Assembly: GCA_041687695.1 (NCBI GenBank)
Contig: JAWLBL010000011.1
Span: 1-64,000, forward strand
Direction: 5' to 3'
Length of the DNA stretch: 64,000 nt
Source: Myxococcota bacterium
Lineage (GTDB): Bacteria > Myxococcota_A > UBA9042 > PHBI01 > JAWLBL01
Of this stretch, positions 1-64,000 are shown piece by piece. The position numbers and the translations under genes were made by a program. Positions within the stretch are counted from its first letter, which is position 1, and the number at the start of each line of letters is the position of its first letter. The notes below the pieces were generated by a model. That model ran no database searches, was not told the origin of the DNA, and was given only the letters and a program-made list of their open reading frames with translations.

Positions 1-388
1 TCGTCGTCCCGGGACGGAAGCTGGGGTCGTCGTCCCGGGACGGAAGCAGGGGTCGTCGTCCCGGGACGGAAGCTGGGGTCGTCGTCCCGGGACGGAAGCT
101 GGGGTCGTCGTCCCGGGGCGGAAGCGCCAGCGTCGGCCGTCGTCCCGGGACGGAGAATTGAATGCTGTATCAGTTAGTCGTCCCGGGACGGAAGCGCCAG
201 CGTCGGCCGTCGTCCCGGGGCGGAAGCGCCAGCGTCGGCCGTCGTCCCGGGACGGAGAATTCAATGCTGCATCAGTTAATCGTCCCGTGGCGGAAGCTCG
301 GGTCGTCGTCCCGGGACGGAAGCCCGGTCCTGCGCGTTGTCCCGGGACGGAAGCCCGGTCCTGCGTGTCGTCCCGGGACGACTAACTG
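1..388. repeat. Array of 13 copies of the 12-bp palindrome CGTCCCGGGACG (some degenerate) with reused linkers; truncated at the window start
   Basis: Cores start at 5, 31, 57, 83, 109, 141, 179, 211, 243, 281, 307, 338 and 369, with periods of 26, 31, 32 or 38 bp. Linkers recur (GAAGCTGGGGTCGT, GAAGCGCCAGCGTCGGCCGT, GAGAATT.AATGCTG.ATCAGTTA). Confidence 0.95.
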
Positions 389-479
389 TTTGATCGTTTA
401 ATTGCTGACCAGGTGAGACGGCGCCCAGGCCGGCGCCCGCTGCCGCACCCTGGCACCTCCTGGTGGGACGGGACGCGTA

Positions 480-617
480 GCGGCCCGGACGGCCCCCGTC
501 CGGGCCGCATATTGGCCCCCAAGCCGCAGCGTAGGCCGGGGTCAAGGGCTTTCTCGTCCGCGAGGAATTGGCCGACCGCCAGGTCGGCCAAGGGGGAGAA
601 AACCCTTGATGCCGGCC
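480..617. other. Structured non-coding element: a 13-bp hairpin followed by a long stem enclosing two hairpins
   Basis: 480-492 pairs with 496-508. 534-555 pairs with 596-617 (22 positions, 2 mismatches, 1 G-U). Inner hairpins are TCC-GCGA-GGA and TTGGCCGACC-GCCA-GGTCGGCCAA (568-591). Confidence 0.6.
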
Positions 618-691
618 GTAGCGTAGGCTACCGCGCCGCGACCACACCTGCAGGCAACATTGTCGCCTGGTGCCTCTCCCCAACCCTTGGC

Positions 692-1873
692 TCAGTCCAT
701 ATCCAGCTTGCGGAACCGCTTCGACCGCTTGAGGGACTTGGGCTCCTCACGCACGGGGGCGGGCTCATCGGCCAGCGGTGCGGGGCGCGGGGCGGAAGCG
801 ACCGGGGCGCCGGCCGGGCTCCTCGCCGGCGCCGCCGCGGGGCTCGCCGGCGCGCGCGGGGCCGGGGCGGGCTCGTCGTCGTCGGCGGGGGTGAGGCGGC
901 TGCCGGAGCCGACGCTGCCGACGATGGGGGCGCCGAGGTCGTACCACTCGTGGCCGTGGCGGACCTGGACGACGGTGCCACGCACGCGCAGGGCGTCGAG
1001 CTCGGGGAAGTCGTGGCGCGCCTTGAGGCCGGCGACGAGGCCGGCCATGGTGTCGGCCGAGGTGCTGGGTTGGGCCCCCTCGATGACGTAGGTCCGCAGG
1101 ACGTACTCGAGCATCAGGCGCAGCTCGTGGGAGTCGTGCTTCTCGAGGGTCTCGACGAGGAAGCCGTGCTGCTGCCAGGGGTCCTCGATGCGCGCGGCCT
1201 CGATGGCGCGGCGCTCGGCGGGCTCGAGGGCGTGCAGATCGACGCGCACGTCGATGAGCTTGGCGCCGTTGAAGCTGGCCTGGGCCAGGTTGGCGTGGCG
1301 CAGGTCCACCTTGACCAGGACCGCGCCGTCGAAGTTGGCGCCGAAGAGGTTGGCGCCGAGCATGTCGCAGTCGATGAGGACGGCGTTCGAGAAGTCGGCG
1401 CGATCGAGGGTGACGTTGCCGCGGTCCTGGGCCTCGAAGCGCGTGTTGATGACCAGCGAGCGCGAAAAGCGCACGCCGAACAGCTCGCAGCCGTTGAAGA
1501 CGCCCGACTGGATGCGGCTGCCGGAGAAGTCGGCGTTGCCGAGGCGGCTCGAGTAGAAGCTGGTGCCGTTCATCAGCGAGCCGTCGAAGCGCGCCTCGAT
1601 GAGCTCGGAGCCGAAGAACGAACACCCGCGGAACAGGCCTTCGGAGAACTGGACCCCGCGGCCGCTGCTCTCGGTCACCTTGACGCGTGCGCAGTCGAGG
1701 CCGCGGGCGTCCGCGCCCTGCAGCCCCACGCGCTTGAAGGTCACGTCGTTGAGCTGCAGCTCGGTCAGCCCGGCCTTCGAGAAGTCGACCTCCTGGACGA
1801 GGTGGCCCATCAGGCGCCCCTCGCGGACCTGCTCGCGCAGCTCAGCCACCGATCGCAGCACGTTGTCCGTCAT
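692..1873 (-). CDS. Pentapeptide repeat protein with a Pro/Ala-rich linker and basic C-terminal tail
   Basis: About 200 aa of A(D/N)(L/F)xx repeats (e.g. ADFSNAVLIDCDMLGANLFGANFDGAVL); purine-rich RBS upstream of the ATG. Confidence 0.9.
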   Translation of the reverse strand: MTDNVLRSVAELREQVREGRLMGHLVQEVDFSKAGLTELQLNDVTFKRVGLQGADARGLDCARVKVTESSGRGVQFSEGLFRGCSFFGSELIEARFDGSLMNGTSFYSSRLGNADFSGSRIQSGVFNGCELFGVRFSRSLVINTRFEAQDRGNVTLDRADFSNAVLIDCDMLGANLFGANFDGAVLVKVDLRHANLAQASFNGAKLIDVRVDLHALEPAERRAIEAARIEDPWQQHGFLVETLEKHDSHELRLMLEYVLRTYVIEGAQPSTSADTMAGLVAGLKARHDFPELDALRVRGTVVQVRHGHEWYDLGAPIVGSVGSGSRLTPADDDEPAPAPRAPASPAAAPARSPAGAPVASAPRPAPLADEPAPVREEPKSLKRSKRFRKLDMD

Positions 1874-2086
1874 GCCCTCTCCCTCGCTCCTCGGCGCGTC
1901 CGCCCAACCCGGCGTCGACCCGGTCGGCGCGTCCGGCCGGCCCGTGCGTCAGGCTTACCGAGCGCGCCCCTCGTTGGCAAGCCCAGGTCGGACGCCGGCC
2001 GCGGTCCGGCCCCGGGACGCGCCATCCCCGCGAACCGCAAGCCGCTTCCCGGCCGAACAACGGCCCCACAACGGCCTCGGCGGCCG

Positions 2087-2116
2087 TGGACATCCGCCGC
2101 GCGTCCATCGTATGCT
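2087..2116 (+). promoter_or_regulatory. Sigma70-like promoter for the FHA-AAA operon
   Basis: TGGACA-N18-TATGCT, 35 nt upstream of the GTG at 2152. Confidence 0.4.
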
Positions 2117-2151
2117 CGCGCTCCCTCTTGGCGAAGGGTGGATGGTCGAAA

Positions 2152-4203
2152 GTGCTGCAGCTCGTCTTTCGGAACGACGCGGGTGAGAGGTTGGTGGTCC
2201 CCATGACGTCGGGGACCGTGATCACGATCGGGCGCAACCCTGGCTCGACCCTGCAGACCAAGAACCCGTCGGTCAGCCGCAACCACGCGCAGATCCTCGA
2301 GGAGGGCGGCGCCTGGGTGGTCAAGGACCTCGGCAGCTCCAACTCGACGTTCATCAACGGCGACAAGGTCATGTTCTCGGCCCTCAAGGCCGGGGACGTG
2401 GTCCGGTTCGGGGACTTCGCGGTCAAGGTCCAGGGCGGGGCCGACGCCCGGGCGCCGGAGCCCGAGCCGTCACGGGTCGACGCGCCGCCGATCGCCGCCG
2501 GCGGCGGGGGCGAGGATCGGGCCGAGGCGCGGCGCCGCGAGCGGGCCGAGCGCGAGGCCCGGCTCCGCGAGGAGCGCGAGCGCCGCCGGCGAGAGCGCGA
2601 TGGCGCCGCCGCGGACGCGCCGTCGGCGGCGACGATCACCCCCGACGCGGCGCCGCACGCGCGCGACGAGCGCCAGAACGCCCGCGAGATCACGCCCCAG
2701 GCGGCCCGCGACAGCGCGCCCAACCTGAACGCGCGCGAGATCTCGCCCCAGCAGGCCCCCTACGAGCGGCCGCGCGAGCCGGCGGTGGCCTCCTCGCGGT
2801 CCAGCGCGCCGGCCGCGGTCGCGGCCCCGGTCGCGGCGCCCCTGGCCTCGTCGTCGCCGCCGCTCGGGCGCCACGCCGATCCGGCCGAGCTGCGGGCCGC
2901 TCGCAACGAGGTGACCTCGCTGCAGGCGCAGCTCAAGGACACGCGCGCCCGCGTCGACGAGCTCGAGCGCCGCTGCCGCGAGCTCGAGGTGCGCGAGCAG
3001 CGCCACGACGAGGAGCTCGACGGCTGGCACGAGCGGTACAACCGCGTGCGCGAGCAGCTCGACCACAGCCAGGACCTGGTCCAGCGCGCGCGAGAGGATC
3101 TCGAGGAGCGCGACGACTCCATCGAGGAGCTGCAGCGGCAGGTCTCCGACCTCGAGAGCCAGCTGGCGGCCTTCGAGTCCAAGGGCCAGGAGAACTCGGG
3201 CCAGCTGAGCGAGCTCAAGGCCAAGGTCGTCCAGAAGGATCGGCGCATCGACGAGCTGCAGCGCGAGCTCGATCTGATGGAGTACGATCTGCGCGCGGCC
3301 CGCGAGGAGATCGAGTCGCTGCAGGACTCGTTCAACCACGACAACTCCGAGCAGCGGCGGCTCGAGCGCGAGATCCAGCTGCTGCGCGAGGTCATCTCGG
3401 AGAAGGAGAACCACGTCAGCGAGCTGAAGCTCGAGATCGAGGACCAGAGCCGCGAGATCTACGATCTCAAGATGGGCACCGGCATGAAGGACCTCGAGCA
3501 GGCGCGCCGCGACGTGCTCGAGAAGTACTTCGAGAAGAACCGCGAGGCCGACGAGCTGCGGGAGAAGGTGCGGGCGACCGAGCGCAAGGTCGAGGAGGTC
3601 GCCAAGCAGCTGGCCGACGCCGAGGCGCGGCTCACCGAGCAGCGCGACATCACCTCGCACCCGGACTTCAAGCGCAAGGTGCGCGAGATGGAGCGGCTGC
3701 AGTCGGACCTCGAGGAGGCGCGCGCCGAGGCCGAGCGCAGCAGCAAGCGCATGGACGAGTACGGGCCCGAGGCGAAGGCCAAGCTCGACGCCCAGCTCAA
3801 CTTCCTCGAGCGCAAGAACAAGGCGCTGCAGGACAAGCTCGACGACGCGCTCGAGCAGCTCGAGCAAGCCCGCAAGGCGGCGGCGGCGGCCCCCGCGCCC
3901 GCGCCCGAGGCGACGGTGGTCAAGGCCGCGCCGGAGCCGACCGGCGAGGTCAAGGGCGAGGCGGTGCTCAAGGCCCGCGCGACCGAGCACCTCGACGAGG
4001 TGATGGACACCTACTCGTCGTGGAAGACGAACATGAACCTGCTGCGGACCTACGTCGACGAGGCGACGGACGCGGCCAAGGGCGGCGGCGACGTCAAGGG
4101 CGCCGTCCAGAGCATCCGCGAGCTGCTGGTCGTCGTCCTGGCCGACGCGACCGAGCTGCGGGGCGAGCTCAAGAGCCTGCAGGAACTGCTCGACAAGGAC
4201 TAG
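2152..4203 (+). CDS. FHA domain protein with a long coiled coil
   Basis: FHA motifs IGR, SVSRNHA, DLGSSNSTFING and GDVVRFG, followed by about 350 aa of heptad-rich E/L/R/Q sequence. Start placed at GTG 2152, downstream of the promoter-like motif. Confidence 0.88.
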   Translation: MLQLVFRNDAGERLVVPMTSGTVITIGRNPGSTLQTKNPSVSRNHAQILEEGGAWVVKDLGSSNSTFINGDKVMFSALKAGDVVRFGDFAVKVQGGADARAPEPEPSRVDAPPIAAGGGGEDRAEARRRERAEREARLREERERRRRERDGAAADAPSAATITPDAAPHARDERQNAREITPQAARDSAPNLNAREISPQQAPYERPREPAVASSRSSAPAAVAAPVAAPLASSSPPLGRHADPAELRAARNEVTSLQAQLKDTRARVDELERRCRELEVREQRHDEELDGWHERYNRVREQLDHSQDLVQRAREDLEERDDSIEELQRQVSDLESQLAAFESKGQENSGQLSELKAKVVQKDRRIDELQRELDLMEYDLRAAREEIESLQDSFNHDNSEQRRLEREIQLLREVISEKENHVSELKLEIEDQSREIYDLKMGTGMKDLEQARRDVLEKYFEKNREADELREKVRATERKVEEVAKQLADAEARLTEQRDITSHPDFKRKVREMERLQSDLEEARAEAERSSKRMDEYGPEAKAKLDAQLNFLERKNKALQDKLDDALEQLEQARKAAAAAPAPAPEATVVKAAPEPTGEVKGEAVLKARATEHLDEVMDTYSSWKTNMNLLRTYVDEATDAAKGGGDVKGAVQSIRELLVVVLADATELRGELKSLQELLDKD

Positions 4204-4260
4204 TCACTTCTTCCTCCGCGCGCCCGCCGCACGCGCCCCGCGACCCAGGGAAAGGTCCCC

Positions 4261-5814
4261 ATGCCCGCATCGCTGATGAACAAGTCCCGTCAGGAGCTCG
4301 AGTACCTCATCCGCGCCCGATACGCGCTCATCTACGTGGTCTCCTCCGAGGAGGAGCGCGTCGAGAGCTCGATCAAGGCCATCGGGGCCGAGCGGCAGCG
4401 CAAGGTCATCGCCTGGTCCATCACCGAGGGCTTCACCTCGCTCGATGGCGGCTCGAGCTTCCAGGACATCAAGGACCCGCTGCGCGCCCTCGACTTCATC
4501 GCGAACTACGAGGACGACGTCATCTGCATCATGCGGGACTACCACCCGTACCTGAAGGACCCGTCGATCGTGCGGCGCCTGCGCGATCTGCACCGGGACT
4601 TCAAGGAGAGCGACTACAACCAGCACATCGTCCTGCTCAGCCCGCTGTACGCGGCGCCGGTCGAGATCGAAAAGGAGCTGGCGGTGGTCGACTACGATCT
4701 CCCGGGCCGCGACGAGCTCGAGGAGATCGTCTGGAAGGTCGCGCAGAGCGTGCCCGACTCGGTGGATCTGCCGCTGCGCAAGGATCCGAACCTGCGCGAC
4801 TCGGTCATCGAGGCGGCGCTGGGGCTGACGGCCGAGGAGGCCGAGAGCGTGTTCGCCAAGTCGCTCGTCAAGACGCGCGACTTCGACATCGACACCATCC
4901 TCGCCGAGAAGAAGGGCATCATCCGCAAGTCCGGCATCCTCGAGTTCTACCAGACCGACTCGCGCTTCTCGGACGTGGGCGGCATGGAGGTGCTCAAGAG
5001 CTGGCTGCACAAGCGCAAGGCGGCCTTCCGGCGCGACGCGCGCGACTTCGGCCTGCCGGCGCCCAAGGGCATCCTGCTCATCGGCATCCCGGGCTGCGGC
5101 AAGTCGCTGACCGCCAAGGCCATCGGCGCCATGTGGCACATGCCGCTGCTGCGCCTCGACGTCGGCAAGGTCATGGGCTCGCTGGTCGGCTCGTCCGAAG
5201 AGAACATGCGCAAGGCCATCAAGACGGCCGAGGCCGTGGCCCCCGCCATCCTGTGGCTGGACGAGCTCGAGAAGGGCTTCTCGGGCACCAAGAGCTCGGG
5301 CCAGACCGACGGCGGCACGACGGCGCGCGTCTTCGGCACCTTCATCACCTGGCTGCAGGAGAAGACGTCGCCGGTCTTCGTCATCGCGACGGCCAACGAC
5401 GTCTCGGCGCTCCCGCCCGAGCTGCTGCGAAAGGGCCGCTTCGACGAGATCTTCTTCGTCGACCTGCCCACGCCCATCGAGCGCCTCGAGATCTTCAAGA
5501 TCCACCTGAGCAAGAAGCGCCGCGACGCCGAGGCCTTCGACTTCGACGCGCTGGTGGGCGCCAGCCAGGGCTTCAACGGCGCCGAGATCGAGCAGGCCAT
5601 CATCAGCGCGCTGTACGACGCCTACGAGGACGGCAAGGCGGATCTGACGACCGAGCGGGTCTTGAAGAGCATCGAAGAGATCATCCCGCTCAGCTACACG
5701 ATGAAGGAGCGCATCGACGGGATGCGCGAGTGGTCCAAGTCGCGCGCCCGCCGGGCGAGCCTGGACGACGCCACGCTCAAGGAGCAGGGCGTCGGACGCA
5801 AGCTGGAGATCTGA
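4261..5814 (+). CDS. Ycf46-like AAA+ ATPase
   Basis: N-terminal [19 protein letters not shown] typical of Ycf46; Walker A GIPGCGKS; Walker [29 protein letters not shown]. Confidence 0.92.
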
Positions 5815-5888
5815 CCGGGGCGCCCGCACACTGTGTGGGCCGAAGACCGCAGCGAGGACGTCCTCGCGCATGACGTAGGGAGCGGACC

Positions 5889-6293
5889 GTGTCGCATTTC
5901 ACGTCGGTGAAGACCAAGATCCGGGATCTGGTGTGCCTGACGCGCGCGCTGAAGGACCTCGGCTACAACTTCACGCAGGCCGAGGAACATCAGGCCGTGA
6001 CGGTCAAGGGCTACCAGGGCCAGACGACCGACGCGGTCGTCTCGGTGCACGCCTCGAAGACCTACGACGTCGGCGTGAAGCTGACGGCCGATGGCACGTA
6101 CGAGTTCGTGGCCGACTGGTGGGGCGTCGAGACGACGCGCGGCGTGACCGAGGAGGAGTTCATCAAGAAGCTCACCCAGCGGTACAGCTACCACAAGGTC
6201 ATGGAAGAGATTAAGAAGCGCGGCTTCACCATCGAGAGCGAGGAAGCCAAGCAGGACGAGACCATCCAGGTCCGCGTCCGGACCTGGTCGTAG
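5889..6293 (+). CDS. DUF1257 (Ycf35-like) protein
   Basis: MSHFTSVKTKIRD, YEFVADWWG and LTQRYSY motifs; canonical position after a Ycf46 AAA gene. Confidence 0.88.
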   Translation: MSHFTSVKTKIRDLVCLTRALKDLGYNFTQAEEHQAVTVKGYQGQTTDAVVSVHASKTYDVGVKLTADGTYEFVADWWGVETTRGVTEEEFIKKLTQRYSYHKVMEEIKKRGFTIESEEAKQDETIQVRVRTWS

Positions 6294-6320
6294 GCCCCGG
6301 ACCCGAGCAGGAGCGCCCCG

Positions 6321-6524
6321 ATGGCAACCAAGCGCGACATCGTCATCACCATCGGCCCCGATGGTGAGGTGCAGATCAAGGTCGAGGGGGTCGCCGGCAA
6401 GGACTGCCTCGACTTCACCCGCTTCCTCGAGGACGAGCTGGGCGAGGTGACTCACCGCGAGTTCACCAGCGAGTACTACCAGGAGGAGGCGGCCGAGACG
6501 ACGGTGAAGGTTGGCGGCGAGTGA
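6321..6524 (+). CDS. DUF2997 protein
   Basis: ITIGPDGEVQIKVEGVAGKDC, LEDELG and TSEYY signature; follows DUF1257. Confidence 0.88.
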   Translation: MATKRDIVITIGPDGEVQIKVEGVAGKDCLDFTRFLEDELGEVTHREFTSEYYQEEAAETTVKVGGE

Positions 6525-7188
6525 CGAGCCGGTCGGCGTGACCGAGGCGGAGGCGGCGCTCGACCCGTTCACCGGGCGGCTCGCCTTCGTCGACCGCATC
6601 TTCAGGTCGCAGCGCGCGCGCGTGCGGACGTGGTTCGACCGCAGCCGCATCCAGCCCATCGAGCCGCTCGACAGCGGCGCCGACCGCATCGTGAACTACG
6701 AGGCGCTCGAGGCGATGATGGACTGGCAGGGCCTCGTCCGGCGCCCGCGGCCGATGCCCAAGGACGCCTACCCGAGCGAGATCGAGGAGGCGATGCAGCA
6801 CCGGGAGCCGCAGTTCATCTTGCGCAACCTGGGGCGGGTCGAAAAAGAGGTCGACCCGGACGAGCCGCTGCCGCTCGACCGGCGGCCGCTGCCCATCGGG
6901 GCGGCGCTGGACGGGCTGGACTCGGCCAAGGACGTGCGGCACGAGCCGCCGCAGCTGCTGGACGAGATGACCGTCGACGTGTTCAGCGAGCAGCACGGCG
7001 TGATGCGGCGCCTGTACCGCGAGCCGTGGAACCGGCGGTTCTCCAAGGAGCTCCGCGCCGACCACACCGGCCCGATGTGGAGCTACGATCCCGACGCGGC
7101 CGAGGCCAAGCGCGCGGCGGCGGCCGCGGAAGGGGCGGTCGAGGACGCGACCGCCGAGGACGCTCCCGAGCTGACGTCGGCCGAGTAG
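6511..7188 (+). CDS. Hypothetical protein
   Basis: Overlaps the DUF2997 stop and has GC3-biased codons. No recognisable motif; start uncertain (6511 or 6538). Confidence 0.7.
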   Translation: MAASDEPVGVTEAEAALDPFTGRLAFVDRIFRSQRARVRTWFDRSRIQPIEPLDSGADRIVNYEALEAMMDWQGLVRRPRPMPKDAYPSEIEEAMQHREPQFILRNLGRVEKEVDPDEPLPLDRRPLPIGAALDGLDSAKDVRHEPPQLLDEMTVDVFSEQHGVMRRLYREPWNRRFSKELRADHTGPMWSYDPDAAEAKRAAAAAEGAVEDATAEDAPELTSAE

Positions 7189-7255
7189 GCCCTGGCGCAC
7201 GCGTGGCGAGCATCTTTGGTTGCCGCGGGCCGGGGGCTCGCATAGGCTCCGCGCC

Positions 7256-8410
7256 ATGAGCGACCCGGCGGTCCAGACCCGCGAGCAGCTCGTCGCCCTG
7301 AGGCGCGCCCTCCACCGCATCCCCGAGCTGGGCTTCGAAGAGCACGCGACCAGCCGCCTGCTGCGCGACGAGGTCGGACGGTACGTGCCGGTGCGGCCGG
7401 TGGGTGGCACGGGCTTCGTCGCCGACCTCGGGCCGGCCGACGCGCCGCGGACGCTGCTGCTGCGCGCGGACATGGACGGGCTGCCGGTGGCCGAGGAGAC
7501 CGGGCTCGACTTCGCGTCGACGCACCCGGGGCGCATGCACGCCTGCGGCCACGACTGCCACATGGCGGCGCTGGTCGTGGCGGGGCGGCTCATCGCGCAG
7601 GCGCCGCCGGCGGGGCTGCGGGTGCGGCTGCTGTTCCAGCCGGCCGAGGAGGGCATCGGCGGGGCCCTGCGGTGCATCGAGGACGGCGCCCTCGAGGGCG
7701 TCGACGCGGCCTTCGGCGTGCACGTCTGGACCGAGCTGCCGACCGGGACGGTGGCGCTGACGGCCGGCGGCATCATGGCCGGCGTCGTCGAGCTGACGCT
7801 GCGGGTGCGCGGACGGGGCGGCCACGGGGCGATGCCGCACGAGACGGCGGATCCGGTGGTCGCGGCGGCGCAGCTGGTCCTGGCGCTGCAGACGGTCGCC
7901 AGCCGGCGGGTCGGGCCGCTGGTGCCGGTCGTGCTGACCCTGGGGGCGATCCAGGGGGGCGCGGCCTTCAACGTCATCCCGGACGAGGTGGTCATCCGCG
8001 GCACGGTGCGGACCTTCGCGCCCGAGGCGGCCGCGGACGTCGAGCGGCACGTGCGCGCCATCGCGGCGGGCGTCGCGGCGGCGACCGACACGCGCATCGA
8101 CGTCGACTGGCTGGCCCACTGCATCCCGACCATGAACGACCCGGGGATGGCGGCGCTGGTGGCCGAAGCCGCCGCCGGCGTGTCCGGGCTCGACCGCGTG
8201 CTGACCGACTACCGGACCATGGCCGGCGAGGACTTCGGCTACATCCTGCGCGAGGTGCCGGGCTGCTACGCGCTCGTGGGCTGCGGCAACCCGGCCGTGG
8301 GCGCCACCGAGCCGCACCACAGCCCGCGCTTCGTCGTCGACGAGGCGGCGCTGTCCATCGCGTGCGGGCTACACCGCGCCGTCGCCGCACGCTTCGCGGC
8401 CGGCGAGTAG
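7256..8410 (+). CDS. M20D family amidohydrolase
   Basis: HRIPELGFEE, RADMDGLP, MHACGHD, FQPAEEG, GGHGAMPH, EDF and HHSPRF motifs. Confidence 0.93.
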   Translation: MSDPAVQTREQLVALRRALHRIPELGFEEHATSRLLRDEVGRYVPVRPVGGTGFVADLGPADAPRTLLLRADMDGLPVAEETGLDFASTHPGRMHACGHDCHMAALVVAGRLIAQAPPAGLRVRLLFQPAEEGIGGALRCIEDGALEGVDAAFGVHVWTELPTGTVALTAGGIMAGVVELTLRVRGRGGHGAMPHETADPVVAAAQLVLALQTVASRRVGPLVPVVLTLGAIQGGAAFNVIPDEVVIRGTVRTFAPEAAADVERHVRAIAAGVAAATDTRIDVDWLAHCIPTMNDPGMAALVAEAAAGVSGLDRVLTDYRTMAGEDFGYILREVPGCYALVGCGNPAVGATEPHHSPRFVVDEAALSIACGLHRAVAARFAAGE

Positions 8411-8422
8411 GGGAAGGACGAC

Positions 8423-10261
8423 ATGAATCGCGACAGTCTCATCGCCCGCCTCCGCGAGGAGGTCGTGGTCGGCGATGGCGGCATGGGGACCGAGATCTAC
8501 GAGGCGGGCATCACCTACGACCACGCCTTCGACGAGCTGTGCCTTTCGCGGCCCGAGATCATCACCCGCATCCACCTGGGCTACATCGCCGCCGGCGCGC
8601 AGGTCCTGCAGACCAACAGCTTCGGCGCCAACCGGATGCGGCTGGCCGAGCACGGACTGAGCGAGCGCGTGGTCGACATCAACCGGGCGGCGGTGCGCCT
8701 GGCGCAGGTGGCGGCCTCGACGCGGCCCGGGGTGCTGGTCGCCGGGTCGGTCGGGCCGACCGGCGCCATCATGGCGCCCATCGGCAAGGTGACGAAGAAG
8801 GGGGCCGAGGATCTGTTCCGAGAGCAGATCGCCGTCCTGGCCGAGGCCGGCGTGGATCTGCTGATCCTCGAGACCTTCATGGATCTGCAGGAGATGGAGG
8901 CCGCCATGCGCGCGGCCGCCGCCGAGGCGCCGGACGTCGCCGTCATCGCCACGATGAGCTTCACCGACGAGGGCAAGACCATCTACGGCTACAAGCCCGA
9001 GGGGGTCGCGCGGGCGCTGAGCGATCTGGGCGCCGCCGCCGTGGGCGCCAACTGCTCGGTCGGGCCGGCGCCGCTGCTCGAGGTGATGGATCGCATGGTG
9101 CGCCGCGCGCCGGGGCTGGTCTACGCGGTGCAGCCGAACGCGGGCCAGCCCAAGTACCACAACGGCCGCTACATCTACCTGTCGTCGCCCGAGTACATGG
9201 CCCGCTACGCGCGCGAGTTCGCCGATCTGGGCGTCGCCTTCATCGGCGGGTGCTGCGGCACGCGCCCCGACCACATCGAGGCGCTGGTCGAGTCCGTGGC
9301 CGGCCGCGCGCCTGGCTCGCGTGGGCAGGGCCCGTCCGTCGAGGTGGGCGAGGACGACGGCGACGACGCCGAGCCCACCAGCCTCATCCGCAGCGGGGTG
9401 CAGGACAAGCTGGCCGCGGGCGAGTTCGTGGTCTCGGTCGAGATCGACCCGCCCAAGGGCATCGACGCCTCCAAGCTCATCCAGGGCGCCGCCCTGTGCC
9501 GCCAGGCCGGCTGCGACGCCATCAACATCGCCGACTCGCCGCTGGCGCGCGCCCGCATGAGCGCCCTGTCGCTGGCGAACCTCATCCGCGCGCACGTCGA
9601 CATCGAGATCATCCTGCACATGTCCTGCCGCGACCGGAACCTGCTGGGGCTCCAGTCCGAGGCCATGGGCGGCTACGCCCTGGGCATCCGCAACATCCTG
9701 TGCGTGACGGGCGACCCGCCGACCATCGGCGACTACCCGCACGCCACGGGCGTCTTCGACGTCGACGCCATCGGGCTGACGGCGCTGCTGACGCGCCTGA
9801 ACGACGGCGTCGATCTGGCCGGCAAGAAGCTGGGCTACCGCACCAACTTCCACCTGGGCGTCGCCGTGAACCCGACCGCGCCCGACCTCGAGCGCGAGTT
9901 CGACCGCTTCCGCCAGAAGGTCGACGCGGGCGCGCAGTACGCCATGACCCAGCCCATCTACGAGGCCGAGCCGCTCGCCCGCTTCTACGAGGCGTGCAAG
10001 CCGACCATCCCGGTGCTGGTCGGCATCCTGCCGCTGCGCAACACCAAGCACGCCGAGTTCATGCACAACGAGGTCCCGGACATCACCATCCCCGAGGCCA
10101 TCCGCGAGCGCATGTTCAAGGCCGGCAAGGACGGCCCCAAGGAGGGCGTGCAGATCGCCCGCGAGCTGCTGCTCGAGGTGAAGTCCCTGGCGCAGGGCGT
10201 GTACCTGATGCCGCCCTTCGACCGCTTCGAGATGGCGGTCGACATCGTCGAGGTCCTGTAG
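8423..10261 (+). CDS. yitJ: Bifunctional homocysteine S-methyltransferase / methylenetetrahydrofolate reductase
   Basis: N-terminal DGGMGT, GANC and GGCCGT; C-terminal SVEIDPPKG, ADSPLARARMS, CRDRN, TGDPP and TQPIY. Confidence 0.93.
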   Translation: MNRDSLIARLREEVVVGDGGMGTEIYEAGITYDHAFDELCLSRPEIITRIHLGYIAAGAQVLQTNSFGANRMRLAEHGLSERVVDINRAAVRLAQVAASTRPGVLVAGSVGPTGAIMAPIGKVTKKGAEDLFREQIAVLAEAGVDLLILETFMDLQEMEAAMRAAAAEAPDVAVIATMSFTDEGKTIYGYKPEGVARALSDLGAAAVGANCSVGPAPLLEVMDRMVRRAPGLVYAVQPNAGQPKYHNGRYIYLSSPEYMARYAREFADLGVAFIGGCCGTRPDHIEALVESVAGRAPGSRGQGPSVEVGEDDGDDAEPTSLIRSGVQDKLAAGEFVVSVEIDPPKGIDASKLIQGAALCRQAGCDAINIADSPLARARMSALSLANLIRAHVDIEIILHMSCRDRNLLGLQSEAMGGYALGIRNILCVTGDPPTIGDYPHATGVFDVDAIGLTALLTRLNDGVDLAGKKLGYRTNFHLGVAVNPTAPDLEREFDRFRQKVDAGAQYAMTQPIYEAEPLARFYEACKPTIPVLVGILPLRNTKHAEFMHNEVPDITIPEAIRERMFKAGKDGPKEGVQIARELLLEVKSLAQGVYLMPPFDRFEMAVDIVEVL

Positions 10262-10273
10262 CCCGCCTGGCGG

Positions 10274-12301
10274 TCAGGGGCAGCCGCGGCGGATCCGCAC
10301 GTCGTCGAGGCGCGGGCCGGCGAAGTCGTTGGCGGCGTCGTCGACCGTGTCGAAGCGGAAGCGCACCTGGACCGCCTGCCCGGCCCAGGCCTCGAGGGGG
10401 ACCGTCACGAGCGTCCACTGGCCGGCGGTGGTGCCCATGAGCTCGTCGGACGACCACACCTCGTCGCTCAGTCCGCCCGAGATGACGTCGACGGCGAGGC
10501 GGTCGACGCCCAGCGGGTTGTCGTACAGCAGGCCGTCCCACTCGGTGTCGAGCCGGAGCCGGAAGGCCAGCTCGAGCTGGCCCTCGTCGGTCGGTGCGGG
10601 CGGCAGGGCGACGACGGCGCTGCGGACGGCGCCCGCGCTGGCGCCGGGGCCATAGGTGCCCGTCTGCGGGTTGACGAAGGCCGCGACCAGCTGGCCCTCC
10701 CAGGCGTCGCCGCCGAGGCTCTGCCAGCCGGCGGCGCCCTCGCCCCCCTCGAGGAACCACGCCTCGAGCCCCGACTCGAAGCCGTCCGCGAGGAGATCGA
10801 CCTCGAAACAGCAGAAGGCCTGGTGCAGGCACCTCCCGTCGGGGGCGCAGGCGTCGGTCGTGCACGGGTTCGCGTCCGCGCAGTCGTCGTCCGAGACGCA
10901 CGGGGAGCAGGCCACGCCGGGGGTCTTGGGGACCGCGGCGCAGACGCGCCCTGCGCCGTCGTCCAGGGTCACGCAGCGCGCCTCGGAGCAGGCGTCGGGC
11001 AGCGGCGTGCCGACGCAGTCCGCGTCGACCTGGCAGCACCCGCCCTGGCAGCGGTCGACCACGGTCAGCTCGTCCAGGTAGACGCCCTCGCGGTGGTTGT
11101 CCTGCCCGTCGAGGGTGTCGAACGCGAAGCGCAGGCGCATGGTGGCGCCGCGCCACGGCGACAGATCGAAGGCCAACAGGCGCCACGCGCCCCAGGTGCT
11201 CTTGCCGAAGGCGGTCGTGGCGGCCAGCGGCCACTCGAAGCCGGTCAGGAGATCCTGGGCGAAGATCTGCAGCGCGTCGGCGGTGGGGACGGCGGGGGAG
11301 GGCGGCTCTACGTCGGCCCAGACCCAGACCAGCCCGACGTGGCCGGCCGAGGTCACGGGGAGCGACAGGACCGGGCCGTACAGATCGATGCGCACCTGGC
11401 TGCTGTCGGTCGCGCCCGGCGTCGGCTGGCAGTCGGGTCCCAGCTTGCCGTTGTAGTAGGTGCGGCAGGCCGGGTTGCCCAGGTACAGCGCCCCGGCCCC
11501 GCGCGCGGCGCGGTGGGTGTCGATCTGCCAGGCCACGCCGTCGCCCGCCTTGTAGTCGACCTGGAACAGGCCCAGCTGCCCCAGGGTGCCGCCCGCGTCG
11601 AAGCCCAGGGCGAGGGGGTAGGGCTGCGCCGGGCAGGCGCAGTCGGCCGGGCAGTGGACGCAGCGGCCCGCGTCCGAGCAGGTGTCGGTCGAGCAGGCGA
11701 CGTCGTCGGCGCAGTCCTCGTCGGCGAGGCAGCACCCGGGGCGCGGCACCGAGGTGCACTGGTTCGAGACGCAGCGCACCGCCTGGCACGTCCCGCCGGG
11801 AGCCTGTCCGGCGCAGTCGGCGTCCTGCAGGCAGCAGCCGGGCTTGGCCTGCACGACGCACACGCCCTGCGCGCTGCACCGGCCCTCGTCGCAGAAGGCC
11901 ATGAACGGGACCGTGCACGGGTGCTCCGGCGGACAGGCGTCCACGTCGCCGGGCGGCGTGACGACGTCCTCGGGCCCCACGTCCGCTGGGGTGGCGTCTT
12001 CGAGGTCCGCGGCGTCCGCGTCCCGCGCGTCGTCGCCCGAGAGGTCGCCACCTTCGTCCGAGGTGGCGTCGCCCTCGTCCGGCGCCGCATCGGCGTGGTC
12101 CCCGTCCGCGGCGACCGCGTCATCGGCCGCCGCGTCGGCGTCCTCGGCCCCTTTGGCGTCGACGACCTCGACGTCCGCGTCACCCTCGCCGGCCTTGGCG
12201 TCGCGAGGGCCCTCGGGGGCGTCGCCGCACGCGACCAGCGTCGCGGCGACGACCCACCCGAGCAGGAGAGCTCGGCCAGAGATCAGAACGGCTCCGGGCA
12301 C
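10274..12301 (-). CDS. Cys-rich lipoprotein with two MAM/immune-inhibitor-A-like beta-sandwich domains
   Basis: Lipobox LVAC, acidic linker, CxDxxxCTxDxC repeats, and two DLSxxxG...RFxFDTxD...N...G..lD domains. Confidence 0.8.
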   Translation of the reverse strand: MPGAVLISGRALLLGWVVAATLVACGDAPEGPRDAKAGEGDADVEVVDAKGAEDADAAADDAVAADGDHADAAPDEGDATSDEGGDLSGDDARDADAADLEDATPADVGPEDVVTPPGDVDACPPEHPCTVPFMAFCDEGRCSAQGVCVVQAKPGCCLQDADCAGQAPGGTCQAVRCVSNQCTSVPRPGCCLADEDCADDVACSTDTCSDAGRCVHCPADCACPAQPYPLALGFDAGGTLGQLGLFQVDYKAGDGVAWQIDTHRAARGAGALYLGNPACRTYYNGKLGPDCQPTPGATDSSQVRIDLYGPVLSLPVTSAGHVGLVWVWADVEPPSPAVPTADALQIFAQDLLTGFEWPLAATTAFGKSTWGAWRLLAFDLSPWRGATMRLRFAFDTLDGQDNHREGVYLDELTVVDRCQGGCCQVDADCVGTPLPDACSEARCVTLDDGAGRVCAAVPKTPGVACSPCVSDDDCADANPCTTDACAPDGRCLHQAFCCFEVDLLADGFESGLEAWFLEGGEGAAGWQSLGGDAWEGQLVAAFVNPQTGTYGPGASAGAVRSAVVALPPAPTDEGQLELAFRLRLDTEWDGLLYDNPLGVDRLAVDVISGGLSDEVWSSDELMGTTAGQWTLVTVPLEAWAGQAVQVRFRFDTVDDAANDFAGPRLDDVRIRRGCP

Positions 12302-15300
12302 CCGCGCTCGAACTCGACGTGGTCGACGCCGATGCCCTTGCCCGAGTTCTCGATGTCGTCCCAGCTCGAGAACGAGTAGCGCAGCCGGATGGTCTTGCCG
12401 GCGTAGGCGCTGAGATCCAGCGAGATCTGGCGCCAGCTGCTGTACTCGTTACAGGCGAGCTTGCTCTTGGTGAAGATCGGGCTGCCGGCGAGGCCGGTCT
12501 CGTCGTCCACCACGGTGATCTCGAACTTGTCGGCGAAGGGCGCGACGCCCGGCGTGCAGGACGGGTCCTTCTCGACGTCCAGGTACAGCCAGAACCGCAT
12601 GTTCCACGGCACGCCCGGGTCGAGCGTGATCGGCGCGCTGGTCGCGATGCCGCACGAGGCCTTGTTGGCCGAGCCGCCGTAGTCGGTGCCGTTGCCGAAG
12701 TACAGGATCTGCTGGCCCTGCTTGGTGCCCATGGCCGCCGCCTGGGCGCTCGTCGCGAACTTCCAGACCGACGCCGCGTCGGCCAGGCCGCCGCCGGGGG
12801 TGCAGGTGTCGAAGGTCCAAGTCGACGGGGCCGGCCCCTCGAAGGTCAGCGCCTTGTCGGTCTGGTAGGCCGGCGTGCAGCACTCGGGCGTGTCCTTCTT
12901 GGTCTGGACGCAGGTGAAGGTGTCGCTGCAGGAGGCGGTGTGGCACGCGTTGATGGGCGTGCAGTCCCCGCCGTACATGCACTTGATCTGCGACTCGGCC
13001 AGGCACGTCGTCTTGAAGGCGACCTCGTCGATGAACGGCCCGCCGAAGTCGTTGTCCGACGCGTCACCGCTGTCGAACTCGAACACCAGCTGGACCTCCT
13101 GGCCCTTGAAGGCCGTCAGGTCGGCGCGGGTCTTGACCCACTGGCCCTTGGTCGAGTTCTCGAGGAAGTGGCTCACCCACACCGGCTCGGCCTGGATGAC
13201 GCCGTCCACCATCACCTTCACGCGCAGCTCGTCGATGACGAACGGGCCGGTGATGAAGGGCTCCTCGGTGTCGTCCCAGAAGGTCGACAGCCGCAGCTTG
13301 AACTCGGCGAACGAGCGCCCCTTGCCGTAGGGCGGCACCAGGATGGGCGGGCTGACCGCCTGGCCCTTGACGGCCTTGGTGGGGTCGGGGTGCGCGAAGG
13401 TGCCGGTCGCCGGGTTCGAGAAGTTCAGGCTCTGCTTGCCCGCCGAGGCCTCGTCGTCGGTCACGTGCCAGGTCACCGGATCGGTGTCCAGGGCGACGGT
13501 GAACCCGTGGGCCATGGTCTCGAAGCTGGTCGACCACGCGCCCGGCCAGCCCGCCTCGGAGCAGCAGTTGTTGATGGTCGCCGGGTTGAACTCGTACTGG
13601 CACGTGCCCTGGATGCAGCTGTCCAACGTGCAGGTGTTGCTGTCGTTGCAGTCGGCCGCGACCGCGCAGCAGAGCGGGTCCTCCTTGATGTGCGTGCACT
13701 CGCCCAGCTCGCACACGTCCGTCGTGCACGCGTCGCCGTCGTCGCAGTCCGCCTGTCCGAGGCAGGGGTCGTCGCCGCAGACCGAGACCACCTGCAGCTC
13801 GTCGATGCGCACGCCGCCGCCGTCGTTGGCGACCTCGGAGCCGCTGTCGAACTCGAAGCCCAGCCGGACCTGCTTGCCCTGGAAGGCCGACAGGTCGACG
13901 CCGACCTGCGTCCAGCCGTCACCGGTCGTGTTGCCGATGGTCAGCGAGGTCCACACCTCGGTCGCCGTCTTGGCGTCCGTCGGCTTGACCCACACCCTCA
14001 GCACGTCGAACTGCTCGCCCGGCATCGGCTGGCCGGCGCCGTCGTACTCGGTCGACATCCACAGCCAGAACACGGCGCCCGTCTTGCGGAAGACCTCTTG
14101 CTCGACCGGGAAGACCGGCGTCCAGATGGTGGCCTCGGCGACCTGCGGCCCGTCGGGGCCGATCGCCTCGAAGGTCCCGGTGGCCGGGTCACCGAAGTAC
14201 AGCGACGAGGTGCCCTGGAACGCGAAGCCGTCGTCGACCTGCCAGGTGACGTTGTCGTCCTTGGCGTCCTCGATGGCCCAGTCCGTCAGCGTGCCGTCCT
14301 CGAAGCCCTCGACGTCGACCGCTGGCGGCTGGGTGATGGTCGGGAACGTGGTCGACGGGGCGCAGCAGTCGGCCTTGAGCGCCACGCTGCACTGCTGCGC
14401 GTTGCAGCTGTAGTCGAAGCAGCCGTCGTTGCCGCAGTCGGCCGTCTGAGCGCAGCTCTGGCAGCTCTCGCCCGGCGTGGCGTAGCTGTAGGCGCACACG
14501 CCGCCGCCACCGTTGCCGTACATCGTGCAGACGTCGCTCGTGCACCCGTTGCCGTCGGTCGGGCAGGGGGCGCCCGCGGCCTCGCAGAACGCCTCGCTGC
14601 AGGTCACGCGCACGCGGACGTTGTCGACGAAGACGCCCTCCCAGGCGTCGACCTGCGACGGGCCGAAGTTGCCGTCCTTGTCGGCGACGAAGCGGAAGCC
14701 GACGGTCACGGTCTTGCCGGCGTAGGCCGCCAGGTTCACCGCCTGGTGCACGAACTGGCCGTTGGTCGTGTTCGCGACGCCAAACGCCTGCGTGCTGCGC
14801 CAGACCTCCTTGGCGCCCGAGCCGTCGTTGACGCGGACCTGCAGGAAGTCCAGATCCATCTGCGGGATCGTTCCGTCGCCGGGGAAGGCGGGCTCGGCGC
14901 TCATGCGCACCCAGAAGCTGAGGAAGACACCCACGTTCGCGTCGAGCTGGATGGCGGGGATCTCGATGCGGGTGTCGAGGGCGGTGCCCTGGTTGGCGAG
15001 CGGCGTCGCCAGCTCGCAGTCGTTGGTGACGGGGCCGTTGTAGTAGGTGAGGCAGGTCGGGTGACCGAAGTGCACGCTGTAGGCGGGGCTGACGCGCGCC
15101 GTCTGGGTCACGTGCCACAGCGCCCCGGGCGCGACGGGCTGGTTCACCGTCATGCCCTGGAACGTCCCGTCGTCGAAGAGCTTCTGGGTGAAGGTCTTGT
15201 TGACCGAGCACACGGGCGGCATCGAGGCGCAGCCGCCCGCGGTGCACGTCTCGAGGCACAGGTCGGTCGTCGTCGGGTTGCCGTCGCTGCAGTCGGCGCT

Positions 15301-15888
15301 GGACTCGCAGCAGCCCTCGACGTCGCTGAACTCGCAGGTGTTGGTCTGCTGGTTGCACGTGCCCTTCTGGCAGCAGTGCGAGACGATGTCCTGGCAGTCG
15401 TCGTCCTCGAAGCAGCACCCGTCGACCGCCACCAGCGCGCACTGGCCGTCCACGCAGCCGGCCGACTGGCAGGGGTTGGTCACCGGGACCTTGCCCTCGC
15501 AGTCCGCCGCGACCGAGCAACAGCTCTCGATCGGCTCGGCCACGCACTCGCCGTCGTCGCAGACGGCCTGCTCGCACGCGCCGACGGTGAAGTCGCCGCA
15601 GTCGTCGTTGGTCTCACACGTCGGCGTGACGACCTCGGACGTGGTGTCCGCGTCGCCGCCGCTGCCGTCCGGCGGCAGCTCGGGGCCGACGTCGACGGTC
15701 CCGTCGTCCTCGACGTCGCCGAGGTCGTCGGGCGCGTCGTCGTCCTTGGTGTCCACCTCGGGAACGTCGAACTTTGGCAGCTCGGGCTCCTTCTGCGTCG
15801 GAGCATCGGGGCCGCAACCGGCCCCCACGAAGGCCAGGACGGCGAGTCCGGTACCGATCCACCTGGACGTGAACGAGATCTTGCTCAT
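12283..15888 (-). CDS. Large Cys-rich lipoprotein with four MAM-like beta-sandwich domains
   Basis: Signal ending VGAGC, D-rich linker, CDDGDACTTDVC-type repeats alternating with four homologous domains. Start placed at ATG 15888. Confidence 0.82.
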   Translation of the reverse strand: MSKISFTSRWIGTGLAVLAFVGAGCGPDAPTQKEPELPKFDVPEVDTKDDDAPDDLGDVEDDGTVDVGPELPPDGSGGDADTTSEVVTPTCETNDDCGDFTVGACEQAVCDDGECVAEPIESCCSVAADCEGKVPVTNPCQSAGCVDGQCALVAVDGCCFEDDDCQDIVSHCCQKGTCNQQTNTCEFSDVEGCCESSADCSDGNPTTTDLCLETCTAGGCASMPPVCSVNKTFTQKLFDDGTFQGMTVNQPVAPGALWHVTQTARVSPAYSVHFGHPTCLTYYNGPVTNDCELATPLANQGTALDTRIEIPAIQLDANVGVFLSFWVRMSAEPAFPGDGTIPQMDLDFLQVRVNDGSGAKEVWRSTQAFGVANTTNGQFVHQAVNLAAYAGKTVTVGFRFVADKDGNFGPSQVDAWEGVFVDNVRVRVTCSEAFCEAAGAPCPTDGNGCTSDVCTMYGNGGGGVCAYSYATPGESCQSCAQTADCGNDGCFDYSCNAQQCSVALKADCCAPSTTFPTITQPPAVDVEGFEDGTLTDWAIEDAKDDNVTWQVDDGFAFQGTSSLYFGDPATGTFEAIGPDGPQVAEATIWTPVFPVEQEVFRKTGAVFWLWMSTEYDGAGQPMPGEQFDVLRVWVKPTDAKTATEVWTSLTIGNTTGDGWTQVGVDLSAFQGKQVRLGFEFDSGSEVANDGGGVRIDELQVVSVCGDDPCLGQADCDDGDACTTDVCELGECTHIKEDPLCCAVAADCNDSNTCTLDSCIQGTCQYEFNPATINNCCSEAGWPGAWSTSFETMAHGFTVALDTDPVTWHVTDDEASAGKQSLNFSNPATGTFAHPDPTKAVKGQAVSPPILVPPYGKGRSFAEFKLRLSTFWDDTEEPFITGPFVIDELRVKVMVDGVIQAEPVWVSHFLENSTKGQWVKTRADLTAFKGQEVQLVFEFDSGDASDNDFGGPFIDEVAFKTTCLAESQIKCMYGGDCTPINACHTASCSDTFTCVQTKKDTPECCTPAYQTDKALTFEGPAPSTWTFDTCTPGGGLADAASVWKFATSAQAAAMGTKQGQQILYFGNGTDYGGSANKASCGIATSAPITLDPGVPWNMRFWLYLDVEKDPSCTPGVAPFADKFEITVVDDETGLAGSPIFTKSKLACNEYSSWRQISLDLSAYAGKTIRLRYSFSSWDDIENSGKGIGVDHVEFERGCPEPF

Positions 15889-15942
15889 GGCGACGCGCTC
15901 CCCTCGATGCGCAGACGACCCGGGGCGCCGTCCACGCGGCGC

Positions 15943-15991
15943 TTCCCCATCGTTTGGCGCCACCTTAGAATGAGTCCTTCCGAGGAATCAA
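15943..15991. promoter_or_regulatory. Possible overlapping divergent sigma70-like promoters
   Basis: Minus strand TTGATT-N18-TAAGGT (15991-15962); plus strand TTCCCC-N17-TAGAAT (15943-15971). Confidence 0.3.
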
Positions 15992-16057
15992 CCGGTCCCA
16001 CCGCGGCGCCCCACCGGGCCCAGGCCCGGCGAGACCCGGCGACAGGAGCCACCGACG

Positions 16058-16357
16058 ATGCCGCCGCTCGACCCCGAAACCCCCGTCCGGGCCTTGGACG
16101 GCCTCGTCGTCCGCCGGGTCGGCGGGCAGGTCTTCGTCCTGCTCCCCGACAGCTCGATGCACGGTTTCAACAACGAGAGCGCGGTGGCCATCTGGGACCA
16201 CCTGGTCGCCGCCGGATCGGCCGGGCTGTCGGCCGGCGCCCTGTCGCAGCGCCTGTCGGCCGAGTTCAGCGTCGAGCCGGATCAGGCGCTCGAGACCGTG
16301 CTCCCCTTCCTCGAGCGGCTGATCGCGGAGGGCCTGTGCGCCCCCGCCGGGGCTTGA
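16058..16357 (+). CDS. PqqD family protein (RiPP recognition element)
   Basis: 99 aa with the PqqD/RRE pattern VVRRVGGQVFVL...NESAVAIWDHL...LSAEFSVE...VLPFLERLIAEGL; AGGAG RBS. Confidence 0.88.
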   Translation: MPPLDPETPVRALDGLVVRRVGGQVFVLLPDSSMHGFNNESAVAIWDHLVAAGSAGLSAGALSQRLSAEFSVEPDQALETVLPFLERLIAEGLCAPAGA

Positions 16358-16420
16358 CCGAGCGCCTGTAACCGGGTCACAACGCCGCGGATCGACGGGG
16401 CTTCGCGGCGGCGCGTCTCG

Positions 16421-16450
16421 TTGACTCCATTCCGGGCGCTTGCATAAGCT
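16421..16450 (+). promoter_or_regulatory. Sigma70-like promoter upstream of the giant Ig-like lipoprotein
   Basis: TTGACT-N18-TAAGCT in the intergenic region. Confidence 0.35.
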
Positions 16451-16590
16451 CCGCCCGATCGCGCGCGGTCACGTCCCGAGACGTCCCGCGCGGTCCTGAG
16501 AACACGCAGCCCGGACCCGGCCTCGGTCGCGTCCGGTCCCAATCGCGGCGCCTCCCTCCGCGCGTCGCCCGAGTCCTGGGGTCAGCTCTG

Positions 16591-19500
16591 ATGAATCGCC
16601 TCCTCCGCGTCCTCCTCGCCTGTGCCTTCCTGGCGGCCTGCGGCGACGATCCCGCCAAGACGGACAGCGACGCCGACATCGGTGACATCGACAAGGGCGA
16701 CGTCGACGAAGACGGCCGCGGGGACGTCGACGACGAGGTCGACGCCGGGCCCGACGGCGCGGGCGACACCGACGGCGACGTGACGCCGCCGGCCCCGACC
16801 ATCGACTTCTGGTTCGTGGGCGCCCAGGGCGCGCGCGGGCAGGGCGACGAGGCCGTCACGCTGCTGCCCGAGGACGAGCTGGCCGGGTTCGAGCAGACGG
16901 AGAACCTGCAGATCCAGGTGGCCGTGGCCACCACCGGCGTCAGCAACGGCCGGCAGGTCACCCTGGTGATCGACGGGGCCAACCAGGGCGCCGAGACGGT
17001 CACGGTCACGGGCGACGGGGCCGGCGTGGCGACCTTCGATCAGGTCTCGCTCAAGGCCTCGGACGCCGGCTACGAGGTCAAGGTGCAGGTGACGACGCTG
17101 GGCGGCCAGAGCGCGACCGCCACCAAGCAGGTCACCGTGCTGACCGAGGCCTGCGATCTGGCGCTGGCGCCGGCCGCCCAGGACGGCTGCATCAACGAGG
17201 ACGCGGACCCCGAGACGCCCGGACACCAGCTGCGCCTGACCGTGACGCACGCCAAGGGCACCTGCGACCGCGCCGAGCTGACGTTCACCAAGGGCGACGG
17301 GGAGCCCCAGACCCTGGGGCCGATCGACCTGGACGACGAGGGCGTGGCCGTGTTCGACGTCACGGTGGCGCCCGAGGGCGAGGTCTACGAGGGGAGCGTC
17401 ATCGTCGACGCGCGCGTCCTGCACCCCGAGCACGACAGCCTCGCGGGCAGCGTCCTGGGCGCGGTCTACGCCTTCGACAACGCCGCGCCGGTCGTCACCC
17501 TGACGACCCCCGATCCGGCGGTGGTCGCGGCGTTGACCCTGGCGGTCGATCAGGACGAGGACCCGACCAACGGCATCCAGTACCCGGTGCAGGGCACGGT
17601 CGAGGGCGCCGCCGAGGGCACCACGGTGATGATCGAGGTCGGCGGCGAGGCCGCGGGCGAGGCCGAGCTGGTCGACGGCGGCTTCGGGCTGCCCAGCGTC
17701 TCGTTCACCCAGAGCGGCCCGACCACGCTGGTGGCCCGCGCGACGGACGCCTGCGGCAACGAGGGGGTGGCCACGCTCGAGATCCCGGTCTACGTCGACA
17801 AGGTCGCCCTGGCCATCGCCGCTCCCGCCGAGGGCGCCGTGCTGCTGGCCAAGGACGACGGCGACCCGGCGACCGCGGACACGTTCGAGACCGCCGTGGT
17901 CGTCAAGGCCGACGACGCGACCCCGGGCGCCGTCATCGCCGTCGAGTGCCGCCCCGCCAGCGCCGGTGAGAACACCTGGTTCCCGGCGGCCCAGGCCACC
18001 GTGCCCGACCCCGCGCCCGAGGACGGGCTGTTCCCGGTGCCGGTCGCGCTGCCGCTGGACACGTTCTCCAACGACGTGGTGTGCCGCGCCAGCTATGGCG
18101 GTCCCAACCCCGTCACGTCGGCCCCGGTGGCCTTCGTCGTGGCCCTGCCCGCGCCCACGCTGGCGCTCACCGAGCCGGTCGAAGGCGCCATGCTCGCCTC
18201 GAAGGTGGTCCGCCTGGCGGGCACCGCCAAGGGGCTGGACGGGCAGCCGCTCATCGTGAGGCTCTTGCACCCGACGACCCAGCAGGTGGTCCTCGCCGTC
18301 TCGGCCGGGACGGTCACCGGCGGCGTCTTCGACTTCCAGCTCGACCTGGCCGCCCAGGGTGTCCCGGTCACCGACGGCACCTGGCTGCTGCAGGTCGACG
18401 CCAAGGACACCTGGGGCAACCTGGTCTCCGACGTCGGCCCGGCGCCGCAGGCCACCGTCACCATCGACACGGTCAAGCCGCTGCTCGTCGTGCTCCAGCC
18501 GGGCACGACGTTCCTCGACCCGATCGCCGACCCGACGCTGGCCGACGAGGATCCGGCGACGCCCGGCTACCAGACGACCATCGTCGTCCAGATGAACAAC
18601 GAGACCCAGCCCACGGGCGCGCAGGTCTGCCTGACCGTCAACGGCGAGGCGCTGGGCTGCGAGGCGCCGTCGGCCGAGGACTTCACCGCGACCTGGACGG
18701 GCGTGACGCTGGTCCCGGGCGCGGGCAACACGGTCACCGCGACGGGCGCCGACGCCTTCGGCAACGCGGCCAACCCGCTGACGCTCAAGCTGAACCTGGC
18801 GCTGCAGGCCCCGGTCGTGCAGATCCTGGCTCCCGAGGCCAAGCACGTCACGACCGCCGAGGCCGTCGCCGTCACGGTCAAGGTCAGCGACCCCGAGAAG
18901 GGCACGCCGCAGGTCGGCGCGGTGGTGACGCTGCACGTGGGCGGCGCCGACGCCGGGCTGACCGCCGCCGACAACGGCGACGGGACCTACACCTTCGCCG
19001 AGGTGCCGCTCGCCCCCGGCGTCAACACCCTCCAGGCGCTCGCGACCTGGTCCGGCGGTGACCCGGGCGCCAGCGCCGTGCGGCAGGTGACGCGCAAGAC
19101 CGACGCCCCGACCGTCGCCGTGACCGCCCCGGCCGACGGGACGGTCATCAACCTGCAGTCCTCCCTGTGCCTCGGGACCTCGCTCGACTGCACGGCCAAC
19201 GTGACCGTGGCGACCACGTCGGCCGAGGACGGCAGCGCGGTGACCCTGACGGTCGCCTGCGGCGCCGGCTCGACCGAGCTGACCGGCGTGGTGGCCGCCG
19301 AGGCCGCGACCTTCACGGGCGTGACGCTGACCCACGGCGGCGACTGCACCCTCACGGCGCAGGTGACGGACCTGGCCGGCCAGCAGGCGACCAGCGCGCC
19401 GGTGGTCGTCACCGTGGATCGGGCGGCGCCGACCATCACGGGCTTCACCCAGCCGGCCGGCGACTTCCTGCTGTACTACAACGACCTGTCGACCGACGAG

Positions 19501-22500
19501 GGCATGCAGGCCCCGCTCGTGCTGCAGCTGCAGGGCGTCGAGGCGGGCCAGGTGGTCTCGGTCGACGTCCGCAAGGCCGGCCAGGCGACCGGCACCGTGG
19601 TCACCCACACCGTGACGACCACCGTCTCGGGCGCGACCCTGTACACCGCCGACTTCGGCGTCGTGACCTACCCGGACGGCGCCGTGCTGCTCAAGGCCTC
19701 GGTCAGCGACGCGGCCGGCAACACGGCCACCAAGGACAAGCCCGTCTCGGTGCAGGCCAGCGCCCCGACGGTCGTCCTGCTGGCCCCGACCTGGCCGGGC
19801 GACGGCTGCGGCGCCTGCGCCTCGACCGCCCTGTGCAGCGACGGCGCATGCTGGCACCGCTGGAGCCAGAGCTACGCGTCGCAGACCGGCACGGTCACCA
19901 TCAGCACCTCGGGCTTCGTGACCGACAACAACACGAACAACCTGCGCATCTGCAGCGACCACCCGTCGCTCGCCGGCAGCAAGCCGGCCTGCGCCACCGG
20001 CGGCTACTTCGAGATCGCCCGCGCGACCGCGACCGGCTCCAGCCAGTTCTTCACGCCGACCTCGCTCCTGCCCGCCGGCCAGCAGACCCTCATCGCCGAG
20101 CTGCGCCCCGCGCCGGGCGAGCCCTGGCTGGCCAGCCTGACCGCGCAGGACACGCGCCAGCGGCTGCGTCGCGTCCTCGTCGACCTGACCCCGCCGCAGG
20201 TCACGTCGCTGTCGAGCCCCAGCGACACCGAGGCGCCGACCGGCGTGCTGAACGCGGCCGAGCAGGAGCCGTCGCAGCCCGCGCGCACCTACCGCGTCGC
20301 GGCCCAGGTCACCGAGGACGGACCGGTCGACTTCTACGTCCAGAACACCAAGGTCAAGACGGTCGAGGCCGTCGGCGGCGCGGTCGAGACCACGCTGACC
20401 CTGGTCAGCGGCGGCAACGAGATCTACGTCATCGCCCGAGACGCGGTCGGCAACGCCAGCGCCGCCCCGCCGACCGGGCCGGTGTACGCGCCGACCGTCG
20501 ACATCGTCGCGCCGGTCCTGGCCTTCGACAACCCGGTGCCTGGCACCGGCACGTATGGCCTCGGCGCGGTCCTCGACGTCGTGCTGGACGTCGGACTGCA
20601 GGCCTACGAGCAGACCGCCTCGGTGCAAGCCACCCTGTTCGACGGCGGCGTCGAGGTCGGCGCGCAGCCGGTGGTCGGCGGCGGCGCCACCTTCGCCGGC
20701 GCGCTGACCGAGGGCAGCCACACCTTCACGGCCAAGGTGACCGACCCGGCGGGCAACTCGGCGACGGTGGCCACCAGCCCGGCGACGGTGCTGGTCGACC
20801 TGACCCCGCCTGCCGCCGCCATCGCCTCGCCCGAGGCCGGCGTGCAGCTGACCGACGACTCGGACCCCGGCCAGTCGGGCTTCCAGGTGCAGGTGGACTT
20901 CAGCGCGGGCGAGGCGGCCGGGCCGGTCGACTGGAAGCTCGAGATCGCCGTGTGCCCCGACGCGACCTTCACGGGCTGCGGCGCGCTGTCGACCCGCGCG
21001 AGCGGCACGGCGACGGGCGTGACCGACCTCACGCGCCAGCTGACGCTGAACATCGTCGACACGGTCAGCCACCGACGCCTCGTGCTCACGACGACCGACC
21101 AGGCCGGAAACACGGCGACCGACGAGGTGACCTTCTCGGTCCTCATCGCCAACTGCTTCGTCAGCCTGACGAACCTGCCGGCGAGCGGCTGGCTCAACGC
21201 CTCCCACTGCCTCGAGGGCACCGCCTGCGACGCCGCGATCGTCGCGCAGCCCACCGGGGCCTGCGGGTCCAACACGACCATCGAGCTGTACGACGGCGCC
21301 ACGCTGCTGGGCAGCCAGACGGTCGTGGCGGGGACGGACGCGACCTTCGTGGTGCCGGTGGCCGACGGGCAGCAGCTGGCGCTGCAGGCCAAGGCGCTGC
21401 TCGGGACGGTCGAGGTGGGCGAGAGCTCGCTCGAGAGCGTCACGGTCGACCTGACGCCGCCGGAGGTGACGCTGGTCGCCAAGGACGTCGACGGGTTCAC
21501 GACCCCCGCGCCGCCGGCCTCCGAGGACGACATCGTCCTGTACAACGCCGGCCACGACGCCAACGCGGTCGTCCCGGGCTTCCAGGGCCGCGCGGTCGTC
21601 CGCATCACCGACGCCAACGCGGCCGGCGGTGGCCTGGTGCAGGTCGTGCGCACGACCTCGGGCGGGCCCGCGACGCTGACGCCGAACGTCCAGACCGACA
21701 CGCCCGCGGACGGCGTGCTCGAGCTGACCCTGCGGACCCTGACGCTGCTCGATCAGGAGACGAACCTGGTCGCCATCACGGTCGAGGACGCGGCCGGCAA
21801 CACGGTCACCGTCGGCTACGCCGCCGCCGTCGACGTGCAGCCGCCGGCCGCGGTCGCCCTGACCCTCGAGGGCTTCAACCCGCGCCTGCCCGGCGTGACC
21901 GTCAAGTGGACGGCCGTCGGCGACGACGGCACGACCGGGACGCCCGAGGCCTACGAGATCCGCTACAGCCGGTCCCCCATCACCGAGACCGACTTCGACA
22001 GCGCCTGCGCCGTCGGCGACATCGCCCACGCGGCGCCCATGCCCGACCCCGAGGCGGCCGGCGCGCAGCAGATCTACACGATCACCGGGCCGGACCCGCG
22101 GCCGCTGACCGACCCGTGCAAGTTCGCCTCCAGCCAGTCGCAGCCGACCTGGTACTTCGGCATCCGCGCCAGGGACGAGGTGGGGAACTGGTCGCCGGTG
22201 ACCGCCGCGTCGGTCCAGTCGACCAACCTGCTGACCTACGGGTTTTCGCGCATCGTGTTCAGCGACACCTTCCGCGACACGGTCGTCGGGGGCGTCGACA
22301 CGCGCCGCAAGTTCATCACCGCCTTCGGCGGGCTGGTGGGCGACGTCGACGGCGACGGCTTCGCGGACATGCTGGTCGGCAGCGGCCCGTCGGACGCCAT
22401 CTGCGTCATCTACGGCGCCGCCGACATGCCGGAAGAGGTCTTCATCGACTCGGCCTCGAACCTGACCAGCCTGACCGGCCCGCACCACGACTGCCTGGTC

Positions 22501-23745
22501 GGCGCCGCGAATGTGCTGCCTGGCGCCGTCCAGCTCGGCACGGCGGTCGGACCGGCGGGCGACGTCAACGGCGACGGCCTGGCCGACTTCTTCGCGACCG
22601 GCCGCGTCCCCGACGATCCCAACGCCGGGACGCTGGTCTACCAGGGCTTCGTCGCCATCTGGCTGGGCGTGCAGGACCAGGGCCCCGACCTGTCCGCCCC
22701 GCCCATCATCATCCGCGGCGCCAACCTCCCCACGGTCGGCGGCTACGTCTCGGCCTGCGGCGCCGGCAACTTCACGGGCGCGGTCAGCGCCGCCGGTCAC
22801 CCGATCGGCTCCTTCTCCGTGGGCGAGCCGGTGGCGGACCGCCTGACGGTCATCCCGGGCTCGGCCAGCTGGTCGCCCGACAGCCCGCGAGTCATCGATC
22901 TCGACGCGCTGGACGTCCCGGCCCTGACCTTCCAGGTCTCCGACGGCGCCTCGAACTTCGGCACCCGCTGCGACTGGGCCGGCGACCTCCTCGCGACCCC
23001 GGGCGGCGGCGTGGCGGCGACCGAGCTGCTGACCAACCACCTGGTCAACGTCAGCGGCAACGAGCACGAGCTGTTCGTCATCGCCGGGCGGCCCATCACG
23101 GGCACCTCGACGGTCAACGTCACGGCGCGTTCCGGCAGCGCGGCGACCGCCGAGGACGCCAACATCGTCAAGCTGCGCCAGGAGGCGGCCGGCTACCGCA
23201 ACAACTTCCCGTCGGCCTTCAACGGCAAGCACGACGTGACCGGCGACGGCACGCCCGACATCGTCGCGCTGCACTACTCGCGCGCGACGGCGCAGGGCGG
23301 CGACGGCCAGGCGCTGAGCGTGTTCGACGGCGAGCTGGTCCCGAACGGGCTGGGCAAGCGCCACCGCGTGGCCATCAGCGGCGCCAAGGACGGCAGCGTC
23401 TGGAAGGGCGCCAACGGCTTCATCGTCGAGACGGGCCTGGCCTCGAACCACAAGGCCGTGGCGATCTTCGACTGGGACGGCTGGACGTGGGAGGGGATGC
23501 CGCTCGCGGACCTGTTCGTGCCCGACAAGGCCGAGCCGGCCACGCTGCGCATCAACCACGCGACCACGCCCGGGGTCGTCGATCCGGGAATGTTCCCGGT
23601 GGTCGACGGCCTATTGACCAACCCCTGGGGCAGCGCCACCGGGGCCCTGACCTCGTGGGCGGACGGCGGCGCCGACCTCAGCGGCGACGGCGTGGCGGAC
23701 GCGGTGCTCGGCACGCACAATGGCGTGCTGGTGATCGTCCGCTAG
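16591..23745 (+). CDS. Giant surface lipoprotein: tandem bacterial Ig-like domains, an FN3-like domain and a C-terminal FG-GAP region
   Basis: Lipobox FLAAC; repeated (A/V)TDxAGN and VDxTPP Ig motifs; WTAVGDDG...YEIRYS...RARDEVGNWS; GDVDGDGFADMLVG and GDVNGDGLAD repeats. Confidence 0.88.
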   Translation: MNRLLRVLLACAFLAACGDDPAKTDSDADIGDIDKGDVDEDGRGDVDDEVDAGPDGAGDTDGDVTPPAPTIDFWFVGAQGARGQGDEAVTLLPEDELAGFEQTENLQIQVAVATTGVSNGRQVTLVIDGANQGAETVTVTGDGAGVATFDQVSLKASDAGYEVKVQVTTLGGQSATATKQVTVLTEACDLALAPAAQDGCINEDADPETPGHQLRLTVTHAKGTCDRAELTFTKGDGEPQTLGPIDLDDEGVAVFDVTVAPEGEVYEGSVIVDARVLHPEHDSLAGSVLGAVYAFDNAAPVVTLTTPDPAVVAALTLAVDQDEDPTNGIQYPVQGTVEGAAEGTTVMIEVGGEAAGEAELVDGGFGLPSVSFTQSGPTTLVARATDACGNEGVATLEIPVYVDKVALAIAAPAEGAVLLAKDDGDPATADTFETAVVVKADDATPGAVIAVECRPASAGENTWFPAAQATVPDPAPEDGLFPVPVALPLDTFSNDVVCRASYGGPNPVTSAPVAFVVALPAPTLALTEPVEGAMLASKVVRLAGTAKGLDGQPLIVRLLHPTTQQVVLAVSAGTVTGGVFDFQLDLAAQGVPVTDGTWLLQVDAKDTWGNLVSDVGPAPQATVTIDTVKPLLVVLQPGTTFLDPIADPTLADEDPATPGYQTTIVVQMNNETQPTGAQVCLTVNGEALGCEAPSAEDFTATWTGVTLVPGAGNTVTATGADAFGNAANPLTLKLNLALQAPVVQILAPEAKHVTTAEAVAVTVKVSDPEKGTPQVGAVVTLHVGGADAGLTAADNGDGTYTFAEVPLAPGVNTLQALATWSGGDPGASAVRQVTRKTDAPTVAVTAPADGTVINLQSSLCLGTSLDCTANVTVATTSAEDGSAVTLTVACGAGSTELTGVVAAEAATFTGVTLTHGGDCTLTAQVTDLAGQQATSAPVVVTVDRAAPTITGFTQPAGDFLLYYNDLSTDEGMQAPLVLQLQGVEAGQVVSVDVRKAGQATGTVVTHTVTTTVSGATLYTADFGVVTYPDGAVLLKASVSDAAGNTATKDKPVSVQASAPTVVLLAPTWPGDGCGACASTALCSDGACWHRWSQSYASQTGTVTISTSGFVTDNNTNNLRICSDHPSLAGSKPACATGGYFEIARATATGSSQFFTPTSLLPAGQQTLIAELRPAPGEPWLASLTAQDTRQRLRRVLVDLTPPQVTSLSSPSDTEAPTGVLNAAEQEPSQPARTYRVAAQVTEDGPVDFYVQNTKVKTVEAVGGAVETTLTLVSGGNEIYVIARDAVGNASAAPPTGPVYAPTVDIVAPVLAFDNPVPGTGTYGLGAVLDVVLDVGLQAYEQTASVQATLFDGGVEVGAQPVVGGGATFAGALTEGSHTFTAKVTDPAGNSATVATSPATVLVDLTPPAAAIASPEAGVQLTDDSDPGQSGFQVQVDFSAGEAAGPVDWKLEIAVCPDATFTGCGALSTRASGTATGVTDLTRQLTLNIVDTVSHRRLVLTTTDQAGNTATDEVTFSVLIANCFVSLTNLPASGWLNASHCLEGTACDAAIVAQPTGACGSNTTIELYDGATLLGSQTVVAGTDATFVVPVADGQQLALQAKALLGTVEVGESSLESVTVDLTPPEVTLVAKDVDGFTTPAPPASEDDIVLYNAGHDANAVVPGFQGRAVVRITDANAAGGGLVQVVRTTSGGPATLTPNVQTDTPADGVLELTLRTLTLLDQETNLVAITVEDAAGNTVTVGYAAAVDVQPPAAVALTLEGFNPRLPGVTVKWTAVGDDGTTGTPEAYEIRYSRSPITETDFDSACAVGDIAHAAPMPDPEAAGAQQIYTITGPDPRPLTDPCKFASSQSQPTWYFGIRARDEVGNWSPVTAASVQSTNLLTYGFSRIVFSDTFRDTVVGGVDTRRKFITAFGGLVGDVDGDGFADMLVGSGPSDAICVIYGAADMPEEVFIDSASNLTSLTGPHHDCLVGAANVLPGAVQLGTAVGPAGDVNGDGLADFFATGRVPDDPNAGTLVYQGFVAIWLGVQDQGPDLSAPPIIIRGANLPTVGGYVSACGAGNFTGAVSAAGHPIGSFSVGEPVADRLTVIPGSASWSPDSPRVIDLDALDVPALTFQVSDGASNFGTRCDWAGDLLATPGGGVAATELLTNHLVNVSGNEHELFVIAGRPITGTSTVNVTARSGSAATAEDANIVKLRQEAAGYRNNFPSAFNGKHDVTGDGTPDIVALHYSRATAQGGDGQALSVFDGELVPNGLGKRHRVAISGAKDGSVWKGANGFIVETGLASNHKAVAIFDWDGWTWEGMPLADLFVPDKAEPATLRINHATTPGVVDPGMFPVVDGLLTNPWGSATGALTSWADGGADLSGDGVADAVLGTHNGVLVIVR

Positions 23746-23819
23746 GTTTGCGGTAACAGATACAGCCGTCGGAGCCGGCGCGTCGCGCGCCGGCCGGTCT
23801 CAGTGGAAGGCGTACGGAC

Positions 23820-24005
23820 GTGAACGAAACGAAACTGCGTGACGACAGCGGCGCCGAGGCTCCGGCCGCGGGGCGGGACGGGCGCAAGCCCTGGGAGCCG
23901 CCGCGTCTGGACAGCGGCCGCGTCTTCGAGCGGGTGCTCCTGTCGAGCGGCACGACGTGCACCCCCTCCGAGCTGGAGATGTGCGCGCCGCCCTATTGCG
24001 AATGA
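23820..24005 (+). CDS. Putative RiPP precursor peptide (61 aa)
   Basis: Leader motif KPWEPPRL resembles the RRE-binding (Y/W)xxPxL motif. Core SGTTCTPSELEMCAPPYCE has 3 Cys. GGAAGG RBS; the stop overlaps the next ATG (ATGA). Confidence 0.75.
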   Translation: MNETKLRDDSGAEAPAAGRDGRKPWEPPRLDSGRVFERVLLSSGTTCTPSELEMCAPPYCE

Positions 24006-24895
24006 GCGCCGCCACCGCGGAGCCGCCATCGGCCCCTGAGGGGGTCGAGGCGCTCCGCGTCGGCCCGCTGCGCGTCACCTCGACCCTCGACGGCCCGGGC
24101 GCCCGCCGCGCGTTCGCCGCCTTGCGTGAGGCCTACGTCGACGTCCCGCGGGCCACGGTGGCCGAGGCCACGCTGGTCCTCGAGCGCTACGATGGCCCGG
24201 GCGAGGTGGGCCCCGCGACGCTCGCGCTCGACGGCGACGCCAGCGGCCGATACCACGGCCGCTGCGGCCGCTGGGACGCGCGGCTGGACCTGTCGGACCC
24301 ACGGCGCGCGCGGGTCGTCGGGCGGCTCCCGCGCGACATGGCGGGCGAGGACCGGGTCGCGGCCATGGCCACGACCCTGACGCGCCTGGCGGCCGCCGCG
24401 GCGCTGGTGCCGCTGGGGGGCTTCCTGGTGCACGGGGCGGCGCTGGTCCGGCCCGGCGGGGGCGCGGTGCTGTTCGCGGGCCCGAGCGGGGCCGGCAAGA
24501 CCACGATGACGCGCCGGCTGCCCGGCTGGACGGCGCTGGCCGACGACACGGTCCTCATCGAGTGGGACGCGGGGCAGGGCGCCTTCTACGCCGGCGGGAC
24601 GCCGTTCCGCGGCCACGAGGGCCTGCCGCGGACGGGCCTGCGGGCGCCGCTCGAGCGGGTCGCGGTGCTGGCCCCCCACGCCGCGCAGGGGCGGTGGAGC
24701 GCGCTGGACGAGGCGAGCGCGTTCGCGTCGCTGATGGCGCGGATCATCTGGTTCGTCCGCTCGGGGCCGCTGGTCGACGACCTGACCGAGCTGGTCCAGC
24801 GCTGCGCTCAGACCGTGCCGTTCGGACGGCTCGAGACCTCGCTCGAGCACGACGTCGCCGCGCTGCTGGCGTCGGCCGGAGAGGGGGCGCGATGA
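24002..24895 (+). CDS. HPr kinase-related P-loop protein (ScmC-like)
   Basis: HGAAL...LFAGPSGAGKTT...LADD...GTPF; ATGA overlaps at both ends. Confidence 0.8.
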   Translation: MSAATAEPPSAPEGVEALRVGPLRVTSTLDGPGARRAFAALREAYVDVPRATVAEATLVLERYDGPGEVGPATLALDGDASGRYHGRCGRWDARLDLSDPRRARVVGRLPRDMAGEDRVAAMATTLTRLAAAAALVPLGGFLVHGAALVRPGGGAVLFAGPSGAGKTTMTRRLPGWTALADDTVLIEWDAGQGAFYAGGTPFRGHEGLPRTGLRAPLERVAVLAPHAAQGRWSALDEASAFASLMARIIWFVRSGPLVDDLTELVQRCAQTVPFGRLETSLEHDVAALLASAGEGAR

Positions 24896-26037
24896 CCGGC
24901 ATGCTCGAGCGCGTCCGCGCCGCCTACCTGGCCGCCGGGCTCATCTCGCACGTCCACATCGATCTTCTGTACCAGTGCGATCTCGACTGCTTGCACTGCT
25001 ACCTGGACGACAAGGTCCAGCGCCTGCACGACACCGCCTTCTGGAAGGACGTGCTGGACCAGCTGGCCGAGCTGCAGGTCCTCGACGTCACGCTGAGCGG
25101 CGGCGAGCTGCTGCTCCGCAAGGACGCGCTGGACCTCATCGCCCACGCCCGGTCGCGCGGTCTGCTCGTGCACCTCAAGACCCACGCCGGCCGCATCGAC
25201 GACGCCGCCGCCGATCGGCTGGCCGCGCTGGGCGTGTCTACCATCAGCGTCAGCTACTACGCGACCGACCCGGCCGTCCACGACGCCATCACGCGCCGCC
25301 CCGGCAGCCACGACCGCACCTGGGCGGCCATCCGCCGCCTCGCCGAGCGCGGCGTGAACGTCAAGGTCAGCTGCCCCGTCATGGCCGCCAACCGCCACGC
25401 CTACCCGGACGTGGTCCGGGCCTGCGGCGACATTGGCGTCCCGGTCGCGCTCACCGGGCACATCTTCGCGACCCACGGCGGCGAGGCCTTCCCCGCCGAC
25501 GCCGCCCTGACCGCGCAGGAGCAGAGCGATCTGGAGGCCTTCATGGCCACCCTCGAGGCCGGCTGCGGCAAGACCCCGCCCGGCGCGCGCTGGGAGGACG
25601 CCTCGTCCTGTGGCGCGGGGCGCGTGACCCTGTACGTCAGCCCCCAGGCCGAGGTGCGACCCTGCGTCATCTGGCCGCAGCCGCTGGGCCGCCTGACCGA
25701 CACGCGCCTGGCCGACATCGTCGCGCGCTCTCCCGCCCTGGCGCGCATCCGCAGCCAGCGGCGCCGCGACCGCGACGTCTGCGCCGGCTGCGCGCTGCGC
25801 GAGCAGTGCGACTACTGCCCCGGGCAGGCCTTCACGGACTCGGGCGACCCGACCCGACCGGTCCGCTCGATCTGCGAGTCGACCTGGGCCCGGGCCAAGG
25901 CGCGCGCCCGGCTGGCGGGCGACCCCGAGCCGCCGCGTCCGCCGGGGCTGGACGGCCCCGAGCCGCCGCGGCGCTTCCGCGTCCTGTCGGCCGCCGAGGC
26001 CCGCGCCGCCGAGCGCGAGGCCGGCCAGGCGCCGTGA
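24892..26037 (+). CDS. Radical SAM/SPASM domain maturase
   Basis: CDLDCLHC (CxxxCxxC) and SGGE; SPASM CGAG...VRPC...CAGCALREQCDYCPG...C. Start ATG 24892. Confidence 0.92.
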   Translation: MTGMLERVRAAYLAAGLISHVHIDLLYQCDLDCLHCYLDDKVQRLHDTAFWKDVLDQLAELQVLDVTLSGGELLLRKDALDLIAHARSRGLLVHLKTHAGRIDDAAADRLAALGVSTISVSYYATDPAVHDAITRRPGSHDRTWAAIRRLAERGVNVKVSCPVMAANRHAYPDVVRACGDIGVPVALTGHIFATHGGEAFPADAALTAQEQSDLEAFMATLEAGCGKTPPGARWEDASSCGAGRVTLYVSPQAEVRPCVIWPQPLGRLTDTRLADIVARSPALARIRSQRRRDRDVCAGCALREQCDYCPGQAFTDSGDPTRPVRSICESTWARAKARARLAGDPEPPRPPGLDGPEPPRRFRVLSAAEARAAEREAGQAP

Positions 26038-26468
26038 TCCCGCTGAACGCCGCCGGCCTGGACGCCATGCGGGCGGACATGGCCCGCGAGCACCTGGCGG
26101 CCGGCCGCCCCCTGCGCGCGCGCGCCCACGGCCTGAGCATGTGGCCCTGCCTGCGCCCCGGCGCCTTGGTGACCGTCGAGCCGCTGGGCGCGCGGCCGCC
26201 TCGCCGCGGCGACGTCGTCCTGGCCGACTTCGGCGGGCGCCTGGTGTTGCATCGCGTCCTGCGCGTGGCCGGGGACCGCCTGTGGCTCAAGGGCGACGCG
26301 CGGCCGTCCGGCGACCCGCCCGTCGCCGCCGGGGCCGTGCTGGGCCGCCTCGCGCCGCGCGCCCTCGACCCGGTCCTGGCGCGTCTGTCGCCGCTGCTAG
26401 GGCGTCCGCTGGCGCTCGGCGCCGCGCTGACGCAGAGGTTTTTTGACCGCCTCCCGACCCGCTCCTAG
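26034..26468 (+). CDS. S24/S26 family peptidase-like protein
   Basis: GLSMWPCL, RGDVVL, LVLHRV and LKGDA motifs; the GTG start overlaps the rSAM stop (GTGA). Confidence 0.8.
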   Translation: MIPLNAAGLDAMRADMAREHLAAGRPLRARAHGLSMWPCLRPGALVTVEPLGARPPRRGDVVLADFGGRLVLHRVLRVAGDRLWLKGDARPSGDPPVAAGAVLGRLAPRALDPVLARLSPLLGRPLALGAALTQRFFDRLPTRS

Positions 26469-26515
26469 CATCGCCCCGCGATACAGGCCCCACGAGCGGG
26501 GGCGGGAGGCTGGGA

Positions 26516-27934
26516 ATGCGGTGGGCTCGAACGATGGCCCTGGCGGCGTGTGTGGCCGCTGGGTGCAGCGCCCGGGGCGATGAGGTCGAGCGCGAGCTCG
26601 AAGCGCTCCGGCGCGAGATCGCCGAGCTGCAGAAGCGTCCGGCCGTCGCGGCGGCGCCTCGGGTGCCCGCGCCGGCCGGCAACCCGGCGGGTCCCCCGCG
26701 CATCCCGGCCGCCCCGGACCCCAGCGCGCCGCCGCCGCTGCCGGTCGTCAAGCTGCAGCGCATCAAGGCCGACCCCTTCAAGGAGGGGCGCGAGCCGACC
26801 ATCCGCATCGGCAAGAAGGGGCGCGAGGCGCCTCCGGTCGCCAAGGAGCCGAGCGGGCCGCTCGAGTTCGACCGGATGGACGAGCACGGCAACCTGGTCG
26901 ACCGAGAAGGGCGCGTCGTCTACAAGGCCGGCACCTTCAGCCCGCCCATCGACACCCCGACCCCCGAGGCGCCCCCGGATCGCGTCTGGGAGGTGGCCGA
27001 CGACCCGCACGCCTCGCCGGCCGAGCGGGTCGACCGCGCCATGGGCGTGCCGCGCGTCGACGGCGTCTCGTCCGCGCCCGGCGCACCGCAGCCGGGCATC
27101 CGCCCGCTGCCCAAGCCGCGCCTGCGCGAGGTGGTGATCCGCGAGGGCGAGCTGCCCGACGACCTGCCGCTCAACCGCGACGACGCCATCGTCGTGCAGC
27201 CCGAGGCGCGCGATCCGGGCCCGCCGCCCGGCGCCGTGGGCGATCCGGACGAGCCGATCATCCGCGTCCGCAAGGACGACTACGCGCCGCCGCGGCCGGC
27301 GCGTCCGCCGACGCCGACCGATCTGGCGCCGGTGCCGGCGCCGGAGCCGCCCGCGGCGCTGCCCGAGCCCGAGCCGGAGCCCGCCCCGACCCCGGCCGCG
27401 CCGGCGCCCATGCCGCGCCTGACCCCGCCCCCCATGCCCGTCGTCGCGCCGCCGGCGCCCGTGGCGCCGCGTCCCATCGCCAAGCCGCGCTCGGCCCCCG
27501 GGCCGCAGCGGGTCATCCGGCAGGTGGCCTTCAAGGGCGCCAAGGACAAGCGCGCGAAGAAGCTCTACGAGCAGGGCTACGGCGCCTTCCAGAAGGGCGA
27601 CCACCTGGCCGCGCGCAAGAAGTTCGAGCTGCTGCTCGAGCACTACTACGAGCACGATCTGGCCGACAACGCCCTGTACTGGCTGGGCGAGACCGCCTAC
27701 GGCCGCGGCGAGTGGCTGCAGGCCCTCGCCTGGTTCCAGGATCTCATCCTGCGCTACCCCGGCGGCAACAAGCTGCCGGACGCCATGCTCAAGTCGGCGC
27801 TCTGTTACGCGCGCCTCGGCGATGCGTCGTATGCGGTGAAGATCCTCACCGACGTCGAAGCCCTCTTCCCCTCGCAGCCGGTCGCGGAGGTCGCCCGTGA
27901 GCGGCGCCTCCAGCTCAGCGACGGAGGACCCTGA
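26516..27934 (+). CDS. ybgF: YbgF/CpoB-like TPR lipoprotein with a long Pro-rich linker
   Basis: Lipobox AAGC, short coiled coil, and C-terminal LADNALYWLGE...YPGGNKLPDAMLK TPRs. Confidence 0.72.
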   Translation: MRWARTMALAACVAAGCSARGDEVERELEALRREIAELQKRPAVAAAPRVPAPAGNPAGPPRIPAAPDPSAPPPLPVVKLQRIKADPFKEGREPTIRIGKKGREAPPVAKEPSGPLEFDRMDEHGNLVDREGRVVYKAGTFSPPIDTPTPEAPPDRVWEVADDPHASPAERVDRAMGVPRVDGVSSAPGAPQPGIRPLPKPRLREVVIREGELPDDLPLNRDDAIVVQPEARDPGPPPGAVGDPDEPIIRVRKDDYAPPRPARPPTPTDLAPVPAPEPPAALPEPEPEPAPTPAAPAPMPRLTPPPMPVVAPPAPVAPRPIAKPRSAPGPQRVIRQVAFKGAKDKRAKKLYEQGYGAFQKGDHLAARKKFELLLEHYYEHDLADNALYWLGETAYGRGEWLQALAWFQDLILRYPGGNKLPDAMLKSALCYARLGDASYAVKILTDVEALFPSQPVAEVARERRLQLSDGGP

Positions 27935-29016
27935 TGCCTGCCCATCGGCCCACCCCCCATCCCCAGGGCGCCCCCCGCGCCCCGCGCCGCGGCCTGCGTC
28001 TGACCGCGCTAGGCCTCGCGGCCCTGACGCTGGCGCCCTCGGCGCAGGCCTACGACATCACGACGCCCGACATCGTCACGAAGAACCCGACCATCGGCCG
28101 GCAGGGGCTCTACCTCGTCCAGGAGGGCGACACCCTGTGGGATCTGTCCGAGGTCTTCTTCGGCGAGCCCTGGTTCTGGCCGACCCTGTGGTCCTACAAC
28201 CCGCAGGTCACCAACCCGCACTGGATCTATCCGGGCGATCTCCTGCAGATGCAGGTCCCGCGCACCCGCGGCACGACCAGCACCATCGTGTGGAGCGAGT
28301 CGCGCTACAGCGAGGACAAGGTCGATCTGGAGATCTTCTCGCGCTACGTCGGCTACCTGCCCGACCGCGCCTTCAAGGAGTCGGGCCGCATCGCCTACGC
28401 GCGCGAGAGCCACCGCACCCTGGGCGAGTACGACGAGGTCTACATCGAGTTCGCGCAGGACGTGGAGGTCAAGCGCGGCGAGCGCTTCACCATCTACCGC
28501 AACGAGGGGCCGATCACGCACCCGCTCGATGCGGACCGGATCGTCGGCTACAAGATCCGCCACCTGGGCATCGCGCGGGTCCTCGACGCCGACCAGCACT
28601 ACGTCAAGGCGCTCATCCTCAAGTCCTACGAGGAGATCTACCGCGACGACCTCATCACCAGCCTCTTCCCGCACTCGTGGGACGTCGCGCCGCGCACCAA
28701 CGAGGTCGAGCTGGTCGGGACGCTGGTCGACCACCACCAGCCCGTCACCTTCAGCGGGCAGTTCGACTACGGCTACATCGACAAGGGCCGCATCGACGGC
28801 GTCGAGCGCGGCAACCGCTTCGTCGTCGAGCGCCGCGGCGACGGCCTGTGGTACGACGAGCCGCCGGACGAGGTCGACCTGGACAAGTTCCCGTGGGAGT
28901 TCACCGGCGAGGTGATGGTCGTCGAGGCCTTCGAGGAGACGAGCCTCGTCATCGTGACGCGCGCCATCAAGGAGCTCATCCGCGGCGACCGCCTGCACAT
29001 GAAGAAGGGCTACTGA
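27934..29016 (+). CDS. LysM peptidoglycan-binding protein
   Basis: YLVQEGDTLWDLS...WPTLWSYNPQVTNPHWIYPGD; signal peptide. Confidence 0.9.
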   Translation: MPAHRPTPHPQGAPRAPRRGLRLTALGLAALTLAPSAQAYDITTPDIVTKNPTIGRQGLYLVQEGDTLWDLSEVFFGEPWFWPTLWSYNPQVTNPHWIYPGDLLQMQVPRTRGTTSTIVWSESRYSEDKVDLEIFSRYVGYLPDRAFKESGRIAYARESHRTLGEYDEVYIEFAQDVEVKRGERFTIYRNEGPITHPLDADRIVGYKIRHLGIARVLDADQHYVKALILKSYEEIYRDDLITSLFPHSWDVAPRTNEVELVGTLVDHHQPVTFSGQFDYGYIDKGRIDGVERGNRFVVERRGDGLWYDEPPDEVDLDKFPWEFTGEVMVVEAFEETSLVIVTRAIKELIRGDRLHMKKGY

Positions 29017-29083
29017 CGGCGGCCCGGCGGTGGTGCCGGGGGCCCGGTGACCGCGCCGGGGCCCCCGACCCGTCTCGAAGCCG

Positions 29084-29539
29084 TCAGTGGTACTGGTAGA
29101 ACTCGGTGTACAGCGAGAAGGCCGCGAGCGAGGCGCGGAGATCCTGATCCTCGCGCAGGTAGAAGGCGTTGAAGCCGCTGCGGCTCATGTAGAGCAGCTG
29201 GTCTCGCAGCACGTCGCCGAAGGCCAGGATGTCGCCTTCGAAGCCCCAGTGGGCGCGCAGGCGGCGCGCGTGGGAGTAGCAGCGGCCGTCGGCGAACCGG
29301 GGGAAGGGCAGGGCGACCACCGGCAGCCGCGCCAGCAGGGCGCGCACGGGCGCGAGGTCCTCGTCGCCGGCGACGATGACGCCCACGCCGTCGAGGTCCG
29401 CGCCGGCGGCGTCGAGGCGCAGCCAGTCGGCCAGCGGGACGATCTGCCCCGCCGTGGGTCGGGCGCCTTCGGGCAAGGTGGTCACCAGCTCCCAGGGGGC
29501 GGCGGTGACCTGGCGGTCCTTGATCATCTCACGCGGCAC
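29084..29539 (-). CDS. DUF934 family protein
   Basis: FPRFADGRCYSHARRLR...GDVLRDQLLYMSRSGF and FYQ end; directly downstream of the sulfite reductase. Confidence 0.9.
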   Translation of the reverse strand: MPREMIKDRQVTAAPWELVTTLPEGARPTAGQIVPLADWLRLDAAGADLDGVGVIVAGDEDLAPVRALLARLPVVALPFPRFADGRCYSHARRLRAHWGFEGDILAFGDVLRDQLLYMSRSGFNAFYLREDQDLRASLAAFSLYTEFYQYH

Positions 29540-31202
29540 GGGCGGCCTCCCTCTCGGCGTAGACGGCGGCCTTGAACGGCGTCAGGCCGACGCGGCGGAC
29601 GGTCTGGATGAAGCTCTCGGTGCCCTGGCGCTGCTCGACGTAGCAGTCGAGGAGCCGCTCGACGCTGTCGACCACCTGGTCGCGCGCGACGGCGGGGCCG
29701 ATGATCTCCGCGATGGCGGGGTGTCCCTCGCCGGGGCCTCCGGCGCTGCCGCCGAGGCTGAGCTGGTAGAACTCCTCGCCGCGCTTGTCGATCCCCAGGA
29801 TGCCGATGTGGCCCATGTGGTGGTGGCCGCAGGCGTTGATGCAGCCCGACATCTTGAGGTGGATGAAGCCCAGCTCGTAGGCGTGGTCGAGGTCGGCGAA
29901 GCGCTCGGTGATCTCCTGCGCGACCGGGATGGAGCTGGAGTTGGCGAGCGAGCAGTAGTCGAGGCCGGGGCAGCTGATGAGGTCCTGGATGGTGCCGATG
30001 TTCGGCGAGGCCAGGCGCAGGGCGCGCAGCGCGTCGTACAGCTCGGACAGATCGGCGCCGCGGACGTCCTGCAGGACCAGGTTCTGCTCGTAGGTGGTCA
30101 CGCAGCGGCCGCCGTTGAAGCGGTCCATCAGGTCGGCCACGGCGTAGAACTGCTCGGTGATGAGGTCGCCCGGCGGGCGGCCCGGCGGCTTGAGCGACAG
30201 GACGACCGCGTGATAGCCGGGCACGCGGTGCGCCTGGACGTTGTGGGTCATCCAGCGGTCGAAGTCGGGGTCGACGGCGCGGCGGCGGGCGGCCGAGCCG
30301 TCGTCCGGGTCGGCCACGTAGCCGTCGTACTCGAAGTAGCGCTGCAGCTCGGCGACGCGGGCGAGGTCGAGCTTGTCGTGGGCGATGGCGGCGTGCTCAC
30401 GGTCGACCTCGGCGCGGAAGCGCTCGATGCCCAGCTCGCCGACGAGGATCTTGATGCGGGCCTTGAACTTGTTGTCGCGCCGGCCGTACAGGTTGTAGAC
30501 GCGCAGGATGGCCTCGGACACGCTGACGAGGTCCTCGGGCGGGACGAAGTCGCGCACGACCTGGCCCAGGCGCGGGGTGCGGCCGAGGCCGCCGCCGGCG
30601 GAGACCTCGAAGCCCAGCTGCCCGTCGCGGAGCACGGCCTTGATGCCCACGTCGTGCATGCAGGTCGCGGCCCGGTCCTCGCGCGCGCCGGTCAGGGCGA
30701 ACTTGAACTTGCGCGGCAGGTACATGAACTCGGGGTGGAGCGCGAAGTACTGGCGCAGGATCTCGCAGTAGGGGCGGACGTCGACGAGCTCGTCCGGCGC
30801 GACGCCCGAGAAGGGGTCGCTGGTGATGTTGCGGACGCAGTTGCCGCTGGTCTGGATGGCGTTCATCTCGACCTCGGCCAGGTGCATGAGGACGTCGGGG
30901 ACCTCCTCGAGCGCCATCCAGTGGAACTGGATGTTCTGGCGGGTCGTGAAGTGGCCGAAGCCGCGGTCGTAGCGCTGGGCGATGTAGCCGAGCTTGCGCA
31001 TCTGGGCGCTCGAGAGCTGCCCGTAGGGGATGGCGATGCGCAGCATGTAGGCGTGCCGCTGCAGGTACAGGCCGTTCATCAGGCGCAGCGGGCGGAACTC
31101 GTCCTCGCTCAGCTCGCCCGCGAGGCGCCGACGCACCTGATCGCGGAACTCGGCGACGCGCTCGCGCACGAAGCGCGCGTCCATCGGGGTGTAACGGTAC
31201 AT
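29529..31202 (-). CDS. cysI: Siroheme/4Fe-4S nitrite/sulfite reductase
   Basis: RLMNGLYLQRHAYMLR, HFTTRQNIQF, LPRKFK, CPGLDYCSLA and SGCINACGHHH motifs; paired with DUF934. Confidence 0.88.
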   Translation of the reverse strand: MYRYTPMDARFVRERVAEFRDQVRRRLAGELSEDEFRPLRLMNGLYLQRHAYMLRIAIPYGQLSSAQMRKLGYIAQRYDRGFGHFTTRQNIQFHWMALEEVPDVLMHLAEVEMNAIQTSGNCVRNITSDPFSGVAPDELVDVRPYCEILRQYFALHPEFMYLPRKFKFALTGAREDRAATCMHDVGIKAVLRDGQLGFEVSAGGGLGRTPRLGQVVRDFVPPEDLVSVSEAILRVYNLYGRRDNKFKARIKILVGELGIERFRAEVDREHAAIAHDKLDLARVAELQRYFEYDGYVADPDDGSAARRRAVDPDFDRWMTHNVQAHRVPGYHAVVLSLKPPGRPPGDLITEQFYAVADLMDRFNGGRCVTTYEQNLVLQDVRGADLSELYDALRALRLASPNIGTIQDLISCPGLDYCSLANSSSIPVAQEITERFADLDHAYELGFIHLKMSGCINACGHHHMGHIGILGIDKRGEEFYQLSLGGSAGGPGEGHPAIAEIIGPAVARDQVVDSVERLLDCYVEQRQGTESFIQTVRRVGLTPFKAAVYAEREAARAA

Positions 31203-31244
31203 GCCAGCTCTCTCCAAGGGCTGAGTCGCTGCTCGGAGAGAGAA

Positions 31245-31265
31245 TGTAGACCAAGTCGGTCAACA
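31245..31265. promoter_or_regulatory. Inverted-repeat operator upstream of the sulfite reductase (Rrf2-like)
   Basis: TGTAGACC-N5-GGTCAACA (7 of 8 symmetric) in an AT-richer patch 43 nt upstream of the start. Confidence 0.45.
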
Positions 31266-31327
31266 AAGTGAAGAACGCCGGAGCCCGCGCTCGAAGAGCC
31301 GCGTCATCGCTGAGGAGACGGGTGGGC

Positions 31328-32464
31328 TCAGGGGGCGTAGCAGGCGCGGGTGACGCCGTTGGCGTCGATGGTGACGATGATGTGGTCGTCGCCGTGCTCG
31401 GTCCCGGCGGCCTTGTCCTCGTCGCGGTTCTCGGTCGACAGCAGGTGGTAGCGCGCGAGGCGCGCCTGGAGGCGGGCGAGGGCGGCCTCGGTGGGGAGCT
31501 GGGCGCCCGAGAAGCTGCGGCGGCCGCTGGAGATGACCGCCCAGGCGTTGTCGGCGCCCTTGGTGGGGAAGACGCGGTCGAGGAAGGCCTGGGTCGAGGC
31601 GGTGTCCGAGCCGTGATGGCCGACCTTGAGGACCGACGCGGCGAGGTTGAGCTGGCCCTGGTTGGCGGCGGTGACGAGCTGCTGCTCGACCTCTTGCTCG
31701 AGGTCGCCCATCAGCAGGATCTGCTGGCCGCCGTAGCGGATCGCGAAGGCCACCGAGGTGTTGTTGACGTCGGTGCCGCTGGGGTCGTCGACCTTGCCGG
31801 ACGGGGGCGTGGCGGACGACCAGATGAGGCGCGCCTCGTCGACGATGGGGCCGAACAGGTCGACGCGTTGGAACCAGGCGGGGGCCAGCTCGGGCACGGC
31901 CGGGGTGGCGGCGACGCCGCCGAGGCGCTGGACGTCGCTGAGGGCGGCCTGGCGGGCGGCCAGGAAGGCGGAGGAGCCGGCGGTGAAGCCCGGGTCGACG
32001 TAGTTGAGGATCTCGAAGGTCTCGGCGACGGCGCCGAGGCCGCCGTAGTGGTCCTCGTGCGCGTGGGTGACGATGACCGTGTCGATCGACTCGCCGGGGG
32101 CGAGGCCGTGCGAGAGCAAGTAGTCGACGACGACCTCGCCGCCGGGCGAGGTGCCCGGGATCGTGCCCGAGGGGCCGGCGTCGATGAGGATGTCGAGGCT
32201 CTCGACCTCCTCGTTATTGACCCAGGGGGTCTGGATCCAGACGGCGTCCCCCTGGCCGACGTCGATGAGCGTGATCTTCAGGGTCTCGGGGGCGAGGCCT
32301 TCGATCTCGTCGATGGTGCACAAGGGGCCGTCGGTGCGCCCGTTGCCCAGCTGCTGCGACAGGTCGGGCAGCGTCGTGTCCACGCAGCCGCCCAGCAAAG
32401 GGGCGAGGGCCAGGGCGAGGGCCCAGGCGACGGAGAGCTCGAGGCGGGCGGATCGGGCGCGCAT
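31328..32464 (-). CDS. ComEC/Rec2-like metallo-beta-lactamase fold lipoprotein (putative nuclease)
   Basis: Lipobox LGGC; IDVGQGDA, THAHEDHYGG, NNTS, MGD and KVGHHGS motifs. Confidence 0.88.
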   Translation of the reverse strand: MRARSARLELSVAWALALALAPLLGGCVDTTLPDLSQQLGNGRTDGPLCTIDEIEGLAPETLKITLIDVGQGDAVWIQTPWVNNEEVESLDILIDAGPSGTIPGTSPGGEVVVDYLLSHGLAPGESIDTVIVTHAHEDHYGGLGAVAETFEILNYVDPGFTAGSSAFLAARQAALSDVQRLGGVAATPAVPELAPAWFQRVDLFGPIVDEARLIWSSATPPSGKVDDPSGTDVNNTSVAFAIRYGGQQILLMGDLEQEVEQQLVTAANQGQLNLAASVLKVGHHGSDTASTQAFLDRVFPTKGADNAWAVISSGRRSFSGAQLPTEAALARLQARLARYHLLSTENRDEDKAAGTEHGDDHIIVTIDANGVTRACYAP

Positions 32465-32574
32465 GGGCGCTGTGTAGCACACCGGGAGCCGTCGAGTCTG
32501 CCCCGGCGCGGGCGGCGGGCGCCGCCGGCTGAAATAGTGGACAGGAGGTGGCCGTTACGGCACCCGTCTTGGCT

Positions 32575-32604
32575 TTGACAAAGCCTGCCGCGGTCCGCTA
32601 CCAA
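32575..32604 (+). promoter_or_regulatory. Sigma70-like promoter
   Basis: Perfect TTGACA, then N18 and TACCAA, upstream of GTG 32647. Confidence 0.3.
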
Positions 32605-32646
32605 GCCTGCCCAAGCCGCCCTCGCCCCTCCCCGGAGCACACCGCC

Positions 32647-33138
32647 GTGAAGCGACTCGCCCGCGCCCTCGTCGTCGCCGCCCTCCTCACCCCGCTCGGG
32701 CTCGCCCCGGCCTGCACCCGGGACACCATCGCCGACACGACCATCCCGGCGACCGAGAACAACCGGGCCATCTACGACCTGGTGATGACGTACCGCCGCG
32801 CGATCGAGACGCGCGATCTCGAGAGCCTGCTGCCGCTCATCAGCCGGAGGTACTACGAGAACGCCGGCACGACCGACCGTCAGACCGACGACTACGGCTA
32901 CGAGCGGCTCGTGACCGAGGTCCTTCCGATGCTGAAGGATAACGTCAAGGCGGTTCAGTACCGTATCCTCATGCGCGACATCCAGGTGGACGGAGACCGC
33001 GCGTGGGCCGACTACGAGTACTTCTACAACTTCCAGTTCGTCGAGCAGGGCAACGAGGGCTTCGCCCAGAAGAACGACTTCAACCGCATGACCTTCGTCC
33101 GCGAGGACGACATGTGGCGGATCGCCGGCGGGCTCTGA
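32647..33138 (+). CDS. NTF2/SnoaL-like lipoprotein
   Basis: Signal ending APAC; YRRAIETRDLESL...IQVDGDRAWADY...FVREDDMWRI is an NTF2-like pattern. Confidence 0.75.
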   Translation: MKRLARALVVAALLTPLGLAPACTRDTIADTTIPATENNRAIYDLVMTYRRAIETRDLESLLPLISRRYYENAGTTDRQTDDYGYERLVTEVLPMLKDNVKAVQYRILMRDIQVDGDRAWADYEYFYNFQFVEQGNEGFAQKNDFNRMTFVREDDMWRIAGGL

Positions 33139-35726
33139 CCCGCGCCCTGCTGGCCGCCTGCGCGCTGGCCCTGGCCGTCGCCGCGGCGCCGGCGGCGGTG
33201 GCGGCGCCCAAGGGGCCGCTGAGCCAGGCGCGCGACGCGCTGCACCACTGGAAGCTCGGGCAGGCCGAGCAGCTGCTGTCGAAGGCGGGCGCCCCGGCGG
33301 TCGAGGTCGAGCGCCAGACGCTGCTGGCGCGGCTGGATCTGCAACGCAGCCGCTTCAAGGCGGTCGTCGAGCGGCTCACCCCGCTGGTCGCCAAGCACCC
33401 CGGCGCGTACGAGGCGCGGGTCGTGCTGGGGCGCGCCCTGAAGGCGACCGGCGACAAGGCGCGCGCGTTCGCGGTGCTGGACCCGATGGCCAACGACTAC
33501 AACGACGGGCGCATCGCGACGGCCGCCGACAAGATGTGGCTCGCCGTCGGCCTGCACCTGACCGGCTACCACAAGGACGCCTCGTCCACGTTCGCCGAGG
33601 CGCTCGCCGACGACGCCTCGCTGCACACGGCGCGCCTGAGGTGGGCCGACCTCTTCATCGACAAGTACAACTTCAAGGACTCGGACGCCCTGTTCAAGGA
33701 GGTCCTCGCGCGGCGGGCCAACGACCCCGAGGCGCGGCTGGGGCTGGCGCGCCTCGACGTCGAGAGCGACCGCGAGTACGCGAAGGCGGCCGAGACCGCC
33801 GAGGCCCTGGTGCGCGAGTCGCCGACCCATGTGCCGGCGCACAACCTGCTGGCCCGCATCGCCCTCGACAACGAGCGCCCCGAGGAGGCCATCGCGCGCC
33901 TGCAGGCGCACAGCCTCAAGGTCGCGCCCGACGACCCGGAGGCCATCGCGCTGCTGGGCGCCGCCCACTACATCGCCGACGACGAGGCCGCCTACCGGAA
34001 GACGGAGCGGCGGGCGCTCGCGGTCAACCCGAAGTTCGCGCGCTTCTACACGGTCGTCGCCGACCACGCGACGCGCATGCACCGCTACAAGGAGTCGCTG
34101 GCGCTGGCCGACAAGGCGCTGAGCCTGGACCGCGAGCACTGGCCGGCCTACGCGGCCCTGGGCATCGGCTACAGCCGCGTGGGCGACGACGCCAAGGCCA
34201 AGGAGTTCCTGGACAAGGCCTACGACGGCGACCCGTACGACGTGCGGACCTACAACCTGCTCGAGTTCTTCTACGACCGGGTCATCAAGCAGTTCGAGTG
34301 GATGGACGCCGGCAAGATGCGCGTGCGCGTCCACAAGCCCGAGCGCCCGGTCCTCGAGCGCTACGTCCCGGCGCTGCTGAAGGAGGCCTACGGGGCCCTG
34401 TCGAAGAAGTACGGCTTCGAGCCCGAGGCGCCGCTGCACATCGAGATCTTCCCGGACCCGCAGCTCTTCGCCGTGCGCTCCATCGGCCTGCCGAACCTGG
34501 GCGCCCACGGCATCTGCTTCGGCCACGTCATCACGAGCCGCTCGCCCTCGGACGGCAACTTCAACTGGGCCGAGGTCCTGTGGCACGAGCTGAGCCACGT
34601 GTTCCACATCCAGCTGTCCAACAGCCGCGTCCCGCGCTGGTTCACCGAGGGCATGGCCGTCTACGAGTCGACCGAGGGCCGCCCCGAGTGGCGCCGCGAG
34701 ATGGATCGCGAGCTGCTGACCTACTTCGACAAGCAGCGGCTGCGGGGCGTCGCCGAGTTCAACCTGTCGTTCACGCAGGCGCGCAGCTTCGACGACATCC
34801 TGGTCGCCTACTACCACGCCTTCGTGATGGCCGAGTTCATCGCGCAGGAGTTCGGCTTCCCCAAGATGCGGGGGATGCTGGTCGCCTGGGGCCAGCGCAA
34901 GGCCACGCCGCAGGTGTTCCGCGAGGTGCTGGGCGTCAAGGACCTCGCCGACTTCGACCGGCGCTTCTTCGCCTGGCTCGACCAGCGCCTGTCGCCGCTG
35001 CGCAAGAGCTACCACCTGGACGTCGAGCAGTACGCGAGCGACCCGGCGAAGTACCTGCAGCAGGCGCTGAAGGAGCCCACGAACGCGGCGGCGCAGGCCG
35101 CGGCCGCCGTGGCGTCGCTGGCGACCGGCGACATCCCGGGGGCGACGCGCTACGCCGAGGCGGCCCTGGCCATCGAGCCGGCGCGCCCGGACGCGCTGAT
35201 GCTGCGGGCCATCGTGCGGCTGCGGACCGCGCGGCGCGACGACGCCAAGCGGGACCTCGAGCGGCTGGTCGAGCTGGGCCACGACGGGGCCGACGTGCGC
35301 AAGTACCTTGCCGAGCTGGCGCGCGAGGCGGGCGACGTCGCGGGCACGGTGCCGCACCTCGAAAAGGCCGTGCAGTTCCACCCGCAGGACGCCTCGCTGC
35401 ACTACGAGCTCATCCGCGCCCTCGACCAGACGCAGCGCCCGGCCGACGCCTTCGTCTGGCGCAAGCGCGTCCTGGCGCTCGACCAGATGAACGCCCAGCT
35501 GGTCGCCGAGCTGCTGGCCGGCGCCGAGGCGCACGGCGCGACGCGCGAGGAGATCCTCAGGTGGGGCGAGCTGGGCAACCACATCGCGCCCTTTTCGGTC
35601 GAGCACCACGTCGCCTACGCCAAGGCCCTCGCGCGGCTGGGCCTGACCGAGCAGGCGCGCTTCGAGGCCAGCTCGGCCCTGCTCATCGACCCGACCCACG
35701 CCGAGGCCAAGGCCCTGGCCAAGTAG
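33114..35726 (+). CDS. TPR repeat protein with an MA-clan zinc metallopeptidase-like domain
   Basis: Signal peptide, many TPRs, and LWHELSHVF...VPRWFTEGMA (gluzincin pattern). Start placed at GTG 33114 after GAGGA. Confidence 0.85.
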   Translation: MADRRRALTRALLAACALALAVAAAPAAVAAPKGPLSQARDALHHWKLGQAEQLLSKAGAPAVEVERQTLLARLDLQRSRFKAVVERLTPLVAKHPGAYEARVVLGRALKATGDKARAFAVLDPMANDYNDGRIATAADKMWLAVGLHLTGYHKDASSTFAEALADDASLHTARLRWADLFIDKYNFKDSDALFKEVLARRANDPEARLGLARLDVESDREYAKAAETAEALVRESPTHVPAHNLLARIALDNERPEEAIARLQAHSLKVAPDDPEAIALLGAAHYIADDEAAYRKTERRALAVNPKFARFYTVVADHATRMHRYKESLALADKALSLDREHWPAYAALGIGYSRVGDDAKAKEFLDKAYDGDPYDVRTYNLLEFFYDRVIKQFEWMDAGKMRVRVHKPERPVLERYVPALLKEAYGALSKKYGFEPEAPLHIEIFPDPQLFAVRSIGLPNLGAHGICFGHVITSRSPSDGNFNWAEVLWHELSHVFHIQLSNSRVPRWFTEGMAVYESTEGRPEWRREMDRELLTYFDKQRLRGVAEFNLSFTQARSFDDILVAYYHAFVMAEFIAQEFGFPKMRGMLVAWGQRKATPQVFREVLGVKDLADFDRRFFAWLDQRLSPLRKSYHLDVEQYASDPAKYLQQALKEPTNAAAQAAAAVASLATGDIPGATRYAEAALAIEPARPDALMLRAIVRLRTARRDDAKRDLERLVELGHDGADVRKYLAELAREAGDVAGTVPHLEKAVQFHPQDASLHYELIRALDQTQRPADAFVWRKRVLALDQMNAQLVAELLAGAEAHGATREEILRWGELGNHIAPFSVEHHVAYAKALARLGLTEQARFEASSALLIDPTHAEAKALAK

Positions 35727-35773
35727 CGACGGCGCGGGGCGGGGGCTCGGAGCGGTCGAGCCCCCGCCGTCCG

Positions 35774-37555
35774 TCACTTCTCGAGCGGCGCGGCCTCGCT
35801 GTCGTCGAGCGGCCCCAGGACCGCCGGGGTCTCGCCGGCGAGGGGCGGCGTCTCGTAGACGCGCAGCTGCCCGCGCACGGTGACGACCGGCCCCATCGGC
35901 ACGGGCGGCAGCAGCGTGCGGTCGAGCCGCCGCATGCGGAGGTCGAGCGAGGCGACCAGCGTCACCTCGTCGGCCTGGGCGCGGGCCGGCGCGCGGCGCT
36001 CGAAGCGGTGCACCCGGACGTCGCCGCCCACGGCGGCGTAGTTGGCCTCGGCTCCCAGGCGCGCCAGATCGGCCTCGTCGCGGTTGTCGTCGAGGAAGAC
36101 CTTGGCCTGACCGCGGGCAGGCAGGAAGCCGTCGGGTGAGCTGGGGTCGGCGACGACGTCGAGCGAGGCGCCGCCGCGGAGATCCGCCAGGGGCAGGTCG
36201 ACCTGGAAGATGAAGGGTGGGCTGCGGTCGCGGTCGGCGAGATCGTAGGTGACGGGGCCGGCGAGCTGCAGCGACCAGTGGTCGGCGCTGCGGACCGAGC
36301 CGACGATCTCGAAGCAGGCGCCGTCGAGCGGCAGGTCGCCGCCGCCGGTGACCGACACGCGCGCGAAGCGGCTGGGGACGCCCTCGGCGTCGAGCCAGCC
36401 GCAGTCCCCCAGGGCCCAGGCGTCCTGGGCGGGGGCGGCCGGTGGGACGGGCGGGGCCGCGGCGGGCGGGGTCGTGGGCAGCACCGGGATGCCCGGCCAG
36501 ACGGTCGGGACCTCGTCGCGGGCCGCCGCGGGGCGGGGGGCGTACAGGGAGCCGCCGGCGGTCAGGGGGCCGGCCGGCGTGCCGTGCGGGAACAGGGGCC
36601 CGGCCGCGGTGAGCGGGCCCGGCGGGACCTGGACGCCCTCCTCGGGGCTCTCGAAGGGGATCGCGGCGGCGTTGGGGTCGAGCATCCAGGGCGCCAGGCC
36701 GGCGGCCCACTGGGCGGCGGCGGCCGGGGCGAAGGGCTGCGCGACCGTGCCGGCGCCGAAGGCCTGGGTGACGACGCCCGGGCCGAACGGCTGGGCGAGC
36801 GGCGGCCGCGCGACGTAGTCGCCCTGGGTGATGAGCCCGGCGCCGCGGCGCACGGCCTCGGACTGCGGGTCGGGGACGGCGCCGATGGGCGGGGGGGCGG
36901 CGCCGTAGCGGGCGGTCGTGCCGGCGGTGGCGCCCGGCAGGGTGGTGGCGGGGGCGCTGGGGGCGGTGCGGAGGGCGCCGCCCGAGGTGACGGCCGCCTC
37001 GTAGACCGGCTGCGTGGCGGCGCCGGAGCCGGCGGGCTGCACGAAGACCTGGACGACGGTGACGGGCGCGCCGGGCGCCGCGGCGGCAGCGGTCGCGGCG
37101 GCGACGCCTGGGCCTGGAGTGCCGGCCTGGACGGCCTCGGGAGACGGCGTGGGCAGCGCGGGGGCGGCGGGCGCGGCGAGGGCCGGGGGGACGGGCGGCG
37201 GGGTGACGACCTCGATGGTCGGCAGCTGGCGCGGGGCCGCGGCGGCGGGAGCCGGGTCGGCCTGCGGGGAGAGCGCGGCGGGCGTGCCGGGCGACCCGAA
37301 GGGCTCGAGCGTGGACAGCTCGCCGGGCGGCTCGTCGGCCGGGGCGAGGTCGACGGCCGGCGTGTCGGTCGCGCGCTCGGCGAGCGGGTCGGGCGCGCCC
37401 TCGGCCAGCTGAATGCCGGGGGGCGTGGCCGAAGCGGGGCTCGGGGGCTCGGGGCTCGCGGGCGGCGCGGCGTCGGCCGGCTCGCGCTGCTGCATCAGGG
37501 CGAGGCCGGTGGCGAACGTCGCCCCGGCCGCGAGGGCGACGAGGAGGCGCTTCAT
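35774..37555 (-). CDS. Secreted Pro/Ala-rich hypothetical protein with a C-terminal globular domain
   Basis: MKRLLVALAAG signal with GAGGA RBS; low-complexity middle; about 200-aa beta-rich end. Confidence 0.65.
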   Translation of the reverse strand: MKRLLVALAAGATFATGLALMQQREPADAAPPASPEPPSPASATPPGIQLAEGAPDPLAERATDTPAVDLAPADEPPGELSTLEPFGSPGTPAALSPQADPAPAAAAPRQLPTIEVVTPPPVPPALAAPAAPALPTPSPEAVQAGTPGPGVAAATAAAAAPGAPVTVVQVFVQPAGSGAATQPVYEAAVTSGGALRTAPSAPATTLPGATAGTTARYGAAPPPIGAVPDPQSEAVRRGAGLITQGDYVARPPLAQPFGPGVVTQAFGAGTVAQPFAPAAAAQWAAGLAPWMLDPNAAAIPFESPEEGVQVPPGPLTAAGPLFPHGTPAGPLTAGGSLYAPRPAAARDEVPTVWPGIPVLPTTPPAAAPPVPPAAPAQDAWALGDCGWLDAEGVPSRFARVSVTGGGDLPLDGACFEIVGSVRSADHWSLQLAGPVTYDLADRDRSPPFIFQVDLPLADLRGGASLDVVADPSSPDGFLPARGQAKVFLDDNRDEADLARLGAEANYAAVGGDVRVHRFERRAPARAQADEVTLVASLDLRMRRLDRTLLPPVPMGPVVTVRGQLRVYETPPLAGETPAVLGPLDDSEAAPLEK

Positions 37556-37740
37556 GTCGGGTTCCTCTCGGCGGCGGCGGCGCGGGGAGCGCCCGGGTCG
37601 ACCCTGACGTCGGGTGGGTCGGCGGGGGCTCCGCCCGCGCGGGGCGCACGGTCCGGGGCGGGGGAATAGGGGCGGGCGACAGGCCCGAGGCGGGCCCATC
37701 CGTGGGCTTCAACCCGGCTGCCCGGCGGAGGCTTCCCTTC

Positions 37741-37772
37741 GAAACGCGAACGGGGCCCCCGAGGGGACCCCG
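37741..37772 (-). terminator. Probable intrinsic terminator after the acyl-CoA dehydrogenase
   Basis: Minus strand CGGGGTCCCC-TCG-GGGGCCCCG then TTCGCGTTTC, about 20 nt after the stop. Confidence 0.4.
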
Positions 37773-37793
37773 CCGCGGTGAGCCAGGCCGGGC

Positions 37794-38957
37794 CTACAGG
37801 CCGTGCAGCTTCGTCAGGATCTCGCGCATGATCTCGCTGGTGCCGCCGCCGATGGTGATGAGGCGCGTGTCGCGCCAGGCGCGGCTGATCTCGTACTCGG
37901 CCATGTAGCCCCAGCCGCCGTGCAGCTGCAGGCAGCGGTCGGCGACCCGGCAGGCCAGCTCGCCGCCGATGAGCTTGGCCATCGTGATCTCGCGCGTCGC
38001 GTTCTGCTTGCGGTTGACGAGATCGACCGCGCGGTAGCAGAGCTGGCGCGCCGCCTCGAGCTCGGCCTCGAGCTGCACGATGAGGTGGCGCACGGTCTGA
38101 AAGCCCGTCAGCGGGCGGTTGAAGGCCTTGCGGTCCTTGCAGTACTCGACCGTCATGTCGAGGATGCGCTGCGCGCCCGACACGGCCGACAGCGCGCCGA
38201 CGAGCCGCTCGCCCTGGAAGTTCTGCATGATGTAGTAGAACCCGGCGTTCTCGGCGCCCAGCAGGTTCTTGCGCGGGATGCGGCAGTCCTCGAAGAACAG
38301 CTCGGCCGTGTCCGAGCAGTGGTTGCCGATCTTCTCGAGCTTCTTGGCGACCTTGAAGCCCTTGGTGTCGGTCGGGAACAGGACCAGGCTGATGCCGCCG
38401 TAGCCTTCGGGGCCGGTGCGGACGGCGAGCGTGATGAAGTCGGCCCGGGTGCCGTTGGTGATGAAGGTCTTGGCGCCGTTGATGACGTAGTCGTCGCCAT
38501 CCTTGCGGGCGGTCGTGCGGATGTTGGCGACGTCCGAGCCGGCGTCGGGCTCGGAGACGCCGAGGGCGGCGATGGCCTGGCCGCGGACGGCCGGCGCCCA
38601 GAAGTTCTCCTTGTGGTAGTCGTTGCCGATCTCACCGATGACCGGCGTGGCCATGTCGCTCTGGACCAGCAGCGCCATGGTGAGCCCGGCCATGCCGCAG
38701 TGCACCATCTCCTCGGCGTAGGCGGCCGTGTACCACCAGTCGAGCCCCTGGCCGCCGAAGGCCTCCGGGACGCGGATGCCCAGCAGGCCCAGCTCGGCGG
38801 CCTGGTCGAAGACCTCGCGCGGGAACAGGCGCGCCGCCTCCCACGCCTCGGCGTTGGGCCGGAGCTCGCTCAGGCACCAGTCGCGGACGGTCTTGCGGAG
38901 CAGCTTGTGCTCTTCGCCAAACTGCGGGTAGCTGCGGCTGCGGACGGCCTCGGACAT
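37794..38957 (-). CDS. Acyl-CoA dehydrogenase
   Basis: ALGVSEPDAGSD, INGAKTFITNG, DTAELFF, CLQLHGGWGY and IGGGTSEIMR motifs. Confidence 0.95.
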   Translation of the reverse strand: MSEAVRSRSYPQFGEEHKLLRKTVRDWCLSELRPNAEAWEAARLFPREVFDQAAELGLLGIRVPEAFGGQGLDWWYTAAYAEEMVHCGMAGLTMALLVQSDMATPVIGEIGNDYHKENFWAPAVRGQAIAALGVSEPDAGSDVANIRTTARKDGDDYVINGAKTFITNGTRADFITLAVRTGPEGYGGISLVLFPTDTKGFKVAKKLEKIGNHCSDTAELFFEDCRIPRKNLLGAENAGFYYIMQNFQGERLVGALSAVSGAQRILDMTVEYCKDRKAFNRPLTGFQTVRHLIVQLEAELEAARQLCYRAVDLVNRKQNATREITMAKLIGGELACRVADRCLQLHGGWGYMAEYEISRAWRDTRLITIGGGTSEIMREILTKLHGL

Positions 38958-39162
38958 GGGGACCTCTTCGGGCAGGGGGGAAGCGTCGGACGCGGAGCAT
39001 AGCCAACGTCCGAGCCGCCCCGCAACGCCAGGCCCCGGTGGGTTCGTCCCAAGCGCGATCCGGCGATCGCCGTCGCCGCCCTGTCGGGGCCGGCGGCGCG
39101 AGCCCCGGATTCATCGGCGCGACACCAAGGAGGCATGCGGTCGACCGGCGCCTGGGCCGACC

Positions 39163-39286
39163 TTGTGCACAGGTTTTCCACAGCCTGTCCGGCCAAGGTT
39201 CGATCGCGGCCCCGCCGCGCGGGGTGCGGGGGAGGCGAGGGTCGAAAGGCCGTTTCGGCGAGCCGTCGCGCGGCCCATGTGGAAAA
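39163..39286. promoter_or_regulatory. Cluster of DnaA-box-like 9-mers
   Basis: TTGTGCACA (39163), TTTTCCACA (39174) and TGTGGAAAA (39278, reverse orientation) within a ~500-bp non-coding gap. Confidence 0.5.
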
Positions 39287-39459
39287 CCTGGGACGCTGGC
39301 CTCGGCCGGGGGTGCGCCTTGTAGACGACCGCGCGCTCGGGGTCAAGGGCTCCTGACGGGTCTCGTCACGCTTCTGTCAAATTTGTCGCGACGAGATTAC
39401 GCAAGGGGGCGAAACGACAGGAGGAGCGCCAAGGCGGCGGGCGGCGGGCCGGCGCGAGG

Positions 39460-40236
39460 TCAGACCGGGAGCCCGAACAGGCGCGCGGTGTTGGCCGTCG
39501 TGGCCGCCGCGACCTCGGCGGAGGTGACCCCGCGCAGGGCGGCGATGCGGTCGACGACGTGCACCACGAAGGCCGGCTCGTTGCGGCGCCCGCGGAAGGG
39601 GATGGGGGCGAGATAGGGGCTGTCGGTCTCGACCATCAGCCGATCGATCGGCGCCTCCCGCACGACCTCGGGCAGCTCGCCGGCGTTCTTGAAGGTCACG
39701 ATGCCCGTGATGCCCAGGTGGAAGCCCAGCTCGAGCCACTGGCGCGCCTCGGCCGCGGTCCCGGTGAAGCAGTGGACGACGCCGCCGACCGCGTCCGCGC
39801 CCTCTTCGCGGGCGATGGCCAGCGCCTCGGCGTGGGCGTCGCGGATGTGCAGGACCAGGGGCTTTCCGACCGCGCGCGCCAGGCGGATGAACCGGCGGAA
39901 CGCCTCGCGCTGCGCGTCGGGCGTGCTGTGATCGTAGTAGTAGTCGAGGCCCGTCTCGCCGATGGCCACGACGCGATCCTGGCGCCCCCAGGCCTCGATG
40001 GCCGCGTAGACCGCCTCGTCGCAGTGGCGGGCGTCGTGCGGGTGGATGCCCACGGTGGCCCAGACGTCCGGCTCGGCGTCGGCCATCGCCAGGGCCGAGC
40101 GGCAGTTGTCGAGGTCGGACCCGCTGCCGATGACGACCATGCGCGCGACGCCGGCCGCCCGGGCGCGCTCGAGCACCTGGGCGCGATCGTCGTCGAAGCG
40201 GCTGGTGTCGATGTGGCAGTGGCTGTCGATGATCAA
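39460..40236 (-). CDS. tatD: TatD family nuclease
   Basis: IDSHCH, GIHPH, IGETGLDY, HCFTG and ETDSPYLAP motifs; the TTG start overlaps the holB stop. Confidence 0.95.
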   Translation of the reverse strand: MIIDSHCHIDTSRFDDDRAQVLERARAAGVARMVVIGSGSDLDNCRSALAMADAEPDVWATVGIHPHDARHCDEAVYAAIEAWGRQDRVVAIGETGLDYYYDHSTPDAQREAFRRFIRLARAVGKPLVLHIRDAHAEALAIAREEGADAVGGVVHCFTGTAAEARQWLELGFHLGITGIVTFKNAGELPEVVREAPIDRLMVETDSPYLAPIPFRGRRNEPAFVVHVVDRIAALRGVTSAEVAAATTANTARLFGLPV

Positions 40237-41306
40237 AGGGGGGCTCCCGGGGCGGTGCCCTCCTCGCCGGGCGGCGCGGTCAGCGCGACGAGGAGCCGCT
40301 CGAAGGCGAGGCGCGGGTTGAGGTTGCGGACCAGCAGGCCGCGCTCGGTCTGTGCGATGAGTTCGAGGCGGTGGAGGACGGCGCTGGTGCCCTGGCGGTG
40401 GGCGAGCGCCTCGGTGACGTCCTGGAGGTGGGGCAGGGCGAGGCCGACGCGCGCGGCGCCGCCGGTCCGAAGGAGCAGCACGTCGCGGTACAGGCGCCGC
40501 AGGATGTCGAGGATGGTCCCGTAGGAGCCCTTTTGATCGGCCAGCTCGCTCGCGAGGGCGAAGGCGTCGAGCACGTCGCCGGGCGGGATGGCGGCGAAGC
40601 GACGGACCAGCGCGTCGCGGCCGGCCATGACGGGATCGTCGCGCAGGGCGAGCGCTGCGCCCAGGCTGCCGTCGCCCAGGGCGGCCAGGGCCGCGGCCTC
40701 GTCGGCGGCGACGCCGTGGCGCTCGGCGAGCGCGCGCGCGATGCCGTCGACGGGGAGCCGGCCGAACAGCATGCGCTGGCAGCGCGAGCGGATGGTCGTC
40801 AGCAGGGCGTCGGGCCGGCTCGTGACCAGCACGAAGCGGGTGCGGCTCGACGGCTCCTCGAGCGTCTTGAGCAGCGCGTTGGCGGCCGCCTCGTTCATCG
40901 CGTCGGCCGGGTCGACGACGACGACGCGGTAGGCGGCCTCGAGCGGCGGGAAGGGCACGAGGCGAATGATCTCGCGGACCTGCTCGATCTTGATCTGGCG
41001 GCTGCCCTGCAGCGTCAGCGTCAGCACGTCGGGGTGCGACTCGGGCACGCGCAGGATGCGGTCGCAGTGTCGGCACGCGCCGCAGGCGTCCACGCGGCGG
41101 CCCTGGGCGTCGGTCGGGGCCTCGCCGGTGCAGTTGACCAGGGCGGCGAAGGCGCGGGCCACGCCGCGCTTTCCCACGCCGTCGGGGCCGGCGAACAGGT
41201 AGGCGTGGTGGACGGTGCCGGACGCGTGGGCCTGCACGAGCGCGTCGACGACGCGCGCGTGGCCCATGAGCTCGCTCAGCCGGGGGTGACGCTCCACGCG
41301 GCGCAC
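40233..41306 (-). CDS. holB: DNA polymerase III subunit delta-prime
   Basis: HAYLFAGPDGVGK, Zn module CGACRHC, HPD, AANALLKTLEEP and TIRSRC; start uncertain. Confidence 0.92.
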   Translation of the reverse strand: MRRVERHPRLSELMGHARVVDALVQAHASGTVHHAYLFAGPDGVGKRGVARAFAALVNCTGEAPTDAQGRRVDACGACRHCDRILRVPESHPDVLTLTLQGSRQIKIEQVREIIRLVPFPPLEAAYRVVVVDPADAMNEAAANALLKTLEEPSSRTRFVLVTSRPDALLTTIRSRCQRMLFGRLPVDGIARALAERHGVAADEAAALAALGDGSLGAALALRDDPVMAGRDALVRRFAAIPPGDVLDAFALASELADQKGSYGTILDILRRLYRDVLLLRTGGAARVGLALPHLQDVTEALAHRQGTSAVLHRLELIAQTERGLLVRNLNPRLAFERLLVALTAPPGEEGTAPGAPL

Positions 41307-41547
41307 TGTAGCCCCGATGTTCCGCCAGGGTCCAGACGCGAGGACGCCCCCCCGACCTCCTCCGACCGGCTCAACCCACCTGTCGCTCACAGGTTCCCGC
41401 GCCGCTGGGTTAGGCTCGTCGCACGAGCTTCGAAGACATCCGCCGCCCTGCCCGCGGTGGCTTCCCGCCGGCTCGCCCCGCCTGTGCCACGCGTCTCGTC
41501 ACGCGCGTCTCCCCCGTACGCCTCCCGGTGCCCTCCGAGGAGCCCGC

Positions 41548-42312
41548 ATGCGTGTCTTCTATCATCCCCTCTCGCCCTACTGCCGCAAGGTCCTGCTCGC
41601 CCTGTACGAGAAGGCCGTCCCCTTCGAGGCCGAGATCGTCAACCTGGTCGATCCGGACGCCCGCGAGGCCTTCGTCCGCGAGGTCAACCCGCTCGGCCGC
41701 GTCCCCTTCGTCGTCACCGAGCGCGGCGATCGCCTGCAGGAGTCGACCATCCTCATCGAGCTGCTCGAGGAGCGCTTCCCCGTCCCCCCTCGGCTCCTCA
41801 ACGTCCAGCCCGACGCCGCCCGCGCCGCGCGCCTCGCCGACCGCCTCGGCGACCAGTACCTCATCGACCCCGCGGCCGTTCTGCTCGACGAGCAGTCGCG
41901 CCCCGCCGCCACGCGCGATCGCGAGGCCGTCCAGGCCAACGCCGAGCTGGTCCGCCGCGGCCTGGCCTGGCTCGACGAGCGCCTGTCCATGCACCGGTTC
42001 TGCGCCGGCCCCGCCTTCACCCTGGGCGACCTCGCCCCCTCCGTGGGCCTGTACGACCTCCAGATGGCCGGCTGGTCCTTCGCCGCCTGGCCGCGCGTGT
42101 CCCGCTGGCTCGCCGAGGTGCTCGACCGCCCCGCCTGGCAGCGCGTGCTCGCCGAGTCCGAGCCGTTCCTGACCGCCTGGTGCGATCCCGCGCGCGACCT
42201 ACCCCTTGCGTCGACGCGACGGACCGACGCTGCTAGGCTCTGCCGCGATGAGCCCACTACGCACGCCGCGAGCGATTCTCTTCGTCCTCCTCTGCACTTG
42301 CGCATCGTCTGA
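41548..42312 (+). CDS. Glutathione S-transferase family protein
   Basis: SPYCRKV, NPLGRVP, ESTILIE and FTLGDL motifs; GAGGAG RBS before ATG 41548. Confidence 0.9.
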   Translation: MRVFYHPLSPYCRKVLLALYEKAVPFEAEIVNLVDPDAREAFVREVNPLGRVPFVVTERGDRLQESTILIELLEERFPVPPRLLNVQPDAARAARLADRLGDQYLIDPAAVLLDEQSRPAATRDREAVQANAELVRRGLAWLDERLSMHRFCAGPAFTLGDLAPSVGLYDLQMAGWSFAAWPRVSRWLAEVLDRPAWQRVLAESEPFLTAWCDPARDLPLASTRRTDAARLCRDEPTTHAASDSLRPPLHLRIV

Positions 42313-44005
42313 GGTCTTCGCCCAGCCGTCCGGCGCCACCGTCTGGGTGCCCGAGGCGTGGCGCGATCGGGCCCGGCGCCTGATGGACCCCGGCGACGGC
42401 GGCCTGCCCGGCGGCCTGCGGCTCGACAAGGTCGAGCTCGGCGATCGCGTCACGGCGCACTACGCCGGCGCCGGCGGCCGCCTGACGGTCGAGGCGCTCC
42501 CGCCCGCCCAGGCGGGCCCCGACGCGGCCTGGCGCGGCGACCGGCTGGCGCTCGTCGTGCGGTCGGCCACGGTCGCGGACGCCCAGCGTGATGCCGCGGT
42601 CGAGGCCCTGTCCCGCATGCTCCAGCAGCGCGAGTCCGCCTGGGGATGGCTCAAGCAGTCCCCCGAGCAGGGCCCGGCCGGCGACGCCGAGCGCCAGCGC
42701 CTCGCCGAGCTCCTCGAGCGGGCCGAGCGACTCGCGGCCCTCGGGCAGCACGCAGCCGCGACCCAGGCGCTCGAGCAGCTCCGCGCCACGCCCCCCGGCG
42801 ACCTGCCCAGCTTGCTGCGCCTCGCGCGCCTGAGCCATCGGGTGCCCATCGCGCCCGAGCTGCGCGGCGCCCTGACCGAGCCGGCCGTCCAGACCGCCGC
42901 CCGCGGGCAGGCCAGCCTCTCCGAGGAGGGCGAGGCGCTCGATCGGCTCCGGCTCGCCCTGGGCAGCGCCCTGGCCCTCGCGGGCAAACCCGAAGAGGCG
43001 CGCCGCCTGGTCGGCCCGATCGTCAAGGCCGGGCGCGTGCCGTGCGACGCCTGGCGTGTCGCCGCGGACCTGGGCCTGGCCGGCGCCGTCGACCATGGCC
43101 GCGCCGTGGCCGACCTCGTCGTGCGGGCCGAGCCGCGCTGCGACGCCGCGCATGCGGTCCGCGTCCGGCTGGCGCGCCAGGCGGGCGACCTCGCCGCGGC
43201 CCGCCTGGCCGGCGGGGAAGCGCTGGCCGCCCGCCCTGACGCCGCCCTGGCCCGCTCGGCGATGGTGCCGGTCGCGATGGCCGATGGCGACCCGGGCCAG
43301 GCCATCACCTACGCGCGCGTGGGCCTGCGCGAGCAGCCGACCGACGCCGACGCCCTGGCCGCCGTGACGGCGCTGGTCGGCGGCGGCGCCCTCGACCCCA
43401 TCACCGCCGACCGCTGGAAGGGCTCGATGCGCCGCCACGTCGCGCAGGGGCCGCTGCAGCTGCAGGGCCTCGTAGCCTGCCTGGCGCTCGAGGAGCCGGC
43501 CTGCGCCCTGGACGCCGCGCGGCAAGCGCGGGCGGCGGTCGGTGATCAGCCGCTGCTGGCGGCGCTCGAGGCGATCGCCCACGCGCGCGCCGGCCAGCTG
43601 CCCGAGGCGAAGACCGCGCTGGCCCTGGCCTGGGCGCGGACGCCGTTCGCGACCGCCACGCTGGTGGCCGAGGCCGAGGTCGCCATGGCCGAGGGAGACG
43701 CCGCGCACGCGCGTCAGGCCTGGAGCGCCTACGTCGCCGCCGCCGAGCGCCCCGAGGCCGTCGTCGGCCCGGTCTCGCTGGCGGACGCGCGCGCCCTGGC
43801 CAGCGGCGCTGCCCGTCCCGGGCTCAAGGCGGACCCGCCGCTGAGCGCGCAGGTCGCGCCCGAGCCTGCGCAGCTGCCGCCGGCCCCCAGCGATGCAGCG
43901 GCCCGCGAGGCGCAGGACAAGCGCTGGCTGGTCTACGGCCTGGCGATGTTCCTCACGCTGGCTCTGGCGATCGCCCTAGCGATGCGGCGACGGCGGAAGG
44001 GCTGA
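42248..44005 (+). CDS. Secreted TPR-like helical protein with a C-terminal membrane anchor
   Basis: Signal peptide, Ala/Leu-rich helical repeats, and terminal WLVYGLAMFLTLALAIALAM-RRRRKG. Confidence 0.7.
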   Translation: MSPLRTPRAILFVLLCTCASSEVFAQPSGATVWVPEAWRDRARRLMDPGDGGLPGGLRLDKVELGDRVTAHYAGAGGRLTVEALPPAQAGPDAAWRGDRLALVVRSATVADAQRDAAVEALSRMLQQRESAWGWLKQSPEQGPAGDAERQRLAELLERAERLAALGQHAAATQALEQLRATPPGDLPSLLRLARLSHRVPIAPELRGALTEPAVQTAARGQASLSEEGEALDRLRLALGSALALAGKPEEARRLVGPIVKAGRVPCDAWRVAADLGLAGAVDHGRAVADLVVRAEPRCDAAHAVRVRLARQAGDLAAARLAGGEALAARPDAALARSAMVPVAMADGDPGQAITYARVGLREQPTDADALAAVTALVGGGALDPITADRWKGSMRRHVAQGPLQLQGLVACLALEEPACALDAARQARAAVGDQPLLAALEAIAHARAGQLPEAKTALALAWARTPFATATLVAEAEVAMAEGDAAHARQAWSAYVAAAERPEAVVGPVSLADARALASGAARPGLKADPPLSAQVAPEPAQLPPAPSDAAAREAQDKRWLVYGLAMFLTLALAIALAMRRRRKG

Positions 44006-45098
44006 GGGCGCCGGCCGCGTCCGGATCGCTCGCCGCGCCATCGCCGCTCGCGTCCAGGCGCGGGCGCTCGGCGCGCTCGGGCTCGGCGCCGACCGGCTGC
44101 TCGTCCCAGGCGCGCGCCATGAAGCGGGTGACGTCCGCGAGCCCCGCGAAGAAGCCGATCTGGCGATAAGGCAGGCCCCGGGCCTCGCAGAAGTCGCGCA
44201 CGATGGGCTCGGCCACGTGCATGCGGCCGTGCGGGATGCGCGGGAACAGGTGATGCTCGAGCTGGTGGTCGAGGCCGACGAACAGCCACGACGCCCAGCG
44301 GGGGACGGCGAAGTTGCGCGTGGTCTCGATCTGCAGCGTCCAGGTGTCGGGGTGCGAGGCGTATAGCGGCAGGCCGAGGTGCGCCGGCGTGAAGATGGCG
44401 GACAGGTAGACGCCCACCAGGGCCCAGACCGCGACGTAGAAGCCGACGGCGGGCCAGAAGCCGACGATCAGCGCCGGGACGAGCAGCCAGGCCACGTGGT
44501 GGGCGATCATGCAGCCCACATCGGCCCAGAAGGCGCCGTCGCGGCCCCGGCGCGTGCGGCCGCGGCGGATGAGGTAGCCGAAGCTCGAGGCCGTCATCGA
44601 GAAGGCGAGGAAGCTCGTCAGCGGCCAGAAGAGGTAGCCCTGCAGGTGGCGCTGGAACCAGCGCCGCACGGGGCCCGAGCGCTCGTGCGCGACGCGGCTC
44701 GAGGCCATGGGCCACAGCTCGAGGTCCTCGTCGTGGTCCACCACGTTCGGCTGGCCGTGGTGCTTCACGTTGTGCTTGTCCTTCCAGTACAGCGCGCTGA
44801 GGCCGCCGACGAGCGGGAAGGCGATATGCAGCAGCAGCTCGTTGCGCCAGCGGCTGCGCGACAGGCTGCGGTGGCCGCCCTCGTGGCCGAGCATGGCGGC
44901 GACGGTGACGGTCAGGGCCGTCACGGGGAGCAGCAGCAGGGACGCCCACAGGGGCAGGGTCAGGTGCAGGGCCACCAACCCGGCGAACACGGCGAGCAGC
45001 AGGGCGAGCTCGACCCAGGTGCGCGCCTCGTGGCGCTCGAAGGCGCCGGCCTCGGTGAGCGCGCGGCGCAGGTCTCGGATGTCGGTCGGGCTGAGCAA
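43953..45098 (-). CDS. Membrane fatty acid desaturase
   Basis: His boxes HEGGH, HNVKHH and HQLEHHLFP; TTG start with GAGGAG RBS. Confidence 0.92.
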   Translation of the reverse strand: MLSPTDIRDLRRALTEAGAFERHEARTWVELALLLAVFAGLVALHLTLPLWASLLLLPVTALTVTVAAMLGHEGGHRSLSRSRWRNELLLHIAFPLVGGLSALYWKDKHNVKHHGQPNVVDHDEDLELWPMASSRVAHERSGPVRRWFQRHLQGYLFWPLTSFLAFSMTASSFGYLIRRGRTRRGRDGAFWADVGCMIAHHVAWLLVPALIVGFWPAVGFYVAVWALVGVYLSAIFTPAHLGLPLYASHPDTWTLQIETTRNFAVPRWASWLFVGLDHQLEHHLFPRIPHGRMHVAEPIVRDFCEARGLPYRQIGFFAGLADVTRFMARAWDEQPVGAEPERAERPRLDASGDGAASDPDAAGALSPSAVAASLGRSPEPA

Positions 45099-45174
45099 AG
45101 CTGGGCTCCTCGGGGCATGGGATGCGACCCAACCATAACCTCCCCGAGGCCGCGACGACCGCTCTGGCTGGGCC

Positions 45175-45191
45175 TTTTACCAACGTTTGAC
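45175..45191 (-). promoter_or_regulatory. Possible OmpR-family direct-repeat binding site
   Basis: Minus strand GTCAAA-N5-GTAAAA (11-bp period), upstream of a TATGGT -10-like hexamer facing the desaturase. Confidence 0.35.
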
Positions 45192-45225
45192 ACAGAGGCG
45201 GGGCGCCCCTCAGCATCCTCCCAGC

Positions 45226-46242
45226 ATGACCTCGACGCCTCCCCGGTCCGCCCCCCCGAGCCGCGCCATGTCGCGCCTGCGCCGCCGCCTCGCGGCGCCG
45301 GACAGCCGGCTGCTGCAGGGCGTGACGGTGCGCAAGCGCGGCTTCTGGGCCGGCTGGGGCGGCGTCGTCACCGCCGTCGTGCTCGGCGCCGTGTTGGTCG
45401 CCCTGCTCGTGGGCTGGGTCCTGCTCTGGGTCTATCGCCCCGGCGGCCCCAGCATCACCCTGTTGACCCTCGGCTCCATCGCCTTCGCCGCCGTGCTGGT
45501 CGTCCTCACGACCCTGGTCGTGCAGCTGCGCGGCCAGACGCGCCTGCGCAACGCCGAGGCCGTCTTCCTGGCCGCCGCCAGCCACAACCTCCGCACGCCG
45601 CTCGCCGGCATCCGCGCCGCCGCCCAGACCCTGCAGCGCCCCGAGCTGCCCCCGGACCGCCGCGACGCCCTCCTCGAGCGCATCGTCCACGAGACCGGCC
45701 GCCTCGGCCGCCTCGTCGACAACATCCTCGAGAGCGGCCGCCTCGAGGTCGAGGGCGTGGCCTTCGAGAACGCGCTCATCGCCATGACCGACCTCGTGCA
45801 GGTCGCCGTCGCCGACCTCGCGCCCATCGCCGAGCTGCAGGGCGGCTCCGTCCACTTCACCGCGTCGGACGCCTGTCTCGTGCACGGCGATCGCACCGCG
45901 CTGCGCCTGCTCATCGACAACCTGCTCGACAACGCCCTCAAGTACAGCGAGGGCGCCCCCGACATCCGCGTTGGCGTCGAGCCGGTGCAGGGCTTCGCCC
46001 TGGTCCGCGTCACCGATGCCGGCCTCGGCTTCTCGACGGGCCACTCCGAGAGCCTGTTCCGCCGCTTCGCCCGCGGCTCCGACACCGGCCGCCCCGGCAC
46101 CGGCCTGGGCCTCGCCCTCGCCCGCGCCATCGCCCGCGGCCACGGCGGCGACGTCCACCTGTCCAGCGAGGGCCTCGGCCGCGGCGCCACGGCCGAGCTG
46201 TGGCTGCCGCTGGCCGGCGCGCGCCCCGAGGAGCGCCCATGA
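45226..46242 (+). CDS. Sensor histidine kinase (two TM helices, minimal extracellular loop)
   Basis: H-box SHNLRTPL, N-box NLLDNALKYS, DAGLG and GTGLGL; start uncertain (45226 or 45268). Confidence 0.9.
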   Translation: MTSTPPRSAPPSRAMSRLRRRLAAPDSRLLQGVTVRKRGFWAGWGGVVTAVVLGAVLVALLVGWVLLWVYRPGGPSITLLTLGSIAFAAVLVVLTTLVVQLRGQTRLRNAEAVFLAAASHNLRTPLAGIRAAAQTLQRPELPPDRRDALLERIVHETGRLGRLVDNILESGRLEVEGVAFENALIAMTDLVQVAVADLAPIAELQGGSVHFTASDACLVHGDRTALRLLIDNLLDNALKYSEGAPDIRVGVEPVQGFALVRVTDAGLGFSTGHSESLFRRFARGSDTGRPGTGLGLALARAIARGHGGDVHLSSEGLGRGATAELWLPLAGARPEERP

Positions 46243-46976
46243 CCCCGCCGCGCGCGCGTCTGCTCGTCGTCGAGGACGACGTCACCCTGGGGCTGACCCT
46301 CGAGACCAACCTCGGCCTGTCCGGCTACGAGACGGTCCTGGCCACCACTCTGGCCGCCGCCCGCGCCGAGTTGGCCGACGAGGCCACCCCGCCGCCCGAC
46401 CTCATCGTCCTCGACCTGGGGCTGCCCGACGGCGACGGGCTGACGCTGTGCCGCGAGCTGCGCCAGGCCGGCTGGACGCTGCCCATCCTCATCCTCACCG
46501 CGCGCGGCCAACTCGACGCCCGGATCCGCGGCCTGCGCGAGGGCGCCGACGACTATGTCGCCAAGCCGTTCGACGTGCCCGAGCTCGAGGCCCGCGTCGA
46601 GGCCCTCCTGCGGCGCGTCCGCTGGTCCAGCGAGGCCGTCGAGCGCGCGGGCGAGGGCCCGTCGCCGTGGCTGCGGGTCGGCCAGCTCGAGGTCCACTTC
46701 CCCAGCTACCGCGCCACCGCCTCCGGCGCCCCCGTCGAGCTGACGGCGCTCGAGTTCGAGCTGCTCGCCTACTTCACCGAGCGCCTGGGCGAGGTCGTCA
46801 CGCGTGAGGATCTCCTCGCGGACGTCTGGGGCGTGCCGCGGACTCTCAAGACGCGCACCGTGGACGTCTTCGTCAGCCGGCTGCGCAAGCTCATCGAGCC
46901 CGAGCCCACCCAGCCCCGTCACCTGCTCAGCGTGCGGGGCGTGGGCTACCGGCTCGTCGTCGATCCCAGCGGCTGA
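46239..46976 (+). CDS. OmpR-family response regulator
   Basis: LLVVEDD, LDLGLPDGDG, GADDYVAKPF, TVDVFVSRLRK and VRGVGY; ATGA overlap with the kinase. Confidence 0.93.
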   Translation: MTPPRARLLVVEDDVTLGLTLETNLGLSGYETVLATTLAAARAELADEATPPPDLIVLDLGLPDGDGLTLCRELRQAGWTLPILILTARGQLDARIRGLREGADDYVAKPFDVPELEARVEALLRRVRWSSEAVERAGEGPSPWLRVGQLEVHFPSYRATASGAPVELTALEFELLAYFTERLGEVVTREDLLADVWGVPRTLKTRTVDVFVSRLRKLIEPEPTQPRHLLSVRGVGYRLVVDPSG

Positions 46977-46986
46977 CCGCCGCGCC

Positions 46987-47769
46987 TCAGGCCTGCGGCG
47001 TGGGGCCGGACCAGAGCGGGTCGAGCCCGGGGAGGCCGGCGCACACTTCGCGCAGCAGCGCCCGGTCGATGGCGGTGTCCAGGGCCGTGAGCACCGCGCG
47101 CACGTGGATCTCGGCCGTCCGCTGCGACACGCCGCCCTCGCGCTCCGCGACGCGGCCGAGGAAGTCGTCGGTCGACACGACCGCGCGGGTGGGGGCATGC
47201 GACGGCTGGCTGCCCATGGGACCGGGCTCCTCCTCCATGATCGCGCGCTGGTAATGGTCCCGATTGCGGATCTGCTCCTCGCGCCGTCCGTCGCCCCGGA
47301 ACCCCGACTCGGAGGGCAGCGGGCCGCCCCCGGCGGGGCCGCGCTGCGACGCGACGCGCTCGCCGCGATCGTGCGACGTCCAGCGCTCCGGATCGGTCCG
47401 AGCCGTGCCGGCGCCGCCCTGCGCGCCTTGATCCTCCGTGTCGAGGCGGTGCGAGCCCTGGCTCGCGAGCCGCCGCTCGGCCTCGTTCATCTCGCGGCGT
47501 CGCTCGCCGTGTTCGCGCCCCGGCGTGCGCCCCTGCGTCTGCTGACGGCGCGGCGCGACGGGCCTCGGTCCGCCCGACGGCGCGCCCCCTGCCCACCCGC
47601 CTTGCAGGTAGCCCGACACCTCGGGCGGCAACGTCTGCGCCAGCCGGTCGACCGGCGCGCCGCACTCGCCCAGGGTGATGAGCGTCGCACGCAGCGCGCG
47701 CTCGGCCTCCTCGTCGCGGCGCAGCTGCCCGGCCGCCTTCACCTCGTCGATGAGCTCACGGTATTGCAT
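46987..47769 (-). CDS. DUF2267-like protein with an internal low-complexity insertion
   Basis: EEAERALRATLITLGE...LAQTLPPEV and DDFLGRVAERE...HVRAVLTAL halves separated by a long polar spacer. Confidence 0.7.
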   Translation of the reverse strand: MQYRELIDEVKAAGQLRRDEEAERALRATLITLGECGAPVDRLAQTLPPEVSGYLQGGWAGGAPSGGPRPVAPRRQQTQGRTPGREHGERRREMNEAERRLASQGSHRLDTEDQGAQGGAGTARTDPERWTSHDRGERVASQRGPAGGGPLPSESGFRGDGRREEQIRNRDHYQRAIMEEEPGPMGSQPSHAPTRAVVSTDDFLGRVAEREGGVSQRTAEIHVRAVLTALDTAIDRALLREVCAGLPGLDPLWSGPTPQA

Positions 47770-47807
47770 GGTCTGCTCCAGCTGCTGGTCCGTTCCCCGG
47801 CCGCTCT

Positions 47808-48245
47808 CTACGCCTGCGGAGGCTCCGGCCACATCACCTGGATGCGCTGAGGCAGGCTGTCGCGCACGTCCTCGACCTCGCCGCGCGTGATGTGGCGGTT
47901 CAAGACCTTGAAGACGGCCCGCACGATGCGCTCCGGGTCGATCTCGTGGTGCGCGTTGAACTTCTCGCGCACCATGTCCAGGAACTCCTCGCGCGTGCGC
48001 ACCTTCACGGGCTTGCCCGTCGGGTGCCAGCCCTCGTAGTAGATGCCGCGCACCATCATCGGCAGCTGCGCGCCGAGCTCCGCGGCCTCGGCGGGCGTCA
48101 GGCGATCGCGCAGCGAGATGAGGCCCGCGCGGAGCGCGAGGTAGGCCGCGCGCCGGTCGCAGCCCAGCTCGCCCATGATCTCCTTGAGCCAGATGTGTGT
48201 CTTCTGGATGGTGCTGTCGAAGACCTCGAGCCCCGTCGTGCTCAT
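47808..48245 (-). CDS. DUF2267 family protein
   Basis: MSTTGLEVFDSTIQKTHIWL...LRDRL...AQLPMMVRGIYYEGW; GAGGAGG RBS. Confidence 0.88.
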   Translation of the reverse strand: MSTTGLEVFDSTIQKTHIWLKEIMGELGCDRRAAYLALRAGLISLRDRLTPAEAAELGAQLPMMVRGIYYEGWHPTGKPVKVRTREEFLDMVREKFNAHHEIDPERIVRAVFKVLNRHITRGEVEDVRDSLPQRIQVMWPEPPQA

Positions 48246-48596
48246 GTGTCCCTCCTCGTCGGCGGTCCCCCGGACGCTCCGGATGTGGCGACGCCCCGGC
48301 GCCAGCACGCGCCGCGCCCACGCCACGGTCAACCGTATGGACCAGGGAACCGACGACCAGCCGCCCAGGCGTCCGACCTGGCGTCCGGCCTCACGGAGCG
48401 CCAGCCGTCGCAGGCGCGCGCGAGGGGGGCTTGACCGCCCCGCCGCGGGTTCCTAGAGGTCCCGTCGCCGACACATGTTCCCGCCCCTCACCGGTGGAGT
48501 CAGGGGGGCGGACGACCCGGCGGGCGGCCGCGCAGGCGGCCCGGACGGGTGCGTGCGACCAACGACGCGGGCCGTGGACCCGCAAGGAGGACGTGT

Positions 48597-49040
48597 ATGC
48601 TCTGGAGGCACGACGACGTTTGGAGCGAGCTCGACCGCATGATGGGGCTGATGGACTACGTCCGTCGGCGCGCCGAGGGCGGCGGCCGGGCCGAGGGCCT
48701 CGACCCCGAGATCGGCGGCGGGCCGCGCATGACGCTCGACGACGAGGGCGGGCGCCTCGTGCTGCGGGCCGAGCTGCCGGGCTTCGCCGAGGACGACGTC
48801 CACATCACCCTCAACGAGGAGGTCCTGACGGTCCGCGGCGAGCGCGCCGTCGACGTCCCCGAGGGCTTCGTCGCCCATCGGCGCGAGCGCCGGCCCGTGA
48901 GGTTCTCGAGGACCCTGGCGCTGCCGACCAAGGTGGACCCCGAGCGCACGGTGGCGCGCCTGCGCCACGGCATCCTGACGCTCGAGATCCCCAAGACGCC
49001 CGAGTCGCGGCCCCGCAGCATCAAGGTCCAGGGCGCCTGA
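48597..49040 (+). CDS. Hsp20/alpha-crystallin small heat shock protein
   Basis: RAELPG, LTVRGER, FSRTLALP and HGILTLEIPK; AAGGAGG RBS. Confidence 0.92.
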   Translation: MLWRHDDVWSELDRMMGLMDYVRRRAEGGGRAEGLDPEIGGGPRMTLDDEGGRLVLRAELPGFAEDDVHITLNEEVLTVRGERAVDVPEGFVAHRRERRPVRFSRTLALPTKVDPERTVARLRHGILTLEIPKTPESRPRSIKVQGA

Positions 49041-49086
49041 GCGGCGCCGCCCCCGGCCACCCCTGTCGCGAAGAGGAGGACACGAC

Positions 49087-49470
49087 ATGAGCACGACCGA
49101 CAAGCCGCTGATCGAGGCCGCCGGCGCCGCGCACGCCGAGCGCATGGAGACGGGCCGCGTGGTCGCCCCCGCGGTCGACATCTTCGAGAGCGAGCGCGAG
49201 CTCCTGCTCCGCGTCGACCTGCCGGGCGTCGCCCGCGAGGATCTGTCCCTGCAGCTCGACCGCGAGCAGCTGACCCTCGAGGCGCGCCGCAAGGTCCTCG
49301 ACGACGACCCGAGCGGCGCGTGGAACTTCACCTATCGCCGCGCCTTCCGCATCCCCCCGGTCGTCGAGCCCGACGGCGTCGACGCCGAGCTGAAGGAGGG
49401 CGTCCTGCACCTGCACCTGCCCAAGCGGGCCGCGCTCCAGCCGCGGCAGATCCAGGTGAAGGCGGGCTGA
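49087..49470 (+). CDS. Hsp20/alpha-crystallin small heat shock protein
   Basis: PAVDIFE, VDLPGV, YRRAFRIP and EGVLHLHLPK motifs. Confidence 0.92.
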   Translation: MSTTDKPLIEAAGAAHAERMETGRVVAPAVDIFESERELLLRVDLPGVAREDLSLQLDREQLTLEARRKVLDDDPSGAWNFTYRRAFRIPPVVEPDGVDAELKEGVLHLHLPKRAALQPRQIQVKAG

Positions 49471-49557
49471 GGCGCGCGCCATCCGGGGCTGCGCTCGGGG
49501 GGCGCCTGGTCCGCCCCCCGGCGAGCCCGGTTGCGTCAGCGCCTCGTCCCCTTCGAC

Positions 49558-50955
49558 TCAGCGGCCGCTGGTGAACTGGAGCCCGCGCACGAGGACCCAG
49601 GGGGCGACGTGGCACGACTCGGTGCCGAAGCCGCCCGCGTGGCTCTCGACCGCGCGGCTCAGGCCCGCGCGGCCGGGGATGCGCGCGAAGGCCTCGAGGA
49701 TCGAGTCGGTGAAGCGCATCGGCTCGATGGCCCGCCCGAGGCGGCCGCCCTCGACCAGGAAGGCGCCGTCGCGGGTCAGCCCGGTCATGACGGCGCGCCG
49801 CGGCTCGATGAGGCCGTTGACGTAGTGCAGCCGCGTGATGAACAGGCCGCGGTCGACCTGGCCGAGCAGCCCCTCGAGGTCGGAGTCGCCGCCCGCCATG
49901 TGCAGGTGGCAGGCCTTGGACCCCGGCGCCGGGAACAGCGCGTCCGCGTGGGCGTGCCCGGTGGCGGCGCAGCCGGCGCGTCGCGCCGAGCGCGAGTCGT
50001 GGACCGAGCCGCGCGCGACGCCGTCCTCGACCAGGACCACGCGCTGCTTGGGCTGGCCCTCGGCGTCGAAGGGCAGCGGGAGGCCGATGGCGTGGGGCAT
50101 GGCGCCGTCGTCGTGGAGCGAGACGGCGGCCCCGGTCACGGCGCTCCCGACGTTGCCCGTGAGGAAGCTGCTGCCGTCCTCGACGGCCCGCGACGAGAAG
50201 CCGATCTCGCCCAACCACTCGAGGAGCTCGGCGACGGCGGCCGGCGACAGCACCACGTCCCAGGCGCCCGGCCGGACCGCGACCGGGTCGCGCCCGCGGC
50301 GGCACTCGGCGCGCACCTCGGCCTCGAGCGCGGCCACGCGCTCGGCGTCGACGCGGGCGTCGAAGTGGGCGCGCCAGGCGCTGGCCCGGTGGCCGACCGG
50401 GCGCTCGAGCGCGCTGAGGGCCAGATCGGCGTAGCTGCCCTGGTGCCAGGTGGCGACGCCCTCGGTCGATCGCACGGCCAGGCTGAAGCGCCCCGAATGG
50501 AACCGGCCGGCCAACGCCAGGTCGTCGGCCTCGGCAGCGCGCAGCGCCGGCTCGAGCCAGCGCGTCTTGGTGGCCGTGTCCAGCGTGGCCGTCACCGGGT
50601 CCATGGACCACGCGGGCGCGGCCGGGACGGCGGCGGCCGAGGGGAGGGTGATGGGCTCACGGCCCTGCGGGGTGACGCGGGCGTTCCGGATGGCCTGCGC
50701 GACCGCCCCTGCGAGGCCCTCGGCCGACAGATCGCTCGTCGTCCAGACCGCCGCGGCCCCGTCCACGACGGCGCGCACCGTCACCTGCCCCTGCACGACG
50801 TCCGAGGCCTGCACGACGCGCGCCTCGGCCAGCCGCATCAGGTTGGCCTCGCGCCCGCGGAACAGCAGCTCGACCCCGTCGGCCTGGCCACGGGCGGCCG
50901 CGAGGGCCTCGTCGAGGCGCTCCTCGACCCGATGGCGCGCGAACTCCGTCGTCAT
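49558..50955 (-). CDS. pmbA: TldD/PmbA family protein (TldE-like, no HExxxH)
   Basis: PFDAEGQP, GLFITRLHY and TGLTRDG; no HExxxH; ATGA overlap with tldD. Confidence 0.8.
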   Translation of the reverse strand: MTTEFARHRVEERLDEALAAARGQADGVELLFRGREANLMRLAEARVVQASDVVQGQVTVRAVVDGAAAVWTTSDLSAEGLAGAVAQAIRNARVTPQGREPITLPSAAAVPAAPAWSMDPVTATLDTATKTRWLEPALRAAEADDLALAGRFHSGRFSLAVRSTEGVATWHQGSYADLALSALERPVGHRASAWRAHFDARVDAERVAALEAEVRAECRRGRDPVAVRPGAWDVVLSPAAVAELLEWLGEIGFSSRAVEDGSSFLTGNVGSAVTGAAVSLHDDGAMPHAIGLPLPFDAEGQPKQRVVLVEDGVARGSVHDSRSARRAGCAATGHAHADALFPAPGSKACHLHMAGGDSDLEGLLGQVDRGLFITRLHYVNGLIEPRRAVMTGLTRDGAFLVEGGRLGRAIEPMRFTDSILEAFARIPGRAGLSRAVESHAGGFGTESCHVAPWVLVRGLQFTSGR

Positions 50956-52424
50956 CGCGAGCTCCGGACCGGCACGCCCTCGAACCGCGCCGGCGCGCAC
51001 CCGTGGCCCACCGACATGATCTGCATGGGGTCACCCTTGCCGCAGTACATCCAGCCCCACATCCGCCAGGCCTCGGGGCCCGCGACGCCCGAGCACGCCT
51101 TCCAGAAGCGCGGCGTCACGTCCGCGTAGACCGGGTTCTTGTACAGCTTGCCCGTCAGCCGGCCGCCCTTGACCTCGTAGGCGGCCTCGCAGCTGAACTG
51201 GAAGTTCAAGCGTAGGTCGTCGATGGACCAGCTCTTGTTGACGCTCAGCATCAGGCCGTCGTCGACGCCGCCCAGCAGCTCGTCCAGCGAGCCGGTCCCA
51301 GGCTCGAGGTTGACGTTGATCATCCGGACGACCGGCTGGCTCCACCAGCTCTCGGCGCGCAAGCAGCCCGCCGACGGGCGGTCCACCGCGGCCGCCGAGT
51401 CGCGTCCCGACAGGAACCCCACGAAGCGCCCGCGATCGACCAGCGGCGTGCGCGTCGCCGGCGTGCCTTCGTCGTCGAAACCGAACGTCCCCGGACCCAG
51501 GGGCGAGGTCGCGTCGGCGGTCAGCGAGACGTGCTCGGAGCCGTACGTGAGCCGGTCCATCGCCTCGGGCAACAGGAAGCTGGCCCCCGCCAGGCTGATC
51601 TCCTCGCCCAGCACCCGGTCCAGCTCGGTCGGGTGGCCGACCGACTCGTGGATCTGCAGCGACAGCTGCGCCCCGTCGAGCACCACCGTCGTCGCGCCCG
51701 CGGGCGTCGGCTCGGCGCGCGTCAGCGCCACCGCCTCGGCGGCCAGCCGCCCCGCCTCACCCGGCAGATCCATCGCGCGCACCTGCTCGAAGCCGCCCTG
51801 CAGGACGTTGCCCTCGTGGCTCTTGGGCGCCGAGCGCACCTGCACGTCGCCGTCGTCGCCCACCGCCAGCGCCGCGAGCCCCGCGCCGCTCAAGGTCACG
51901 CGCTGGTCGACGGCGCTGCCGTTGGACGCCCGGAACAGCGTCCCCGTCCGCTGCGCGACGAGGCTCCCCTTGGCCGCCTTGACCCCGGCGGTCGCCAGGA
52001 TGCGGGCGTGCGCGTCGCCCATGAGCGCGACCTTCTCGGCGAGGGCCACCTCGAACGGATCCTCGGTCAGCGGCGTCTCGTAGCGCCCCATGACCGGCGC
52101 CGGTAGCTCGACCCGCTGCCGCGCCGACCGGGCGGTAGCGCGCGCAGCCTCGACGGCGGCTCGCGCCGCACGCGTCACCCCGTCCGGATCGAGCAGGTTC
52201 GTCGCGCCGTAACCCCAGCCGTCTCCGACCAGCGCCCGCACGCCCAGGCCCACGTCGTCCGTCGTCGCCGCCAGCTCGAGCCGCGCGTCGCGCAGCTCCA
52301 GGCTCTCGCGGCGCCGCTCGACCAGCCGCACCTCGGCATAGCGGGCCCCCGCCGCCAGCGCCGCCTCGATGGCCCGCGCGCACAGCGCCTCGAAGCGGTC
52401 GGCCGAACCCGGCGCCCCGCTCAG
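50952..52424 (-). CDS. tldD: TldD metalloprotease (probable CTG start)
   Basis: HESVGHPTELDR, FGFDDEG, SWSIDD and CGKGDP motifs. The frame stays open upstream of 52331, encoding AIEAALAAGARYAEVR, back to a CTG at 52424. Confidence 0.85.
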   Translation of the reverse strand: MSGAPGSADRFEALCARAIEAALAAGARYAEVRLVERRRESLELRDARLELAATTDDVGLGVRALVGDGWGYGATNLLDPDGVTRAARAAVEAARATARSARQRVELPAPVMGRYETPLTEDPFEVALAEKVALMGDAHARILATAGVKAAKGSLVAQRTGTLFRASNGSAVDQRVTLSGAGLAALAVGDDGDVQVRSAPKSHEGNVLQGGFEQVRAMDLPGEAGRLAAEAVALTRAEPTPAGATTVVLDGAQLSLQIHESVGHPTELDRVLGEEISLAGASFLLPEAMDRLTYGSEHVSLTADATSPLGPGTFGFDDEGTPATRTPLVDRGRFVGFLSGRDSAAAVDRPSAGCLRAESWWSQPVVRMINVNLEPGTGSLDELLGGVDDGLMLSVNKSWSIDDLRLNFQFSCEAAYEVKGGRLTGKLYKNPVYADVTPRFWKACSGVAGPEAWRMWGWMYCGKGDPMQIMSVGHGCAPARFEGVPVRSSR

Positions 52425-53500
52425 GGGGTGTCCTTGGGCTTGACCAGGCTGCGGAACAGGCCCGGCAGGTCGATGTTCAACATCACCTTCACCGGCTCCT
52501 CGCCGGCCGGCTGCGCGCCGGGCTCGGCGCCCTCGGCCTTGGCCTCGCCTCCAGCCGCGGCCGCGCCCTCCGCCGGCGTCTCGCCCTCGCTCCGCGCCTC
52601 GGCCTCACCGGAGGCCGCGGTCGGGACGTCGACCTCCTTGGGGATGAAGGCGCTCGCCAGCGCGCCGAACATCGACGCAAGCAGCTTGGGGCCGTGCTCC
52701 TTGATGAACTCGTTGTCGAGCTGCACCGTCGCCTGGCCCTTCTGACCCGGCTCGACCACGTTGCGCAGCAGGTACTCGTTCACGGCGCCCTTCAGGTTCG
52801 TCTTCAGCCGCGACTCGAGCTCGCCCACCTTGGCCCGCGCCTGCTCCTTCTTCTGACGCACCGCGCCCAGGTCGACCACGTTGTCCGAGTCGTCGCCGCC
52901 CGCCTCACCGGCGGCCGTCGTCGGCACCTTGAGCCCCTCGGGGAAGCGCGAGGCCACGGCCGAGAACAGGTTGGTCACCAGATCCTTGGCGCCGGACTGG
53001 ATGCGGTCGATCTGCACCGACTTCAGGTCCACCTGCCCGTCGGGCCCCAGCTCGACCCCGAGCTTCTCGTTGAGCACCTTGGACGCCGAGGCCCGGATGG
53101 CCGCCGCGATGTCCTCCGGCGAGTGCGCCTGAGCCTCGGCCTCGGCCTCGGGTCCCGGTTTGGGCTTCGCCTCGGCCTTGGGCTTCGCACCCGCTTCGGC
53201 CTTCGCCTCGGCCTTGGGCTTCGCACCCGCTTCGGCCTTCGCCTCGGCCTTGGGCTTCGCCTCGGCCTTGGGCTTCGCACCCGCTTCGGCCTTCGCCGCG
53301 GCCTTGGGCTTCGCCTCCGCCTTGGGCTTTGCCTCGGCCTTGGGCTTCGCCGCTGCCTTGGGGGTGCCCTTGGCCGGCGCGTCGCCCGACTTGGCCCCAC
53401 CGCCAGCCGCCTTCGCCTTCGAGCCGGCCGCCGCCTTCGTGGTCTTCTTCGCGTCGCCCGCCGACCGGGTGGTCGGGGTCTTCTGATCGTCCTTCGCCAT
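52421..53500 (-). CDS. Hypothetical protein with an N-terminal histone-H1-like AKPKAE repeat region
   Basis: Repeated AKPKAE(AKAEAG) units followed by a helical domain; start ATG 53500. Confidence 0.75.
   Translation of the reverse strand: MAKDDQKTPTTRSAGDAKKTTKAAAGSKAKAAGGGAKSGDAPAKGTPKAAAKPKAEAKPKAEAKPKAAAKAEAGAKPKAEAKPKAEAKAEAGAKPKAEAKAEAGAKPKAEAKPKPGPEAEAEAQAHSPEDIAAAIRASASKVLNEKLGVELGPDGQVDLKSVQIDRIQSGAKDLVTNLFSAVASRFPEGLKVPTTAAGEAGGDDSDNVVDLGAVRQKKEQARAKVGELESRLKTNLKGAVNEYLLRNVVEPGQKGQATVQLDNEFIKEHGPKLLASMFGALASAFIPKEVDVPTAASGEAEARSEGETPAEGAAAAGGEAKAEGAEPGAQPAGEEPVKVMLNIDLPGLFRSLVKPKDTP
53155..53360 (-). repeat. Coding tandem repeat (about 18-bp units encoding AKPKAE)
   Basis: Repeated TTGGGCTTCGCCTCGGCC on the plus strand. 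Confidence 0.85.
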
Positions 53501-53649
53501 GGTCTGCTCCCGCTCGAAAGGTGCCGGGACACTAACCGAAGCGGCGCGGGCTTGCATCCCGCGGGCGCTCGGTCCCGGATGGTGTGCGTAGGGGAGGGCG
53601 GCGCGAGCCCTCACAGGGAGGGCCGCGCCGCGCGGCTCGTCGTCAGGCC

Positions 53650-56600
53650 CTACCAGCTGATGCCGTTGTTCCGGAACAGCTGGCGCGCCCGGTCGTCCTC
53701 GCGGCCGTCGACGGCGCGCAGGATGCGGTTGGGCCCGCCCGCGTGGGTGACGACCCGTCCGATGTCACCGGCGCGCGCCGAGTGCTCCAGTACGGTGATG
53801 ATGCACTCCTGGTCGGCCTCGCCGCACCAGCCCTTGATCATCTCGTCGATCATCTTGCCGCGCATCTCGGGGACGGCGTGGCGGTGGTCACCGCGCCGCA
53901 CGGCCGCGCGCATCTGGTCGTCGGCGCCGAAGAAGGCGCTGAGCAGACCCGGGCGCGGGCCGCTGAAGAAGCCCTTGATGCTGCTCCACCAGTCCGGCAT
54001 GTACGGCTCGATGAGCTCGAGGATCGTCGCCGCGGCCCGCAGGAACGCCTGGATGTCGCGCTTGATGCCGTCGAAGCTGATGTCGCCGCAGATCACCTTC
54101 CAGATGATGTAGATGAGGACGCCCGCCGGGCCGTAGGTCAGGCCGACCCGGACGATGTCGGTCAGCAGCCGGATGAGGCGGAAGGCCGCGCCCACGCCCT
54201 CGGCGATGATCTTGATGCGGTCGATGTGCTGCTGCAGCTGCCCCAGCGGGTTCTCGCGGTTGCCACCCTGCTGGGCCTGCTGCGACATCTGCTGGCCGCT
54301 CTCGAGCTGCGGTCCGTCCTGCACGTTGTTCGCCGCGCTCGAGGCCTCGGGCACGATGTTGCGCGCCGACGACTCGCTCGTGCGGGCCTCGGCGTTGCGC
54401 GTCGCCGGCGGGAAGGCCGGGCGCTGAGCGGCCGCGCGCGGCTCGGCCGAGGCCGGGTCGTCGCCGAACTTGTAGGTCTTGCCCCACTCGAAGCGGAACA
54501 GCTCGCCCAGCGGCTTGTGCCACTCCGTCAGGTTGTGGCGGAACTCGCGGCCGAGCGTGGCCTGCAGGTACGGCCGCGCGTACAGATCCAGCGTCGGGGC
54601 CAGCGTCACGCCGACGCCCAGCTCGCCGGAGTACTTGCCGGCGCGGCCGCGCAGGACGCCGTAGGGCTGCACCCGCACCGGCGCGTTCAGCCGGACCTCA
54701 CCTTCGATGCCGACGCCGGCGTTCAGCCCCGGCACGCCGACCGACAGGCCCGCGTACGCCATGACCGCGGCCTGCGCGTTCAGCCCCCAGTTGAGCTGCA
54801 GCAGCGCCTCGAAGTCCGGGATGTTGCCGCGCAGCGGCCGGAAGTTCGACACGCCGATGGTGGTCGAGAACGTCAGCGCCTCCATCCCGAGGCCCATGCC
54901 CGCGGCGATGCCGAGGTCGAGGTTGACGCCCGGGAACAGGACGATCGACTGCTTGGGCAGCAGATCGAACTTGGTGCTGAACAGATCCCGCGCCTGGACC
55001 AGCGGGACCTGCGAGACCGAGAGCGAGCCGCTGAGCACCGGGTCCAGGGTCTGATCGACCTCGACGCCCAGGGTGCCGCTGATCATGCGGTTGATCGCGT
55101 AGTCGACCGTGCCCGCGATGCGGAAGGTGTTGTCCTCGTTGTAGGTCGCCGAGACCCGGCCGCCGATCCGGCGCCCGGTGCGCGGGTCGTTGAGCAGCGT
55201 GAAGTCCAGCGTGCCGCTGCCCGAGTAGATGTCGCGCGTCCCGTCGTTGCGCCAGTTCAGGTTGAACGTGCCGCGCATGTTGTTGAGCGGCGGGATGACG
55301 ATGGCGCCCGACCCGCCGGCCGAGACCAGGCGGTTGTTCTCGACGCGCGCGCGGCCCGACAGGCGCTCGACCCGGACGTTGCCGCCCAGCAGCTCGAACG
55401 GCCGCATCATGGTCGCCGAGCCGTCGACGTACTCGAGCGTGTTGGTGACGGCGTTGTACATGCCGTCCGCGTTCAGCGAGATCAGCGGGCGGCCGTCGGT
55501 CCACAGCTCGCAGTTGAGCGTGCCGCCGAGGCGGCGCAGCTCGCTCTGGACCACCTCGCCGTTGCCGCCCGAGCCGCGCTTCAACTTGAGGACCGTGTTC
55601 GAGCCCAGCGTGTACTCGATGTCGCGGCCGAGGCGGATGTTGCCGTTGCCGTCGAACTTCTTGGTCTCGGCGTCGTAGGTGCCGTTGGCGGAGCCCGTCA
55701 GCAGCGGCTCGGCCTCGCCGTCCATGATCTTGAAGGGCACCGACCCGTCGACGCGGGTCAGCGCGTTGTTCTCGATGTGCGCCGTGGCGCCGGCGCCGAC
55801 CGCCAGCCAGAACTCGTAGCTGCCGATCTGCGCCAGGCGCTTGTCGCGCGTGATGCGCGCCTCGCCCGACCCGGTGAACCCGGTCCCGCCGGCCGCGTCG
55901 AAAGAGCCGCCCAGGCGCACGGTCAGGTACGCCCCCTGCTCGTCCTCGAGCCGCAGGTTGATCTGCCCGCCGACCGTCTGGAGGCTGTTGTTCAGCACCG
56001 ACGCGGTCGCGCCCGTGCCGCGGCAAAGGAACAGGTTCTGGCCGCCCAGGCTGGCCAGCTGCTTGTCACGCAGCACCTCGGCCGAGCCGTTGCCCGTGAA
56101 GTTGGCGCCCGGGAAGTCGTAGGTGGCCGTGGCCTCGATCTGCACGAAGGGGCCGGTCGCGTCGTCGATGCGCGCGTTGACCGTCCCGCCGATGGTCGTG
56201 ATGTCGCTGCTGACGAGGGTGATGTTCGCGCCCGTGCCCGGCAGGGCCTTGAGCGTGTACTCGCCGACCGTGGCGACCTGGTACTCCTGCAGCAGCGAGG
56301 CCGTGCCGGAGCCGTTGAAGCCTTCGGCCTCGGTGTAGCGGCCCTCGAGCGCGACGCGCGCGAACGGCCCCTGGGCGTTGTCGACCCGGACGTTCAACGT
56401 GCCGCTGAGCTCGTCGACGTTGTTGTTCGTGACCTCGATGTGGGCGCCGCTGGTCACCTCGAGCCAGGCGACGTAGCCGGCCGCGGTGGTCAGCATCTGC
56501 TTTTCGCGCGTGACCTGCAGCGTGGCGCTGGCGCGCGTGATCTGCCCGCCCTCCTGGTTCGAGTAGGTCGCGTCGCCGCTGGCCCGCAGGAACTCGCCCT

Positions 56601-59600
56601 GCGCGTCGTGGATGCCGACGTTGAGGGTGCCCGTCGCCTGGGTCAGCACGTTCTGCTCGACGGTGGCCGTCAGGCCCGTGCCCGGCTCGAGGTAGAACGA
56701 GTAGCCCTGCGCCCCGACGTTGTCGGCCACCAGGAACTGCCGCAGCAGCGTCGCCGAGCCCGAGCCCGAGAACATCTGGTCGGCGTGGGTGTAGGTGCCC
56801 TGCAGCTGGATGTCGATGAGGTCGAGGGCCTCGGGCGTCTTGATGAGCAGCGGGATGTTCGCGCTCAGCGAGTGCAGCTGCATGTCCTGGACGCTGATCT
56901 GGGCCCCGGCGCCCTCGTTCAGCCACAGCTGGTAGCCCTCGTAGCGCACGCCGAGGTCGATGGGCCGCACGGCCCGCGCCTCGCCCGTCACGTCGAGATC
57001 CGGCGTCGGGCCCGCCGTGTAGCGCCCGTTGACCGTGCACTCGATGGCCGGGCTCGTGCCCTCGTCGACGCGCACGTTGACCGTGCCCTCGACCCAGTCC
57101 AGCGCGCTCTGCGTGATCTTGAGCGACACGCCCGTGCCGCCTGTCAGCCAGAAGTGCCAGTTGCGGTCGCCGACCCCCTCGGGGGACATGTCGATGGCGC
57201 CCAGCAGCGTCACCGTGCCCTCGGCGTCGATGATGGCGTTCTGACCGTCCGCGACGTTGTACTCGGCCGAGAAGTCGCCCGTCGCGAACGCCTGCGCGTC
57301 CTTGTCGACCCGCAGCTTCAGCGTGCCGCCGAGGTGGACCAGCTGGCTCTCCTCGACCCGCGCGGTGCCGCCCGACCCGGTCGCCAGCCAGATGCTGTAG
57401 CCCTCGCCGGCCTCGGAGATCAGGATGTCGCCGACGACCTCGATCTGACCGGACGCGTTCAGGCCGCCGCCCGCGACGTAGCTGGTCTGCAGCGTGACGC
57501 GGACCTTCGGCTCCGTCGCCTCCTTGGCGATGAGGATGAAGGTGCCGTTGACCTCGGTGATGCGGCTCTGCGCCGCCGAGCCCGAGAAGTTCGTCCCCTC
57601 GCCGATGAAGGTGTGGAACCGGCCCGACTCCTCCCAGGCGATCTCGCGGATGACGTTGAACGTCACGTTGCCCGAGAAGCCCTCGGCGTCGCCGACCTTG
57701 TAGCGGCCGTTGACCGACCCGTTGGCGACCTCGTCGGCGTTGTGCAGGAGCTTGGCGCCGATGTCGATCTGCGCGTAATCGAACGCGTTCTCGGCCACCG
57801 AGACCCGCAGGCTCGCCCCCTGGCAGAAGACCAGGCTGTAGGACTCGAAGCGCCCGTTGGCCGCGTCGACGCCGCTCGCGGTCAGGACGTAGTCGCGGAC
57901 CAGGCTGAAGTCGCCCTCGCCGCTGAAGATGTTGTTGGTCGCCTCCCAGCGGCCCTCGACGGTGCCGGTCGCCAGCGGCTCGGCGCCCTGATCGAGGCGC
58001 AGGTTGATCTGCCCGGCGATCCACTGCAGCTCGTTGGCGCGGATCTCGCCCTGCGCGCCGGTGCCGCGGCAGATGAACGCCGTGTAGTCCTGCCCGAGGG
58101 CGGTCAGCCGGCGGTCGTTCAAGATCTCGGCGCTGCCCGTGCCGCTGAAGAGCTGGCCCGGGTAGTCGTAGCTGGCCTCGGCCTCGATCTTGAGGAAGTC
58201 GCCCTCTTCGTCGACCAGGCGCGCGTTGAGGGTCCCGCCGAAGCTCTGGATCTCGCTGCCGACCACGCCGACGCGCGCCGACGTGCTGGGGTCGACCCAG
58301 AGCGTGTAGCCCGCGAAGGTGCCGACCTCGATGGCCACGAGCAGCTCGGCCTCGCCCTCGCCCGTGAAGCCCTCGGCCGGGGTGTACGACCCGACGAGCT
58401 CGGCCGTGGCGAACGGCGCGCCGCCCTTGTCGACGCGGAGGTCGATGGTCCCGCCGACCCGGTCGAGCTGGTTGTTCGTGACGTGGAACAGCGAGTTCGA
58501 GCCCTGCGTGATGGTGAAGGCGTACTCGCCGGCCGTCGCCATCTGCTTGTCGCGCGTGAACTCGGCCGATCCCGTGATCGTCAGGTTGGCGGCCTCGCCC
58601 TCGCGGGCGTAGACGACCTCTCCGCGGGCCTCCACGAACTGCCCCTCGGCGTCGTGGACGCTGGCGATGAGGTTGCCGCGCAGCTCACGCAGGTCGTTGT
58701 CGGTGACGACCGCCGTGATGCCCGTCGACGGCTCGACGTAGTAGCTCCAGTTCAGCGGCGCGACGTTCTCGGCCACCGGCACGCGGCGCAGCAGGCTGGC
58801 CGTCCCCTGGCCGTTGAAGCGCTGGTCCGCGTGGGTGTAGGTGCCCTGCAGCTCGACCGCGACCAGGCCCCCCTGCGCGTCGTCGATGCGCATCGGGATG
58901 GTGGCGCCCAGCGAGTGCAGCGCCGACTGGCGCACGTCGATCTCGGCGCCCGCCCCCTCGACCACCTTCAGGCTGTAGCCGTTCCAGGCGACCAGCTCTT
59001 TTTCGCGCGTGACGGTGACCGTCCCGGTCCCCGTGAAGTCCCGCTGCGCGTGCGTGTAGCGGCCGTTCGCGTTGGCCGACAGGAACTCGCCGCTGGCGTC
59101 CTCGACCGACAGGTTCACGTTGCCGTCGATCCACTCGAGGTCGCTCTGCAGGACCGAGATGCCCACCTGCGTGCCGGGCAGCACGATGAAGCGGTACTCG
59201 GGGCTGCCCTCGGGCGTCACGTCCAGGCGGCCGAGCAGATCGACCTGGCCCGTGGCGTCGACGCGCGCGCTCTCGCCCTCGGAGACCTCGTAGGTCGCCG
59301 TGAAGTCGCCCGTCGCGAAGGTCTCCTCGTCCTTGTCCATCCGCAGCTTGATGGTGCCGCCCACCCGCTGCAGGGCGTTGGCCGCGATGACCGCCTCGCC
59401 CCCGGACGTCGCCGCCAGGAAGAGCTTGTACCCGGTCCCCACGTCCGAGATCAGGACGTCGTCGACCACCTCGACCACGCCGGTGCCGTTGACCCCGGCC
59501 TCGGGCGTGTAGTCGCAGGTGACGGTGACCTTGATCTTGTCGGTCTCCTGCTCCTTGAACAGCAGGATGAAGGTCCCGTTGGCCGAGGTGACCCGGCTCT

Positions 59601-62600
59601 GCTCCATCACGCCGGTGAAGGTCGTGCCCTGGTCGATGAAGGTCGCGAAGCGCCCCGACTCGTCCCAGGCGACCGGCGCGATGCAGGTCATCTGCACGGT
59701 GCCGCTGAAGCCCTCGGCGTCGCCCAAGCGGTAGTCGCCGTTGACCGACCCGTTGGCGACCTCCTCGTACTGGTGCAGCAGCTTGCCCTGCACGTTCACG
59801 TTGGCCGTGTCGAGGTTGTTGTCGGTCACCCGCACGGTGATGCCCGACCCCGCGGCGAAGACCAGGTGCCACGCCTCGATGCGCGTGCCGCCGCCCTCGG
59901 CCGTGTTGGCCTCGCCGCCGAAGACGAGATCCTGGGTCAGCGTGAAGGTCCCCTCGCCCGAGAAGCGGTCCTGGGTCATGTCCCAGGTGCCGTTCAGCAC
60001 GCCCCGCGCCTGCTCCTGTCCGTGCAGGTTCACGACCATGTTCAGGTCGGCGCCGACCTCGCTGAAGGCGTTGTTGGTCAGCGTCCCGTGGACGCCCGAG
60101 CCCTGCAGGACCTTGAGCTGCAGCGCCGGATCCTGCGGCTCGCCGTCCTGGGTCTGCGTCGCGCGCGGGTGGTCGAAGTCGCGCGCCGTCACGACGTTGA
60201 AGCTGCCCGAGAAGTCCCAGGTCGTCAGATCCAGGTTGGCGTCGGTGAGATCGCCCTCGAGCAGCGGCCCATCCACGTCGTGGATCTGGAAGCGGAGGTT
60301 GCCGCCGATGCGCGTCAGCGCGTTGTCGCTGACCGTGCAGCCGATGGTCGTGTCCGGCTGGACGACGAACTTCCAGCGGCCGTCCTCGGTCTGCCGCTCG
60401 ATGGCCTGCTTGAGGGTCAGCTCGCCCTCGAAGCTCACCGACCGGTTCTGCACGTCGTAGGTGCCGCCCTCGATGCTGCCCTCGAGGAACAGCGCGCCGG
60501 CGCGGTGGTACTCGGCGTGGACGGTCGTCGTCAGCGTGGTCAGCTGGCTGCCCGCCATGTCGCCGCGGACAGAGCTGTCCTCGAGCAGGATCAGCTGGTC
60601 GGCGCCGCCGTTGACGGGGATGGTCACGGCCTCTCGCAGGGTGCCCGACAGCGACCCGCCGAAAGCGCCCGTCTCGCCCGAGTACTGGCCGTTCAGCTCG
60701 CCCTGCAGCTTGACCGGGATCTCGCCGTCGATGTCGGCGTGGTACGGGATGGTCCCGTTCAGCGACGTCAGGCGGCTCTGCGTGATGGTCGCCTCGATGC
60801 TGCCGCCTTCCTTGAAGACGACGGTCCCCCACTCGGCCGTGATGGGCCACTCGGCCGCGACCTGCGCCGTCCCGGTCGCGTCCAGCATCCCGGTCTGGAA
60901 GTCCAGCGTCCCGCCGAGCGTCCCCTCGACCCGGCCCATGGTGACGTCCGCGCCTTCGCCCTGGGCCGACGCCGGGTTGATGACCGTGAACTCGCAGTTG
61001 GTCAGCGTCGCCGTCTGCAGCGCGCTCTCGGCGATGGTGACCGTGATGGTCGCGCCTTCCTTGACGAACACCGGCCCGGCCGCCCGGTCGGGGTAGCCGT
61101 ACTCGGCCGTCAGCGTGAACGAGCCCTCGCCCGAGACCTGTCCCGTCTCGCCGTCGAAGTTGAACCCGACCGTGCCGGTGCCCACCTCGCCCGCCGGCTC
61201 GGCCACGGTGAAGGCCAGGCCGCTGTTGATGGCCGACACGCGGTTGTCGGTCAGCTGCGCCTCGGCCGACGCGCCCTCGGCCACCACCATGTGCAGCCCG
61301 GCCGCGTCGCCGAAGGTCAGCTGACGGGTCGTCGTGACGTTGCCCGTGCCGCTGATGAGGTTCTCGGGCACCCGCCAGACGCAGTCGGTGACCGTCACGT
61401 CGAAGGTCGGCTGGCCCTCGTAGGGCACCTCGGCCCGCGCGTGGGTCAGGGCGACCTGCGTCAGGACGTTCGCCTCGAGGACCGCCTCGCCGCGCGCCTC
61501 CTTCAAGACGGCGCCGCTGTCGCCCAGCGGCAGCTCCTGCCGCAGGGTGGCCTCGCCGCGGGCGCTCAGCAGCTGCTGCTGCACGTCGTAGGTCCCGCTG
61601 ACGGTCCCCTCGACCAGCGGGTGGGTGAGCCGCGCGCTGGCCCCGACCTCGGTCAGCTCGCCGTTTTCGATGGCCAGCGTCAGCTGCCCCTCGGTCAGCG
61701 TCACGTCCTCGTAGGTCAGCGGCGCGATCTGGTTCAGGGTCCCGCGCGCGCTCCACGTGCCCGTCCGGTGCGTGTAGCTGGCGTCGATGGTGGCCGACGC
61801 CCAGTCGCGCACGGTCACGGTCAGGCTGCCGGTCGTCGTGAAACCGTCCTCGGCGCTGTACTCGCCCGTCAACGTCCCCGACGACAGGGTCACGCCCTCG
61901 AACAGGGTGACCGGCTCGGCCATGGCGACCGTCACCGTCCCGCCGAACGCCCCGTCCGCGAACCGCGCCGAGAAGGTGACCGTCCCCAGGTGCTCGACCG
62001 CGCCCACCAGCTCGCCCGACGCGCTGATCGCGCCGTCTTGCGCCAGCGCGACCGTCAGCGACCCGCTGGTCAGCGTCAGGCCCGGCATCAGCGTGACCTG
62101 ATCGTGCGTCAGCGTCGCCGTGCCGGTGACACCCTCGCTGCCCAGGGTCAGGTCGATGGTCCCGCTCAGCGCCGAGCCCAGCTGCAGCTGCGCGCCGGTG
62201 ATGGTCGTCGTGATCTCGGCGTCGGCGTTCACCTCGAGCTGGACGTCGTCCATCCGGATGTGCTCGCCGATGGCCACCGCCCCCTTGAGCGTGCCGGTCT
62301 GCAGCGCCCACTGCTCGTCGAACGTGACCTCGGCCTCGGTGATGGTCACGCCCGTCAGCAACGTCAGGTTCAGCTCGCGGACCGTGATGCGTCCGTTGGT
62401 CTCTTCGGCGTCGCTCGGCAGCCGCAGCTCGATCCGGCGCCCGGCCAGCGTCAGATCCAGCTTGGTCGGCCGCGCCGCCCCCGGCTCGGTCCCCTCCGCC
62501 GGCGCCTGCTCCTGCGCGGTGGCGGCGTCCGTGTCGGCGGCGATGTTCATCGCCGGCAGGACCTGCGTCGGGCGCGAGATGCCGTGGCCCGCGGCGAAGT

Positions 62601-63303
62601 CGGCGCCCAGGCGCGCGGCCTCGAGCTCGGCGCCGGCCTTCGACGGCGCGGCGGCGCCGGGGCTGACCTGGGCCTCCTGGCGCTGCGCCAGGTGGACGAC
62701 CTCGTGGCCCAGCAGGGCGCGGCCCTCGCGCGTGTCGGGGTCGTAGGCGGTCGGGTGCAGGTAGACCGTGCCGTCGTCCATCAGGCCGTGGGCGCCACGC
62801 GCCTCGGTGCGGCGGGCGGCCTCGGCGTCGGCGCGGACGCGGACGGCGCCCACGTCCAAGCCCAGCGCAGCGGCCAGTCGCTCGAGCAGCTGCGCCGTGC
62901 GCTCGGCGCGGCGGGCGTCCAGATCGATGACGTTGGAGGCGCGCTCGGCCGACTCGCGCTCGGCCACCATGCGGTAGAAGTCGGCGGTCAGCTCGGCGGC
63001 GATCTCGGCCGCCGACGGGCCGCGCAGCGACGGCGCGAACGCCTCGTCGGCGAACTCCTGGCCGGCGACCTCCACGACCGCGCGGTAGATCGCCTCCTTG
63101 TCCGCCCCGGTCACCAGCCCGTGGGCCTCGAGATCGGCCACCCAGAAGCCGATCTGCTCGGGCGCGTGCGCGAAGTCGTGGACCATCTCCGCGAGCTGCG
63201 CCATCAGGAGCTCGCGGCGCTGCTCGCGCTCCGTCTCGAGGGCGAGCTGGCGCTCGCGTTCGGCGTGGAGCAGGTCCAGGCGATCTCTGAGCTCGGTCTT
63301 CAT
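53650..63303 (-). CDS. Giant 3217-aa DUF4157 (eCIS-core-like) protein with ~75-aa beta-rich repeats and a helical C-terminus
   Basis: VRVRAD...ARGAHG...YDPDTREGRALLGHEVVHLAQ...ELEA near the N-terminus; long repeat region; no signal peptide; strong GC3 bias on this strand. Confidence 0.85.
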   Translation of the reverse strand: MKTELRDRLDLLHAERERQLALETEREQRRELLMAQLAEMVHDFAHAPEQIGFWVADLEAHGLVTGADKEAIYRAVVEVAGQEFADEAFAPSLRGPSAAEIAAELTADFYRMVAERESAERASNVIDLDARRAERTAQLLERLAAALGLDVGAVRVRADAEAARRTEARGAHGLMDDGTVYLHPTAYDPDTREGRALLGHEVVHLAQRQEAQVSPGAAAPSKAGAELEAARLGADFAAGHGISRPTQVLPAMNIAADTDAATAQEQAPAEGTEPGAARPTKLDLTLAGRRIELRLPSDAEETNGRITVRELNLTLLTGVTITEAEVTFDEQWALQTGTLKGAVAIGEHIRMDDVQLEVNADAEITTTITGAQLQLGSALSGTIDLTLGSEGVTGTATLTHDQVTLMPGLTLTSGSLTVALAQDGAISASGELVGAVEHLGTVTFSARFADGAFGGTVTVAMAEPVTLFEGVTLSSGTLTGEYSAEDGFTTTGSLTVTVRDWASATIDASYTHRTGTWSARGTLNQIAPLTYEDVTLTEGQLTLAIENGELTEVGASARLTHPLVEGTVSGTYDVQQQLLSARGEATLRQELPLGDSGAVLKEARGEAVLEANVLTQVALTHARAEVPYEGQPTFDVTVTDCVWRVPENLISGTGNVTTTRQLTFGDAAGLHMVVAEGASAEAQLTDNRVSAINSGLAFTVAEPAGEVGTGTVGFNFDGETGQVSGEGSFTLTAEYGYPDRAAGPVFVKEGATITVTIAESALQTATLTNCEFTVINPASAQGEGADVTMGRVEGTLGGTLDFQTGMLDATGTAQVAAEWPITAEWGTVVFKEGGSIEATITQSRLTSLNGTIPYHADIDGEIPVKLQGELNGQYSGETGAFGGSLSGTLREAVTIPVNGGADQLILLEDSSVRGDMAGSQLTTLTTTVHAEYHRAGALFLEGSIEGGTYDVQNRSVSFEGELTLKQAIERQTEDGRWKFVVQPDTTIGCTVSDNALTRIGGNLRFQIHDVDGPLLEGDLTDANLDLTTWDFSGSFNVVTARDFDHPRATQTQDGEPQDPALQLKVLQGSGVHGTLTNNAFSEVGADLNMVVNLHGQEQARGVLNGTWDMTQDRFSGEGTFTLTQDLVFGGEANTAEGGGTRIEAWHLVFAAGSGITVRVTDNNLDTANVNVQGKLLHQYEEVANGSVNGDYRLGDAEGFSGTVQMTCIAPVAWDESGRFATFIDQGTTFTGVMEQSRVTSANGTFILLFKEQETDKIKVTVTCDYTPEAGVNGTGVVEVVDDVLISDVGTGYKLFLAATSGGEAVIAANALQRVGGTIKLRMDKDEETFATGDFTATYEVSEGESARVDATGQVDLLGRLDVTPEGSPEYRFIVLPGTQVGISVLQSDLEWIDGNVNLSVEDASGEFLSANANGRYTHAQRDFTGTGTVTVTREKELVAWNGYSLKVVEGAGAEIDVRQSALHSLGATIPMRIDDAQGGLVAVELQGTYTHADQRFNGQGTASLLRRVPVAENVAPLNWSYYVEPSTGITAVVTDNDLRELRGNLIASVHDAEGQFVEARGEVVYAREGEAANLTITGSAEFTRDKQMATAGEYAFTITQGSNSLFHVTNNQLDRVGGTIDLRVDKGGAPFATAELVGSYTPAEGFTGEGEAELLVAIEVGTFAGYTLWVDPSTSARVGVVGSEIQSFGGTLNARLVDEEGDFLKIEAEASYDYPGQLFSGTGSAEILNDRRLTALGQDYTAFICRGTGAQGEIRANELQWIAGQINLRLDQGAEPLATGTVEGRWEATNNIFSGEGDFSLVRDYVLTASGVDAANGRFESYSLVFCQGASLRVSVAENAFDYAQIDIGAKLLHNADEVANGSVNGRYKVGDAEGFSGNVTFNVIREIAWEESGRFHTFIGEGTNFSGSAAQSRITEVNGTFILIAKEATEPKVRVTLQTSYVAGGGLNASGQIEVVGDILISEAGEGYSIWLATGSGGTARVEESQLVHLGGTLKLRVDKDAQAFATGDFSAEYNVADGQNAIIDAEGTVTLLGAIDMSPEGVGDRNWHFWLTGGTGVSLKITQSALDWVEGTVNVRVDEGTSPAIECTVNGRYTAGPTPDLDVTGEARAVRPIDLGVRYEGYQLWLNEGAGAQISVQDMQLHSLSANIPLLIKTPEALDLIDIQLQGTYTHADQMFSGSGSATLLRQFLVADNVGAQGYSFYLEPGTGLTATVEQNVLTQATGTLNVGIHDAQGEFLRASGDATYSNQEGGQITRASATLQVTREKQMLTTAAGYVAWLEVTSGAHIEVTNNNVDELSGTLNVRVDNAQGPFARVALEGRYTEAEGFNGSGTASLLQEYQVATVGEYTLKALPGTGANITLVSSDITTIGGTVNARIDDATGPFVQIEATATYDFPGANFTGNGSAEVLRDKQLASLGGQNLFLCRGTGATASVLNNSLQTVGGQINLRLEDEQGAYLTVRLGGSFDAAGGTGFTGSGEARITRDKRLAQIGSYEFWLAVGAGATAHIENNALTRVDGSVPFKIMDGEAEPLLTGSANGTYDAETKKFDGNGNIRLGRDIEYTLGSNTVLKLKRGSGGNGEVVQSELRRLGGTLNCELWTDGRPLISLNADGMYNAVTNTLEYVDGSATMMRPFELLGGNVRVERLSGRARVENNRLVSAGGSGAIVIPPLNNMRGTFNLNWRNDGTRDIYSGSGTLDFTLLNDPRTGRRIGGRVSATYNEDNTFRIAGTVDYAINRMISGTLGVEVDQTLDPVLSGSLSVSQVPLVQARDLFSTKFDLLPKQSIVLFPGVNLDLGIAAGMGLGMEALTFSTTIGVSNFRPLRGNIPDFEALLQLNWGLNAQAAVMAYAGLSVGVPGLNAGVGIEGEVRLNAPVRVQPYGVLRGRAGKYSGELGVGVTLAPTLDLYARPYLQATLGREFRHNLTEWHKPLGELFRFEWGKTYKFGDDPASAEPRAAAQRPAFPPATRNAEARTSESSARNIVPEASSAANNVQDGPQLESGQQMSQQAQQGGNRENPLGQLQQHIDRIKIIAEGVGAAFRLIRLLTDIVRVGLTYGPAGVLIYIIWKVICGDISFDGIKRDIQAFLRAAATILELIEPYMPDWWSSIKGFFSGPRPGLLSAFFGADDQMRAAVRRGDHRHAVPEMRGKMIDEMIKGWCGEADQECIITVLEHSARAGDIGRVVTHAGGPNRILRAVDGREDDRARQLFRNNGISW

Positions 63304-63530
63304 GGCAACCTCGCGCTCGGTGCGGGCTCTCCGCGGGACGACCGGCGACCCAAGTGGGGACGGCCGACCCCACCTGAGACTCCAGTCTCCAGTTGTCCTC
63401 GGCCCGGCGCTGGGTTCGCCGGGCCGCGTCGCGTCGGGCTGATCCCCCGATCACGACCCTGGCGCCGCCGGCCCGCTGGGGTCTGGCGACGCTCGCGCCG
63501 GCCTCTGGGAGCCGGCGCGGGAGGGAACGA

Positions 63531-63547
63531 GGCAAGCTTCGTTCCAG
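63531..63547 (-). promoter_or_regulatory. Sigma54-type -24/-12 promoter motif
   Basis: Minus strand CTGGAACGAAGCTTGCC (GG-N10-GC), one mismatch to TGGCACG-N4-TTGC, upstream of the giant gene. Confidence 0.5.
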
Positions 63548-63628
63548 ATCGTTTTCCGGGCCGGATGGTCACCCGAGATCGGGCCGGAACACAAGGCGAC
63601 CGGGACGCGAAGGGGTAGGGCGGTGTTC

Positions 63629-63834
63629 GAGGCCGTGGCCGGATCCGTGGCCGAGGCCGGGTCCGTGGCCGTGGCCGGGTCCGTCGCCGTGGCCGTGGCC
63701 GTGGTCGTGGCCGTGGCCGTGGCCGGGTCCGTGGCCGGGTCCGTCGCCGTGGCCGTGGCCGGATCCGTGGCCGGATCCGTGGCCGAGGCCGTGGCCGGAT
63801 CCGTGGCCGTGGTCCGTGGCGGAGGCCGTGGCCG
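63629..63834. repeat. Intergenic hexamer tandem repeat (GGCCGT)n with variants
   Basis: About 200 bp of GGCCGT, GGCCGG, ATCCGT and GGCCGA units. Confidence 0.9.
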
Positions 63835-63850
63835 CGTTGAGGGCCGAGCC

Positions 63851-64000
63851 TCAGCCCACCCCAGGCCGGGCGTTCGAGCGGTCCTCGCCCTCCTCGAAGT
63901 GGACCTCGGTGCCGGCCATGGTGTTGGTGACGGGCGGCTTGTAGTTGGGGTCGCGGGTGACCTTGCCGGCGGCCTTGTACTCGTCGCGGCAGGCGTCGAG
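63851..64000 (-). CDS. 3' end of a gene entering from beyond the window; possibly an AAA ATPase
   Basis: Reads LDACRDEYKAAGKVTRDPNYKPPVTNTMAGTEVHFEEGEDRSNARPGVG*. The xxREYxxxGK-like segment resembles the C-terminal helix of eCIS Afp15/Pvc15-type AAA ATPases. Confidence 0.55.
   Translation of the reverse strand, partial: LDACRDEYKAAGKVTRDPNYKPPVTNTMAGTEVHFEEGEDRSNARPGVG

What the first reader, a model, noticed from the sequence alone, without database searches (positions are those of the whole stretch)
16058..26468. Candidate uncharacterised RiPP system: RRE, Cys precursor, HPr-kinase-like protein, rSAM/SPASM and S26-like peptidase around a giant adhesin
Seen: six co-oriented genes, of which the precursor, kinase-like, rSAM and peptidase genes are chained by 4-nt stop/start overlaps (ATGA at 24002 and 24892, GTGA at 26034). 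Established: PqqD/RRE domains deliver leader peptides to rSAM/SPASM maturases, and PqqD + HPr-kinase-like + rSAM combinations define the SynChlorMet and HPr-rel-A type cassettes, whose products are, to my knowledge, not chemically defined. Inference: a complete maturation pathway (recognition, crosslinking, possible phosphorylation, leader cleavage) for a new peptide class. No ABC exporter is present in the locus.
Basis: partly seen in the sequence, partly recalled or inferred. Interest (0 to 1): 0.85.

Follow-up and report, generated by a model that had tools for sequence, protein, structure and literature searches.

The report
Peptide-modifying operon with integrin-like lipoprotein
These six genes very probably phosphorylate, radical-modify and trim a small cysteine peptide, and in many uncultured myxobacteria the peptide gene sits directly behind a giant integrin-like surface lipoprotein, which suggests an undescribed cell-surface role for this kind of modified peptide.

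Summary
In detail: six co-oriented genes and three 4-nt overlaps. The unit is conserved in order in 40 loci from related Myxococcota genomes. The giant gene is part of it: its FG-GAP tip occurs in 90 of 107 class genomes, 13 of the 17 without it also lack the rSAM orthologue, and in 12 more distant loci the precursor follows the lipoprotein in two different gene orders.

The closest tested system is not SynChlorMet or HPr-rel-A (all models far below cut-off). It is the LPP pathway (Popov 2026, PMC13381572): RRE, HprK-like kinase and archaeal-type signal peptidase. Here a conserved Ser sits in the register of LppA's phospho-Ser3. The additions are a radical SAM/SPASM enzyme, invariant core Cys and the lipoprotein; no transporter is linked.

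Peptide maturation is likely (about 0.85). The rSAM chemistry, cleavage site and export route are unknown, and coupling to the lipoprotein rests on genomic context (about 0.65). The scan noted this system before on other DNA (e1-7608622, e1-1463830); the LPP lead came from those notes.

The parts
16058..16357 (+). Stand-alone RRE (PqqD family), lasso-B1/LppB-like; predicted to bind the W-x-x-P-x-L leader motif
   Evidence: Pfam PqqD 34.6 bits against cut-off 23.4. The family profile hits TbiB1, TfuB1, 9x90 and 9x8z, the PbaB1 and LppB complexes. It lies directly upstream of the giant in 30 of 40 class loci; 6 are cut by a contig or region end, and in the other 4 an orthologue lies elsewhere in the genome. 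The family's conserved Asp is kept in 35 of 35 Tyr-leader loci and replaced by Thr in 2 of 6 non-Tyr loci, this one included.
16421..16450 (+). Putative sigma-70-type promoter for giant-precursor-kinase-rSAM-peptidase (consensus match only)
   Evidence: TTGACT-18-TAAGCT here; a similar element lies just after the RRE in 9 of the 31 loci with an RRE (window included). It falls below the threshold of the stricter scan.
16591..23745 (+). 2384-aa lipoprotein: lipoprotein-type signal peptide (Cys17), Ig-like stalk, FN3-like domain, C-terminal integrin-alpha-like FG-GAP beta-propeller
   Evidence: Big_13 and weak FG-GAP hits; homologues pass the FG-GAP cut-offs. AF2 model of residues 1750-2384 has pLDDT 90; the best Foldseek matches are integrin alpha headpieces, E 1e-9, TM 0.40/0.53. 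The tip profile is found in 90 of 107 class genomes. The lipoprotein signal was read by eye from the N-termini.
23820..24005 (+). 61-aa precursor: leader with W25-x-x-P28-x-L30, S32, F36-E37, L41; conserved S43; variable core with C47, C55, C60
   Evidence: 50 distinct class-type precursors: S/T at aromatic+7 in 49, Leu at +16 in 41, Ser at +18 in 38 and Thr in 4, 1-4 Cys in the core in all 50, C-terminal Ser in only 5. Purifying selection. Only copy found in the own genome.
24002..24895 (+). HprK/PEPCK-fold kinase-like protein (ScmC-like, LppK-like); predicted Ser kinase of the precursor
   Evidence: Invariant His144, P-loop G160-x-x-G163-x-G165-K166-T and D181-D182 in 32 sequences. Profile hits PEP carboxykinases. 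ESM Atlas nearest clusters carry PF27840 ScmC, score 0.97.
24892..26037 (+). Radical SAM/SPASM maturase of an unnamed family
   Evidence: C29-x3-C33-x2-C36 invariant; SPASM C240, C258, C297, C300, C306, C309 in at least 40 of 41 sequences, C328 in 30. No NCBIfam cut-off reached among the 25 best shown. Nearest solved relatives SkfB and PqqE by sequence, and SkfB, SuiB, PqqE by fold.
26034..26468 (+). Soluble archaeal/ER-type signal-peptidase-I-like protease (LppS-like); predicted leader peptidase
   Evidence: S35 and H73 invariant, D88 and D94 nearly invariant in 31 sequences, no N-terminal hydrophobic anchor seen. Best solved matches SEC11C/SEC11A, E 4e-9. LppS needs S29, H68 and D93.
26443..26471 (+). 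Putative promoter of the downstream CpoB-like and LysM genes; marks the 3' boundary of the unit
   Evidence: TTGACC-17-TAGCAT; a similar element lies at the end of the peptidase gene in about half of the 41 loci.

Best explanation
This is an LPP-related RiPP pathway with an added radical SAM step, co-expressed with and serving a giant surface lipoprotein. Steps: (1) The RRE binds the W25-x-x-P28-x-L30 leader (inferred from solved homologous complexes; about 0.9). (2) The HprK-like kinase phosphorylates, possibly several times, the conserved Ser43 (inferred from LppK and from the register; about 0.6 for this residue, 0.85 for some Ser). (3) The rSAM/SPASM enzyme modifies the core Cys, most likely forming sulfur-to-carbon thioether rings (about 0.55; oxidation at the Cys beta-carbon is the main alternative). 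(4) The RRE presents the leader to the soluble Ser-His-Asp peptidase, which releases a short acidic, Cys-modified phosphopeptide (about 0.85; site unresolved). (5) The product leaves the cytoplasm by a transporter encoded elsewhere, perhaps after nucleotide or sugar transfer by an unlinked PF14907 enzyme. It then acts at the cell surface in the same process as the lipoprotein, most simply as a ligand or small subunit of its propeller head (about 0.65 for the same process, 0.3 for direct binding). Shown here: genes, motifs, conservation, co-occurrence, fold. Not shown: any chemistry, binding, export or expression.
For: Gene order is conserved in 40 class loci. Catalytic residues are invariant. 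The aromatic-to-Ser spacing equals LppA Tyr-16 to Ser3. In distant cassettes position +18 is Cys in 22 of 43 and the peptide ends in Ser in 28 of 43, whereas this class has Ser at +18 and rarely a terminal Ser, so one conserved Ser acceptor is present in either form. RRE Asp loss occurs only with non-Tyr leaders (2 of 2), as LPP's Tyr/Trp rule predicts. Giant and rSAM orthologue co-occur in 85 of 107 genomes, and both are missing in 13. In 12 of 20 phylum-level loci an FG-GAP lipoprotein is present, and all 12 have a precursor ending 166-208 nt after its stop, in two gene orders. In other phyla the same enzymes flank non-homologous giant secreted proteins (10 with Peptidase_C25). One Acidobacteria peptidase of this type in the LPP supplement is a 3031-aa fusion. 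Precedent for an rSAM-matured peptide becoming a subunit of an exported protein: QhpC (PMC7876137).
Against: Uncoupling occurs both ways. G065 (95% complete, 420 contigs) has the giant but no precursor, kinase, RRE or rSAM orthologue. G161 has the cassette and no tip match. Three paralogous giants stand without a cassette. 17 of 49 distant cassettes have no long ORF beside them, several lying in polysaccharide-type loci. No exporter is linked, unlike LPP and qhp. Thr replaces the +18 Ser in 4 of 50 and no S/T lies at +17 to +19 in 1, and LppK rejects Thr. The selection regex for precursors required a S/T/A near this position, which inflates the +18 count. Cys spacing is not conserved, and 5 of 50 cores have no Asp/Glu. 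Related genomes are not independent observations.
Confidence: 0.6

Rival explanations
1. The peptide pathway is real but independent. Peptide and lipoprotein are only co-regulated parts of a surface or biofilm programme, as LPPs lie in capsule loci, and they never touch.
For: Cassette without giant (G161; L183, L185, L191) and giant without cassette (G065; L151-L153). The giant partner is replaced by unrelated proteins in other phyla. Family f7 has a promoter-like site between giant and precursor in 3 loci.
Against: The lipoprotein-precursor junction is the one kept in both gene orders (12 of 12). In several loci the precursor's start follows the giant's stop within about 10-20 nt. Joint absence in 13 genomes.
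Confidence: 0.33
2. Leu41-x-Ser43 is the -3/-1 cleavage motif (like Phe-Glu-Thr in LppA), so Ser43 leaves with the leader, the mature peptide starts at Gly44, and the kinase acts on Ser32 or marks the leader for cleavage.
For: Leu at +16 and a small residue (S/T/G/A/C) at +18 in nearly all 50. Thr is tolerated. The Phe-Glu motif at +11/+12 is lost in family f18 and its next residue is often Arg or Lys. S/T at +7 is the best-conserved hydroxyl (49 of 50). LppS cleaves after hydrophobic-x-Thr.
Against: Register identity with LppA Ser3, and the complementary loss of the C-terminal Ser. Position +7 falls in the stretch that pairs with the RRE sheet in LppB-LppA.
Confidence: 0.3
3. The rSAM does not cross-link but oxidises a Cys (or the +18 Ser/Cys) at the beta-carbon, as anSME and SbtM do, giving an aldehyde or a thio-oxazole; such a group could bind metal or attach the peptide covalently.
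For: Position +18 is Cys in distant cassettes and Ser/Thr here. Gly-Cys, SbtM's substrate motif (PMC9204691), occurs in 27 of 50 cores. 12 of 50 cores have a single Cys and there is no fixed acceptor spacing.
Against: The window's own core has no Gly-Cys. The GeoRSP rSAM model scores 86.6 against 400. The residue after CxxxCxxC (Tyr37) and Ser121 appear to match StsB Tyr113 and Ser199 of sactisynthases (mapping by motif position only, the other four positions not resolved).
Confidence: 0.27
4. The variable core is a self-identity signal and the propeller is its cognate receptor (kin recognition or contact signalling).
For: Cores differ widely between families while the leader is conserved. Single copy, inherited along host families. 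The integrin-like head is a peptide-binding fold in animals.
Against: Within genera the cores are nearly identical and under purifying selection, which does not look like diversifying pherotypes. No sensor or signalling gene is linked.
Confidence: 0.12
5. The peptide is the precursor of a small redox cofactor, like PQQ or mycofactocin.
For: The rSAM resembles MftC and PqqE overall; single-copy, housekeeping-like distribution.
Against: No fixed residue pair in the core. No linked dehydrogenase. The genome's true pqq operon is separate, on C12. The leader and peptidase are of lasso/LPP type.
Confidence: 0.05

Closest known systems
LPP, linear polyphosphorylated peptides of Bacillota (lppA-K-B-S-D-N; Popov et al., Nat Commun 2026, PMC13381572; abstract, sections 6, 7, 8, 11, 12 and searched supplement rows read)
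   Same: Stand-alone lasso-B1-like RRE, [Y/W]xxPx[VIL] leader, HprK-like kinase, soluble archaeal-type signal peptidase with Ser/His/Asp, conserved leader with variable core, Ser 18 residues after the leader aromatic.
   Different: Adds an rSAM/SPASM enzyme and invariant core Cys, so the product is probably not a plain linear peptide. No MsbA-like exporter in the locus; NTP transferase adjacent in only 2 of 41 class loci. Fixed link to a giant lipoprotein. Single copy and largely vertical rather than patchy. The paper's main text has no 'radical SAM', 'rSAM' or 'Myxococc'.
SynChlorMet cassette (ScmC TIGR04249, ScmD TIGR04248, ScmE TIGR04250, ScmF TIGR04251) and HPr-rel-A system (TIGR04352, TIGR04353)
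   Same: PqqD-like protein, HprK-like protein and rSAM/SPASM in one cassette; the kinase's nearest ESM Atlas clusters carry Pfam PF27840 ScmC.
   Different: All models far below cut-off. One rSAM instead of the ScmE/ScmF pair (a second rSAM in 2 of 40 class loci). Includes a signal-peptidase-like gene and a giant lipoprotein.
Quinohemoprotein amine dehydrogenase qhp operon (PMC7876137; passages read)
   Same: Logic only: an rSAM-modified, leader-cleaved small peptide made in the cytoplasm and encoded beside large exported proteins, of which it becomes a subunit.
   Different: No homology tested or implied for peptide, protease (subtilisin-like QhpE) or partner. qhp has its own ABC exporter QhpF, hemes and a Trp-derived quinone; none is seen here.
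Paeninodin/Bsf-type phosphorylated lasso peptide clusters (as summarised in PMC13381572; PMC10368454 seen only as a search listing)
   Same: RRE type, leader motif, HprK-like Ser kinase.
   Different: No macrolactam cyclase or B2 cysteine peptidase in the unit; this class's precursors mostly lack a C-terminal Ser.
Sactipeptide/ranthipeptide maturases and SbtM/GeoRSP (PMC10288494 and PMC9204691; passages read)
   Same: RRE-associated rSAM/SPASM acting on a Cys-containing peptide; nearest solved relatives SkfB, PqqE, SuiB, CteB.
   Different: Below cut-off for SkfB, StsB, AlbA and GeoRSP models; no conserved Cys-acceptor spacing; a kinase and signal-peptidase-like protease accompany it.

Membership tests
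LPP | Discrete lasso-type RRE with [Y/W]xxPx[VIL] leader | tested here: met
LPP | Archaeal-type SpI peptidase with Ser/His/Asp | tested here: met
   S35, H73, D88/D94 conserved; SEC11 best solved match
LPP | HprK-like kinase | tested here: met
   His, P-loop and Asp-Asp conserved
LPP | Leader consensus YxxPxVLxHQxIxFETxxS | tested here: inconclusive
   Aromatic, Pro and final Ser are in register; HQ is absent and FE sits two residues earlier, in about half of 50
LPP | NTP transferase and MsbA-like transporter in the core cluster | tested here: not met
   Neither in the window locus; PF14907 adjacent in 2 of 41 class loci, no recurrent transporter; 3 PF14907 genes over cut-off elsewhere in the genome
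LPP | Linear peptide with polyphosphorylated Ser as primary modification | not testable with these tools
   Needs mass spectrometry; the rSAM predicts further modification
SynChlorMet cassette | ScmC, ScmD, ScmE, ScmF equivalog models | tested here: not met
   33.2/125, 13/100, 70/400, 63.7/400 bits against cut-off
HPr-rel-A system | HprK_rel_A kinase and its PqqD chaperone models | tested here: not met
   18.2/200 and 14.7/35
GeoRSP/SbtM | GeoRSP rSAM model; Gly-Cys/Sec substrate motif | tested here: not met
   86.6/400; no Gly-Cys in the window core, 27 of 50 in homologues
Sactipeptide/ranthipeptide | Cys-to-carbon thioether installed by RRE-dependent rSAM/SPASM | not testable with these tools
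   Cys in 50 of 50 cores; family models below cut-off; proximity profile only partly mappable
PQQ biosynthesis | pqqABCDE genes | tested here: not met
   PqqE model 82.5/381; the genome's pqq operon is a separate locus on C12
Lasso peptides | Macrolactam cyclase C and B2 peptidase | tested here: not met
   No such gene among the unit's six genes or the recurrent neighbours

The most novel reading that the evidence does not exclude
A widespread, vertically inherited Myxococcota surface apparatus in which a ribosomally made, phosphorylated and radical-SAM-modified peptide is the dedicated ligand, subunit or covalent anchor of a giant integrin-like lipoprotein. The same peptide-maturation module has been paired in other phyla with unrelated giant proteins (C25/PorU-like). 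RiPP chemistry would then be a general accessory of giant surface proteins rather than secondary metabolism, which would give the first biological role for LPP-type phosphopeptides.
Probability: 0.3. Interest if true: 0.88.

Novelty: new variant of a known kind. Interest (0 to 1): 0.66.

Why it matters
The LPP paper states that the biological roles of LPPs and paeninodins are unknown. This variant ties the same machinery to one specific, conserved surface protein and adds a radical SAM enzyme of an unnamed family, kept single-copy in about four fifths of a whole bacterial class. That makes two questions directly testable: what new rSAM chemistry acts together with Ser phosphorylation, and whether RiPPs serve as parts of adhesin-like surface complexes. 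It is not categorically new, since three of the four maturation proteins have a characterised counterpart in one published pathway.

Tried and rejected
Complex prediction of the giant's 635-residue tip with precursor residues around the core returned 'no answer' (score 0.02); it is not evidence either way. No RNA holder was listed for 21000-27000, so expression was not examined. A single-sequence scan of genome contigs found nothing; the alignment scan worked. No plasmid match for the rSAM. No further precursor copy in the own genome by motif or leader profile. No second precursor or cassette beside paralogous giants. No leader-like motif inside the giant itself, so the idea that the giant is the RRE's substrate was dropped. 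No fixed Cys-to-Asp/Glu spacing, so a PapB-like ranthipeptide rule was rejected. SynChlorMet, HPr-rel-A, GeoRSP and PQQ membership were rejected on cut-offs. The ESM Atlas gave only unnamed clusters for the precursor. Paper searches: searches returned no paper; some searches returned listings, none of which describes this cassette by title or abstract start. The library lacks most subscription papers, so this is not proof of absence from print. The rSAM tree is the quick version, without bootstrap; 90 of 91 chosen rows were used (L152 had no full-length match).
Full report
OBSERVATION. The six ORFs, their strand and the three 4-nt overlaps are as described. Domain calls: PqqD for 16058-16357, Big_13 for the giant, Radical_SAM plus SPASM, and a borderline Peptidase_S24. 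No NCBIfam family listed reaches its cut-off for any of the six (for the rSAM the best 25 of 56 were shown). By BLAST each gene is single-copy in the genome apart from distant rSAM paralogues; a second PqqD belongs to a separate pqq operon on C12. Named homologues are Myxococcota/Deltaproteobacteria MAGs.

CONSERVATION IN THE CLASS. I fetched 40 regions of up to 20 kb around rSAM matches, chosen from the 78 genomes hit to span families. Kinase, rSAM and peptidase profiles match in all 40. The giant matches in 39; in the 40th only its last 176 residues are on the contig. A precursor lies between giant and kinase in all 40. The RRE is directly upstream in 30; 6 loci are truncated, and in the remaining 4 an orthologue lies elsewhere in the genome. 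Nothing else is invariant: a CpoB-like and a LysM gene follow in 24 and 21 of 41 loci, behind their own promoter-like site. No transporter recurs, and a PF14907 nucleotidyltransferase is adjacent in 2 loci.

CO-OCCURRENCE. Across 107 class genomes the tip profile matches 90. The rSAM profile scores 250 bits or more in 88; I take lower scores as generic rSAMs (counted by hand). 84 have both, plus G003 with a contig-cut rSAM beside the giant. Of the 17 without the tip, 13 have no such rSAM (two are only 67% complete), 2 have a contig break just upstream of the rSAM, and 2 carry a differently ordered cassette whose rSAM falls outside the clade. Of 5 with the tip but no such rSAM, 3 show precursor or kinase at a contig end, G103 is 67% complete, and G065 has the giant alone. 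One of the 84, G067, has an rSAM of the other type. In a quick tree the rSAMs of this gene order lie on one side of a 95% SH-aLRT branch, together with 4 rows lacking the giant, and group by host family. That suggests vertical inheritance. Relatives are not independent, so the joint losses amount to a handful of events.

THE PRECURSOR. Among 50 distinct class-type precursors (one spurious row dropped), the aromatic and Pro of [Y/W/F]xxP were selected for. Unselected features are S/T at +7 (49), 1-4 Cys in the core (50), a core of 8-22 residues rich in Gly, Pro, Cys, Asp and Glu, and no conserved last residue (Ser in 5). Leu at +16 (41) and Ser at +18 (38, Thr 4) were partly favoured by my filter, but the unfiltered list shows the same pattern. 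Seven close pairs show purifying selection on leader and core. The family's conserved RRE Asp is present in 35 of 35 loci with a Tyr leader and replaced by Thr in 2 of 6 with Trp or Phe, including this window. In LPP an Asp hydrogen-bonds the leader Tyr; I equate the two Asp residues by their spacing to a conserved Phe, which is an inference.

THE ENZYMES. The kinase keeps His144, the P-loop and Asp181-Asp182. The peptidase keeps Ser35, His73 and two Asp residues and resembles SEC11. The rSAM keeps CxxxCxxC and six to seven SPASM cysteines; it folds confidently and is nearest to SkfB, SuiB and PqqE, which does not predict its reaction (PMC10288494). It has a conserved Lys-Thr-His-Gly (K96 in 34, H98 in 31 of 41) where I recall most such enzymes having Thr-Asn-Gly; whether this binds a phosphate is speculation.

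THE GIANT PROTEIN. It has a lipoprotein-type N-terminus, as do the homologues whose start is in view. The last 635 residues model at pLDDT 90 as a beta-sandwich followed by a propeller whose best matches are integrin alpha heads. Full-length relatives are unnamed hypothetical proteins. A promoter-like site follows the RRE in 9 of 31 loci, and in several loci the precursor begins within about 20 nt of the giant's stop, so giant, precursor and enzymes are probably one transcript (consensus matches only).

WIDER FAMILY. I added 20 hand-picked loci from a phylum-level search in which 154 of 401 genomes matched. Twelve of those 20 encode a shorter or equal FG-GAP lipoprotein (839-2295 aa), and in all 12 a precursor ends 166-208 nt after its stop. 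Six have the order RRE-lipoprotein-precursor-enzymes and six kinase-(RRE)-rSAM-lipoprotein-precursor (my profiles missed the peptidase in 4, the kinase in 1 and the RRE in 1 of them). In Nitrospirota, Desulfobacterota, Kiritimatiellota and Verrucomicrobiota the same enzymes flank unrelated secreted proteins ending in Peptidase_C25 (10 of 19 proteins scanned; 7 were FG-GAP, 2 other propellers). Of 49 loci with at least two accessory genes and no full-length class-type giant, 32 have a long adjacent ORF or tip match. That count includes 4 truncated class-type loci and 2 unscanned 794-aa ORFs; 17 have none. Their precursors have Cys at +18 in 22 of 43 and end in Ser in 28 of 43 (the 43 include those 4 class-type rows and one spurious row).

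WHAT IT WORKS LIKE. Earlier scan notes pointed me to Popov et al. 2026. In LPP the RRE binds YxxP, LppK polyphosphorylates Ser3, and LppS cleaves after Phe-Glu-Thr only with the RRE and poorly without phosphorylation. Ser3 lies 18 residues after the leader Tyr, the register of Ser43 here. I therefore read the unit as LPP machinery plus an rSAM acting on Cys. The shift from a C-terminal Ser in distant cassettes to an internal Ser in this class suggests that the phospho-acceptor moved. The rival is that Leu-x-Ser is the cleavage motif, favoured by Thr substitutions that LppK would not accept. Export is unexplained. Three PF14907 genes lie elsewhere in the genome, one in a polysaccharide-type locus, and could act in trans.

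MEMBERSHIP AND NOVELTY. It is not an LPP (no linked transporter or NTP transferase, extra rSAM), nor SynChlorMet, HPr-rel-A, GeoRSP, lasso or PQQ. The LPP paper's main text does not mention radical SAM or Myxococcota. Its supplement lists 4 Myxococcota peptidase rows in small clusters that the main text does not analyse, and Radical_SAM, FG-GAP and Peptidase_C25 appear only as columns of a domain matrix whose values I did not read. Nine searches found no description of this cassette, within a library that lacks most subscription journals. The scan itself has noted the system on other genomes; I had established the class-wide conservation and the C25 association before seeing those notes.

VERDICT. 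A real, conserved, uncharacterised RiPP operon and a new variant of the LPP kind. Its most interesting feature is the persistent junction between the precursor and an integrin-like lipoprotein. Coupling is supported by genomic context only, with clear exceptions in both directions. Interest 0.66.

Noticed in passing
own genome G000, e.g. C19:173942-174150; none in the window: A dispersed repeat of about 100-180 bp with 200 BLAST matches of 90 bp or more on 44 contigs, 39 near contig ends, sometimes in tandem; REP- or MITE-like.
   Followed up: partly
window 12283-15963 (-) and 10274-12301 (-): Two divergently transcribed lipoproteins with choice-of-anchor J / InhA-like MAM domains; homologues lie upstream of the RRE in 12 of 41 loci, all in the same order of bacteria.
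   Followed up: partly
window 26516-29016 (+): CpoB/YbgF-like TPR lipoprotein and LysM protein follow the unit in about half of the class loci; their promoter-like -35 element overlaps the peptidase's last codons.
   Followed up: partly
window 53650-63303 (-): A 3217-aa ORF whose only Pfam match is an eCIS core domain near the N-terminus.
   Followed up: no
L151, L152, L153 (G058, G060, G064): Family f6 genomes carry a second, stand-alone paralogue of the giant lipoprotein with no precursor or cassette nearby.
   Followed up: partly
L116:10959-11900; L143:11104-11649: Distant cassettes with three and two tandem precursor copies, as typical RiPP clusters have.
   Followed up: no
L059:2757-3878 and L059:13723-14892; L067: Some family f9 loci add a second rSAM upstream of the RRE and a PF14907 nucleotidyltransferase after the peptidase, closer to both SynChlorMet and LPP layouts.
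   Followed up: partly
L169 (G067:C150:1-3648): A cassette of the other gene order converges on the 3' end of a giant-type gene; no precursor was found by the leader profile.
   Followed up: no
PMC13381572 supplement 2, rows 165-167 and 197: Acidobacteria peptidases of this type fused to a 3031-aa protein or to what looks like a polysaccharide-export protein.
   Followed up: no
own genome G000:C12:132059-135299: A complete-looking pqqABCDE operon.
   Followed up: partly
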